Of a DNA stretch of 64,000 nucleotides, positions 1-64,000 are shown one piece after another. The stretch lies in contig NIVC01000867.1 in NCBI GenBank assembly GCA_002269645.1, positions 1 to 64,000 of the forward strand. The letters run 5' to 3'. Positions within the stretch are counted from its first letter, which is position 1. Every line of letters begins with the position of its first letter. Source of the DNA: Macrostomum lignano (Eukaryota). The position numbers and the translations under genes were made by a program. The notes beneath the pieces were generated by a model. The model worked only from the letters and a program-made list of their open reading frames with translations, searched no databases and was not told where the DNA came from.

Positions 1-36
1 CAAGTCCTCATGCTTCTCGGGCTATTGCTAAGCCTA

Positions 37-229
37 TGGGCCGTATGCAGAAAGCTCTGTCCAGGTAGTCCGGTCTTGAAAAGCTAGTCTAGACTTGGAT
101 TTGGTATGCAGAAATACAAAGTTAGACCAGTCTACTATAGCAGAACTAGGCTAGCTAGACCATAGACTATAGACTGAACTACCAAGTCCGGACTAGCTAG
201 TCTGGACTAGGCTTTCTGCATACGGCCCA
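37..229. mobile_element. ~190-bp MITE-like inverted-repeat element
   Basis: TGGGCCGTATGCAGAAAGC (37-55) is the exact reverse complement of 211-229. The element is absent from the paralogous segment at about 12256-12340. Confidence 0.65.
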
Positions 230-429
230 AGGACTACTGTAAAACTCAGGACGCGGAACTTAAACTTTGTAGAAATTTTTCCAATGCGCTATGAAAGCAT
301 TCTCTATGGTAAAAAGTCTAACTAATTAGCATAACAATAATTTTCAAGGTTAGCAATATAACTGATCTTAGAATGGTAAAAAGTCATACCAAGTTTAAGT
401 TCTGCGTCCTGAGTTTTCTGTACTCCTTG
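228..429. mobile_element. ~200-bp P-type MITE (CAAGGACTAC termini)
   Basis: CAAGGACTACTGTAAAACTCAGGACGCGGAACTTAAACTT pairs with AAGTTTAAGTTCTGCGTCCTGAGTTTTCTGTACTCCTTG. Same terminal motif as the P element at 19430-31981. Absent from the paralogous locus near 12330. Confidence 0.7.
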
Positions 430-1857
430 TCTCGAGAGAGCAAGATTTTTTATTTTTGAGCGTGAACTCAGAACGAGATCAGATGCAGCCATATATGACT
501 GAGGCACAAATATTTCGTAGCACAAGCAAGCTGAGGCAAAGCTCCTAATATAAGGTACTTTATTTGATGCATGCGAAACTAAAGTAACGAAACACTGACA
601 TTTCCAGCTCTGCTCCCAAGCACAGCACATGTACAGCTGTAAATAAACTTCAAATATTGTTCTGGTAGATATTCGAATCTATGTATGTAGCAGCTACAAA
701 ATTTGAATTCATAACTAAGTTTGGCACTGCTTTACTGTACCCATTTAGTCTACAAGATTAATAGATTTCAAGTATATTTAATGTATAAGCTCTAAGTCAC
801 AAGGTTAAATATGCAAATTTTTAAACGAAAGAATTAAAATACCAACCGTTAATGCTATTAACAAAAGTTAATATCATGATGCATATAGTGCTGCATACAT
901 CCTGACGGATAGAAATTTTAAATTGCAGGAACTTTTCCTTCTTTAAGGTAATTCTCACGGATTGAGTTTTTCTTTTCCCAGCTGCAACTGCTTGCTAGCA
1001 ATTTTTCATGAAGGGCCTGGATTTGCCTTACCCTCTTGTCTCAAGCACTTCACCCGCTCAGCTAGTTGAAAGGGCCGCATCTTTGGCGATGTAAGGCTGC
1101 TATTTTGACATTGCAATGGGTTTTGGTATATAAAGCTTAGCTCATTGGCTCACTTGTTTACTACAAAATAAGGGCATTTTCCATTAAAGTTACATTGGTG
1201 TCGTTGAATACCTGCTGTAAATTTATACTGGATGAGCCGTAAAATATTCTGTTCGGAAATGTTCGGGAAAATTGTAGTAATAGCAAATCAATTACATAAA
1301 ATATAGTTTCATTATTTCACTGAAATAAAGGAGAAGTGCATTTATATTATGAATTTTGTATCTGATTTGTTTAAAGATATTTTATTGCGCTATGGAACGT
1401 TCTAGAATTTTGCGGAAAAGTTAAAGTACGCTAATGGAATGTACGGTAATGGAAGTTAAATTTTCAAAGGTCATCACTGATTACCGGTCATGTACGATCA
1501 TTACAAATCCATCATCATCATTATATTAATGTGTCAGATACAATTTATGTGTAGAAGTTACGATACAGTTTCAGACAATAGTACACGTGACTATAAAAGC
1601 TGTTATGGATGGTTAAATTACTCACAATCCGTTGCAAAATATAACGATCAAAGACGGTCAACACTACTGCTTTAGTTTAGTATGGAGAAATGAGTCAATA
1701 AAACAAATTCTTAACAGGCAAAAGGTTTTAGGAAGTTGGTAAAAGTAGATTTCATATGTACATGGATTAATTTCGAAGCCTCTCTTTCAATATGAACACG
1801 TTTGAACAAGAATCAACGGACAAACTCTTGGATCGAGCAAAAATAGTAGCGCAGTCA

Positions 1858-2970
1858 TCACCTGTTTGGGTGAGCGGCCAGCAGACGCAGAACTACTCGG
1901 TCCTGCTCTCTACCAACATTTCCGCTGCAGAACGAGCCGCCGCACCGGCCTGACCGCCACACAGACCGACTCCCCACCGTGTAACCGCCGCATCTGCCAC
2001 CACCGCCGAACCAGAGCCGCGAATCCTCCACCACCGCCTCCACCGAAACCGCAATCGCTAGATCCTGTAGAATCCTCACCACGCCTCCACCAAACGCAAT
2101 CGCTAGATCTGTGCGAATCCTCCACCACCGCCTCCACCGAAACCGCAATCGCTAGAGCCTGTGCCGAATCCTCCACCACCGCCTCCACCGAAACCGCAAT
2201 CGCTAGAGCCTGTGCCGAATCCTCCACCACCGCCTCCACCGAAACCGCAATGCTAGAGCCTGTGCCGAATCCTCCACCACCGCCTCCACCGAAACCGCAA
2301 TCGCTAGAGCCTGTGCCGAATCCTCCACCACCGCCTCCACCGAAACCGCAATCGCTAGAGCCTGTGCCGAATCCTCCACCACCGCCTCCACCGAAACCGC
2401 AATCGCTAGAGCCTGTGCCGAATCCTCCACCACCGCCTCCACCGAAACCGCAATCGCTAGAGCCTGTGCCGAATCCTCCACCACCGCCTCCACCGAAACC
2501 GCAATCGCTAGAGCCTGTGCCGAATCCTCCACCACCGCCTCCACCGAAACCGCAATCGCTAGAGCCTGTGCCGAATCCTCCACCACCGCCTCCACCGAAA
2601 CCGCAATCGCTAGAGCCTGTGCGAATCCTCCACCACCGCCTCCACCGAAACCGCAATTGCTAAGCAATCCAGCAACACTTTCGCCTCGGTCGCCATCGAC
2701 CTGACCCCGCCTCGGATGCACAGCATCAAGAAACTTATGAGGGGAGCTATTTGGATTGTTGAAGACCTCCAAGATCTCCATTTCTGGTTGAAGTGGAGCA
2801 ACTAAGGAGTCCAGTTTAATTTCTTCCATTATTTTCTATACGTTGCCTGGCTTTCCTGAATATAACAATACATAAAAAATATAAGATAGAATTTATCGTG
2901 ATTATTCCAAGACGATGGCAAAGACTCCACCGCCACCTGCGGTCCTCCATTGCCAGCTATGAAAATTGTA
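1858..2970 (-). pseudogene. Degenerate 3' part of a PAN/Gly-rich (ALK/LTK-ectodomain-like) family gene with an expanded minisatellite
   Basis: Minus strand gives VDGDRGES..NCGFGGGGGGG and GGGRCGGY..GGSFCSG..VVLRLL*, matching the family last exon (DGDRGG, GGFGGGGG, GGGY, GGSFCGG). Frameshifted, and no signal or PAN exons were found upstream. Confidence 0.6.
2021..2657 (-). repeat. 51-bp minisatellite, about 12.5 copies (GFGGGGGGGFGTGSSDC units)
   Basis: Unit GAATCCTCCACCACCGCCTCCACCGAAACCGCAATCGCTAGAGCCTGTGCC is repeated in tandem. A few units lack 1-5 nt. Confidence 0.95.
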
Positions 2971-3346
2971 AGAGTGTCCAAATTGGACTTTTGACATTCT
3001 CTTCAATTAGCAATCGAAAAATTCTGTTATTCAAGTGGAAAGCTATTATTCAAGTTTTAGCAGAAATCATCGTCACAGTGTTTGCTATCAGATATTTTTC
3101 TCTCTTCTTCTCTTTTTCAAATCGCAATCGTTTAAATCTAAATTACCATAATTGGGTGCCATGGTGCTACTACATGTAAATGCGGTCATTATATAATCCT
3201 AAACAATATTCCATTTTGTAATTTCCTGCATCTGCATTTGTGCAATAGCTAGGCCTCATTTACTGTTTTTTAAAAAGATATTCTGATGGCTTCGTTACAG
3301 ATTTATCTGATGGATATTCAGCCTTTAGCTACACATGCAAGCATGC

Positions 3347-3953
3347 AGGAAGTTTTCATTTTTTCAGCACAAAAATTGTTATTGCGTTTGATAGGAGGCA
3401 GATCTAGTGTTCATCTTTTGATATGTTGTGCCTTTTTTATTGCTCAATCGATATTCATAAAGCTTTTCGTTCAGAAAATTAGGATTCTATGTTAATTTTT
3501 TATTCTACGTATATTTTCGCGTGTCTTGTGCTTGAAATACATTAGAATGCCACGGCTCGGCTCTTTGGTTTCATGAGTCTATTTTATCATTCTTACCCGA
3601 CTGTGTAGCAAATATTTGTAACAGAGATGATAAAATAGGTTCATAAAACCAAATATTGGAGCTGTGTCATGCATTTTTGTGATTTTTAGATACAGGAAAT
3701 ATACGTAGAATAAAAATTAACATAGAATCCTAATTTTCTGAACGAAAAGCTTTATAAATATCGATAGAGCAATAAAAAGGCATAACATATCAAAAGATGA
3801 ACTTTGGATCTGCCTCCTATCAAACGAAATAACAATTTTTGTGCTGAAAAAATGAAAACTTCCTATCTCCGTAGTGTATTTTTTCGGGAAAAAGTGCCTT
3901 CAAAACTTTTCTAAGAAACGAGGTTTCCCGCCCTTCTACTTAAGTCGTCCTTG
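3347..3953. mobile_element. P-type foldback MITE, left end truncated
   Basis: 3347-~3600 is an imperfect inverted repeat of ~3610-3864. The right end is CTACTTAAGTCGTCCTTG (reverse complement of CAAGGAC.ACTTAAGTAG). Related to 16940-17472. Confidence 0.75.
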
Positions 3954-4326
3954 ACAACATCACGCACAACGCACACCGCACCCCCCCCCACCAGAGGGCA
4001 GAGGCACCGGGCCCTATCAGGTAAAACCGATTACAGAGCCAGTAAAACCGGCCCTAAAATCGCATCATAAAATATTTCATAAAGGTTTTTGCATTTACCT
4101 GTAAAATGTTTAGCAATTTTCTCCGGAACTGGGCATATATATGTTTGGATCTGGATATCAAAAGATGAGTTCGATTGACTCTCAAATCAACTTTGTGACG
4201 CGAAAAACAAATTTGCTTTATTTACTGCTGAAAATTTCATATTATGAGACAGTCCAGTGCTGAATTCCTTTCGTCACATCACTGATCTAGTTGTCAATAA
4301 AATCACAGAGCATCAATAATTCGCAG

Positions 4327-4644
4327 GTACAACAGCTACGACGGCGATCGAGGCGGTAGTCAAACCGACAGCTGGGCTGGAGGCAGCGCCGGTGGCAGCA
4401 GCATCGCCTGCGGCGGCTTCGGCGGTGGAGGAGGTGCTGGTACGGCCTTCAGCTCTTTCGTTGGCGCAGCCGGAGCTGGCGGCGGTTACAGCGGCGGCGG
4501 AGCCGGTATCTACGGCAACCATTGCGGAGGCGGCGGCGGCTCATTCTGCGGCGGCAGCGGCTGCACCGGCAGTGCTGGCGCAACACGGCCAGCAAGCACG
4601 GCTCTGTGCTGCTGAGTCTGGTGAATCTTGGCTCGTGTCCTTGA
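4327..4644 (+). pseudogene. Orphan last exon of a PAN/Gly-rich family gene (near-identical to 32929-33247), 1-bp deletion
   Basis: TCGCAG acceptor, then YNSYDGDRGGSQTDSWAGG...GGSFCGGSGCTG. GCTGGCG-CAAC versus GCTGGCGGCAAC in the 33k copy shifts the frame to a stop at 4613-4615. No upstream exons found. Confidence 0.75.
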
Positions 4645-5472
4645 GACCAAGGAGGCCTCACTTCTCTAACAGCATACTGAACTAATTGAAGCTTGCTTGC
4701 AAAAAGGAGCAGTTGTTCTTTGTTCGTTTGAATTATACAAAAGTCTGAACAAGACAATAATAGTACGAATCTTGCTACAAGTACCTTTCTGTAAAATCCT
4801 TCTTTACAGCATTCCGTATTTGGTGCAATGCTTAATTCTCGTTTCAAGACTTTTTCTTAAACTAAAGCTTAAATTGTTGGAAAAAATGAATCCAAGCTTT
4901 CAGAGGTATGCTTTTATGGCAATATTTGCGTACTTGTTGATTTGATTTGAGCACTCGATAGAGAATTGTAGAGAGCTATTCTAACATCATAACTGAAATG
5001 GTAAACAATAGTTTTAATTTGTTGGCATGCAAAATGGTACTGCCACATTATGTGAGCCTCGTATTGGTGAAGTGCACGTTGGTTCACTTGAATGCCGCCT
5101 GCGAAAGCAATATCCGTCGATGTCTATAAAGGCCTCTTATACTATCACGCTCCAATGCAGACTGTAGCTTGTATGACCAGAAAAAATTGGGTGTAAAGAA
5201 AACGAATTCAAACAGTTTTGTATCGTATATTGAGGGGTTAACTTAACGATAATATAATTGTTCCGCTGATATTTCTACTATAAGTATGGTATAACGTAAA
5301 TGCTAACAGTATTAATATTATTCTTGTCCCCGCCACTTTCATGAAAGTAGGTTGATAAATTATCTGTATAATGTATAATTGAGCACGTGACATCTCTGGC
5401 TCTAAAATATCGATCGTGTAGTTTTTGTAGTGTGACTAAAATATAAATAAAGTGTAGTGATCCGCTAGTTGA

Positions 5473-6439
5473 TGTTAGGCGTCCCACTTTGTCAGCAGTC
5501 TCCCTCGCCCTCGCCCTGGGTTGCTGTCTGCCGCTGGTCAGCTTCCCGCCCCCTTGGCCCGTCTGTTGCTGCCCTTGGCCTGTTCTGCCCTTCTGCGTCT
5601 CTGTTCTCAGCCCTCAGCTTCTCTGCTGTGGGCTGTCTCTGTTTCGTTCCCGTCCCGTTTTCCTCTGTAATGTGAGCAAGTCACATGACAGACTCTGCGT
5701 TCTTCGAGTCCTAAAGTGCAGTAAACATGTTTACTGCACTCGTTGGCCCTGTTTACCGGGAGAATCACGTGCTTTCGGACCCCTCCCTTCTCTAAGGAGA
5801 GGAGTGACTCATGTTGCTAAAATAGCAACTGAGTCACAGCCGCGTGTACTCTGGCTGGAGACCTCAAGTGACGTCAGTTTTAAAAATAGAAAGAGTCACG
5901 AGGTCTTCCGCACGCTTGTACCCTGCCCAAGACTCTCAAGTGACGTCAGTTCTAAAAATAGAACGAGTCACGAGGTCTTGTGCGTGGGTGTTTCCCGGCT
6001 ATAAATAGGAGCCCTCTCCCCCTTGTTTCCGTCAAGGAGTCGTTTTCCCGAGACCGCGAGTTCTGAGTGTCAGCCCATCTGTGTGCGTTAAGTTCTGTTC
6101 TTATTGGTCTGACTGAGTCCCGACTCAAGCGCCCCAAGCCTACGAGGGGCTAACTCAGCCCTCCCTCTACCAACCAAGCCCGGCAGGTACCGCTGACGAG
6201 ACGCCTAGTACGTTGAACTGCAAATCTGCACTTGGTGCTGTGTTCGTTGACTTCGTTATTTCGTTCCGACGGGAAGCTCACCTCACTGAAGGCCGAGACC
6301 TGAAGGAACTGGTGGCAGCACTACCTACGCTAGCTACTAAGAGCTAAGAAGGCTTCCGAGTGAGAAGACGGAGAGCCCAAATCACTGCGCTGTACAGCAG
6401 GAGAAGCACAGGTACAACATTGGTGGCAGCGGTGGGATT
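5473..6439 (+). mobile_element. Ty3/gypsy LTR (5473-6419) + tRNA-Leu PBS, internal region lost
   Basis: TGTTAGG...GGTACAACA termini and a TATAAATA box at about 6000. TGGTGGCAGCGGTGGGATT (6421-6439) is complementary to the 3' end of tRNA-Leu(AAG/TAG type). No gag follows. Confidence 0.8.
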
Positions 6440-8288
6440 CAAAGACCTACCAGGCCACCCCGAGAAAACCCCAAGTACAACAAAAGCAACTGTGCGCTTA
6501 CAACTGGAAGCCCAAGTCTTTGGCTGTACAACACAAAGTACGTGACTATCGCATTCTCGTTTTAGCTCGGAGAATCGATTTCGCCGACATTTTTTGTTTG
6601 ATCGTGAGAAATTTTCTTGATCACTTGGCAACTACGAGCGTAATAGAAACAAAAAGATGCTAACAGAGTCTACATACAGTTGGCCTGGAGAAGCTGCAAG
6701 GGCTTTGCATGGCTTGGATTCTATTAAAGCAGCATTTCACTCTAAAGTGTAAGTCTAAAACAAGGGATGAACGGCTTCAGTGGAACTGCATACATGCATG
6801 TACTTTGCAAGCCCTTTAAGTTTGAAGCATCGCCTCTTCATGGCTCGTACACGTAACTCCTAAACTTCTTCAGTTCGATTTCGTTCTTCAGGACAACTGA
6901 TATCCCGCATGCTGTTCTTTTGCGTGGCCGCTAAATGGATATTTCTCTAAAAAAATTCAGCCATTAATTGCTAGAAGCATAAGCGATCGATTTCCAATTG
7001 TTAAACGGATATTAGTTTTTATGATTCAGAAAAAACTCATTTTTGTTGCTTTTCGCAAGGCAAAATACAGTTGTCAAGTCGAGCAATGTGAGCCAACACT
7101 AAACTACAATTATCAGAAGAACAGCGCAGGAAAAAGTGTTGCCTAGGCATTTGAGAATTAGGTGGAATAATATTCCAGGTCTGAATATTAGCTGTTTAAA
7201 TATAGTATTCCAACAACTGATTACAAGAATACTTCAGAAAAAAAATTTTTAGTTTTTTTATATTTCACGAAGGAATTGCTCTACTTGAATAAATAAGCGA
7301 TGGTATATTTAGAAGCTTAAATAGAAAATTGAATAAATAAATTCAGACAGAATATAACAAACAGTGTACAGACCGATAGATTCTATAAACGTAAAACTAC
7401 AAGTTGTAATCCAAACAATATTCAGGACGGTGACTTTTCGTCAAAATAGGCTCGTATATGCGATTGTATATACGAGTATAACAAATCAATGAATTTTGAC
7501 ACTGTCACACAGTAAAACAAAATGAAACAATATAATTGCTAAACATTGGATAAAACTGCACATTATGCATCCAGTTCAACTAAAAAGTAGGCGTGCAAAT
7601 ACAAAATTCATCTCATAAAGGCCAGAGTTCCGCTTGTAGAAGACTACTCAAATCGATGTAACTACGAGCGTTCATGTAGTTGGCTCAAGGCCAATCGTTC
7701 AATTCATCTGAGCAATCTTCAATCCGCGGAGCTATTTCCGTAACTATATGGTAGAGGGTATTGTGAACTTGAATTAAGATTTTCACGTGTCAAAAAAATG
7801 CTCTGCCTTTTGAAAAAAATAAAACTTTAACCAGAGAGTGCAATAGTAAGTAAACAATCAAAAAAGCTTTAGAGTTGAATTGGTAAGGAAACATGTCGAA
7901 CACTTTCAGATAGAAAATCATATTTGCATGAATTATCGAGATAAGTAGCTACTCTGTGCCTAGAGAGTAGTTCTTCATGGACCTCATGGGGCAGAAATCC
8001 CACGACAAGCTAGCCCCTGTATTTAGAATCATATAGTAAATGTAAGCATTGTGCTAACTTAAACCCACAGATTATCAGTCCGATAGAAATTCAAACACAC
8101 ATCCCCACTTTTAAAGGGAGAAAAAAAGTTTTGTCTAACTACGTACATTCGAAATAATAAACGTTGTATCCAAAAAACAAACAATAGAGCATCCTTAAAA
8201 CCACTGAAACCTCAAAAACGAAAGTAAGTTTTTCCTTTGACCTTCATTTTTTCGCTTGAAAAGATGAGTTGCGTTTCAAAATCGACGG

Positions 8289-11200
8289 CTAAGCGCAGCC
8301 GCTGCCGATCATTTGCAGCAGCACGAAGCCGTGCTCGCTGCCCGTGTTGCCACTCGTTGTGGCCACGCAGCCGTTGCCGCCGCAGAAGGAGCCGCCGCCT
8401 CCTCCGGCGTGGTCGCTGCGAGCCCCAGCTCCGCCGCCGCTGTAGCCTCCGCCGGCTCCTGCCGCTCCTTTGGTGGTGGCCGCGCCTCCGCCTCCGCCAC
8501 CGCCGAAGCCGCCGTCGGCGGGACTCGTGTCTCCGGCTCTGCCGCCGACCCAGCCGTCGGCGCGACTGCCGCCTCTGTCTCCGTATTCGGTGCTTGTGCG
8601 GGCGGCGGTAGGCTTGCCAAGCCAGCCGGCTCCGCAGCCTCCAGGGTTTCTATCGGTAGCCGCAGTGCTTTGGTCGTTGCTGCCCGGCTGTCCGTTAACG
8701 CCTCCGATGCCAGTTTGGGCTGCCTGCAAGCGATGTCGAGTATGTTTTTGAAACCATTTGCTTTCTGTAGAACTGAAGCGGAATGACGCTAAGATTATGC
8801 AGTGAGCCATTAGGATTACTGTTTGGTGTCTCACTCGTCAGCAGTTTCCCTTGTGCTCTTATTTGCAGCCGCTGGGCAGCTTGGCTCAGCCTGCAGCTCT
8901 TGGTTTGCTCTTTGTGCAGCGGCACTAGTGGATGCACTAGTGCCTGGGTGTCTTGTTCTCTTGTCTAGCGGTCATTAGCGGCTTCATTGGTGGGCCGCTT
9001 TCCCCTTGTCATGTGAAGGCTGAGACCCGAAGGGACTGGTAGCAGCACTACACCTACTCTACTAGACGGCTCCAGATTGAAAAGGAACGAAAGCCTTTTA
9101 TCTGTGCCGGCGCAGACTAAGAAGCATGTACAGGTGTAGCTACTTCAATTAAAATCGGAAATCTCTAAATAACTCAACCTGAAAAGTTTCTATGTACGTA
9201 TGTATAAAAATAAACAGCTGCACCAGCTGGGACTGCGACATACAACCGTGCTGTCAAAACAGAACCGTCTGAGAAAGAAGTCTTCACAATACACTAATGC
9301 GATTCGAATAACTTACGTATTCCATAGCATTTCTAAAAAATAGCTGGACAAGCATTTACAGTGTAAATGAAAATCCGGGAAAACACATCGCATACTTATG
9401 CAGGCTTCATTTGCAATTGTGAATTTCGGAAGGTAATTGTCAAATTGTTTTGTTGAAAAGATGTAAAAGTATCTACATAGCTCTATATTGCAGCAAAAAT
9501 CGACTAAAGTGAAATTCAAAGAAGCGCTGTTGCAGTGTCCAATCTGCTTTATTTAGCTAATTACTTGCCATTGCTGAGATGTCAACTGTATTGAATTGCA
9601 GCAAACAATTAATTCGAATCGAACAATCTGTAGAACTTACATCATCAGTCCCGAACGAGTTTGAGCCTCCTGTGCCCGCCTCTCCGGGTCGACCTGAAAT
9701 TCATTTACAGTCAGTTCATTCATTGCAGGGATCGCTCATTCACCCAATCTACTGCAGGAGAAGGTAAGGCTCAGAAATTTCTATAGCTGAACCAACCTTA
9801 AATACGCAGATATCATGTTAACGTTTTCACGAAACCAGAGGTTAACAAGTGGCAGCTGTAATGCAGCTCAAGCCACAACTCTCCACTGTCCCCTCACCAG
9901 CCTAAGCTGTATCACCCACAGCTTTGAGACGAGAACCGCAGGTGTGTTGTGAATTGCGTCACTTAAGACTGAGATCCGAGAATAGTTGACAACTGTTTTC
10001 GGGCTGGAAATTTAACCATGTTGCTGAGTACGAGCGTACCTTAAAGTTTTGCAACAACAAAAACTTTTTAACTTTAAATTGTTTTTTTCAAAGTTGTTAC
10101 GAGCATATACTGCTCACTCTACTTTTCCGAATGTATATATAAGTGCCAACTTTTGCTTTCATAAGAATTTTAGCATGCGATCGTCGTCAATTGAAGACTG
10201 TCTCGGCTAAAGTGTTGTGAAGCAGAAAAAATTCTGCAATATTTCTGGCAGCCTGCACCATCAATGAACTCTGGCCTGTAGATCCATGAAGATTTCACAA
10301 TTTTACAATAGAAATGCGCCAGTAGACTGAGGCATTCTTCAGTGTAGTTTCGTCCCTGGTTCAAGGACTACTTAAAAATATACTTGATAAAAGATACTTA
10401 AGTCGCCATTTCCCTAAACTGTTTACCGGCTTCAGTTTCTTGAAACTTTTCACAAATACATTATTGAATAGCTGCATACGACAATATGGCAAAAGCAACT
10501 ATCAAACGTCTCAGTTAAGATACAATAAAAATCGCATGCTTACCGGAATACCCATACGAGGCGCCGCCGCCGCCGCCAGCGGCCATCAGCAGCTCATTGT
10601 TCGATGTCCGGTACACGAAGCTGCCTCCGCCGCCGCCGCCGCTAGAGTAGCCGCTGCTCTGCGACGGACCTCCGGCCTGGCCGACAACAATCGACAGCTG
10701 AACTCCGACTGACAAACTGACGTTTCCAGCAGCCAGAGCTCCCCTGCCGCCGAGTTCGTCAGGACTGACATACGTGTTGTCGCCGCCCTTGGCACCAGCG
10801 AGTTGGATCCGGTAGCAGCCGGCAATGTCGATGGTCACCAGCTGGACAGAGCCGATTCGACCCGTTCCATTGTCTGAAATCCATGCATGTTTCAATTAGT
10901 TATTGCTGACTCAAATATGCTCATATGGATTGAATTTAAAACGAACATGGGATAGCGCAAATTAGGAACTTGTGGCCAGCTCGAGCCGACTTAAAGAAGA
11001 CGGAAAAAGTGCACCAAGTGTGCGATACTCTATGCAAATTTACATGCGGCTGAACTCTCACTTGTAAACACTCGAGTGACATTTATAATACGAGGCTTCA
11101 TCAGTTCTTCGAAGTTTTCCAGCTTCATCACCACCGCCTCAGCAGTCTCCGAGCCCAGTAGTCTCCATTCGTTGTTTCCAGCAAATCCCGGCTCGCGAGA

Positions 11201-11829
11201 CACCGTCACCAGCTGGCACAGATCGCTGCTCTTCCAGAACACGGCGGCAGAGCAGGATTTCATTCCGCACAGCATGGCGCATGCTTCAACTGAAGTCACT
11301 CCGGAGGCATTCAGGACTTGGCTACTGATGGTCGAGTTGACAACAAGGACGCCGTTGTGTTGCACATAGCGAGTTCGGTTGCAAGCGCCTACATTGCAAC
11401 ATGGAGTGGGGGGGGGGCAAAGTCGTATTCTGCATATCACCTGACCATTGGTAAAACAGTTTCAAGTATAAACTTAGGCAACCCCGAGACGCAAAGATGG
11501 GATTCAAGAGGCCTATAGGATTTCTAGTTATTAGACGCCCTGAGAAGAATAATTTCAAAAGGCAAAAGCAAATGAAGTATCGTTTATCTTTAATCATCGC
11601 CTTCTTAGATATCGTCTCGCTACAAATTAAAAAAGCAAGCCGGATCTGGAAGACTTGCCTCGCCATAGCAGTTCTTATTTATTCAAAGTACTTCTTTGCC
11701 ACGAAAACCTGGATATATTTTGCTGATAAACTATTTTAGAGCAAAAAATCAACTTCATCACACACCTTCGGAGACCATGACGCAGCAGAAACCGATGGCA
11801 AAGAGTAGCAATGTCTTCGACTGACGCAT
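8289..11829 (-). CDS. Secreted PAN/apple + ALK/LTK-like glycine-rich protein (gene B, 402 aa, 5 exons)
   Basis: Exons complement(11766-11829, 11062-11388, 10544-10873, 9641-9693, 8289-8723), all GT-AG, total 1209 nt in frame. Signal MRQSKTLLLFAIGFCCVMVSEG; PAN CAMLCGMKSCSAAVFWKSSDLCQL; GCYRIQLAGAKGG..VVGQAGG..GGGGGSFVY..LMAAGGGGG; GGFGGGGGGG..GGGYSGG..GGSF. Confidence 0.88.
8820..9140 (+). mobile_element. Internally deleted solo LTR related to 5473-6419, in the last intron of gene B
   Basis: Starts TGTTTGGTGTCTCACTCGTCAGCAGT versus TGTTAGGCGTCCCACTTTGTCAGCAGT. Shares GAAGGC.GAGACC.GAAGG.ACTGGT.GCAGCACTAC. Confidence 0.6.
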
Positions 11830-12980
11830 CTCGAAAGTTGTGTGTTTGCCGTCTCTCAGTACTGGAATTGTGCGTCCGAATTGGAACGAGGAGCTTTTTC
11901 CCGCTCACAAATCTTTACTGTTTAAAATTTTCTCAGAGGCCCTTCTGTTGATTTTTTTGCTGAGCCGTTGTCAAGGCGCGCGAGGTTATAGATTCAGTGT
12001 CTCTGTCCCACTCCGGTCTCTGCAGTACACTTCAATTCGCTTTGTACGTCCAGCCACGGAGGGATGCTACTCTCTGACTTTCTGACTTTCTCAACTGTGC
12101 AGAAGTTTTTTTATTTGTTTTAGGCGTTTCCCCAGTTTCGCTTTTCTACTAAATTTTCTTCCTCTTCGTAGACTTTTATCTCGCCCACTTCACTGCATGA
12201 CTCAGGTGACGCTTCATACAGAGTAAAACCTTTTCTGGAATAATAAGGCTTCAAGTCGTCATGCTTCTCAGGCAACTTGCTGGGCCTAAGACTTAAGGCT
12301 GAGTGGGCGTCATAGACGAAAGGATAGCCTCAGTCTCGAGAGAGCAAGACTTTTTTGAGCATGTACTCAAACGAGATCAGATGCAGCCATATTTGACTGA
12401 GGCACAAATATTCTAGCACAAGCAAGCTGAGGCAAAAGCTCCTAAAACAAGGTACTTTCTTTGATGCACGCGAAACTGAAATAACGAAAATCTGACATTT
12501 TCCAGCTTTGATTATGCCTGTTCGCCACCACAGTACACATGCACCTGTCAATCAGCTTCGAATATTGCTCTGGTAGCCATTCGAATCGATTCAGCGGTTA
12601 AAAAATTGGAATATACACCTAATCTTGGTATTGTTTTACTGTAACCGTTTTTGTCTAAAAGATTATGATAGATGTCAAGTATATTTAATGCATAAGCTCG
12701 CCACCACAAGTTTCAATGTGAAAATGTATTTCAAATACACACATTTTTCCTTTGGTGGATCTCCAAAAATATTCAGCCAATTGCCATGAAAATCCAAAAC
12801 ACGTGCTAAAATTTTCCTCTCTATTCGATGAAGCAACTTCGAGAATAACGAAAAATCGGCATCGTCGAGATATTAAAAATTCTCCTCGGGGTGTCCGGTG
12901 GCAAAAACCTCCAACATTGGCAAAATTTTTCTGCTCACAAAATCTCATCATGAAACCACATCGGCTCAACAACCTATGCA

Positions 12981-13465
12981 TGTCAGTCGCAGGGACGTGC
13001 TCTCAGCATCCCAGGCACCAGGGTCCCCTTCATCAAATCCTCTTCTGCATGCAGCATTCAGTCAGTATACATAATCGGTGAATGAAATGGACAATCATGG
13101 CGACCCTCTAGGCTGACCTGTAGATATACAGGCGACTTTCGGGACCTTCAACGGAGTTCTACCACACGGCCTTGATAGAAAAAGCATGATGTTGGTGGTG
13201 CCAGCTCGTCAGGGCACTCCGTTGAAGGTCCCGAAGGTCGTCCAGACAGAGCTTGAATGCTGAACATGGTTCAGGACCATTTTATAATATGCAAACATGC
13301 CTAGTTTGGTGCCTGGATAGAGAAATCACGATGTTCGGGGTGTCAGCTCGTCAGGGCCGCGTGGTGGCACACCGTTGAAAGTCCCGACGGTCGCCGTCAA
13401 TGCTCCAGACGGTGATGAAGAGGATACTGGTGCCTGGGATGCTGAGAACAAAGGCCTCGACGACA
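12981..13465. mobile_element. ~485-bp foldback (MITE-like) element
   Basis: TCTCAGCATCCCAGGCACCAG...CTTCATCA (about 13001-13035) is inverted at about 13413-13447. Internal GGGACCTTCAACGGAGT / ACTCCGTTGAAGGTCCC pair. Lies in an insertion missing from the paralog at 800-880. Confidence 0.6.
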
Positions 13466-14417
13466 GATGGACCCAGATTATTGAGCCAATATGGATTCAC
13501 CATAAAGTGAAAAATACATGTAGCGTGGGTCTTTCTACTGTTAACAGAAGTTAATATCTTGATGCCTATAGAGTTGCGTACAGTCCTGACGGACAGAAAT
13601 TTTAGATTGCAGGAAATTTTTCTTCTTTATGGTAAAGCTAATCGATTGAGTTTTTCCCCAGTTGCAACTGGATGCTAGTAATTTTCCATCGTAAAAAATA
13701 CTAGCCAATGGAATTTTCCATGCAGAGTTTTGACTTTGTCGTTGTCCTCTTGCATCAAGCACTTCAGTTAGTTGAAGGGGGCGTATCTTGGCGATGTATT
13801 TTGACACTGCAATAGGCTTTGCTGTACATTTTTCATGCTGTACTGTACATTCCAAAATGAGAGCATTTCCATGGAAGTTACATGAGTGTCGTTAAACGAT
13901 ATAGACTCTGCCAGCTAGCTAGTTTTGCATGGTGACGGGGCTGCACTATTTCTAAAGCAATTTGTAGCGTTTAAAATTGTGGGCATTTCTTATGCCTTAA
14001 AAAGTTACTATCTCTCATTACAATATATCAACAATATCACCTAATACCTTACCTTTACACTGTGCCTATTAAAGCAACTAGCTAGGCCGGAGCTAAGTTC
14101 AATGTGATTCTTTGTTGGGAATAATTCGTAAAGAAAAATAAACTTGCCTGCTGGCTATTTATTATGACTTAACCACTGTGGTTTGAATTGCAATCCAAAA
14201 GTATAGCTCGTAAATGTGCCAGATAGTCCTTGCTTGATTGCAGTTGATGTAGTCAGACAAAAGTATACGTGATTATAAAAGCTGTTATGGATGGTTAAAT
14301 TCTGACATTTTGTGCCATAAAATATCGAGTAAAGACGGTCGACACTACTGTGATAGTTTAGTAGCGAGACGTGAGTTCAATTAAATTTAACGAAAGCTTT
14401 GACAAAGCTCAAGGTTT

Positions 14418-14674
14418 TAATAATAATAATATAACTGATTACACCTGCCCCAATTGGGCCAGATGTGCAACCGACAGCTCAGCCGCAGCTACTGCGCAGC
14501 GCATCTGAATGCTGCGTACGGCTGTTCAGTCCAAGGACTGGGGCACCCATTTTACAGCTGGGTGAACTGAAGCAATGCAGAGTTAAGTTTCTTGCTTAAA
14601 GACACAAATTGTTAAGAGCAGGCTGAAAACTTTCAGTCGTGAGTCCGACGCTCCAACCACTAGGCTACAACCCC
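14418..14674 (-). mobile_element. tRNA-derived CORE-type SINE
   Basis: Minus strand has a tRNA-like head GGGGTTGTAGCCTAGTGGTTGGAGCGTCGGACTC with an A-box, the CORE-like GTGTCTTTAAGCAAGAAACTTAACT...CAGTTCACCCAGCTGTAAAATGGG, and a (TTA)n tail. No clear B-box. Confidence 0.75.
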
Positions 14675-16804
14675 AAACGTAAAACAAGGTATTAGGACAT
14701 AGCAAAGGTGGATATACAATGCCTCTTTCAATTCAAGCATTAAAAGACCCAGCCTCGAAAGTACAGCTCTGCCCAGCCAGCCGGCACAACAGCCGCCGTG
14801 CGCGTGAAGCTCGTGAGTGGGGGTGCTATTTAGATTTCGAAGACTTAGAAAGATCTCCAATTCCGGTTTAAATGAAGCAACTATACTAGTATATAAGTCC
14901 CAGCTTTCCTAAATGGCAGTAGAAGTGTAAGGATGCTATATCGCTACTTGTTTTTTACTCACTATCAAACGGAATGGGACGTTGTCCGTCTCTTTGGTAT
15001 ACACTGTAAATAGACAATGTTTCACAAAGTAGTGAGTCAGTCAGTAGTCAGTAAGTAAACGACTGATCCGACATTTTTCTGAAACGCAGATGGAGATCGT
15101 GCATTAACAGCAGAAGCGATTTATGCTTTTTATTTGGCTTGCGTGATGCCTGTGTGTGTTTCCGTATGTGGGCTTAAATTATCGATTGATGCCTTAGCAA
15201 CATACATGTAAGCCTGTAGCGACTGTTGACAGATTGCTTAGATACTAAAAGCGGGGAGACAGCAGCTTAAACACATCTGGATGCCTAGTTCGCCACATTC
15301 ATTTGGGGCTTGTTCACGGAAAATTGCAAGGCGCTTCCACGTCCGTTCTTTTATACATGTACGCCGTGACATCGCATCGTGATATTTGCTTCAAATACAT
15401 TTGCTTCTTGCCAGACTGCTTCCTCGTCGACACCCCTGTGGCTTCCTTTTTGCTCCTTTTTTGGCCCGCGGTTGGCTAAGAAGCTGAAAGCTAGTTTTTT
15501 TAACTAGCTTTCTGAACGTTAGTTTTTCTGAAAGCTATTGAATTGTGTTGACATTGCAGACGTCAGCTGAACAATGCTGCTTCTCATTTTTACGAGTATT
15601 CATATTTGCTGTGCATAGCATCACCTGATTGTAGAATTCTATTGCCTGTATCAGCAGTTATTCTTATACTGTTTGCACTGCCTCTCATATAACTATGCAA
15701 GACGTAGCTGGCAGTTTCGTATCATCATAGTATCTTCTACTGTATTGTATTGTCACATTTGATTTTATTGAGCTGCGATATACTGCAGTCACGTCTGCTT
15801 CAGAAAGTTAAGGGTTTTGACATTCAATTTGTCTCCTACGTTTAACTAACTACTTTCAATTATGATTTATGATTTATGATCGCCAGGTGGAGATGGTTTT
15901 GAGGTCTTGAGATCAGCCAATCAGAGTCGCGCTAGTCATCCTGAGCTCATCCAATCAGAAGCTTCTATCGATTGATATATTTGATAGACAGGCGGTTGTA
16001 TTAGAACTATCCATCATATTTTAGGTCATTAAATATTTCAGTATATATGTATTTTCTGGGTAATCAGTTCTGTAATACGCACGTACGTAGTACATGTACG
16101 TTAAGCGGTGTATAATACTCGTAGGGACTCACTAGCACAAGAATCCCCAGACAAAGTATATTCTAAATAAGGCCAGGCAAAAACTACATTACAACATACG
16201 CGCTAATATATAATGTATTATAACTATTATATTAGCGCTACTATTATATTATAACTAATTATATACTATCTATAATAATAATATAATATATAGATAGATA
16301 ATATAATATTCTAAAATAATTTTAGAAACGAGTTCACTAAGGATCACTGGCCTAGCCTATTTGGACAGATAGGTTGATCAGAATTCAAATTTGATCTAGT
16401 CAGCTTGCCAGATAGACGCGTAAAAAACTCTGCGATACTTGATCTCTCAAAAGAAGTAGCGTACCAATTGAGACCTTGAAAATGGCCTCCGAGTTTTTCA
16501 TTAAGCTTATTCTTACGAATCCATCGTGGCAGCTACAAGCAAGTTTTATTACTTCTGGTCAGAAATGAAGCCTTCATGGCAGCGTGGTTGGATAAAATTA
16601 CGAAAAATGCGTTGATTGGTTGCGACGAAAAGCGATAGGTTTAATGGACAGGAACTTCGTGAGCAGCTTATATATACACATATATATAGTCATGCCTTGA
16701 GAGTGACTAAGATTTCTGAGCATATTGGAAAAGAATCATCTGCTACGTCGGCAGAAGAACAGTTGCCTCAGAAAGACTCAATTATATGAGCGTATTAGAA
16801 AGAA

Positions 16805-19800
16805 ATGAAGATAACGCACATTAGAATTATCATATTTTGCGCTTTCGTTTGCTCCTGCATCGGCTCGATGGAGGGTGAGAGATCCGTTTTATTTTGTTTT
16901 ATTTCGTTACTATTTTGCTTTGTTTGTGCATATAACGTCCAAGGATTATTCAATTAGAAAGACGGTAAAATACGCTAGTTGAAAAATTTTAGGGGGCATG
17001 TTTTGCCGAAAAAAACAATAAAAAGAACGGTTTTAGTTTTTTTTTTCAGAACAAAAATTGCTATTGACTCTGATCGGAGGCAGACCCATGATCTTCATCT
17101 TTATATGTATTGCCTTTCTTATAGCAGAAATTGATAATCATAAACCTTTAAGGTTAGAAAATAAGAAATCTTGGCTGACTATGAAATAAAAATGTTCAAC
17201 AGAATGATAAAATAGATTCTAGAGACTACTCAATACTCGGTGACAGGAAACGACAATATTTGGAGGCCCATCTAATTTATTAATTCCCGTCATTTCCCGT
17301 CAAAGTTGTCCTTGATAGATTCATAAAACCAATAAGTCGACTTGATCCATTTTTAATCTTTTTAAGCTTATATATATTCTCAGTAATGTACGAGCGTATT
17401 TAACAGTAAAACCTGCCTCCTAAAATTTCCCAAGAAACGTACTTTCCTGTCCTTTTACTTAAGTAGTCCTTGGCGACGTCAGGTTTACATGTATAAAATT
17501 TTCATTTACAAACTGTTAGGCTCTTGTCGTAATTCAACTCGCTACGTCAAGCACTCTGGTGTCCTAGTCATCAACGGGACAGTCTCTAGCCAAGTGTTGA
17601 ACGTCACCGGAGTCACGACAGTGCAGGAATGCGTCATGCGATGCGGACTGATGAGCTGCTCTGCTGGCGCGTTCTGGAAGGGCGCCGGTCTCTGCCAGCT
17701 GGTGACCGTGTCTGGGGAGTCAGGATCGGCGACTGGAACTAACGAGCAGAGATTCCTGGGAGCTGAGACTGACACAGTCGCGTGGAAACTACCGGATTTT
17801 GAAGATCTAATCAAGTCAACAGCCAAAATCAATTTCACTCGCGTTTTTTCAAGCAAGTGTTTCATTGTTTTTCACAATTTCATGCAGAGACAACAGAAGT
17901 AGAATGACTCGAAACTAATAATCTGTGGAAATTTTGCTTCAAAACCAGTTTTAAAGTTTTACATCCTTCTGTTTTAATTGCTCATGATTCTACGGTTCAG
18001 CAAGACTCAACAATGCTCAACTGTTTTTTCTGATTCCAGACTCAAGCACCGGTCGGTTCGGTTTCATCCAGCAAGTAATTATAAACTTTACCGGCTGCTA
18101 TCGCATCGAAATCAGCGGAGCAAAAGGAGGCGACAACACCCTGGTTAGTAGCAGCAAGTTCGGCGGCAGGGGAGCCCTGGTCGTTGGCAATGTCAACCTG
18201 ACTGCGGGAACAGAGCTGTCTATCGTTGTCGGTCAGGCTGGCGGTCCGGCAGACTCGTCGTCAAACAGTGGCGGCGGCGGTGGAGGCAGCTTCGCGTACG
18301 ACGCATTCAACAATCAACTCTTGATGGCTGCTGGCGGTGGTGGTGGCGCGTCCTTCGCATACGATGGTGAGTTCAGATGGTAGTGTTTAAAGTCTCACTT
18401 TTGAAATTCGCATTTTGAATGCCTAAGCTTTGTGTGCAAATTATCTCTTTAGGAAGGCTTGGCGAGGCAGGCGTGAACGGATCAAGTTCCCTAGGTGAAG
18501 GTGAGGTAAGTTTCACACAACTGAGCTATCTGGAAGAAAAGCCTCTTCAATTTTTTAGCTCTACTCGTACTTGCCCGGGTGAGTTTAGATCCTATTTGCT
18601 TTGGAAGCAGGCTTTCAAGCGAAAACTCAAGAATTCATCGTGCCATCGTGTGCTCAGCTGCTCAGCCTGCTAAGCAATGAGCTGCTCAACCCAGAAAAAA
18701 TGGCGAAGGTGAGGTAAGTTTCACACACCTGAGCTATCAGTAAGAAAAGCCTCTTCAATTTTTGAGCTCTACTCGTATTTGCATGGGTTGTGAGTTGTGA
18801 AACAGAGAATATATTTGCTTAGAAGTATGCTTTCAAGCAACAAGTCAGGAATTCATCCTGGCCATCTTGTGTCATTCATGAGGTACCTAGCCTAAGACAA
18901 AATTGTGGTATCCTAGCGTACCAGCGCTCAACCAATATTGAGCCTGCCTTTTTACTGATGCATACATACATATGGGTACACACTTTAATTTTTTTTGAAA
19001 AGTTCATCTTCAGCAACTGGTAGGGCCTATCGAAATGAAAAAACGGTTGTAGTTTCTATCTTGGATCGATTGTATATTTCTACCTTCTGAAGACCTTTGA
19101 GAACGGAAAGTATGCATGGAGCCATCAAGCCGTATTTTGCTACAATTATGAAATATGCTGAAATTCTTGCCACTTAATTTTTATGGAAATGTGTTGAAAT
19201 ATGAAATAGAATGTTATGTGGAAATCATCGAGCGGAATGCATAATCCATGTGCCTGTGTCAATTCGGTTGTACAAGCGTAGCGTAGCAGAGACAGTGGAT
19301 AGCGGAGCGATAACGTCGTTCGTTATTATTTTTTCGGGCACGACCACAATAATTTTGGGTTTGGGCACTGGGGTGGACTCACGCAGGTTCCTACAACATC
19401 CACAGTAGAAACACTGTGCGACGACATGTCACGGACTACTTAAGTAGAAGGACGTAACACTCTAAAATGGTGCAAATTTTTTTGAAGGCCGATTTTTCAA
19501 ACTGCTGCCATTTTTTTTTCTTTGCAGATAAAGAGCTGATTCTTTCACCAGGTTGTCCAGAATTTATTCCAGTTTTATATAAAATATTAGTTTGTAGCTT
19601 TAAAAGCATTTTTGCGGAATAAAAGTACAGTAAAGACATGTACCCCTAGAAATTCCAAAAGCTACGAAGCTAGGACACTATGAAGATGATCCTACTGCTC
19701 TTTAAAAGTTACTCAAGATGACTAATTACTCAGAACTAGGCATACATTCATTCTCTACACAGTAACAAAAAAACAACGCAAAGACAATCGCATCCTGCAG

Positions 19801-22800
19801 ACCTGCTGTAGGAACCCTAGATGACATTGGCTTGGGGTTTCTTACAAGATCTGACTTGAACTGCGCCCTAAGTTCTTGCAAGAGCTCAGCAGATCTTCGC
19901 CATTGAAATACATAGTCAATTCTTACCAGATCTTCTGAACAGATCATGAAAGATCTTCGGGCCAGATCTGCTAAGATGACACAGGATCATGCAAGTTCTT
20001 GAGGCCATATCTTCCAAGAAGATACAAGATTAGTCAAGATCTGATAAGGCATAGAAGATGAATGTCTATAGCACGCAATGCGCGTGCAGTACCTCTATGG
20101 TGCATACATAATCAAAATTTTAAGACTCGGGAACTCGGGAAGTTACCTGAAGAAAAAAGTAATATAAACAAAAGAAAATTTTTCTCTGCATTTTATTATT
20201 GGGTGAATTATTGTGGCACTATTGGGCAATTCCCTATTTAAACATTTTTACTATTTCATTTTTATTTATAATTTACATACAGAAAGCATATAGTATTTAC
20301 AAAAGCATGAACACAAAAACATAAAGGCGTAATGAAGTAGCAAACACAGCAAAATACAATAAAATTCCATTGCAAAAATTATAGCAAATTATAATTTAAT
20401 TGCAATCTCGACAAGCATGCGATATAAACTAAATTATAAACATTTTCCTTAAAAATGTTGCTAAAACAAATCTTTACAAAATTAGGCTATCATACATATA
20501 TAGTCATTGGCTCATTTCCTTTATAGCTAACACAAATTTAGAAAGTAAAAATTCACAATCAAATTGCAATTCGTCCAATTTAATATTTAAAGTATTCTAC
20601 TGTAAGTAGAAAGTATAACATTTGAGTAAAATTGCAATAATTGCAAGTGAATTGCACAGCAAATTGCAATTTAATTAATTTTTGTGGAAATAAAATTACA
20701 ATTACGGCAATTATATAAAATTCTTGGCAATATTTCTAATTTCATCCCAATCCGGGTGTCTTGGAGGGGAGGGAACGGCACATCTTAAGAGCAAATTGCT
20801 TCTGCAAGAATAAGTGTTGAACAAATTTCTCTAAAATCAGAGTAACTATAGTAACTTTTGCTCGTCGAAATTTCCGTTTTGCCATATTGCATTACCAACC
20901 GTTTCTTTCTGTTAATTTGATGCCAGTTAGTTAAAAAATCCCCCATTCTGATATAGCTGCATTAAAAACTGTTTACAAAACTGTATTTTGAAAAGTAAAC
21001 TAGAAAAGTTTTTTAAAGTATTAAGTTTCGCAAATCTGTTCACCAAAGGCAGCTAGACATAATGACAGTTAGAGTGCAGCTGGGCACCGAAGGCAGCTGG
21101 GCACCGAAGGCAGCTGGGCACCGAAGGCAGCTGGGCACCGAAGGCAGCTGGGCACCGAAGGCTGAGCACCAATGCACAGTAGGCAACGCAGGGCATCTGG
21201 CAGGGAAATGAAGATATTTGTGACACTGACAAGACTAATATTATTCACTTTCTACTTCGAAATTCGGATTTTAGAGCTTAGTAAGCAATATATTAGGTTT
21301 TTAAACTACATATTATTTTGAACTTGTAGCTTGTACTAGTAATACCCAGAGCCGCTGAAGATAGACAAAATTTAATCTAGTAAGCAAAATAAAAATGTAC
21401 CATACATCAGAGAACGAAAAAACGACATTAATGTGTAGGCGCGCTGCCTGCTTACCTGCTAGGGTTGCTCATACTGCTGGGGCTGCCGTGTCGCCGCAGT
21501 GCTCATGCATACTGTGTGCACCTGCCAAGGGGGACGCAAAGTTAGGTATGAAGTTCTGTAGATATTGGGTTTAATATTGGTTGTAAGTTCTGTAGATTCT
21601 TACTGACATCTAAAGTTATTACAGACCGAATGGATCAAATTCAAGATAGTGTTAATGTACTAATTACGAAAAATATACTTTGGTTTTACACAGAAGTAAA
21701 AAACACGCGCAAATAAATGGGCTACCTAATTGTGTTCGCAGCAGCTCAGAATCGGCACAAGGTAGACCTGGTTATCATCGGCCACCAGCAAGCACTTTAG
21801 GAAATCCAAACCAATTGGAACAGGAAAGTCGTCGCATCCAAAACTGTCTTCGTACTGCTTTGGTTATCTACCAAAAGGCTCAACCGATTTTCATTGTTTC
21901 TTCCAAATACTAAAAATGATATACAAAAATGGCTCTTCACCACACCTTTATTATTGATTCCAATGAGTGACTAACAGACAAAACTAATGCTTACCTTTTG
22001 CCAGGCAGCTTTCTTGGACACAGAGAACTAAAATGGAATTATATTGGATTGCCAGTTATAGACTTAGTAAGCTATTACTTTTGGGATATACTTATATTCT
22101 ACCACTTTTAGTATAATCCTTAACTTGATGATTGTTAAAGAATTAAGCATTGGAGATGTGATTTATAATTCAATACAGCAGCCTGAGCAGTGATAGGCAA
22201 TGACTAGTTAATAAAAGTTATCTTGAAAAGATAATTTTTTTAAAATAAAAAACATTAAACATTTAAACTTAAACTCAAGAAACTAACTTTCTTGATAACA
22301 AAAAAACTCCAAATTTTCAAAAAATAGCTCTTTTCCGGCTAACTTGTCCATTACTGCAAATATGGAAAGATAATAGTAGAAAAGGGACAAAGGCTAGCAT
22401 AGCAAGCCTTTGTTAGCAAAATAACAAGGTGTTTATTAATATGTTGTTGACCACAAAGTCATTACCAAAAACACTATAAAAATATTTTCCAGGGTACACT
22501 ATCATAATAAATATACATTAATAATGAATACTTGTCCATTACTGCAAGTATTACTCACCATTACTCACTTTAAGTCTAAAGTGATTTAAGTAAACAACCT
22601 AGCCCTACATTATAAGCTACCATTATATTTAAAAACTTAAGGACCAGACTAAAGACGAATGCATATATATAACCATTTTAACAACCTATTAAAAATATTT
22701 GCATAACTTACCTTGGAAAACATAACATTATTGAGAGACAAGGCCTCGCTATAGGAATTGGTTTTGTTGTACCATAACAAAACAAACACATTTTGCTGCC

Positions 22801-25800
22801 TTTGCCTTTCCAAGCCAAAGTAATCCTGGCTTGCTGGTCTGCGTTGCCTTTTAGCCCTTGGACTTTGGCTTGAATGATCACCAGTTTCCATATTCTTTCT
22901 AAATTAGATAGAAAATTTGCACCTGGAAATTTAAGTTTAGACTTCAGATTAAAATATAATTGTGATCAAAAAAATTATTACTGAGTTAGAAGAATATTTT
23001 ATAAAGATACTCATAATCATGACTACTATTATGCATATTTCATAAGCTCAAAGACTAAGGCTAATACACTTATAATCATGCATTTTCTATTTAAATCATG
23101 ACCTCATGATCTCTGGATAATCTTTATAATCCATGATCTTACTTAGCTAGCTTATGGATTAGACCAGTATACTATCTATACTATATACATAGTCTATATA
23201 TAGCATTGTCTAAATAGTGTATTACAAATAATAACAGGCTCATACAAAATCAAACATAATATAATTATCAATGAACCATGTAGTTTAAAGTTAGAAACAC
23301 CCACTTTTCAGAGTATGGCCCAGTGTCAAATACAGAGCCGCAACCAAAAAATTTTTTTTATACTTTTTGGGGTATAGGACCAAGACTGCCACACAAAGAC
23401 TGCCATACTTGGGGGAGCTAGGGGGAGGAATTTGGCTTGCCATGTTATTGGATGATGCTGAGAAAGGGTGAGATGGAGAGAGCCAATAAGACAAGGCTAC
23501 AAGAAAGGAACTAGTAAATGGGCCAAGTGGGTAAATAAGCCAGGCTCTTCATTTTTTTCATTCAATTTGAATTGTAAAGGAACTATAAGATATGCCTAGG
23601 CATATTGTTAAAATTGCCTTGGTTGACTTGCAACCATTATGGGCCACTTATTTGCCTTATTAGTAACCAATCTTAGGACATTTCCTCTTATCTAACTCTA
23701 TAACCCATCACAACCGATATGGCAATAGCAATGCAGGAAGATAATAGCTCCCCCTCAGTGTCAATTCCATTAGCCAGTTAGAGCTATGGCAGTCTTGGTG
23801 TATAGCAGTCTTGGTCATGAGCCCTTTCTTTGGTCTACAACTAGGCCCTATAACTATGCCAGGTCTATTAAGTAGGCCTATTTTCCAATATTGGGTTGTA
23901 GTGTTTGGTATAGCTTGGCCCCTTTCTTAAAAGTTTTCTAGATCTGCACTTGGTATGGCCTTTTATAAAATAGAATAAACTAGAGTCTGTCTAAGTAAGG
24001 GAGGGGCCTATATATTCATATCTCAATAGGCCTAATAGACAATATCAGTTATAGGGTATATAGTACCATTGTCTGATTATAGAATAGGGTAGGCCTACCC
24101 ATGGCCATGACCCATGAGTCATAGGAAGGGGGAATAGGTTAGGCCCTATGTATGGGTACCCTATGGCCTACCTGTCCTTCCCTTGGTTAGTAGAGAAGGT
24201 AATAAATAATAGGTAAATAGCTAAATAGCTGGATATTATGTATAATTTATAAGTTGAAAGACCTTATTTTTTCATTCAAACAATAACATTATACCTATGG
24301 ACAATGGACATGTTGTCTGATATAATTTGTCAGTTGTCATGGCTTTTCCATCATTTTGACATTGCCATTATTATTGCATTAGCCTAAGAATGATGGAATA
24401 TATGAGACACAAGTTAGACCTAACCTCTAAACTTTTTAAAGGTATTCTACCTAATTACTAATGATCCTTACCGATTTAAGATTAAGTCTAAAGCACATTT
24501 TGGTATATATGCGAAAGATTCAACTCATACTATTTTTAGATGGACAACAAGTCAATAATTGCAGATAAGGAGAGGCACATTTTTCATTACTTTGTTCATA
24601 CCTATTTTACTAGCTAAGGTATAACAAAAAATTCTTCATTGCGATGAAGTCTTTAACCATTATTCCCTTTTATTTATTGAAAGAAAAATCTAATGTATAA
24701 AAAGTGAGTAATTTGTTTCGGCAACATATATTTAAACATATGTATGTTTAATTTCAAACCTTGTAAAGTAAGATCTGACACAAAGCAGCATATTTTGTTC
24801 CATATCTTGCATGAAAAAGCAGATATGACTGACGCAATTAATGACACTTTAAGCTTAACTAAAGCATGTTTTTATGTTTGTTACTGTCATATTATTTCTT
24901 TCTATACATTCCTGATACTCCACACTCATTTGGAAAAGCAATTTATCTTTATGCACTTAGCGTGAGCAGATACTAGCCGCATCTGGTAAGATATTACAAG
25001 ACATAGCAGATGCTAAGATCTGTTAAGAAATGAAAGTTAAAAACAGATCTGCTACGCGGGTGTGAACAGATTGTCATCTAGGGAAGCTGTAGCGAAAAGT
25101 TTTGTATAAAACTTGAAAGAAATAAACCTAGAAAATAATAAGTGATTTGTATTTACAAACTACAATAAACATGTAAATAATAATTTCAAAAATGCAAAAC
25201 GAAAACTTCTAAAACTTTACAAAAACTGTAAAGCACAAGCTAAACGATCTCTACTACAAGCAATAAAGCACAAAATGTAGCTGGCTAATTGCAGCCTGCG
25301 ATCCTGAACTGAAAAACTGAAAATTCTAAATTGTCAATACTTAAAAACCATCTTTCGCTCAATAAATAAAAAAATATGTTTTTCTATGCTACATAGTCGA
25401 AGTATTATGCAAAACAAACTCCTAAAACGCACAACAGAGAAAAACAGCACAACGAAACAACCTAGCTCACACGAACAAAGGAAGGACATAAAGGCCTTGA
25501 TCTTAAACTAGAAAACACGGAATAGAAATATCAAAAACGCTTAAAAATATAACAAAATACTAGCGATGTAAGGACCATTTTTGCCACAAGAAAACTGGAA
25601 AATGTTGCGAAGGTATTAACTAGTAAAATAGTAACTAGTAACCACAAATAACAGGCTGCTTCCATAAATATTCATCTGAATCCTGGTCTTGTCATTCCTA
25701 GAATTCTGATCCAAACATCTTATTCTCGATCACCTTAACTAAATAACGTAACTAAAGAAACTGGTTGTAGCGCAGAAACAATAAACTTTAAGCAATTTCA

Positions 25801-28800
25801 GCGCAATACACTTTAACTGCGCGGGAGTGCTAAAATACATGTAGCGCTACAGTGGCAATTATGGCAGAGACCAAGATTAACTTGCATTATAAATACTGAA
25901 CTACTCAGCCTGAGGGCACAAGCTTTCGCAAGCGCCGCTGACTTGAATCGGGCGGACGTCCATCAGCCTGTGACTCGCGTCGCACCAATCCTTTAAAGAA
26001 GGTATTTGCTAGACGCCTAGATACGTGGGTCAATTGCCCCGACTGCAGCTGGACATCCATGAACGCATCGAAAACAATTAAAAAGACAGACCGGCAGTAG
26101 TTGACGCAACGAGGTGTTGCAGCGTTGAAGTAAGCGTAGCATAGGCAAGCAAATACCACCAGCCACTCAGGAGGGTGACACAGCTTCCCTCGTGAAAGAA
26201 GCGAAGTGAATTCACTGCTACAGGCTGGTTCGTAAACCGTAGCAGCCTGACAGTCGAGCTTTTCCTTAAAGGCCACGTAGCCACTGATAAAATATAGCGC
26301 TGCATTCTCCGCGTCAGAAATGTTGTCGGACAGTTGTGGGAGATTGTCAACAATTTTCCAGTCTCCCTGCGAAATTTCAGCAGAGCAACAGGCCAACGGT
26401 TGATGGTCGTCACAGACTAACTCCAATTTACTGTAAAGTTGCATTCGGCGTAGCCGCGCACTGGCCAAAATTTGATCAACGGATATATAATAACACCCGC
26501 CGTGGCCTTGCCGATAAATAGAAAACTCCCCTCAAGCCGGTCAGTCTGCAGCTCACCTAAAAATTTTTGAAGTTAGTGCCTGGGTATGCAGGTCATATTT
26601 ATTGAGTGTCAATTTATTATGGCAATAACAATACCAAAAAATTCCCGTAATGTTACGGGAAACAGGGAGTAGTGAATAATACTACGTACCGAGCAACACG
26701 TACGAAAACCCTACTTTCATCAGCAAATGTCTAGACAAATCAGCCAGGCCGTTCGCAGTCTGATGGATAGCCTTGCGTGTCTCAGTAGTCAGCGATCGAG
26801 GGCGGCTAGCACCCCTACCACCTGGCATGCGATCAACGACAGCTGCAAAACTGAGCAGCTCCTGAATTGCACTTGAGTTGGTGCTGCTAATTGGGGCTCG
26901 CCGAATGTCATTCAGACGAATGTGGGACTCTGGTGACTTTACGTTTACAACTGTCCAAAAGTTGAGAACGCGCTCGACGAAGTCGGCAGTCTCAGAATAG
27001 CCATTCAGCTGTAATGCTGCAACTGTTTTCTCGTGGAATACATCAAGCACTAGCGAAACTTTCTGTCTCTCAAGAGGAGAGGGGCGGCACGCGACTGGAT
27101 TAAGACGTGTCGTCCGTACAATATGATTTCGAGAAGCTTCCTCAAGCCCAGTAAAAAAGGGTTGTCGGAATCCGATCGGAATGTCCGGTCGGAATTTGTC
27201 AGCAAAGTGGCTCGTGCAATCCGGTCGTTTTCTAGTCGGAGTTTTCCGATCGGAATGTGACGCTAATATCCGACTAAATTACGATTAGGTTGTATTTTTG
27301 CTTTGCGTCGGCTAGCTTGCATAAAAATAAACAAATCGGTTTTCAAAGTAACTTAGCAAAATATTACAATATTTAAAATATTTTTCTGCCTGAAGAGTGA
27401 AGCACAATAATGATTGGCTATTTAATTTACTCAATGCATTGTATATTATGCAATTATAAAGATTACAGTATGCAATTTCTGCACAACACGTCAAGAGAGT
27501 AACTGTATTACATGTAGATGCAAGGAAACATAGAGAAAGAGCATAATAATGCAACATGCAGAAAATGAGCACCGAAACAAATAATAAGATACAGAAAACA
27601 AATGCAGAATAATACGATATGATTGATGAAGAACACCTGAATGCAAAAAGCTAGCTAGCTAGATAAATGTTGTGAACCAAACGGCTGCATTATCAGTCAG
27701 CAAACTTACAACCAGAGTCAGCACATGCTTTGTCATCACAGGTGGCGGTGGCGGCAGAGGCGCAATTTCAGCTCTTCATTGTCGCGATTGCTTCCCCCAC
27801 TGACACTCCACGATTGTTGGTCTGGAGCTCTTGCACTTTCAGACGCCATCGCAGAAGCTCTAAATGGCCTTTGATGCAATCCAGAGAACTCGGAGGATAC
27901 GGTCCTGCATTGAGTAATTTAGAGAGTTAATGGCATGATCAGCAGACCAGTTGGGCACCTTCACTGTCATTAGAAAGATTTGGAAATAAAAAATAAGGAG
28001 AATAGTTGTCTTCAGGCAAGGCAAGAAAAAACTTAACATTTGCGATCTTCTTTAAAACTGGTATAAAAGCAATTGGAATATACTATAAGAATAAAAACAC
28101 AAAGAACACATACCCTTGAAGATCTCGCCAAAGTATGCTTGTACATATTCAAAGACAATTTGACCTTTGATCCTTGTTAGCTAGGCCTAGTCAGCTCTTC
28201 CAGGATCCTTTTCCCTAGTTTTGAACTGAACCTAGAGATCCCATCCATTATGTAGCAAACAGACTGTGGCACCTTTGCACTAATGCACCACATCTAGACC
28301 AGCAGTATCTGAAATAGAAGCAGAAGCCATTGATAAGATAATAATATAGAATGCTTAGTAAAGCTAGAACTAGGGGCCTAGTCTTAGTTTAACAGTGCCC
28401 TATGAAAACTAATATAAATAATATAAATAATAAAAAATTAATACTAGCATAATCTAAATGTAGAATCATATTTACTATTATAAATAATATATTCTAAGGA
28501 CATAATGTCCTGAGTATTTTTTATCAAATTATCTCATTGACCTATTCTCTACTAGAACTTTCATTTGATATTGAGATATATAGTACTTTATTTATCTAAA
28601 TATACAAACTCTTTATATTTCTAAAGGCAAAATTAAAAGACCAAATTATTTTAAGTCTTAGCCAGGGTCCAGATTGTATAATAGTGTATGCCAGAACAAG
28701 AATCTTATCTTAGCTAAATGTAGGCCAGTGTATGCCAAAAACAAAAAATTCCTTAAAAAAGTATACTAAAAAGTCACTTAAAAAGGTCATTTGGTTTTTA

Positions 28801-31800
28801 CAGGTTGAGTTTCCTAAGAAAAGTTTTCTTTAAAACATTATAAATATTTTCATTTTAAACAAACTTAATTATACTTAATTATTAATTTTTAATAATAATT
28901 TTACTAAATTAATTCATTTTTAATTTTAACGAAGCAAAACACTATTACTGACTTTCTTGAGTATACAAATTTTCCTTTATTTAAGGCCTATATAAAAACA
29001 TAAATTTACATTGAACTTTTCATGCTCAACATGAGTTTATTCACTGAAATTTGTAGGCCAACTGCCAAAAAATATATAAGTTTGTATACCAAAATTTATA
29101 TGCAAACTTTAAAACGAGTGATTTGCATACCCAAATTTTCTGGCATATATGTAACATGTAGCATAGGTCAGAGTCAGGAGTCTTAGAGTTCTAGACATAG
29201 AAATGTTTTATAAGCAAGTGTAAATAGCTAGGCCTATTGACATGTGGCCTATATTATTTACTTATTAGTCTATAAATCATAAGTTAATAATTCTTTATTA
29301 TAGGCCTATTACTAAAAATGTCTCATCTAAAAGCAAATTATAATATACAATTGTAAACTATAGACGTTATTCAATTACTTTGCTTAAATGCCTTAGCCCA
29401 AACAAATGTCTATTGATTATTAGGTATATATTATTATAATATTGAGTAGGCCCTAAACCTAATAAGACACACTAAATGTCTAAAGTAAGTTTAACTAGGG
29501 CCTGGCCTGGCCAAGGCCCTATATTTTTAGATTCAATGGCCAAAAGCCTAAAACTAGGTAGTATTAATTTCATATATATGAAAAACAAGATATAAGTTGT
29601 AGTTGTAGTTAAAACTTAAATGAAAAAACAAAGCCAACTGCTTTAAAAACAATCTTGAGAAAAATGTGTAGCAGAATAGGCTAGGCCTAGTAAAGTAAGA
29701 ATTGCAATAGGAGTAAGCCTAGGAGTATTGCAATTAGCAATAGTTAATAAGATAGTGGCTAGGCATTAAGCAGGTTTTTAATAACTTTTTGCAGAGGCTA
29801 GTGCCAGTGGAAAGACGCTATAAGCAAATATATGTTACAATATTTCAACAAAAAGGTTATAGAGAGGATCAGGGTAAAAAATAAATCGCTTTTTAAATAC
29901 TTTCGATATAAATTGGATGGCCAGCATTTTATTGTAGCATCAAAACAAAAACCGAATTATTGTAGTAATTTTTTGTATCATAAAAGTATATTCTGCACAT
30001 ACTGGCAATACATAAAAGCAAGAAAACACGTTTAGTACAGCACATGCGTTATGAATATGGCTGTATCGGAAACTAGGAAGAAAAATGAGTACAAATTCCG
30101 ATTGGAAGAAGAAGAGACGGTTTCCGACTAATTTCCGATTGCGCAAATATACCTCGAAAAAGATTTTCTTGAATTACTTGATACTTTTTATCATAGTAAC
30201 GTATTATATAAAACAAAATATAGTGGTTTAAACCTTTTCCGGCAAATTCCGACTACCGATTAAATTCCGTCCAGATTCCAATCGAATTCCGACTACCCTT
30301 TTTTACTGGGAGCCTGATGATTTCGTTCCACTTAGCCCGCTTGACTGGCTCTCCAATCACTGGCTGAAAGTCGATCTCACAAAAAGACTGCGTCAGCCAG
30401 TTGTTCCGGATGTTCTTCATCAAGTGTACTGGGTCGTACAGCAGGAACAGCGGCTGATCGGGATCAGCTGGATTCTTCGCCAACCAGGGAACAGCAGAAT
30501 CCCCTTGCAACAGTTGGAAGCAGTTGCGATTGGTGAAGTGGTTGTCACAAATTAGACTGACAACTGTGCCCCCTAGCTGATGTATTAGTTGGACGAGATG
30601 CACTACTTGGTCGTACAGGAAGGCTGGTTGCAAGCTGTAAATGGGTATCAGCCGTGCAACATAAGCGGGACTGCCCATGAACGACTTTACCATCAGCGCC
30701 AAAATAGTACGAGCAATTTGACGGGGAGCATCCTCTGAATACCCAATGGTATGACAGCCACTGAATCGTAGCGACGGCTTGACATACACTTCATCGAATA
30801 GAATGATGCAGTACCGCTGCAATGGGCTACAGTTTTCAAGATGTGACTGCACAATCGACTGGCAGTCACTGTCTGACCCAACACTGCCAAGACCACCAAT
30901 GTGCCGCTTGAGTGTAGATGGGTGAGGCAAACAGGTGTACTCTCTCAAAGTTTTATAAGCTCCTCTCCCGGCAAAATAGAACCTGGCTGCAGTCATGATG
31001 TCCTCAGAAGTGTATCGTCAAATACATAGTTCTTTGAAGTTATGGAATCCAAATGACAACACTTCTGCAATTGACTAAAACTACCCTTTTAATTGCAAAA
31101 ACAAAAGTAGGCTAGCTTATACTACTAGATAGGCCTACCCACCTTACTAGGCCTATATAGGCCCTATTTAATTTTATTTAAAAGTTTGAATCTCATTTTT
31201 ATCTGACAGAGTCACTCAGATTAACATGAACTATTTCCTAAAATGGCATACATAGCTAAGTTTACTTACAAATTTAAAGTTAAATAGTGGATTATGATTT
31301 ATAAATCATAAAAGACATTTACATTTAGAAAATTTCATGTGTTTATTCTATCTCTATACAGGGCTTAGACCTTAGGTTTAATAGCATAGGTGGTACACAG
31401 TAGACATGTATTTTGAATGCCTACAACAGCTGTATCAATGAATTTCAGTGGATGGAACCACTTATTAGGGAACTTGGTTGGAGTATGGATATATAAATAT
31501 AATTGAGTATGGGCCTATATTATGAATGAGTGTCCATTCTCAAACTTAGCATATTGTTATCATGTTTGTATGACATGAGATATGCTATGGCAATACAAAT
31601 TTAATTTTTTTATTAGAGAGATTTAATATAGAAGGCCTGATATGCTAGGCCAGGCTGGCTATAGTTTAGCTAGCCAAAGTGCACATATAGGCCCCCCCCC
31701 CTAGTCTATGTAATTTCATGACTACGTCAAAATGTGATAAAACTATATCTATAGAACGTTTTCGCGACTAAAACATAATAGAAACCAATAGAACAGGGTC

Positions 31801-33247
31801 TTAAAAGTAAAATGTTAGATGGGTTTTTTTGAAGCAGGCTTAAATCAATTACAACAAGCTTCTGAATATTAAAAACGTGAAAATTTGCTATCTCGCCAAT
31901 GTATTTTGCGGTGAAAATCGGACTTCAAAAAAATTTCCACGAAATCCGAGTGTAACGTCCTCTATCTACTAGTGGTCCTTGCGACATGTTTAGAGGTCAG
32001 CAAATGTGCACAAGTACTTTTTGTTGGCTGTGAGACGACTGTCACTCTTCTTGTTTTGCAGTCGTGTTCAAGAAATCCTACAAACGGTTACAGGTAACTA
32101 AACTGTGCTTTTACATTGTGCCAACGAATAACAAATTCATTAGTCGATGTTTTGTAGATGTAGCCATTTTTCAACGGCTTTTATACACTTAGACGTCGGA
32201 AAATAGATGCATGTATCATTATATAGTGCTTATGTAACACGGATGTAGTCACACAAGTGCACAAAGTGCTCCATTTTTTATTTACACGTATATCAACAAA
32301 TACCGCATTTTACGATTTACTATATGATTTGTCGAGATGAACCTCATTGCAAATAGTTTTTTTACGTTTGCTGGTATCAGTTAACTTCATATCAAATCAC
32401 CAGAGCCATCTTTTCGGAATCGGGGGCGTGAACGGTAAACCCGGAAGCAATAATCCGAGCAATAAAACAACTTCCTCTGGCATGAACCATGGCGGCTGCG
32501 GTGCCGGCTGGCTGGGGAAACCTGAGAACCCCAGGTAAGCATGAGTATACGGGCCTATATTGGCGTATCTTGGATCTTAAAGTACGTGCGCAAATACTGT
32601 GCAGCACATTCTGCGTCTGGAAATCGTGCCAATTTCACAGAAAGCAGGTTTGTTGCAGTGAAAAGCTCATATAAAATCGCATAAAAATATGGTTTTTACT
32701 TTTAGCTCCGAAACTAGAAATCCCCTATAAAGAAAGGAAGAAGAAAAGAAAGGAACTGCAGATGCTGTTATCTTTCGAAAAATAAGCCCTAAAAACTTGT
32801 AAATCAACCTTGGAAGACAAAATACAAATACATTTATGCTTTATTTTCTGTCGGAAAGTTCATTTTTTAGACAGTGCAACACTGAAATCCTTTCGTCACG
32901 TGACTATATGAGCATTATTACACCGTAGGTACAACAGCTACGACGGCGATCGAGGCGGTAGTCAAACCGACAGCTGGGCCGGAGGCAGCGCCGGTGGCAG
33001 CAGCATCGCCTGCGGCGGCTTCGGCGGTGGAGGAGGTGCTGGTACGGCCTCCAGCTCTTTCGTTGGCGCAGCCGGAGCTGGCGGCGGTTACAGCGGCGGC
33101 GGAGCCGGTATCTACGGCAACCATTGCGGAGGCGGCGGCGGCTCATTCTGCGGCGGCAGCGGCTGCACCGGCAGTGCTGGCGGCAACACGGCCAGCAAGC
33201 ACGGCTCCGTGCTGCTGAGTCTGGTGAATCTTGGCTCGTGTCCTTGA
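16805..33247 (+). CDS. Secreted PAN/apple + ALK/LTK-like glycine-rich protein (gene D, 410 aa, 6 exons, 13.9-kb intron 4)
   Basis: Exons 16805-16874, 17520-17852, 18040-18366, 18453-18505, 32404-32534, 32929-33247 total 1233 nt, in frame with matching phases. Signal MKITHIRIIIFCAFVCSCIGSMEG. Intron 2 needs a GC donor (17853). Joining across 18506-32403 is inferred from phase and from paralog structure. Confidence 0.75.
16940..17472. mobile_element. P-type MITE in intron 1 of gene D
   Basis: CAAGGATTATTCAATTAG ... TACTTAAGTAGTCCTTG termini. Interior resembles 3347-3953. Flanks ATAACGTC/GCGACGTC look like a decayed 8-bp TSD. Confidence 0.65.
19815..25083. mobile_element. Non-autonomous CMC/EnSpm-like element #1 (5.27 kb)
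   Basis: TIR CCCTAGATGACA / TGTCATCTAGGG with a 2-bp TSD AA. Many subterminal AGATCT motifs at both ends and an AT-rich interior. Confidence 0.8.
21076..21162 (+). repeat. 17-bp tandem repeat x5
   Basis: GCAGCTGGGCACCGAAG is repeated five times. Confidence 0.9.
25905..31065 (-). pseudogene. P-element (THAP9-like) transposase, disrupted
   Basis: Motifs LPHPSTL, ILFDEVYVK, LICDNHFTN, LYDPVHLMKNIRNNW, ERQKVSLVLDVF, YVLLG|ELQTDRLEG, YYISV, LYFISGYVA. Interrupted by 27147-30310. GT-AG intron at 26557-26689, a 1-bp frameshift near 26530 and an in-frame TGA near 31018. No THAP domain recognised. Confidence 0.88.
27147..30310. mobile_element. Non-autonomous CMC/EnSpm-like element #2 (3.16 kb) inserted in the P transposase
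   Basis: TIR CCCAGTAAAAAAGGG / CCCTTTTTTACTGGG with a 2-bp TSD AG and subterminal TCGGA/TCCGA repeats. Removing it restores EIIRL|EEASRN in frame. Confidence 0.88.
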
Positions 33248-34880
33248 GACCAAGGAGGCCTGTTGTCTAAAAGAATAGCTACTGAACTAAAATAATTTGA
33301 AGCAAAAGGTAGTCTGTGTGACGTTCGTTTAATAGGAACAAAAATCTTAAGAATTTTTAGAAATATTTAGCATACTTCTTTACCCAGTCAAAGCAATGCC
33401 GTTGCCTCGACGTCGCTAACACGTCGCAAAATAACGTCGCCAAACCAGCCATTTTGTCGCGCGCGGCGACGTCGCCATTACGACCCCAGGCGACGTCAGA
33501 ATTTCACGTACTGGCGACCAAACGACGACCATCTATTACAGATTGCTTAGCACCTTCAATATAGTGCGAATCTCGAAATCATAAGTTGAAAGATCATTAT
33601 AGATGAAATTAAACGAAGATTAATAAGCTACCTTGCTCTGGTTAAATATCTTGATTGAATTTATAAATTATTCAATATAATTCAATTCAAAATAGGTTTT
33701 TTGTTGGTTTATTTAGTTATTATTATCAGAAAAGTAATTTTTACACAGTTACACTTAAAGACAAATGTTTTTGAAGTGCAGATATTTTACTCACTAAGAA
33801 GGGTCAAAGGGACAATAAAAAACAGTGTCAAACGAAATTGCTCCAGATTTTCCAGTTAAACCTTACAACATGTTGGCAGCATAATTATTACTTAAATCGA
33901 ACCATTTCCTTCTCATCAAGTCCCCTCGATTCAGACTGCAGAGAACTAGGTCCTGGAGCCGGCGATGGAACTGCACTGCATGCACAGCTTGTGGACAAAG
34001 CAATTATGCTGCAATGAAATTTATCAGTACATTACATTAGTGACAATTGGACTACAATGCTGAACATTATCATTTTACAGCAGGAAAGAAATTAAGTTTC
34101 ATTTTTCTAACTTGAAATATCTGACTTTAAGCATTAAGCATACTCACTATTCTTAAAAGGAAATGGTGGGACACTGAAAGCAGCCAACTTCGCCATGGTC
34201 CTCCACATCATGACTCAGATGCATCAGGAAATACAGAAATGGAAGTTCCTGCACTTGTCCAGTTATTGTCTTGCTGATGTCCTGATGGACCTGCTCAATG
34301 CTCATGAATGTTCATCAGGCTTTGTGTTGACATAATCTCTTTGGTATTCTGCTGTAATTAGCTGCAATTGCCTTATCTCGTGCACATGATGGGAGCATGA
34401 CATTATTTAACTTCTTGGGCAAAGTATGCCATCTGCAATGCAAAATTTGATAAAAAATATATTATCTGTATATAAGAAACAAAAAATGAATATTTTTTTC
34501 AAGGAAATACATAGAATAAAAGCTTATAAAAATCAATTTTAAATAATCTATAGGTAGCTATTATTTTATATAAAGATTTATAGGCCTTTTTAGTTAGTTA
34601 CATTAATTTAATTATTAATTTATTAGATAATTAGATAATTATTAAAGATTAAAATAAGATTAGATATTTAATAATTTTATTAGATTTTATTAGAATTTTT
34701 TAATTTCTATCAATAAATTGAGGGATAAAAGGCAAAAAATAATAGGCTTACCTAAAAGCCAAGTTAGACATAGAAATTAGTTAAGTTTTCAAAGCATAAA
34801 TTATAAAGCAATTTAAAATAAATAGACAAAATAGGGCCTAATCAATGGCATGCTAATGGCAATCCCAATACATAGGCCTA

Positions 34881-37800
34881 GTCATTATAAAATTATAGGC
34901 CTAAAAAATGCAAAAAAAATCTATAAACTAACCTCTTAAATTCCTAATTAATAGTACACTAGACTAATTTTAGAAAATATGAATTTTGGCCAAAGATTAG
35001 ATTAAATAAAGTTAGGGCCTAACTATTAACATTAATATGTATCATGTATGTCATTATAAATATAAATAATTTTGTAAATCATATCTTATTAGATAGCCTA
35101 GGTCTAGTCAATAGTCTACATTATTAAATTAAGGCCTAACAATATAAAAGGCCAACTTAAGCTTATAAAATAAAGTCTCTATTATCCCCTTGCTTGTTTT
35201 CCCCTATTTAAAGTCCAATTTTTATTGCTTTTTTCCAACCCAGCTTTCTAATGTCATTGTAAGCAGAATGACATCATTTGCGTACATAGCATCATAGGTT
35301 ACTAAGGAACAGGCTCCACTTTATGAACTTGATTTGACAAGCCTTTTGGTTTGGCCAAAAACACAACACAATATTTATAGGTAGGTAGGCTGAGGCAAAA
35401 TTAGGTTTGCTTGTTAAGATACTAACTACTGAATTCACCGGCTGTTGGGTTCACCGGATTTTTAACTTTATTTTTAAGGGTTGGAAATATATATAATCGA
35501 TAGCGCAAGTAAAACTAGAGATGCGCCTAGATTTTTGGCTCTGCGCGTTGCCCCTGGACATCAGGAGGGCGATTTTTTTTATTTTTTGGGGGGTGAAACC
35601 GGCGGTGAACCCAATAAATCCTTCCAGAGAGCTGAAAACCTATCATGCAATATTTCAAAGCAAAATATAGGCAGATTTCGACGTGCGCATAAAATTTCAG
35701 CGTTGCGCGTTGCTCCTGAACTGCAGGAGAACGGTTTTTGTTAAATTCCGGTGGTGAATGACTGCCGCTGAACTCCGCGGTGAAGGAAATTAAGTGCGTT
35801 TCCTGAGTCGAAAAATAGTAAATTTTACTTCTACAAAAGCTATCAAAGTAAAATTTTATCACTTTTATTAGCATTTTTGCATTCCCTTTTGTGTTGATTC
35901 TTAAGCTATTTATTTTAATGCAAAGCGAAAAAAAGTTTTAAAAAAATTCGAACTACGAGTATTGAGTACTGCGTGCGCAGGCGGCGGCAGATGGCTAGCA
36001 CGTTGCAGGGCACTTGCTCACATCAAAGACAAAGCCAAAGTGTTGTGGTATTTTTGTGCACATACTTTTTAAAGCCTGTATTAATATAATATATTAAAGT
36101 AAAAACTTCTATTTCGATACATCTATTTGGTCAAATTATATAGACATACAATATTTAAGATTCTATAGTTTCCATTAAATTTTATAATTGAATTAAGGGA
36201 GGCACCTATAGGCTATAGTATATTTACTTTTATGCAAAATAGCAATTACCATGTAATAATATTGACCCTTCACTGGCCATGTCAATATAATTACTTATAA
36301 TTACCAATACTAGTCAATAAATATTTTTATATTTGATTTCATTGTAAATATGTTTCTATAATAATAATCCATCCATATATAATAAATTTTACTCTTAAAA
36401 TTCTTTTTCTTCTTTCTAACTGTAATTGCTAATTGAAAATTAGAATATACCAAGAATTAGTATGGCTCAGTTTTGTAAATTAAAAAAAATTCCGTGCTTT
36501 CTAATATTGTGCATTCTTTATTATAACACAAAATAATTTAAAATTGTAATTGCTAAATAGATAAGTAACATTTTGAAATTTGTATATATTAAAATTAGAG
36601 ACTAATTTCAGGGGCATAGCTAGGAATTTCCTATGGGAGGATACACCAAGGTGAAAGTGCTATGACAGAGTCACATGGTAGCATGTATAGCAACAAAGGG
36701 CAACAAAAAGTTTTTGTCAGGCTCTTTAGGGGGTATATGGTATAGGACCAAGACCGCCACACTTGAGGGAGCTAAGGGGGAGGAATTTGGCTTGTCATGT
36801 TATTAGATGGTACTGAGGAGGGGTAAGATGAGGAGAGCTAGCAGGACAAGGCCGCAAGAGAAGAACTGGTGAGCAGGCCAGGTGGGTGAGTGAGCCAGGC
36901 TCCTCATTTTTTGCATTCAATTTGAATTGTAAAGTAACAATGAGATATTGTTAAAATTGCCCTGGTTGACTTGCAATCATTTTGGGCCACTTATTTGTCT
37001 TATTAGTGACTAATCTTGGGATGTTTCCTCCTTATCTAACTCTACAACCCATCACAACCAATAGCAATGCTGGAAGATTGGTAGCTCCCCCTCAATTCCA
37101 GTAGCCAGTGAGAACTTATTTTGTCATTATAATATAGGAATGGCATAACTTATAAACTAGAATTACCAATGCAACAAAGGATCACTGAAGACTTATTGGT
37201 TGCCAATCTTGAATGCTCATTAGGAATTATATTTGTACCCAGAAACACAATACACACAATAAATTGTGTTTTTTGTGTTTACATCAGTCTAGCCTGCTAT
37301 TGAGCTATCTAGAAGCTGCACACTGATAGAATGCAATTTTTCTCAGGGATATTACTTATTTCTTAGTTACAGGGACCAATATGCTCATTAGGAATTATAT
37401 TTGTACCCAGAAACACAATACACACAATAAATTGTGTTTTTTTTGTGTTTACATCAGTCTAGCCTGCTATTGAGCTATCTAGAAGCTGCACTCTGAAAGA
37501 ATGCAATTTTTCTCAGGGATATTACTTCTTTCTTAGTTACAGGGACCAATATGCTCATTAGGAATTATATTTGTACCCAGCAACACAATACACACAATAA
37601 ATTGTGTTTTTTGTGTTTACATCAGTCTAGCCTGCTATTGAGCTATCTAGAAGCTGCACACTGAAAGAATGCAATTTTTCTCAGGGATATTACTTCTTTC
37701 TTAGTTACAGGGACCAATATGCTCATTAGGAATTATATTGTACCCAGAAACACAATACACACAATAAATTGTGTTTTTTGTGTTTACATCAGTCTAGCCT

Positions 37801-37950
37801 GCTATTGAGCTATCTAGAAGCTGCACACTGATAGAATGCAATTTTTCTCAGGGATATTACTTCTTTCTTAGTTACAGGGACCAATATGCTCATTAGGAAT
37901 TATATTTGTACCCAGAAACACAATACACACAATAAATTGTGTTTTTTGTG
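34881..37950 (+). repeat. Left arm of the near-perfect long inverted repeat
   Basis: Reverse complement of about 44900-47966. The ORF-track translations 35481/47104 and 35527/46974 are identical pairs. Confidence 0.92.
37214..37950 (+). repeat. 168-bp satellite, about 4.4 copies (left arm)
   Basis: Tandem unit TGCTCATTAGGAATTATATTTGTACCCAG...GGGACCAATA. Confidence 0.92.
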
Positions 37951-37994
37951 CTTTATAAATTGATTGGAAACTATTGAAAACTACTTAATTGCAG

Positions 37995-40030
37995 AGCGGT
38001 TGGTAGCGGAACTGATCGCCGAGCTGGTCGCGGCGCTGGTCGCGGCGCTGGTCGCGGCGCTGGTCGCGGCGCTGGTCGCGGCGCTAGTCGCGGCGCTGGT
38101 CGCGGCGCTGGTCGCGGCGCTGGTCGCGGCGCTGGTCGCGGCGCTGGTCGCGGCGCTGGTCGCGGCGCTGGTCGCGACGCTGGTCGCGGCGCTGGTCGCG
38201 ACGCTGGTCGCGGCGCTGGTCGCGGCGCTGGTCGCGGCGCTGGTCGCGGCGCTGGTCGCGGCGCTGGTCGCGGCGCTGGTCGCGGCGCTGGTCGCGGCGC
38301 TGGTCGCGGCGCTGGTCGCGGCGCTGGTCGCGGCTCTGATAGCGGCGCTAGTTGCGAAACTGCTACCGGCATTGATTGCGGCTCTGGTCGCGGCATTGAT
38401 CACCGAGCTGGTCGCGGCACTGATCACCAAACTGGTCGCGGCACTGATCACCAAACTGGTCGCGGCACTGATCACCGAGCTGGTCGCGGTTCTGATAGCG
38501 GCGCTAGTTGCGAAACTGCTACCAGCATTGATTGCGGCTCTGGTCGCGGCACTGATCGCCAAGCTGGTCGCGGCTCTGATCGCGGCACTGATCGCCAAGC
38601 TGGTCGCGGCACTGATCGCCAAGCTGGTCGCGGCACTGATCATCGAGCTGGTCGCGGCACTGATCACCAAGCTGGTCGCGGCACTGATCACCGAGCTGGT
38701 CGCGGCGCTGATCGCCAAGCTGGTCGCGGCACTGATCACCAAGCTGGTCGCGGCACTGATCACCGAGCTGGTCGCGGCACTGATCATCGAGCTGGTCGCG
38801 GCACTGATCACCAAGCTGGTCGCGACACTGATCACCGAGCTGGTCGCGGCGCTGGTCGCCAAGCTGGTCGCGGCGCTGGTAGCGGCGCTGGTCGCAGCGC
38901 AAACATTAGCATTAAACGTTGCTCCAAAACCGACGCTGATCGTGTCGACACTGCTAGAAATTCAAGTACCTCTAAGAGTGGGTCAGTTTTGACTCCAACC
39001 CGAAATGCATTTAATGATGATTCTATCCAGGCATCTAGCAGCGCCGTGGAAAATAAGCGTCGGTCAAATTGCACAGCTCCAAAGTATTTTCCAGTCGGTA
39101 AATATTTTAGAAGTAGTCGACCTGATGAAGAGCTTATTCGGAAACACCTACCAGGTGTACTGCTGGTAAACACGATTGTTGTGAAAGGTTACAGGGATTG
39201 GCCAGGACGTAATGAGCCCATTGATGTTTATCTAAATGGTATGTGTGCTGTATATCACGTCGTTATGGCAGTTGTTTTATTTCTGCGTCAGAATAATGCC
39301 GTAAGGGAGATGTTTAGGCTTCAATTCGGTGGCATTAGAATCGGCACATGCATTATCCGATTGGTCGATGCTGCATCATTGCCAGAAGCTGAGACTGTTT
39401 TGCTCGATGCCATTTTAGGCTCTAACTACAGACTGCAATTTTTAAACAAGTGTGTCTTCATGGACTCGCATTCTGTACATGTTGACCACTCTCAAGGTGA
39501 TGAACGTGAAGTAATCGAGCTAATGCTCTCGCCTATTCTCCAAAGCACTTTGCGAATGGCAGAGTGCTCCAACGGACACCGACACGAATTCGACTCGTTC
39601 AGATACGCGAAAGAATCACTGACGTTTCAAACAGAAGTCGAGAAGCGCACAATTGCAGACGTTATAGAGGCAGAATTTGTAAGACCGGAAGTTAAATTGT
39701 GCCCCTCCATCACTGAGCAGGGCACAGCGTGTCAAGAAGTTATGACAGTCGCTCCAAGACGGCCTTTTCCGTTGATTCTAATTTGGCCAGCGGTGGTTGG
39801 CACCGTAGATCACCTTCAACCTGAAGTCCATGCCGGCGAAGTGCAATTCGTTCTGGCGGGAATAACGTATTATGCAAACGACCACTATCAACTACGACTA
39901 CCGTTCAAGCATCACAACCAAGAAGTACCTGGTAGTCTACGACGACCGCATCAATGACAAAAATTGCCTTGGTCGAATTCCTGCAGGCGCAATTCCACAT
40001 AGCGCTGTTTATTTTTCTAGCGCCACGTAA
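37995..40030 (+). CDS. (GRGA)n/(GRGTDHQA)n-repeat protein with a C-terminal USP-like (papain-fold) cysteine protease domain; 5' exon unknown
   Basis: Frame 1 is open 37978-39957 and runs from the repeat into the 38989 ORF; TTGCAG acceptor at 37994. Motifs NGMCAV (Cys 39244), ECSNGH / LCP..C, FPLILI and FVLAGITYYANDHY. After a +1 shift near 39886: KYLVVYDDRIND..AVYF* (stop 40028-40030). The family call comes from motif recall, not from a search. Confidence 0.6.
38030..38900 (+). repeat. 12-bp (GGTCGCGGCGCT)n array grading into 24-bp units
   Basis: About 26 copies of the 12-mer (38030-38340), then GGTCGCGGCACTGATCACCAAGCT-type 24-mers and a duplicated longer block. Confidence 0.95.
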
Positions 40031-42517
40031 AACTTTAGCTTGTACTCGTATTAGCGCTATTTTGATATTTAGTCCGGTTTACACATTCTTGGGCATAACC
40101 TTGAATTTGGACACGGAGTTTAAAAAAATCAGGAGCAGTTTTAATTGATTTACAAGTCTAGTAAAAAAGTACCGTTTCTTAGTTGTCAGGTTATGTTATG
40201 CTCTCAGATTATTTTAATATGCTCGAGGAGTTGTCAATTGACAATTAGTGCGTATTATTATTGTTAGTCTTGATCTTATCCTTTTATTTCCTTTAGCTCT
40301 CACAGTGGGCTTTAAACCCAAGCCTGTCTTGCGGCTTCATTTAATTATCTATATTAGAGTCAAGTCATATCACACATGCAGTGCGCTGTGCTCTTTTTTA
40401 CCTTTGGACTAATTGCTCATGTTGGATCATGTTTTGAAAACTTTCTTGACGCGTTGTCTTGCCTAACACACAGAAGTACATGTACATACGTACGAGCACT
40501 ACCTACCTACCGTAATACAATTCCCATAGCTACATGCAAAAGTCTTAGTGTTAGGCAAGTACGAGCCTTTTGAATTTATTTTGCAACCGCAGTTTGTTTG
40601 CGTTGCTAACTGCCTTTCTATATCCTATCAGACGCCAAATTAGTCAATCTTTTTTCTCGCCGTTATCCTTTGCAAGTAGTTCGCTTTTTCTTTTCTTTTA
40701 ATTTTGAGACTTTTGTACTGTTCAGAAGCTTGAGTTTTACAGATGTACGTGTAAATTGAAAGGGTAATTATCACCACGTTTTTAGTATATAAGACAGACA
40801 AATCTTAGACATTTAGTATAGTTTGATATTTTCAACTTTTGTATATTAGAAGAAGATTGTGACTAGCCATCCGAGCCCTAAAAAAACAAATTGAAAAAAA
40901 ATGAATGAGTACCTTTAAGTTTTGCATCCACTATGAAAGGCAGCTATTTAGCCAGCAGAATATATTAATCAGATCCCTATGATCCCTACTTTGGCTCAAA
41001 CGTCTGAGCAACCTAAATTAGCCACAGAAGTTAGTAACTCCCTCTAGGATGGTTAAAACAATTTTTTATATATCCAGATATACGTCGTACTCTTATATTC
41101 AGTTGCCAATATCGAGGGCTCAGACTTTGTTTTTTTAAAATATACGTAAAATACAAGCGTATCTTCGACAATTTTTAATGTTCGTTTTAATTACATGCCT
41201 AAAATTTCTTGTCTCCATTTTCTTTTCTTAGGACAAAGCCCTCAACAAAAGCAAAAATTAGTGGCTAAATTTGAGAAGTAAATTAGATTGCAAAGCGGAC
41301 CGAAAGCAATGCAGTTCCCAGTCAATTACACACTACAAATCAACTACCGAATTCAGGCAGCGAGCGCCGAGTAGCTAGAATGAGTTGTGGCGGAAAAGTT
41401 CATATTTAAAGCCTAAATGTTTTTCATTAAATTAAGAGAGAGCCAATTCACTTTGGCTTGAAGGCTTTATTTGGCCGTCTTTTTGATCTTGTAGAGAGCC
41501 AGAGATTCTATCTAGATGCCCCCCATTGGGGGGCGAAAATTGCTAGTTTCTCTTCTAAATAAATAATGTCAAATTAGCCAGCAACCCAGAGGTCTGTTTT
41601 CGCATTCTCTCAACAAGAGAAAATCAATTGGGTCGTAACAATTCAATTACATGAGTTATCATAGCTCATTGATTTTGATTTATGAGTTATTATTATACTG
41701 TTTTATCAGTCTTCTCGCGCGGCAATACGAGCGTTGTTCTGCCAGTTGAATCGACACACTCAGTTCCAGAACCGTTTTTATGCATTTACTACTGTAGAAT
41801 TCAGTAATAAAAAGTAGATTATTAATAGTCGCTTTGCAAAATGTTGAAACATAACAAAATTGGAGAGCAACCCACCATGAAAATAATAATTGTGTTCATA
41901 CATGTACATATTTATTACATTTGTCTACGTATACATTATCAACGGCAAAAAACTATCAGATTGAAAACAGTAACGCTTATCCATTACACAAAAATACAGA
42001 TAAAACAGCCAGCCAGGGATAAAACAAACAGAAGATTAAATATACAGATACGGATAGATGAGTAATAGATCAGGATGACAAAATTTATCGCACATATAAC
42101 TTTGTTTATAATTAAGCCAGAAACACATGTAGGCAACACTGCTACATGTATTGCTGGCATGAGAGAGCCATTTTTCGTGTATAGATAGCTACTAGGCCTC
42201 ACGAGTGGGTCACGGCTGCATAAAATCCGTAAAAATACTTCAACTTACTGATTTTCTGTAAACTTTTCGGAACAAAATCCATCTAAGCTTAAGATGCTTT
42301 GGTGCATAAAGAATCAAATATTCAAATATTAAAAGGTCCTGCTAATATTTCTGGTCCGGTGATTACAAGCAGACGAGAAAGCAATGAGATATAAATTAGT
42401 CTTGAATAATGGAATTTAAATAAAGAAAATTATAAAGCAAAAATCAACTTGCACAACTCATAAACTCAAGTATTCGAATTCAGTTCAGTTAAAAAGAAGC
42501 GTTAGCTAGTCCGAAAA

Positions 42518-42812
42518 TCATTTTTTCTCTATTAATTTACATTCAGTTCTGCGGAGTTTCGTATTATTGGAACTTCTCAGAACTATGGCACTTTTTTCAC
42601 GGAATTTATTAGAATTTTCTCCTCGTCGTCTTTTTATCGGAGCTATTTCAATATCAGTCTCGGCCTCCCTTCGAGCAGTCTCCTCGGCCTGCCTTCGAAC
42701 CGTCTCCTCAGCTTCCATTCTACTTGACTCCTCTTCGATTGAAGCATCAGAAAAAACTTCATCATCCACGATATCCAGATCATTTTCAGATCGACACATC
42801 GAAGTAATATGC
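42518..42812 (-). CDS. Acidic, NLS-bearing exon/ORF of unknown function in the core of element #3
   Basis: TTTTCTCAG acceptor at 42813, then HITSMCRSENDLDIVDDEVFSDASIEEESSRMEAEETVRRQAEETARREAETDIEIAPIKRRR. Possible donor GAAT|GTAAAT near 42540. Confidence 0.4.
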
Positions 42813-45637
42813 CTGAGAAAAATTGCATTCTATCAGTGTGCAGCTTCTAGATAGCTCAATAGCAGGCTAGACTGATGTAAACACAAAAAACACAATCTAT
42901 TGTGTGTATTGTGTTTCTGGGTACAAATATAATTCCTAATGAGCATATTGGTCCCTGTAACTAAGAAAGAAGTAATATCCCTGAGAAAAATTGCATTCTA
43001 TCAGTGTGCAGCTTCTAGATAGCTCAATAGCAAAATAGACTGATGTAAACACAAAAAACACAATTTATTGTGTGTATTGTGTTTCTGGGTACAAATATAA
43101 TTCCTAATGAGCATATTGGTCCCTGTAACTAAGAAAGAAGTAATATCCCTGAGAAAAATTGCATTCTATCAGTGTGCAGCTTCTAGATAGCTCAATAGCA
43201 AAATAGACTGACGTAAACACAAAAAACACAATTTATTGTGTGTATTGTGTTTCTGGGTACAAATATAATTCCTAATGAGCATATTGGTCCCTGTAACTAA
43301 GAAAGAAGTAATATCCCTAAGAAAAATTGCATTCTTTCAGTGTGCAGCTTCTAGATAGCTCAATAGCAGGCTAGACAGATGTAAACACAAAAAACACAAT
43401 TTATTGTGTGTATTGTGTTTATGGGTACAAATATAATTCCTAATGAGCATATTGGTCCCTGTAACTAAGAAAGAAGTAATATCCCTGAGAAAAATTGCAT
43501 TCTTTCAGTGTGCAGCTTCTAGATAGCTCAATAGCAGGCTAGACTGATGTAAACACAAAAAAACACAATTTATTGTGTGTATTGTGTTGCTGGGTACAAA
43601 TATAATTCCTAATGAGCATATTGGTCCCTGTAACTAAGAAAGAAGTAATATCCCTGAGAAAAATTGCATTCTATCAGTGTGCAGCTTCTAGATAGCTCAA
43701 TAGCAAAATAGACTGATGTAAACACAAAAAACACAATTTATTGTGTGTATTGTGTTTCTGGGTACAAATATAATTCCTAATGAGCATATTGGTCCCTGTA
43801 ACTATGAAAGAAGTAATATCCCTGAGAAAAATTGCATTCTTTCAGTGTGCAGCTTCTAGATAGCTCAATAGCAGGCTAGACTGATGTAAACACAAAAAAC
43901 ACAATTTATTGTGTGTATTGTGTTGCTGGGTACAAATATAATTCCTAATGAGCATATTGGTCCCTGTAACTAAGAAAGAAGTAATATCCCTGAGAAAAAT
44001 TGCATTCTATCAGTGTGCAGCTTCTAGATAGCTCAATAGCAGGCTAGACTGATGTAAACACAAAAAACACAATTTATTGTGTGTATTGTGTTTCTGGGTA
44101 CAAATATAATTCCTAATGAGCATATTGGTCCCTGTAACTAAGAAAGAAGTAATATCCCTGAGAAAAATTGCATTCTATCAGTGTGCAGCTTCTAGATAGC
44201 TCAATAGCAAAATAGACTGATGTAAACACAAAAAACACAATTTATTGTGTGTATTGTGTTTCTGGGTACAAATATAATTCCTAATGAGCATATTGGTCCC
44301 TGTAACTAAGAAAGAAGTAATATCCCTAAGAAAAATTGCATTCTATCAGTGTGCAGCTTCTAGATAGCTCAATAGCAAAATAGACTAATGTAAACACAAA
44401 AACACAATTTATTGTGTGTATTGTGTTTCTGGGTACAAATATAATTCCTAATGAGCATATTGGTCCCTGTAACTAAGAAAGAAGTAATATCCCTGAGAAA
44501 AATTGCATTCTTTCAGTGTGCAGCTTCTAGATAGCTCAATAGCAGGCTAGACTGATGTAAACACAAAAAACACAATTTATTGTGTGTATTGTGTTTCTGG
44601 GTACAAATATAATTCCTAATGAGCATATTGGTCCCTGTAACTAAGAAAGAAGTAATATCCCTGAGAAAAATTGCATTCTTTCAGTGTGCAGCTTCTAGAT
44701 AGCTCAATAGCAGGCTAGACTGATGTAAATACAAAAAACACAATTTATTGTGTGTATTGTGTTGCTGGGTACAAATATAATTCCTAATGAGCATATTGGT
44801 CCCTGTAACTAAGAAAGAAGTAATATCCCTAAGAAAAATTGCATTCTATCAGTGTGCAGCTTCTAAATAGCTCAATAGCAGGCTAGACTGATGTAAACAC
44901 AAAAAAACACAATTTATTGTGTGTATTGTGTTGCTGGGTACAAATATAATTCCTAATGAGCATATTGGTCCCTGTAACTAAGAAAGAAGTAATATCCCTG
45001 AGAAAAATTGCATTCTATCAGTGTGCAGCTTCTAGATAGCTCAATAGCAGACTAGACTGATGTAAACACAAAAAACACAATTTATTGTGTGTATTGTGTT
45101 TCTGGGTACAAATATAATTCCTAATGAGCATATTGGTCCCTGTAACCAAGAAAGAAGTAATATCCCTGAGAAAAATTGCATTCTATCAGTGTGCAGCTTC
45201 TAGATAGCTCAATAGCAGGCTAGACTGATGTAAACACAAAAAACACAATTTATTGTGTGTATTGTGTTTCTGGGTACAAATATAATTCCTAATGAGCATA
45301 TTGGTCCCTGTAACTAAGAAAGAAGTAATATCCCTGAGAAAAATTGCATTCTTTCAGTGTGCAGCTTCTAGATAGCTCAATAGCAGGCTAGACTGATGTA
45401 AACACAAAAAACACAATTTATTGTGTGTATTGTGTTTCTGGGTACAAATATAATTCCTAATGAGCATATTGGTCCCTGTAACTAAGAAATAAGTAATATC
45501 CCTGAGAAAAATTGCATTCTATCAGTGTGCAGCTTCTAGATAGCTCAATAGCAAAATAGACTGATGTAAACACAAAAAACACAATTTATTGTGTGTATTG
45601 TGTTTCTGGGTACAAATATAATTCCTAATGAGCATTC
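42801..45637 (-). repeat. 168-bp satellite, about 17 copies (right arm)
   Basis: Period of 168 (GCATTC at 42825, 42993, 43161, ...). Reverse complement of 37214-37950. Confidence 0.95.
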
Positions 45638-47966
45638 AAGATTGGCAACCAATAAGTCTTCAGTGATCCTTTGTTGCATTGGTAATTCTAGTTTATAAGT
45701 TATGCCATTCCTATATTATAATGACAAAATAAGTTCTCACTGGCTACTGGAATTGAGGGGGAGCTACCAATCTTCCAGCATTGCTATTGGTTGTGATGGG
45801 TTGTAGAGTTAGATAAGGAGGAAACATCCCAAGATTAGTCACTAATAAGACAAATAAGTGGCCCAAAATGATTGCAAGTCAACCAGGGCAATTTTAACAA
45901 TATCTCATTGTTACTTTACAATTCAAATTGAATGCAAAAAATGAGGAGCCTGGCTCACTCACCCACCTGGCCTGCTCACCAGTTCTTCTCTTGCGGCCTT
46001 GTCCTGCTAGCTCTCCTCATCTTACCCCTCCTCAGTACCATCTAATAACATGACAAGCCAAATTCCTCCCCCTTAGCTCCCTCAAGTGTGGCGGTCTTGG
46101 TCCTATACCATATACCCCCTAAAGAGCCTGACAAAAACTTTTTGTTGCCCTTTGTTGCTATACATGCTACCATGTGACTCTGTCATAGCACTTTCACCTT
46201 GGTGTATCCTCCCATAGGAAATTCCTAGCTATGCCCCTGAAATTAGTCTCTAATTTTAATATATACAAATTTCAAAATGTTACTTATCTATTTAGCAATT
46301 ACAATTTTAAATTATTTTGTGTTATAATAAAGAATGCACAATATTAGAAAGCACGGAATTTTTTTTAATTTACAAAACTGAGCCATACTAATTCTTGGTA
46401 TATTCTAATTTTCAATTAGCAATTACAGTTAGAAAGAAGAAAAAGAATTTTAAGAGTAAAATTTATTATATATGGATGGATTATTATTATAGAAACATAT
46501 TTACAATGAAATCAAATATAAAAATATTTATTGACTAGTATTGGTAATTATAAGTAATTATATTGACATGGCCAGTGAAGGGTCAATATTATTACATGGT
46601 AATTGCTATTTTGCATAAAAGTAAATATACTATAGCCTATAGGTGCCTCCCTTAATTCAATTATAAAATTTAATGGAAACTATAGAATCTTAAATATTGT
46701 ATGTCTATATAATTTGACCAAATAGATGTATCGAAATAGAAGTTTTTACTTTAATATATTATATTAATACAGGCTTTAAAAAGTATGTGCACAAAAATAC
46801 CACAACACTTTGGCTTTGTCTTTGATGTGAGCAAGTGCCCTGCAACGTGCTAGCCATCTGCCGCCGCCTGCGCACGCAGTACTCAATACTCGTAGTTCGA
46901 ATTTTTTTAAAACTTTTTTTCGCTTTGCATTAAAATAAATAGCTTAAGAATCAACACAAAAGGGAATGCAAAAATGCTAATAAAAGTGATAAAATTTTAC
47001 TTTGATAGCTTTTGTAGAAGTAAAATTTACTATTTTTCGACTCAGGAAACGCACTTAATTTCCTTCACCGCGGAGTTCAGCGGCAGTCATTCACCACCGG
47101 AATTTAACAAAAACCGTTCTCCTGCAGTTCAGGAGCAACGCGCAACGCTGAAATTTTATGCGCACGTCGAAATCTGCCTATATTTTGCTTTGAAATATTG
47201 CATGATAGGTTTTCAGCTCTCTGGAAGGATTTATTGGGTTCACCGCCGGTTTCACCCCCCAAAAAATAAAAAAAATCGCCCTCCTGATGTCCAGGGGCAA
47301 CGCGCAGAGCCAAAAATCTAGGCGCATCTCTAGTTTTACTTGCGCTATCGATTATATATATTTCCAACCCTTAAAAATAAAGTTAAAAATCCGGTGAACC
47401 CAACAGCCGGTGAATTCAGTAGTTAGTATCTTAACAAGCAAACCTAATTTTGCCTCAGCCTACCTACCTATAAATATTGTGTTGTGTTTTTGGCCAAACC
47501 AAAAGGCTTGTCAAATCAAGTTCATAAAGTGGAGCCTGTTCCTTAGTAACCTATGATGCTATGTACGCAAATGATGTCATTCTGCTTACAATGACATTAG
47601 AAAGCTGGGTTGGAAAAAAGCAATAAAAATTGGACTTTAAATAGGGGAAAACAAGCAAGGGGATAATAGAGACTTTATTTTATAAGCTTAAGTTGGCCTT
47701 TTATATTGTTAGGCCTTAATTTAATAATGTAGACTATTGACTAGACCTAGGCTATCTAATAAGATATGATTTACAAAATTATTTATATTTATAATGACAT
47801 ACATGATACATATTAATGTTAATAGTTAGGCCCTAACTTTATTTAATCTAATCTTTGGCCAAAATTCATATTTTCTAAAATTAGTCTAGTGTACTATTAA
47901 TTAGGAATTTAAGAGGTTAGTTTATAGAATTTTTTTGCATTTTTAGGCCTATAATTTTATAATGAC
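42801..47966 (-). repeat. Right arm of the long inverted repeat
   Basis: Mirror of 34881-37950, longer only because it has more satellite units. Confidence 0.92.
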
Positions 47967-49789
47967 TTAAAATGATTTTAAAATGATAAATTTGAATAAT
48001 CGTTAGGCCTAAAGACAGTTGACCACAGACCTCTATCATCTTATAAATATAAGGTCATACAATATTATACCACACAATGTACAGAGATCAAATGCAGAAT
48101 TAATTATTTAGCTATTTCTGTCACTATTAATCGGTATAAATTTAAGTTTATTGTCAAAAGAAACAGTTCGTATTTTGCTACTTCGATCAAGAAAATTTTA
48201 CTATCCATCGTATAACAAACGAGCAAATAACCTTCGTGTAGAAATAAAGGATAGTTCAGCTCAACTAGTTTAAAAATTCATAAAAAAGTTATTCCGAATT
48301 AAGTAAGGATATAAGATCTTCTATAGCATATCAAATAATTTTTGAAAAAAAGCCTACGTCGCAAGATGACGTCGCCCCGACTAAAACAGTGCAACCAATA
48401 TTTGCCCGCGACGATGGCGACCAATGGCGACTTCATAGCGACGTCGAGGCGACGTACTGCCTTGCTTGGGTACAGCATACCGTATTAGTGCAATGTTTAA
48501 TTCTCGTCTAAAGTCGAATTTTTAAGATTTTTAAGATCATTTTTAAGACAAAGAGTTCTCCGCAAAAATGTATCCTGAGTTTTAGGATGTACGAGCGTAC
48601 TACGGGTGTTTTTATGACAATACTCCAGTGTGCACTTGTTCTGAACGGTTTTGAGCAATAGGAAACGAACTTTAAAGAGCTAATATGGCATCAGAACTAT
48701 AATAGTGAACAATAGTTTTAATTGTTCGCATGCAAAGTGGTACTTTCAAATTTTGTTAGCCCACGTATTAGTGAAGTGCTTGCGTGTTCACTTGAATGCT
48801 GATTTCGAGTGTAATATCCGTCCGCAAAGTCTCTATTATACAGTCACGGTCCTATGCAGACAGTGTGTATCGCTAGAAAATGGATTCACGGGTAAATCAT
48901 TCAAGCAGGATATAACAATTCTATTGCATTATTTTTCAGCACGGAGCATTGATTGTTCAGAAACTTTTTTTGACCGTGGGAACATTTCTCTTGTCAGCAA
49001 TAGTTCAAGCTCAGTCGGGTACAAGTTCACTTGACTCTAATAAAAACAGAGTCTACTCGTGCATACAGTTGGTCTGGGAAGCTGCAAGTGCCATACATGG
49101 CTTGATTGCTATCAAAGCAGCAATTTCACTTTGTTGACTGAATGGCTACAGCTGGATCTGCATACGTTGCAAGGCTCTTGAGAGTTTCAAGGGTCGCCTT
49201 TCTCAACTCCTAAACTTATTTCAGAGTAGGAAACAGTTAATAGCAAAAGAGAATAGCCTTAAAAATGAAAATAATACGCAATTTTGTGAAAGCGATTGTC
49301 TAATTAAACAGAAAACGTGTGTCATCCAAAATTATTCAACGCAAGGACTACTAAAGTAGAAAGACACGTCTCGAAATCTATGGAAATATTTTGAAGCTTT
49401 GAAGGATAACAAAATTATTGCTTTGGATAGGATGCAGACCCAATGTTCACCTGTCCTTTTGATATGATGTGCCTCTCTTATATAACTCTATTGATATCTT
49501 ATGAAACTAAGTTCAAGTAGTCTCTGATTGATATTCAAACTGAATTATTTCACTAAATTTGCTTAAATTACTACTATTAGTAGAAATGCATCTTTACAGT
49601 AGCCATATTTTTCCTTTGGAAAAATTCACTAGCTCAACTGGTGAAAAAAATCTTGTAATGTAAATATTTTATTCCTTTTGCTCAATTTTGCTCTAAGCAA
49701 AAACATACCTGAATTTAGTGAAGCGGTTGGAATCGATAACTTGTTAGACAAATCGATTGGGAACACAACAACAGAATACGCGTTCAGCG

Positions 49790-50370
49790 TCACAGGGTGC
49801 ACCTCAAGGCCAGGTCGCGAACGAATGCAACGCCGCCGGCCGAATCCGGGGCGCCGGCATCAGCCAGCAGGCAGTCGACGAAACGCCGAGTGCGCGCCTG
49901 CCCCCGCCGCCGGTAAGGTGCCTGCAGCGTTAGCAGCAGCACCTCCTGCACCGGCTGTGGGCGGTACAACTCGGTGCAGATGATGTGGCGTGCTAGCTGG
50001 AGTCGCCGACGGCGCAACAGGTCGCTTGGACGGACCAGGCCGGCGCGGCGATACAAAGCCGCGTTGGTTACTCGGCCACTCGCTCGTGACCGATTTTGAA
50101 GGCGGCGCGCAGCAGGCCAGCGTGCGCCGCGTCAACTTGTTGCTCGGGCGACTCCGTCAGCGTCCAAGTCTTGGCGTTGTACAGCAGGACGATCTCAATA
50201 TCGGCTGGAAAAACGCCGCCTTCTGGCGGTCAGGTAAGGCCTCGGACTGCAGGACTGCCCTCACAGACGAAAGGCAGCCCAGGCAAGTCCGCGGCGATGC
50301 CGCAAATCCTCGCGGACGCCGGGAACCAGACCAGCGCGGAAACACGACGGTTTCTGCATGTTGACGCCAG
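49790..50370 (-). mobile_element. 5'-truncated RTE-like non-LTR retrotransposon 3' end
   Basis: DLRHRRGLAWAAF, LPDRQKAAFFQ, VLLYNAKTWTL, VDAAHAGLLRAAF and LYRRAGLVRPSDLLRRRRLQLA..TL* appear across frameshifts. This is a typical C-terminal region of a LINE RT. Confidence 0.8.
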
Positions 50371-50947
50371 GCCGATCGGCGATGGTTTCGCCAGGCTGAC
50401 GGCCGCGGCTGTAAAACCGGAAACGGTGCACAATCTCGGGCGGTGCAGGATCAAAATGATCTTTTAACTTTTCGCAGATCGTAGCGTAGTCAGACTTGGC
50501 CGGCTCTTGCGGAGACAGCAGGCTGGCGATCAGCTGGTAGGTCTTCCTGCCGCAGACGCTCAGAAGAACCGCACGCTGCTTTAAGGTCTGATGTCGTTCG
50601 CCTCGAAGAACTGCTCCAATCTGGCTTGATACTGCTGCCATTTTTCACTCCCCTCTTCAAAGGGTTCAACTGAGCCCAACAAGCTCATGGCTCGTCGCCA
50701 GTGTAAAGACTTCACTTTAGATTGTAGAACGATATAAGCTTGATACGAGGCAAGCGACTGCGATTTATATTGTAAGTATTGAGCACGATACATTTAGTGG
50801 ATAAGGTTGGAGAACAAAAGTAGCCAGATTGAAGAACGTACATGAGTAAGAGAGTACATCAAGATATTGTAGAAAGCCGCACAGAGCGAAACAGGTAAAA
50901 ACACCACCCCCAAACACTGAATAAAGTACAAGCTAACATCCCTAACA
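50371..50947 (-). mobile_element. Ty3/gypsy (Mag-like) 5' LTR + tRNA-Ser PBS + truncated gag
   Basis: LTR 50947-50702 (TGTTAGG...TTTACA), PBS TGGCGACGAG (50700-50691). gag from ATG 50688: MSLLGSVEPFEEGSEKWQQYQARLEQFFEAN / QRAVLLSVCG..TYQL..L.DHF.P..EIVHRFRFYSRGRQPGETIAD. Frameshifted. Confidence 0.85.
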
Positions 50948-51767
50948 AAAATCAACCCAGCCAAGTCACCACAGGTTCTGTCTTAGAGCCTTAAATTAAA
51001 ACTAATCCCTATTAAATCACATTAATACCAAGAGATGAACCGCAATATGGGCTGTCGCGTACAGTCGACCGGTCTGGCAAGTTTTCTACTGCAGTCCATT
51101 TGGTCGGGGTGTCGAACTTCGGGTTTCATTTGACAGCACTTCGCCAATTTTTTTTGTAATAGGTCTTTCTACCATACGTTTTTGGTAGGGAAATGAGCAT
51201 AAGCATATTGTGGCACATGGAATTCCCAACGCATTAAATTCTCTCCCCTGAGTTTAACGTGTTTACCGGGTCTGCACTTAAACAACAGAGCTAATGCATA
51301 ATTTACTACATCTAGCTTACGAGCGTATTGGCTATTCACTGGGTTCCTTTTTAGCGCAAACACTACATCTCACAAGGATGACAGCAGGAGGGATTTTAAT
51401 GGTTAGCCCATCATTTAAAGCACTTTTTACTGGAGCTCTCCAACTGTTAAGTGAGGCAATTAGCAACTTGCAGCCTACAACACAACAGTGAAAAGAAAAT
51501 TAACAGAGGTTGTCTTCATTTTGAGTCCCAATTTTTAGTAGCTTTTAAAGGCGGAAGTATTGAGTCGAATCTTTGCTACCGCTTCCTTGTGCATGTGTTG
51601 TGTTGCCGAACAACTGAAGCAGACTTGTTACTCCTCTTTTTCTTCAAGTTGCTTTTTATCTCGACAAGCCAATAATTTCCTGGAAATAGCGCTTATAATT
51701 AGGCAGAGAAGGCTAGTTGCAAAAACTTTTGCTCCCTCACTACGGCTCGTAGCAGGAATAATCCACA

Positions 51768-54567
51768 ATGTGCTCTGGAAGTATTCAAAGTCAGACGGCT
51801 GCTACCATTATGATTCTGTGCTGCATTGTCTCTGTGGAAGGTAAAACTTATTCAGTATTAGTGTCTTATCATTTCGTGTTGTTTAAAACAAAAATTGCTT
51901 GAATTATTCGGTAGGCAACTGCAACCGAACTCGCTACATCCAGTACAATGGTGCTCTGGAAATAAACTCGACTATCACCAGCCATGTGTTAAACGTCAGT
52001 GGAGTGACGTCAGCTGAAGAATGCACCATGCGGTGCGGACATATGCGCTGCTCTGCCGCCGTATTTAGAAAGAGCAGCGGTCTTTGTCTGCTAGTGACAG
52101 TGTCTCAGCAGCCAGGAGTTCCAGCTGGGACCAACGAGTGGAGACTCATGGGGACGGAGCCTGATGCAATTGTGATGAGGTTGCAGAACTTTGAAGATCT
52201 GATCAAGCTGGCTCCGGTTTCCAATGTCACCCTCGAGTTTCAAAGTAAGAGAGACTTCAGTACAAGAACTATGTGTGACGAAGTGAACAGTAGTGTAGTC
52301 GTAAAGTATGCTTTTAACTGAGAATGTATAATTTATTTGTTTATTACTAATTGACAGCCGTTCTATAACAATCGAAAGGGACAGGCTTCTGTAGTAGTTA
52401 AACGCATAATATCTTAAAGGGCCTTTAGTCTATCATGTAATAGATTGAGTTTTCGCAGTAGAGACCGTAGCTAGTGTGTGATTGCCACTGATTGGTCACA
52501 AGACAATGCTAGCGCCCGCGAAGGAAGACGGTATTTAAAAAGCGACACAATAATTACGCTTCAAAATAATTCGCTTTTTGAGATACAATTAAAACAAACT
52601 TAAGTATTGATTATATTGAATAGATGAACAGATCAGGTTAATTTATAAAGATTACATTAAAAAATCACAAACGTCAATGTTACGCTCGTAATGATCCATA
52701 AAGTATCTGACAGAATTTGACACCGTCACACTGTGTATCTGAATGCGAATTTAGAGGCAGTTTGACTGCGATGGGTTGATAGGTTAGAATTTAGATTAGG
52801 GTTAGGGTTAGAGTCAGAATTCAATTTCTAGTGGTCTACAAATACTCGGCAGTCAAACTACTGGTAGCTATAGTCAAACGTCGTGGACCGGACCCACGTC
52901 TATAAGATTTCTAATTCTACATTTACGCTCGTCATCTTAATCATGCAAGCAAACTTCTTGAAGATGGAATAATTGGAAGTTTTCCCGTCCGTTTTATACC
53001 ACTCTGCAGTTTATAAATATCGTATAGTTTATTTGATTAATACATGTATGCGATCACCGCCAAGTAATAAAATGACAGCTGACAAATGAATGACAGAATA
53101 ATGTTAAATTGGTACGGTATCTCAATAGTCTTGAAACAGTCGAAACAAAGATCAGAGTTCATAGCGAAACTGTTGAATTCTTGCTATATACAAAAGGCTG
53201 GCAGTCAGAATTGTCGTTAAAAGTTCTAGAAACAAAAAGTTCTCGAGTTCCTGATTAATGTAGTTTGATTTCAGCTTATTTCACTTCCAACTAAACCGAA
53301 AATATAATTCCAGACGCTACGGTGGGCCGGTTTGGTTCCATTCATTACACATTGATTGACGTGACCGGCTGCTACCGAATCGAACTCGCCGGAGCTCACG
53401 GTGGCAACAACACCCTAGCTGGCAGTGCCAAATATGGCGGCAGGGGAGCCCTGGTGGCTGGCAATGTCAGCCTGACGGCAGGCACTCAGCTGGCCATCGT
53501 TGTCGGTCAGGCCGGAGGTCCGGCCCAAAAGGACGATAGCGGTGGCGGAGGCGGAGGAGGCAGCTTCGTGTACCGGACATCGGACAATTCGCTGCTAATG
53601 GCCGCTGGCGGTGGTGGAGGAGCTTCACAAAATAATAACGGTTTGCTGATTGGTTACCCGACTGTGTTACTAAATCTTTGGAATTTTCAGAGCTAGCTTT
53701 TGAGAAATGGTAGAGTACGGGGTATTGTTGCAAGTTATGAATTAGATTACTTGAGACCTTCAAAGCCGGTTTAACTATTTAACTAAGAGCGTATTACAGT
53801 AGCACTGCCAAAGAATTATAGATCCAAATTTAGTTCTAGCGGTTTTCAAAATCAGTACCTGCATGGGGAGTAAAGAGATCTTTTTTGGAGAGCAGCAGTC
53901 TCATCTGCATTTCATTCAGTAAAAGCAGTTTCATCTGCATTTTTAGGTGCCGACGGTCAGGCAGGCATGAACGGCACGAACTCAATTGGTAGTTTTGATG
54001 TGAGTCAAAGCAACTATTTTTTTGTTTCAATCGGGGTGCATTTTAAGTGGTAGAATGTTCTTTTAATTCGTGCTGCTAATAGGTATCGAGGAGACTTTTA
54101 GAAGAGAAACTTACTAACAACTGCAGGCAACAAAAACTGGCGTCGGAGGCGCCAACGGACAGCCAGGCAGCAGCGACCAGAGCACCGCAGACCACAATAG
54201 AAATCCCGGCGGTTGCGGAGCCGGCTGGCTGGGCAGACCTACAGGCGTGCGACGAGACAATGAGTCCGGAGACGGAGGCGGCGGTCGGGCCGAAGGCTGG
54301 GTCGGCGGCCTCGCCGGGGTTGGCAGCCCAGCCCACGGCGGCTTTGGCGGCGGAGGCGGTGGTGGCGCTGCGCCAGGCTCTGACAAAGGCTCTGCAGGAG
54401 CCGGCGGAGGCTACAGCGGAGGCGGAGCCGGAACTCTCAAAGAGCACGGAGGAGGCGGCGGCGGCTCCTTCTGCGGCGGCAGCGGCTGTGTGGCCACCAC
54501 AGGCGGTAACACGGGCAGCGACAGCGGCTTTGTGTGGCTGCAACGAATTGCTGATTCCTGCAACTAA
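51768..54567 (+). CDS. Secreted PAN/apple + ALK/LTK-like glycine-rich protein (gene F, 407 aa, 5 exons)
   Basis: Exons 51768-51840, 51915-52244, 53314-53640, 53947-53999, 54127-54567 total 1224 nt, all GT-AG and in frame. Same exon phases as gene B. Confidence 0.88.
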
Positions 54568-54757
54568 TCGCTGACACCTGTAACTAATCGCTGACACATG
54601 CAACTAATTGCTGACACCTGTAACTAATCGCTGACACATGCAACTAATCGCTGACACATGCAACTAATCGCTGACACATGCAACTAATCGCTGACACATG
54701 CAACTAATCGCTGACACATGCAACTAATCGCTGACACCTGTAACTAATCGCTGACAT
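54560..54757 (+). repeat. 20-bp tandem repeat x~10 overlapping the gene F stop codon
   Basis: (C/T)AACTAATCGCTGACAC(A/C)TG units. Confidence 0.92.
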
Positions 54758-54909
54758 GTAGTCTTGTTTCGGTTTACGTTTCATCCTTTTGTTTTTGAAC
54801 TTGAACATATGTAACAGATTAATGATTCATTATGTACATGTAGACTTAGCACACTTAGCTGTATTTGTATATGCTTCTGACTAGGAACTCTATCATTCAC
54901 TTTACTAGT

Positions 54910-55075
54910 TGCACCGTCGGCGACTCCAGCTGACAGCTAGCTGAAACACATGATCATTCCGCACCGAGTCGCGAACGCTCATCAAGGACAAGCACTGGAT
55001 TGTTCCTCTGCTCGCCTATCTGCTGGGTGACTTCGGCGAGCCCCATGCAGATTCCAGCGATCAGCGTCGCGTCGA
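54910..55075 (+). mobile_element. Degraded 3' fragment of the same RTE-like LINE
   Basis: GCACCGTCGGCGACTCCAGCT...GCACCGAGT matches the element at 49790-50370. Confidence 0.5.
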
Positions 55076-55329
55076 TCCTTTACTTATTATGTTATACGTT
55101 TGCTACCAAGACCTGAAGCACACCCCTATGTTGCTGTTTTAGTTCAAGGAGTTTTTATTATACAGCTAGTGTCTCTGTAGTTTTTCGATGCTCATCTTTG
55201 ATAAGACTGTGTGCCTAAAAGAGGCGTTTTAACAATATATTTTCCACCCCTGTACAGCCTTTCTCGACTTTTACATGCACCAGCACTATCTTGATCCCAT
55301 CCATGAGCTCCAAATTAACTGATGTGTGC

Positions 55330-56100
55330 TGGAAAAATATACATACACATATATATGCATGGCAATATAAATTTTCTTGAACTCTGCCATTTTCCCTACC
55401 AGATGATCATAGTTTTGGATAGGTTTTTTACTGGCGAGTACTTCTTTAAAAGAAGTTGCCTCGAGTTTGACTTTGAACTTAAATTTGTGGGATTATATTC
55501 CGGATCGATGCCCTTCTTTATAATTAATTTTGCAGTCTCGAGTAGCGGTAAGAATTCTCGTAGCATGATTGTAATTTCTTTCAAACTGAAGAGTCCTGTG
55601 GAGGCCTCGTACAAGCAAGGTAATTATTTACTATGGGTAAACAGAAGCCATGGATAGTGAAGCATTGACTCCAAAGGGCTCTCATTGTCCAAGGACCACT
55701 GGAATACAGTCTAGTCAGTCTAATAAATATACAGTAGTTCTTGTCATTATCATTATACGAGTATGCTCATTGCTCACTCATAATTTTATAAGTCCATAAA
55801 GTAGTTGTGAGCGCATGAAGGAAGTTTGAAAGTTTTGGGTCCACTATCTGGTCAGCTGGACACCTTGATTGTGTAGTGAGCGAGGAAAAATGTAGCAGAC
55901 GTAATTCACGAAATTGATATTGAAGAAATTGTTCGAAATAGCAATTCAAATGATGATACTGGCAATAGCGGCTACTAGCGCGCGCCGGGCTCACTCACTA
56001 TATATGGCGATGGCGTATACTCGCGTTCTAATTTCATCAAAGTTGATAATGTTATGTTGAGTCTTGACTCTTGAGTGATGTACTGCAATAGAGGCTTGCG
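55330..56100 (-). mobile_element. Highly degraded L2/CR1-like LINE endonuclease/linker remnant
   Basis: Fragments ITQESRL, YTPSPY, VSSFELL and LLLKKYSPVK resemble ITETWL, PPGY, SSFE and LLDKHAPVK. Many stops. Confidence 0.35.
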
Positions 56101-57989
56101 CTCAAATTTTATGTTGATACAATTGTTCTAATTCTTATCTAATTGTAAAGATAATAAAATTTATAGTAGGTTGGGTGTGGTTTGAAAAAGTTGGGTTTCT
56201 TCGAAACCGAATGACGTTGAGTTCGCGCGAACTAAATCCGGAAAATCGCGCAGACGAATCACAACGAATTTTCTCTTCACTCCGACTGCCGGGTTCTCAA
56301 GTCCGGGGGGAGGGTAGTCGTAATCGTAGCAGAGCGGTCGTTAGAGCGGCACGGTCGTTCAGTTAGTAGACACCGGAGATTCTGACACCGAAAATAATGT
56401 GTCGATTTGCAGAACTGATTACTGTCAGTAGGGTAGGTTGCTGCCACCACCGTAATTTGTTCGTATTACGGAACGTTAAGATCTCAGAGCTCGTTAGGAG
56501 TTGAGATGATCGGTTGTTTTACGCCCCACGGGCAAATTACTCAAGATAAAACTATGAAGGCCTCGGTCAAATAACGACTTAAGGAAATTATAGTTGTCAC
56601 TTTATTATTTGCACACAAGTTAATTTGAGCGGATTCACAATTTAAAACTAAGTTATTAGGTCCAGCCAATGGGTATTACTATGATGATAAGATGATGCGC
56701 TTAGCACCGGGGGTGTAGATAAGTGTGACGTTGCCAGTTTAAGGTGGTCCCGAAAAGGGCCGTCGGACTGCTGTTTCTCTATAGTTTCAACCCTTCAGTT
56801 TCACCGTTTCAACTAAACTTTTCCATTTGTTTATTGCGACGTTTACTTGTAGTAGTTAGTGCCCAACGATTTTGTGGCAATTTCTAATTCACTGTATCTT
56901 TTGCTATCCTCTCTCGCGACCGTATAAAATTGGCACGATCGATAATTTTAAGTTCTCTCGCCAGCCAATGAAAACTCTCAGTGTTTACGCTCCCCCCCTT
57001 TTGCGCTCTTTATTAACCCCCCCGCCTGGCGGCGGGCACTCCTCACTTGTCTGTTCTTCGCGGCTCTTGTTTTCCTTCTCCTGCCTTCTGACTGCCTCCT
57101 TATCTCTCGCCACGGCTCCGCTGTCTGGGCCAGCCTGTTTACACTGCCACTGTCTGCCACGGCTAACGCCAATCTCACCACTACGCATCTGCCTCTTCTG
57201 TGCTCATCGCCGCTACTCACCACGTTGCATCGCCCTGCATCACTCGCCTACCACTCGACTTCAATTTCTAATTCACCTCCAATTCAAAACCATTGTTGCA
57301 GCCGCCAGTGTCCCAAAAGTACAATAAGTTCTGTATTAACGTTAACCAAATTTGAATACAGTTGGGTTTGCGAGGAAAGGCTCAAATCTCGCGAGACCCT
57401 CGCGAGATTTCGCGAGAATCTGTGTGAAACTCTCTCTCCATTGGCTGAGCGTTTATTGAGCTTGTAGGCTGAATCGAGAGAGAAAACCCCCTGGGGATGG
57501 GGATAATTGGGGTTGGTGCATGCATGGTGTGCGAAATGGGGGGGGGGGGTCCAGGGCTCGTACGAGCTCACAGAGATTTGCTTGATATATTTCGGAGTGT
57601 AGTTATATAAATCGTCTCAAAGCAGTGAAAATTGTTGCCTAGAAAGTTGCATACTAAGATTCTCGTAATCGTTATACAATTAATTTTAAATTAGAATTTT
57701 GAGATTTTTGTTGAATAACAGCAATTAGTACTTTGATGTTAACATTAGTGTAAAAAATTCATTAATTCCAGCGAAGTGAAAAATTTGCGTTTTTTATTGC
57801 AGTTTACAATGTCAATTACAAAATAAGTAGTGAGCAACATGACAATGGAGGGATAATATAGTGTGCAGTCTGTGCACCGTCAAGGGTTTCCAGTTCATTT
57901 ATCTGCCGACAGTTCGTCTTGTAAAACAAAATGTTTTACAATATACACCTAAAATAAGAAAGCTTAACTAAAAACCCAATCTCGAACTT

Positions 57990-58118
57990 CGTGAGTGTGA
58001 GCGAGTGAGTGATTGTGAGCGACTGAGTGAGTGTGAGTGAGTGTGAGCGAGTGGGTGAGTGTGAGCGAGTGGGTGAGTGTGAGCGAGTGGGTGAGTGTGA
58101 GCGAGTGAGTGAGTGTGT
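57990..58118 (+). repeat. GTGA/GCGA-rich microsatellite (18-bp higher-order unit)
   Basis: GTGAGTGTGAGCGAGTGG repeats. Confidence 0.9.
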
Positions 58119-59513
58119 GAAGTTAATTTGCAAGCTAAGTCATTATAGTGAGTTATTTGCGTGCTGTTTTTATCGCTATACAAACCGAAACAATAGGCCA
58201 AAAGTTGGAACTGAAAAAGACTGACAAAAGATGACGATATGTGACTTTTAAGGTGAGCTGTTATAAATATATTTTTATCACGATGCAAGCCAGTCAGTTA
58301 TTTATACTATAGTCTGCTTTTCAATCCGAATCAATCGTACCAATAGGCCTAAATTGAAAAAAAGTTACTCTATAGGGTTGGCTTGTGTGTAACGATCCAC
58401 AACTAGTCACAATCAATGCGCATAAGGAGAAAAGGGGCTTGACGACAGTGTGACCATAAATTTAACTCTGCTCATATTCAAGCTTGAATTGACAGCCACC
58501 CCGCCCACCTTTTCGAAGTCCCAAAGTCTAAACCATGGAGCACGGTATTTGCAGTAGACTGTTATAGTTTGATCCCCATTCCCCATTTGTTCAGAGAATA
58601 AGAGGCTTGGCTGACTTCGGACTATTAGAATACTCTATTCGGACTATCGTAAAATAGAGGCTCTGTGGACAAATAAATGACTCATACCCTGGTGAAGGAT
58701 TGAAACGGAGAAGGGCGAGCATCATAGCTTGCTTTGCCTCAAACCGGCTAATAGGACTGGGTAATACTGCCTGTCGGTATACACCAACAAGAGGGTGCCT
58801 TAGCTCCGAGAACACCCACCCCATGGCCCCGCACCGAGCAAACTACGAGCGTAGCTGAGAGTCCCCGTGTTACAAACAAGAAGCAGGCAAACAAGCTTAA
58901 AATCCTGAGGGAAGTCATGACTGTAACATGACAGAGGGCAGTACGGAAAAATATTATCTATAGATTTGTTGCACATCTGAACAGCCAGTAGCTTCCAGAA
59001 TTCTTCAATTCCATCGGCCAGTGCTTGCTCCGTCTTTGGCTTGATCTTCTTGTCCAGATGATCCTTGAGGTGGCTTCACATAATAGCCGAATGGGTTTAT
59101 TTTTCAACTTGATCATCTGGCAATACTGTGTTGTTGTTCGAACCCAACCCAGCAGTCGCCGAATTCTCTTCATTGTGCAGATAAAAAGGCGCAAACCAAA
59201 CTTTAATCTCACCCTATTGCACAAGTCTTGAGCTGAAACTTGGCCATTAGTGGCGTCAAGCAGGCGTCATCGATGAAGCCCCCATTTTCGGGGCAGATTT
59301 TATCCTTGCTAATTTTTGTCCTTGACAGAGTAAGATGGCGCCTGATGGCACACCGGGAAGACCTGAATTTCGCTACGAATTTCAGCTACACTTCTTTTCT
59401 CTAAGTAAAACTTTGACAGGAGATCAATACGCTGCTTGTCTGTCAGGCGACGTCTAATCTCCATTTGCAAGCTTCGTGAAATTGCTGTTAGTCTTCCTAT
59501 TAGCTGTGTCAGA

Positions 59514-59676
59514 CTGGCGCGGATCCAGAAAATTTTTGAGGGGGGGGCAAGCTATACCAAACACTACAACCCCATATTGGAAAGTAGACCTGGCATAGAA
59601 GCAGGCCAAAAAAGTATGATCAAAATTTCTTTGGCCGCGGCCATGGCCCCCTTGGCCCCCTCTGGATCCGCTCCTG
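59514..59676. mobile_element. hAT-type MITE nested in the Tc1 element
   Basis: CTGGCGCGGATCCAGA ... TCTGGATCCGCTCCTG termini with an 8-bp TSD GTGTCAGA (59506-59513, 59677-59684). Confidence 0.8.
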
Positions 59677-61088
59677 GTGTCAGACAATATTTTCGATGGG
59701 GAAAAACAAGAAAGGGTTTGCCATAAAAAACTATGAGAAACTGTTAAGGTGGACGCCGAAAAAGCGGGCAACCTCAATAAACAACCCACCTCAAACAGCG
59801 CTCAATCTTACTCTCCCCAGTTAATGGCTCAGCCAATGACGAACGAATTACACACAGATTCTCGCGAGACCCCTCGCGAGATCTCGCGAGATTTGAGCCT
59901 TTCCTCGCGAACCCAACTGTATTGATTTAAACAATAAAACAACTACGGCAGTTACCTGCCTTGTATGCCAAGTGCTCCGCTACACAATCCGCTTCTCAAG
60001 ACTTGACTCGATTCATTTTGGGACTACGACTTACGGCAACTCTCGTAAAACGGCCCTTCTAAGGGTCATAGCCTCAACACCAATAATCGTGACATAAGGA
60101 ACAAAAAAGATGAACTAGCTAGCACTCAATTGACACGGACTAAATTTAACAAAACACAAAATGGGGAGCGAGCGCGGAAAGGAGAGAAAGGAGCAAGGAG
60201 AAGCATAGCATGAGCGTCGCACAAAATGATTATTTAAATAGTAGCGTACATCAAGTGGGGCAGGGGGTGGGACAACCGGGCAGGCGATGGGGCAACCGGT
60301 GGGGCAACCGATGGGGCAAACAGTGGAAAGAAACGTCCAACGGGTTCAGGTAAGAAAAACAAAGGGGCCACGCAAGGGCAAAAGACACCAACGGGAGGGG
60401 CCAAAGGCGGGAACGCAGGACCAGCAGAAGGGGCAACGGGTGGGGACAACAGCTAAGGCAACGGGAGGCAGTGACGTAAGTTAAACCAGTCAAATTTCAC
60501 AAAATCGTTCACCAGGTGGTAGTCCCTTCTACCACACACTGAGAAAGTTCAATCCCATATCTCATGACTCATGGACTTCATTTCCCAACAGATCCTTCCT
60601 TGGCTGTGTCTCTGCTTTGGTATCTCCTGTCAGTAGTATCAATTATTAAGCAAACCCAAATGTGTTTCATTTTATCATCTTTGCAGCTTATTCTTTGGCA
60701 GGTTTATTTCAGTGCTTTTCTGTTAGTAAAATTTAAATAGAATTTTTTTGTCCAACAGTGTCTCATTTTACTATTTTAGCAATAAAGACTACTATGCCTA
60801 TTAAGTCAGTGAGTAAAACGATTAAATCAGTCTCTAGAGATACCTTTGAATTCAACAAAATGTCTTGATTCCAAAATATAAAATTATAACAATTTCTTAT
60901 TCTTTAGATTATTAGGTTAGGCCCTAAGTTTACATGTATAGTTTGTTTTTGTAGGCCTACTTTATATTTATTATTGAGGCAGGCCCAATATTTTTATACG
61001 TATACCATTTCGAATTTACGCCAAATTTCTTGGTTACGGAATTATTTTGTTATAGCGAAAAATAATTATTTTGTTTAAATTGATATTT

Positions 61089-61750
61089 TGTTTAACCACG
61101 TCCCGCGCACCCGTCCTCCCCCTCAGTAAACCTATAAATACAAGCGTTTTCGGGCTTTAAAAACTTCGCCCGCCGTTTCCTCGATTCGGTCAAGAAAAGC
61201 AAAACGTGTTGTCTTAGTCACTGGAAAGCAAGACAGGAGAAAAAGCTGTAAGAGGCCAGAAAAGCCGTAAGAGGCCAAGAAAGCTGTGAGAAGCCAGAAA
61301 AGCCGTAAGAGGCCAAGAAAAACTGTAAGAAGCCAGAAAAAGCCGTAAGAGGCCAGGAAAGCTGTGAGAAGCCAGAAATAGACGGTTGACGAGTCGGGCA
61401 ACTCCTTCCCAGGGAGCCCGCAACTAAATATAAGGAATTAATAGTAGTAATAATAATAGTAGTGAGATTCATAATTACATGTAGACCAGTGTTTGCCGCT
61501 CGACACTGCTACCAGGGCGCCTTGCATAGATTCAAGGAGTCCTTAGATTAGAATTCTAGACTTGATATTTTCTAAGAAGCAGCAATTGACTAAGCAATTT
61601 TATGGAGTAATAACTATCTTAATTTACAACAACTTGGTAACAGCAGTGGGATTTTAGCAGACAGAAATATCCCCTGCGACAACTTGGTGACATCGGTAGG
61701 ATAGTCTACAATTTAGTTAAACACCCCCTGGTACAACTTGGTGGCAGCGG
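61089..61750 (+). mobile_element. 5' LTR (left edge approximate) and tRNA-Leu PBS of a Ty3/gypsy element running off the window
   Basis: GGTACAACT followed by TGGTGGCAGCGG (61739-61750), a TATAAATA at about 61133, and internal GAAAAGCCGTAAGAGGCCA repeats. The LTR start is not confirmed. Confidence 0.55.
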
Positions 61751-61788
61751 AAAGGGATTGGAATCCGACTAAGTCGACCGCTAAAGCG

Positions 61789-61885
61789 AATAACGTGAGA
61801 GTACAGCAAATAACGTGAGAGTACAGCAAATAACGTGAGAGTACAGCAAATAACGTGAGAGTACAGCAAATAACGTGAGAGTACA
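61789..61885 (+). repeat. 20-bp tandem x~5 in the gypsy leader, directly before the gag ATG
   Basis: AATAACGTGAGAGTACAGCA units. Confidence 0.92.
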
Positions 61886-62785
61886 ATGGCAGCACTTAAT
61901 GACGCTATAGGTTTATTAGCAGAGGAGCTTAGGAACAGGCTAGAACTAGGGCCTATGAGGCATGTAAAGATCCAAAAGTACACTCCCAGCCAGGATGTAC
62001 GAATTTGGTTGACTGCATTCGATCAAAGGTGTGATCAGGAAGGAATAGATCAGGAGCACAGGAAAACTGAACTTCTAGCTAACCTAGATCTATCGACTGC
62101 GTTTGCAGCAGTGCAGCGATTAAATTTACCCGAGGATTTGACGTATGAGGAATTTAAGGAGAGATTGGTGGAAAGATTTGGCCGGATTGGTAGCTCATCT
62201 GAGTGCAGAGAAGAGTTTAGAGGTAGGATGCAGGGTAGAAACGAGGCAACCGACGTGTTCGCCGATGCTTTGATCGAACTAGCAGCTAGGGCGTTCCCAA
62301 ATATGAACGCAGAACAGCGTGAAGAGGAAGTAATCGAGCAATTTATCAAGGGAGTAAGAATTTCCTCCGATACCCGGGAGAAACTCATTTTTGCTCAGCC
62401 CACTAGCCTGCAGGAGGCCAGACGCATGCTTAGGAGAATAGAAGCAGCCTGGCATATGTCGCATAAGAACGGTGTCAGAGTCGTGAGAGACGAAGATGAT
62501 GAGAAGAGCAAGTTAGAAAAGCTAATTAAGCAGCAGAAATCTGAGCTCGAAGAGCAGAAGAAGCTAATTCAGGAACTGCAAGCTGAAAAGCAGCAGCCGC
62601 CAGTTACTCAGACTAGGCCGCAATACTATCAGCCAAGAGTTCAGGCGTTCCAGCCACAGCTTCGCCCGCTGATGCAGCAGCAGATAAGGAGGCAGATCCC
62701 GTGGAAGCCAACACAGAATGTAGTGCGACCTGGCTTTAACAACCAGAGTCGATTCCCTGCCCGCAACCCCAATCAGGGAAACTAG
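61886..62785 (+). CDS. gag: Ty3/gypsy Gag (299 aa)
   Basis: WL..F..C, TYEEFKERLVERFG, R.QG.NE...F...L..LA..AFP and EQFIKG capsid-type motifs, downstream of LTR + PBS. Confidence 0.88.
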   Translation: MAALNDAIGLLAEELRNRLELGPMRHVKIQKYTPSQDVRIWLTAFDQRCDQEGIDQEHRKTELLANLDLSTAFAAVQRLNLPEDLTYEEFKERLVERFGRIGSSSECREEFRGRMQGRNEATDVFADALIELAARAFPNMNAEQREEEVIEQFIKGVRISSDTREKLIFAQPTSLQEARRMLRRIEAAWHMSHKNGVRVVRDEDDEKSKLEKLIKQQKSELEEQKKLIQELQAEKQQPPVTQTRPQYYQPRVQAFQPQLRPLMQQQIRRQIPWKPTQNVVRPGFNNQSRFPARNPNQGN

Positions 62786-62820
62786 GATTCGAGGGTCGAT
62801 ATTCGAGGCCACGTCCCTCT
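62776..62820 (+). promoter_or_regulatory. -1 programmed ribosomal frameshift signal
   Basis: G_GGA_AAC heptamer (62776-62782) immediately before the gag TAG, followed by GAGGG-TCGA-TAT-TCGA...CCCTC, which could form a stem. Confidence 0.75.
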
Positions 62821-64000
62821 AGGAAACCCCAAAGCGAAGCTCAGGCCTCTCATTTCTCCCGCAAACCCGTTTTCAACCCACTCCCTGGAGGATGGCGACA
62901 AGTCCCATTTTCCAGGAATTCAATGCGTAATGCACCAATGCGTAATGCACCAACGCGTAATGCACCCATGTATAGAGCACCAATGCGTAATGCACCTGTA
63001 AACAGCGCGTCTCCCATCGCGCTATCTCCTAATATGTTTGAGTTATTGGCGTCAGAGCCCAGTGAGTCAGATGCAAAAGCATCAGCATCCGAGTTGACAA
63101 AGTCCCCAGTGACTAAGCCAGCAAATGCAAAGCAGAAGGCGAGAAAATCTCGCAAAGCGAAATATCGAGAAGCTAAGAAAGCAGCTGAGAAAGCAAAAGT
63201 TGAATTGATAAGCGAGAAAAGTAGCGAAGCAATTGTCTTTGGAGACGTTGAAGGTCAAGAAATTGACTTCTTGCTTGACACCGGAGCCGGAAACTGCTTC
63301 CTGAGCAAGTCAGTATGGTCCAAGGTGATCAAGACAGAGCAAATCAGAGAAACCAATAAGAGAGTTACCACATTTGATGGTTCCTCAGTGCAGCTAGAAG
63401 GAGAAGCTAGTGTGTCTGTAACCTTTGGAGATATTCAAATTAATATTAGCTTTTTGCTGTGCAGCTATGAATGTGATAACATTCTTGGCATGGACTTCTT
63501 CCTTTCTCACTGCAAAAGCATTGATTTAGATAATGGCATGCTTGTACTAAAGAGAGGCCTCTGTGTGCCTATGCAGTACACCCGCCAAGCAGTTAGAATT
63601 TGCCGAGTTTATACTCGAGAAAAGGCAGTAGTACCTGCTAATAGTGCATTGAGAGTTCCCATTAGGCTAGCGAAAGACCATGAGCTCAATCATGGCACTC
63701 CTATGACAGTAGAAGTGATCGGAGAAGGCGTGAGAGCCAAGGAATTGACAGTAGAGATGGTTCCGACATTGGTCACCATGAGAGACGGCAGTGCCATCGT
63801 GGAGATCGTGAATCGACACTCTGTCGACGTGAGACTGCCGAAGTCGACATTGATTGGTCTGGCCAAGCCCATGAGAGCCAAGGACCTCGTCTACTGGTCA
63901 GCATCGCCTTCCGCCGCCGAATCAGCTTCGCCGACAATTGCCGAAGATGCCGCACAACCCGCCGGACGTGTCTATCAAGCTCAGGCAACTGAAGATGCTT
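62776..64000 (+). CDS. pol: Ty3/gypsy Pol N-terminus (aspartic protease), -1 frame to gag, partial
   Basis: Frame 1 is open from the slippery site to the window end (absent from the ORF track). FLLDTGAG (D at 63277-63279) and ILGMDF. Confidence 0.88.

What the first reader, a model, noticed from the sequence alone, without database searches (positions are those of the whole stretch)
37995..40030. Transposon-borne USP-like cysteine protease fused to a (GRGA)n repeat domain, hidden from the ORF track
Seen: the frame continuous with the 38989 ORF reads GRGAGRGA.../GRGTDHQA... for about 300 aa with no stop and no ATG, starting at a TTGCAG acceptor. The C-terminal half has, in USP order, a Cys box (LNGMCAVYHVVMAV), E-rich helix (GDEREVIE), zinc-finger-like pairs (ECSNGH, LCP...C), PLILI, a His box (FVLAGITYYANDHY) and, after a +1 shift (CACTAT[AT]CAAC, a 2-bp deletion), VYDD and a terminal YF. 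Known: USP/C19 enzymes use Cys...His...Asp boxes, and some DNA transposons carry Ulp1/OTU proteases. Inference: a divergent deubiquitinase/deSUMOylase with an RG-rich nucleic-acid-binding or methylation-target tail, possibly used by the element against host silencing.
Basis: partly seen in the sequence, partly recalled or inferred. Interest (0 to 1): 0.8.

Follow-up and report, generated by a model that had tools for sequence, protein, structure and literature searches.

The report
Dead orphan gene in foldback transposon
This stretch is a broken copy of a flatworm-only gene of unknown function carried inside a 12-kb foldback-type DNA transposon of Macrostomum lignano, and the proposed ubiquitin-protease identity could be neither confirmed nor excluded.

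Summary
The sequence features are real. An RG-rich frame with no stop and no ATG (37995-38988) runs into the 38989 ORF, and a frameshift separates the last 33 codons. The DNA is Macrostomum lignano.

The gene sits in a 12,007-bp foldback-like transposon (35421-47427) with kb-long inverted arms holding 168-bp arrays. A second copy at another locus (L001) has the same termini and a 9-bp target-site duplication.

ORF1 is a real coding gene: against a 50%-identical relative, codon positions 1/2/3 are 66/77/38% identical. It has no relatives outside this lineage among 5.8 billion proteins.

The window copy is dead. It has lost the ATG, and its 12-bp minisatellite has expanded, so the '(GRGA)n domain' is copy-specific. 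It also carries 7 extra bases (39925-39931) that break the frame.

The USP claim is unproven. Pfam, PDB, hhalign and AlphaFold2/Foldseek give nothing. Only targeted tests are marginal: a QQD-box-like match (p about 0.004) and a collinear motif chain (p about 0.02). The putative His and Asp are absent from the diverged relative, itself a pseudogene.

Verdict: a new foldback-type element carrying orphan ORFs, with a USP-like fold a roughly 25-30% possibility.

The parts
34880..35420 (.). Outer 541-bp extension of the inverted repeat (left). It is not part of the element as defined by the second copy, and there is no TSD at its edge.
   Evidence: Window self-BLAST: 34880-37955 is the reverse complement of 47967-44894 at 99.5%. 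Flanks read.
35421..37212 (+). Left terminal inverted repeat, non-repetitive part. The terminus is ACTAACTACTGAATTCACCGG, with TTCACCGG twice in the first 37 bp.
   Evidence: Matches L001 6724-8504 at 98.2%. The terminal 21-mer occurs only at 35421 and 47427, and the TTCACCGG sites are. This arm is identical to the right arm, 0/1773 differences.
37213..37955 (+). Left subterminal array of 168-bp tandem repeats, 4.4 copies.
   Evidence: TRF period 168, 97% matches; copy numbers.
37956..37994 (+). Short unique linker ending in TTGCAG. It is the last sequence shared with L001 (9806-9846) before the copies diverge. It may be a (trans-)splice acceptor; this was not tested.
   Evidence: The linker is not part of the inverted repeat.
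37995..38900 (+). Minisatellite (12-bp unit GCTGGTCGCGGC, then 24/48-bp units) that reads GRGA / GRGTD[HR][QR]A in the ORF1 frame. It is expanded about 4-fold relative to L001 and replaces L001's 5' UTR and ATG.
   Evidence: The 331 codons from 37996 to 38988 (repeat plus linker) are 30% Gly, 19% Arg and 16% Ala, and there is no ATG.
38901..39924 (+). ORF1 C-terminal domain in frame 1, with candidate Cys (39244-46), a QGDERE helix, a conserved C-x3-H...C-x9-C set, PLILIW, and candidate His (39883-85).
   Evidence: Coding signature against L002. Only 6 substitutions in 1123 bp against L001.
39925..39931 (+). 7 bp (GTACCTG, between two GTA triplets) present here and absent from the intact copy. 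This shifts the frame and leads to the stop at 39955-57.
   Evidence: DNA alignment of the window against L001.
39932..40030 (+). Last 32 codons of ORF1, now in the +1 frame (VVYDDRINDK...AVYFSSAT, stop at 40028-30).
42518..42799 (-). Remnant (3' third) of ORF2, a 444-aa (AEETARRQ)n-repeat ORF that is intact in L001. Here it is fused directly to the right array.
42801..45635 (-). Right subterminal array of 168-bp repeats, 16.9 copies.
45655..47427 (-). Right terminal inverted repeat, non-repetitive part.
47428..47967 (.). Outer 541-bp extension of the inverted repeat (right).

Best explanation
The region is the first of two inward-facing ORFs carried by a 12-kb foldback-like class II transposon of the flatworm Macrostomum lignano (window 35421-47427).

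Shown: the element has kb-long terminal inverted repeats. Each is 1.8 kb of unique sequence plus a variable 168-bp tandem array. A second copy at an unrelated locus has identical termini and a 9-bp target-site duplication. Neither copy encodes a recognisable transposase.

Inferred: the element moves by cut-and-paste with a transposase supplied in trans, probably of the Mutator/Foldback type given the 9-bp duplication. Its two arms are kept identical by intra-element gene conversion.

Shown: ORF1 is a genuine protein-coding gene restricted to this lineage. It has an RG-rich low-complexity N-terminus encoded by a minisatellite, followed by a domain of about 290 aa with a conserved Cys/His set (C-x3-H...C-x7-9-C). 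The window copy is a pseudogene. The ATG and 5' UTR have been replaced by an expanded minisatellite, a 7-bp difference breaks the frame 32 codons before the end, and ORF2 is truncated.

Inferred, at low confidence: the intact protein is an element-encoded accessory factor. My best single guess for its chemistry is a very divergent USP-type thiol protease (about 25-30%). The next guess is a zinc-binding nucleic-acid or protein-binding factor with no catalytic role.
For: Organism and family: the only relatives among 5.8 billion and 1.84 billion proteins are M. lignano PAA51778.1 (P0001, 95%), the window's own gene call (P0004), and one 72-aa fragment from a Logan assembly.

Element: same-ended copies with different flanks; 9-bp TSD GTGTGCATG at L001; long inverted repeats and arrays; terminal 21-mer unique to the two ends. 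The arms differ at 0/1773 and 1/1781 positions within a copy, against 1.2% between copies.

Coding: against L002, codon-position identity is 66/77/38%, with pN 0.28 against pS 0.79. ORF1 diverges 0.53% between the copies against 1.55% for non-coding DNA, Fisher p=0.008. The GenBank annotation of L001 derives from RNA-seq transcript assemblies (PMC5730564).

Pseudogene state: no in-frame ATG before 39241; the 7-bp indel; ORF2 truncation.

USP hint: the HMM and hhalign both pick the QQD-box region. It was reached by 4/1000, 7/3000 and 12/3000 shuffles. The 12-block collinear chain scores z=2.2 and places the QQD, His-box and Asp-box blocks at the predicted sites.
Against: Only two copies could be examined, and only one shows a TSD. 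In the window copy the inverted repeat runs 541 bp past the termini with no TSD. No transposase was linked to the element, so the superfamily rests on the TSD length and the arm architecture alone. Between the two M. lignano copies 4 of 6 ORF1 changes are non-synonymous, so recent constraint is not shown.

Confidence: 0.7

Rival explanations
1. One reading: the C-terminal domain is a bona fide but extremely divergent USP/C19-type (or USPL1/C98-like) deubiquitinase or deSUMOylase. It would have a Cys-His-Asp triad and a finger-type zinc ribbon, fused to an RG-rich tail and carried by the transposon.
For: The motif order and spacing resemble USPs: Cys box 84 aa before a Q-x-D-x-x-E helix, two Cys/His pairs 45 aa apart, P-L-I-L-I strand, HY, and 17 aa on to YDD. 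The USP HMMs (4 and 81 sequences) and hhalign independently choose the QQD-box region. The collinear chain test gives z=2.2-2.3, p about 0.02. The low-confidence AF2 models are alpha-rich in the first half and beta-rich in the second, and a predicted helix starts at or around the candidate Cys. C195, H199, C240 and C250 (C-terminal numbering) are invariant in L002.
Confidence: 0.27
2. The domain is a non-catalytic zinc-binding module, and the protein is an element-encoded nucleic-acid or chromatin-binding accessory factor with an RG-rich disordered arm. The protease-like motifs are coincidental.
For: The best-conserved residues between L001 and L002 are the C-x3-H...C-x7-9-C set and MTVAPRRPxPLxLIWP, not the putative triad. 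His and Asp are absent in L002. The N-terminus is RG-rich. Every protease profile search was negative.
Against: There is no hit to any zinc-finger or nucleic-acid-binding family either. L002 is itself a pseudogene with a stop and frameshifts, so the loss of His and Asp there may be decay. The RG tract varies in length from copy to copy and may be unimportant.
Confidence: 0.3
3. Both M. lignano copies descend from an already frameshifted gene. In this scenario a 2-bp loss at 39886 (CACTAT[AT]CAAC) came first, and L001 later lost 7 bp, for a net loss of 9 bp that restored the frame. The true ancestral protein would then read HY-INYDYRSSITTKKYLVVYDD.
For: The 7 bp lie between two GTA triplets, which is the signature of a microhomology-mediated deletion in L001 rather than an insertion in the window. 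The +1 frame is open across the whole interval.
Against: This needs two events where one suffices. The sequence at 39886 is identical in both copies. With the 81-sequence blocks the two frames score the same (z=2.29 against 2.23). Neither frame gives an HMM signal. The L002 outgroup does not discriminate, scoring 29 against 28.
Confidence: 0.2

Closest known systems
Foldback-type DNA transposons: Drosophila FB, and the Tm1 Mutator/Foldback family of root-knot nematodes (PMC3169594)
   Same: Long composite terminal inverted repeats that contain tandem repeats and vary in length between arms and copies. 9-bp target-site duplication (Tm1: most commonly 9 bp; FB: 9 bp, from my own knowledge). Many copies lack a transposase. 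Some copies lack TSDs.
   Different: The outer 1.8 kb of each arm is non-repetitive, and the repeats (168 bp) are subterminal. In FB and Tm1 short repeats make up most of the arm. No Mutator/Phantom-type transposase was found in either copy. The cargo is two orphan ORFs that contain repeats. The host is a flatworm.
Galileo, a P-superfamily transposon with foldback-like arms (PMC3573991, PMC4168063)
   Same: Kb-scale, internally repetitive inverted repeats with marked structural dynamism. A P/THAP9-like transposase fragment does lie in the same window (30253-30996).
   Different: Galileo makes 7-bp duplications (from my own knowledge), against 9 bp here. The P-like ORFs lie outside the element, and the element's terminal 21-mer occurs nowhere else in the window.
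USP / peptidase C19 deubiquitinases (Pfam PF00443, PF13423)
   Same: Order and approximate spacing of a Cys-containing motif, a Q-x-D-x-x-E helix, two Cys/His pairs, a P-hydrophobic strand, HY, and (Y)DD near the C-terminus. There is a marginal QQD-box match.
   Different: No profile or pairwise similarity at any accepted threshold. The Cys box lacks the G-N-x-C-[YF]-x-N-S consensus. His and Asp are not conserved in the only diverged relative. The fold is unknown.
Cysteine proteases carried by DNA transposons: Ulp1/C48 in MULEs and Ginger2, OTU in Helitrons/Helentrons, adenain-like in Polintons (from my own knowledge)
   Same: The concept of an accessory papain-clan protease encoded by a class II element.
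   Different: Those proteases are readily recognised by Pfam profiles. They have a His-Asp-Cys (C48) or compact Cys-His (OTU) layout, and they usually accompany a transposase. None of this holds here.
RG/RGG (GAR-type) low-complexity regions
   Same: The composition (30% Gly, 19% Arg over codons 37996-38988) and the repeated G-R-G.
   Different: The tract is encoded by a hypervariable minisatellite. The pure (GRGA)n run exists only in the dead window copy, while the intact copy has about six GRGTD[HR][QR]A units. There is no evidence of methylation or RNA binding.

Membership tests
USP / peptidase C19 (Pfam UCH PF00443, UCH_1 PF13423) | Significant match to the family profile | tested here: not met
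   Pfam hmmscan of the repaired protein and of 6 fragments at E<=10 gave no UCH hit. The positive controls USP2/7/8/14 scored 1e-64 to 1e-83. hhalign against the 4- and 81-sequence USP alignments gave probability 0.1%.
USP / peptidase C19 | Cys box (G-N-x-C-[YF]-x-N-[SA]-x-[LI]-Q) with the catalytic Cys at a helix N-terminus | tested here: inconclusive
   L-N-G-M-C-A-V-N/Y-H is present, but no profile aligns it. It scores 7.2 on the 4-USP block and is not chosen with the 81-sequence blocks. In the first AF2 model a helix starts right after the Cys, and in the second a helix spans it. Both models have pLDDT about 31.
USP / peptidase C19 | QQD box (Q-Q-D-x-x-E-F-hydrophobic helix) | tested here: inconclusive
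   SQGDEREVIELMLSPIL is the only region aligned by hmmsearch --max and hhalign. It scores 1.7-2.4 bits and was reached by 4/1000, 7/3000 and 12/3000 shuffles. It is conserved in L002 as NDGEESEIIQLMLLPIL.
USP / peptidase C19 | His box (G-H-Y) and Asp/Asn box (W-x-x-F-[DN]-D), conserved among family members | tested here: inconclusive
   NDHY and VYDD are present in both M. lignano copies. There is no HMM signal for the C-terminal 90-110 aa in either frame (452 and 547 of 3000 shuffles score as high). L002 has N-F and T-Q at the aligned positions, but it is a pseudogene.
USP / peptidase C19 | Papain-like thumb-palm-fingers fold | tested here: inconclusive
   AlphaFold2 gave mean pLDDT 31.1 (single sequence) and 31.4 (3-row alignment). 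Foldseek against the PDB had a best E of 1.4 with TM about 0.1; a USP1 chain at rank 5 (E=3.7, TM 0.11) is meaningless.
USP / peptidase C19 | Ubiquitin or ubiquitin-like isopeptidase activity | not testable with these tools
   This needs recombinant protein and Ub/SUMO-AMC or activity-probe assays.
Foldback-like (Mutator/Foldback) class II transposons | Long terminal inverted repeats that contain tandem repeats and vary in length | tested here: met
   The arms are 2.5 kb and 4.6 kb in the window and 3.1 kb each in L001. The 168-bp arrays have 4.4, 16.9, 7.6 and 7.6 copies.
Foldback-like (Mutator/Foldback) class II transposons | 9-bp target-site duplication | tested here: met
   L001 has GTGTGCATG on both sides of the ACTAAC...GTTAGT termini; the chance of this is about 4e-6. 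It is not seen at the window copy, where the inverted repeat extends 541 bp further.
Foldback-like (Mutator/Foldback) class II transposons | Dispersed copies with identical ends in unrelated flanks | tested here: met
   The window and L001 share only 35421-47427 and 6724-18360 respectively; the flanks are unrelated. Only two copies were available.
Foldback-like (Mutator/Foldback) class II transposons | Mutator/Phantom-type DDE transposase in autonomous members | not tested
   Neither copy has a transposase ORF. The M. lignano genome could not be searched for an autonomous partner with these tools.
P superfamily (Galileo-like) | 7-8-bp TSD and a THAP/P-type transposase within the element | tested here: not met
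   The TSD is 9 bp. The TNP-like RNase H ORF at 30253-30996 lies outside the element, and the element's terminal sequence does not flank it.

The most novel reading that the evidence does not exclude
The intact family member (PAA51778.1) would be a functional, extremely divergent USP-class thiol protease with an RG-rich arm, encoded as cargo of a Mutator/Foldback-type DNA transposon. To my knowledge that would be the first USP-fold enzyme domesticated by a class II element, in contrast to the known Ulp1 and OTU cases. It might act on ubiquitin-like marks during transposition or host silencing.
Probability: 0.2. Interest if true: 0.6.

Novelty: new member of a known kind. Interest (0 to 1): 0.3.

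Why it matters
The USP reading, if confirmed, would add a third class of ubiquitin-like protease to those carried by DNA transposons. It would also give a handle on how a flatworm transposon interacts with host ubiquitin or SUMO pathways.

As things stand, the value is mainly for annotation. This is a previously undescribed foldback-type element in a regeneration model organism. Its arms are kept identical within each copy, its arrays and coding minisatellites expand freely, and it carries two lineage-restricted ORFs. The copy in this window is non-functional.

Tried and rejected
1. Chance ORF in GC-rich DNA. Rejected: there is a strong codon-position signature against L002.

2. SL trans-splicing supplying the start codon. 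M. lignano's spliced leader ends in ATG (from my own knowledge). Joined at 37995 it would read ATG AGC GGT TGG TAG, a stop, so it cannot start the RG frame (read).

3. The TTGCAG linker belonging to the inverted repeat and serving both inward ORFs. Rejected: the right arm ends before it.

4. Ulp1/C48 identity rejected on motif order (the Cys precedes the His). OTU rejected for lack of any profile hit and a 213-aa Cys-His distance.

5. The nearby P-like transposase as the element's own gene. Rejected: it is outside the termini and the TSD length is wrong.

6. The two copies as whole-genome-duplication homeologues. Rejected: the flanks are unrelated.

7. The third homologous-protein search (USP profile) returned only mammalian USP2 orthologues and added no diversity. 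Diversity came instead from 77 giant-virus USP loci.

8. hhalign -glob and free-end global pairwise alignments degenerate and are uninformative.

9. Searches for Mlig016243 and SRR24204725 in the paper library found nothing, so the organism behind L002 is unknown.

10. Pfam and PDB on ORF2 gave only low-complexity matches.
Full report
**What is in the sequence**

Frame 1 of the + strand is open from the stop at 37975-37977 to 39957. From 37995 to about 38900 it reads GRGAGRGA..., then GRGTD[HR][QR]A units. It then runs into the 322-codon ORF that the ORF list starts at 38989. The first ATG codon in this frame is at 39241.

The quoted motifs are all there. They are LNGMCAVYH (Cys codon 39244-46), GDEREVIE, ECSNGH, KLCPSITEQGTAC, PLILIW and FVLAGITYYANDHY (His codon 39883-85). 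In the +1 frame come VVYDDRINDK...AVYFSSAT and a stop at 40028-30.

The RG tract is a minisatellite. Tandem Repeats Finder gives period 24 and 37.5 copies over 38001-38900, and there are 36 exact copies of GCTGGTCGCGGC. Three of its six frames contain no stop. An open frame there therefore says nothing by itself.

**Whose DNA it is and how many relatives exist**

Among 5.8 billion proteins the repaired C-terminal domain has one relative. That is Macrostomum lignano hypothetical protein BOX15_Mlig016243g2 (PAA51778.1, P0001, 440 aa, 95% identity). Its cluster mate P0004 is the window's own gene call: 546 aa, no Met, ending PGSLRRPHQ.

An exhaustive HMMER scan of 1.84 billion representatives added only a 72-aa fragment (P0002, 54%) and a spurious repeat protein. 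A profile search added nothing. Pfam and the PDB sequence library give no hit at E<=10. This is a lineage-restricted orphan family.

**The second copy and the element**

P0001 is encoded on NIVC01003360.1 (locus L001). BLAST of L001 against the window shows that the two share one block only: L001 6724-18360 and window 35421-47427. The flanks are unrelated.

Both blocks begin ACTAACTACTGAATTCACCGG and end with its reverse complement. In L001 the block is flanked by a perfect 9-bp direct repeat, GTGTGCATG.

Each end is a long inverted repeat. It has about 1.78 kb of non-repetitive sequence followed by an array of 168-bp units. The arrays have 4.4 and 16.9 copies in the window and 7.6 and 7.6 in L001.

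This is the architecture of foldback-type class II elements. The 9-bp duplication matches Drosophila FB (my own knowledge) and the nematode Tm1 Mutator/Foldback family (PMC3169594). No transposase is encoded in either copy. The P/THAP9-like fragments at 25905-26468 and 30253-30996 lie outside the element.

Two observations are unusual:
- The two arms of a copy are identical (0/1773 and 1/1781 differences), although the copies differ by 1.2%. This implies arm-to-arm homogenisation.
- In the window the inverted repeat continues 541 bp beyond the termini, with no duplication at either boundary. I read this, as inference, as a conversion tract that ran past the end of the element.

**ORF1 is a real gene, but this copy is dead**

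L002 is a 1.5-kb Logan contig from an unidentified sample, and it carries a 50%-identical relative. Over 171 aligned codons the nucleotide identity is 66%, 77% and 38% at positions 1, 2 and 3. That gives pN 0.28 against pS 0.79, which is a clear protein-coding signature.

Between the two M. lignano copies, ORF1 outside the repeat has 6 substitutions in 1123 bp and one indel. The surrounding non-coding DNA has 1.2-2.1% substitutions and 6-8 indels per stretch (Fisher p=0.008 for substitutions). However, 4 of the 6 changes are non-synonymous.

The GenBank annotation of the L001 assembly was derived from RNA-seq-based transcript assemblies cut at trans-splice sites (PMC5730564). The L001 gene is therefore presumably transcribed.

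In L001 the ORF starts at an ATG 155 nt after a TTGCAG, has only about 70 aa of GRGTD[HR][QR]A repeats, and reads through to ...AVYFSSAT. The window copy differs in three ways:
- **Start lost.** The 158 bp that hold the 5' UTR and ATG are replaced by an expanded array that abuts TTGCAG directly.
- **Frame broken.** There are 7 extra bases (GTACCTG, 39925-39931) relative to L001. They shift the frame and give the stop at 39955-57.
- **ORF2 truncated.** The second ORF of the element is 444 aa with (AEETARRQ)n in L001. Here it is cut down to its last 93 codons and fused to the right array.

A spliced-leader ATG joined at 37995 would read ATG AGC GGT TGG TAG and stop. The long (GRGA)n 'domain' is thus a copy-specific minisatellite expansion in a pseudogene.

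**Where the frameshift is**

The two copies are identical there, and the only indel is the 7 bp at 39925-39931.

The simplest reading is one event. But the 7 bp sit between two GTA triplets, which looks like a microhomology deletion in L001. A loss of 2 bp followed by a loss of 7 bp would be a compensated frameshift.

The outgroup is too diverged to decide, scoring 29 against 28.

**Is it a USP-like protease?**

I then validated them. Each hits PF00443 end to end at 1e-64 to 1e-83, and the USP2 text is 98-99% identical to database USP2. I added 77 diverse giant-virus USP domains retrieved with a pattern scan.

Results:
- **hhalign** against the 4- and 81-sequence alignments gave probability 0.1%.
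- **Semi-global pairwise alignment** gave Z between -1.6 and 0.8. USPs score 12-17 against each other.
- **hmmsearch --max** gave 2.4 bits (4-sequence HMM) and 1.7 bits (81-sequence HMM). These were reached by 4/1000, 7/3000 and 12/3000 shuffles. The alignment always covers only VDHSQGDEREVIELMLSPIL against the QQD box.
- **The His/Asp region alone** gives no signal in either frame.
With 12 blocks from 81 USPs it gave z=2.2 and 2.3, with 113/5000 and 95/5000 shuffles scoring as high. It does not place the Cys box.
- **AlphaFold2 failed** twice, with mean pLDDT 31.1 and 31.4. Foldseek on the model returns nothing below E=1.4.
- **In L002** the Q-x-D-x-x-E helix, the C-x3-H...C-x7-9-C set and MTVAPRRPxPLxLIWP are conserved. 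The positions of the putative His and Asp read N-F and T-Q. L002 is itself a pseudogene with a stop and frameshifts, and it does not cover the Cys box.

Overall the resemblance is collinear and suggestive, but statistically marginal. It was also scored with tests aimed at the very motifs that prompted the idea. I put a true USP-type fold at about 25-30%.

**Verdict**

The frameshift is elsewhere, and the repeat 'domain' is a minisatellite artefact of a dead copy. The protease identity is unproven and the anti-silencing function is speculation.

What is actually here is a degenerate copy of a new foldback-type DNA transposon of M. lignano. It carries two orphan, repeat-containing ORFs.

Noticed in passing
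window 35421-37193 vs 45655-47427; L001 6724-8504 vs 16580-18360: The two inverted arms of each copy are identical (0/1773 and 1/1781 differences), while the two copies differ by 1.2%. The terminal repeats of a single element are therefore evolving in concert.
   Followed up: partly
window 34880-35420 and 47428-47967: The inverted repeat runs 541 bp beyond the element termini in the window copy only, with no target-site duplication at either boundary. It may be a conversion tract that ran into the flank.
   Followed up: partly
L001 13684-15018 (-); window 42518-42799 (-): The element has a second ORF, 444 aa with a long (AEETARRQ)n repeat and no Pfam family. It converges on ORF1 and is truncated to 93 codons in the window.
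   Followed up: partly
window 25905-26468 (-) and 30253-30996 (-): ORFs that look like pieces of a P-element/THAP9-like transposase. The 30253-30996 ORF hits PF21787 (TNP-like RNase H N-terminal domain) at 8.6e-10. The 25905-26468 ORF has no Pfam hit and is called by eye only. They lie 4-9 kb upstream of the foldback element and outside it.
   Followed up: partly
window 23393-23785: An isolated fragment 80% identical to part of the element's arm (36747-37116), probably a relic of a related repeat.
   Followed up: no
window 2019-2665: A tandem repeat of about 51 bp that encodes a proline-rich peptide (PNPPPPPPPKPQSLEPV) in one frame and is open in several frames.
   Followed up: no
window 8289-8834 and 54076-54603: Two related Gly/Ala/Ser-rich ORF pairs, open on both strands, at opposite ends of the window. 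They may be members of a repeated gene or element family.
   Followed up: no
window 61886-62785 (+): A 299-aa ORF with a weak retrotransposon Gag match (PF03732, E=0.014), probably part of an LTR retrotransposon that runs off the window.
   Followed up: no
window 4322-4658 and 32924-33261: A 338-bp direct repeat at 98.5% identity, 28.6 kb apart.
   Followed up: no
L002 (Logan SRR24204725 contig, 1535 bp): The only diverged relative of ORF1 is itself a pseudogene with one in-frame stop and two frameshifts. It comes from a sample whose organism could not be identified.
   Followed up: partly
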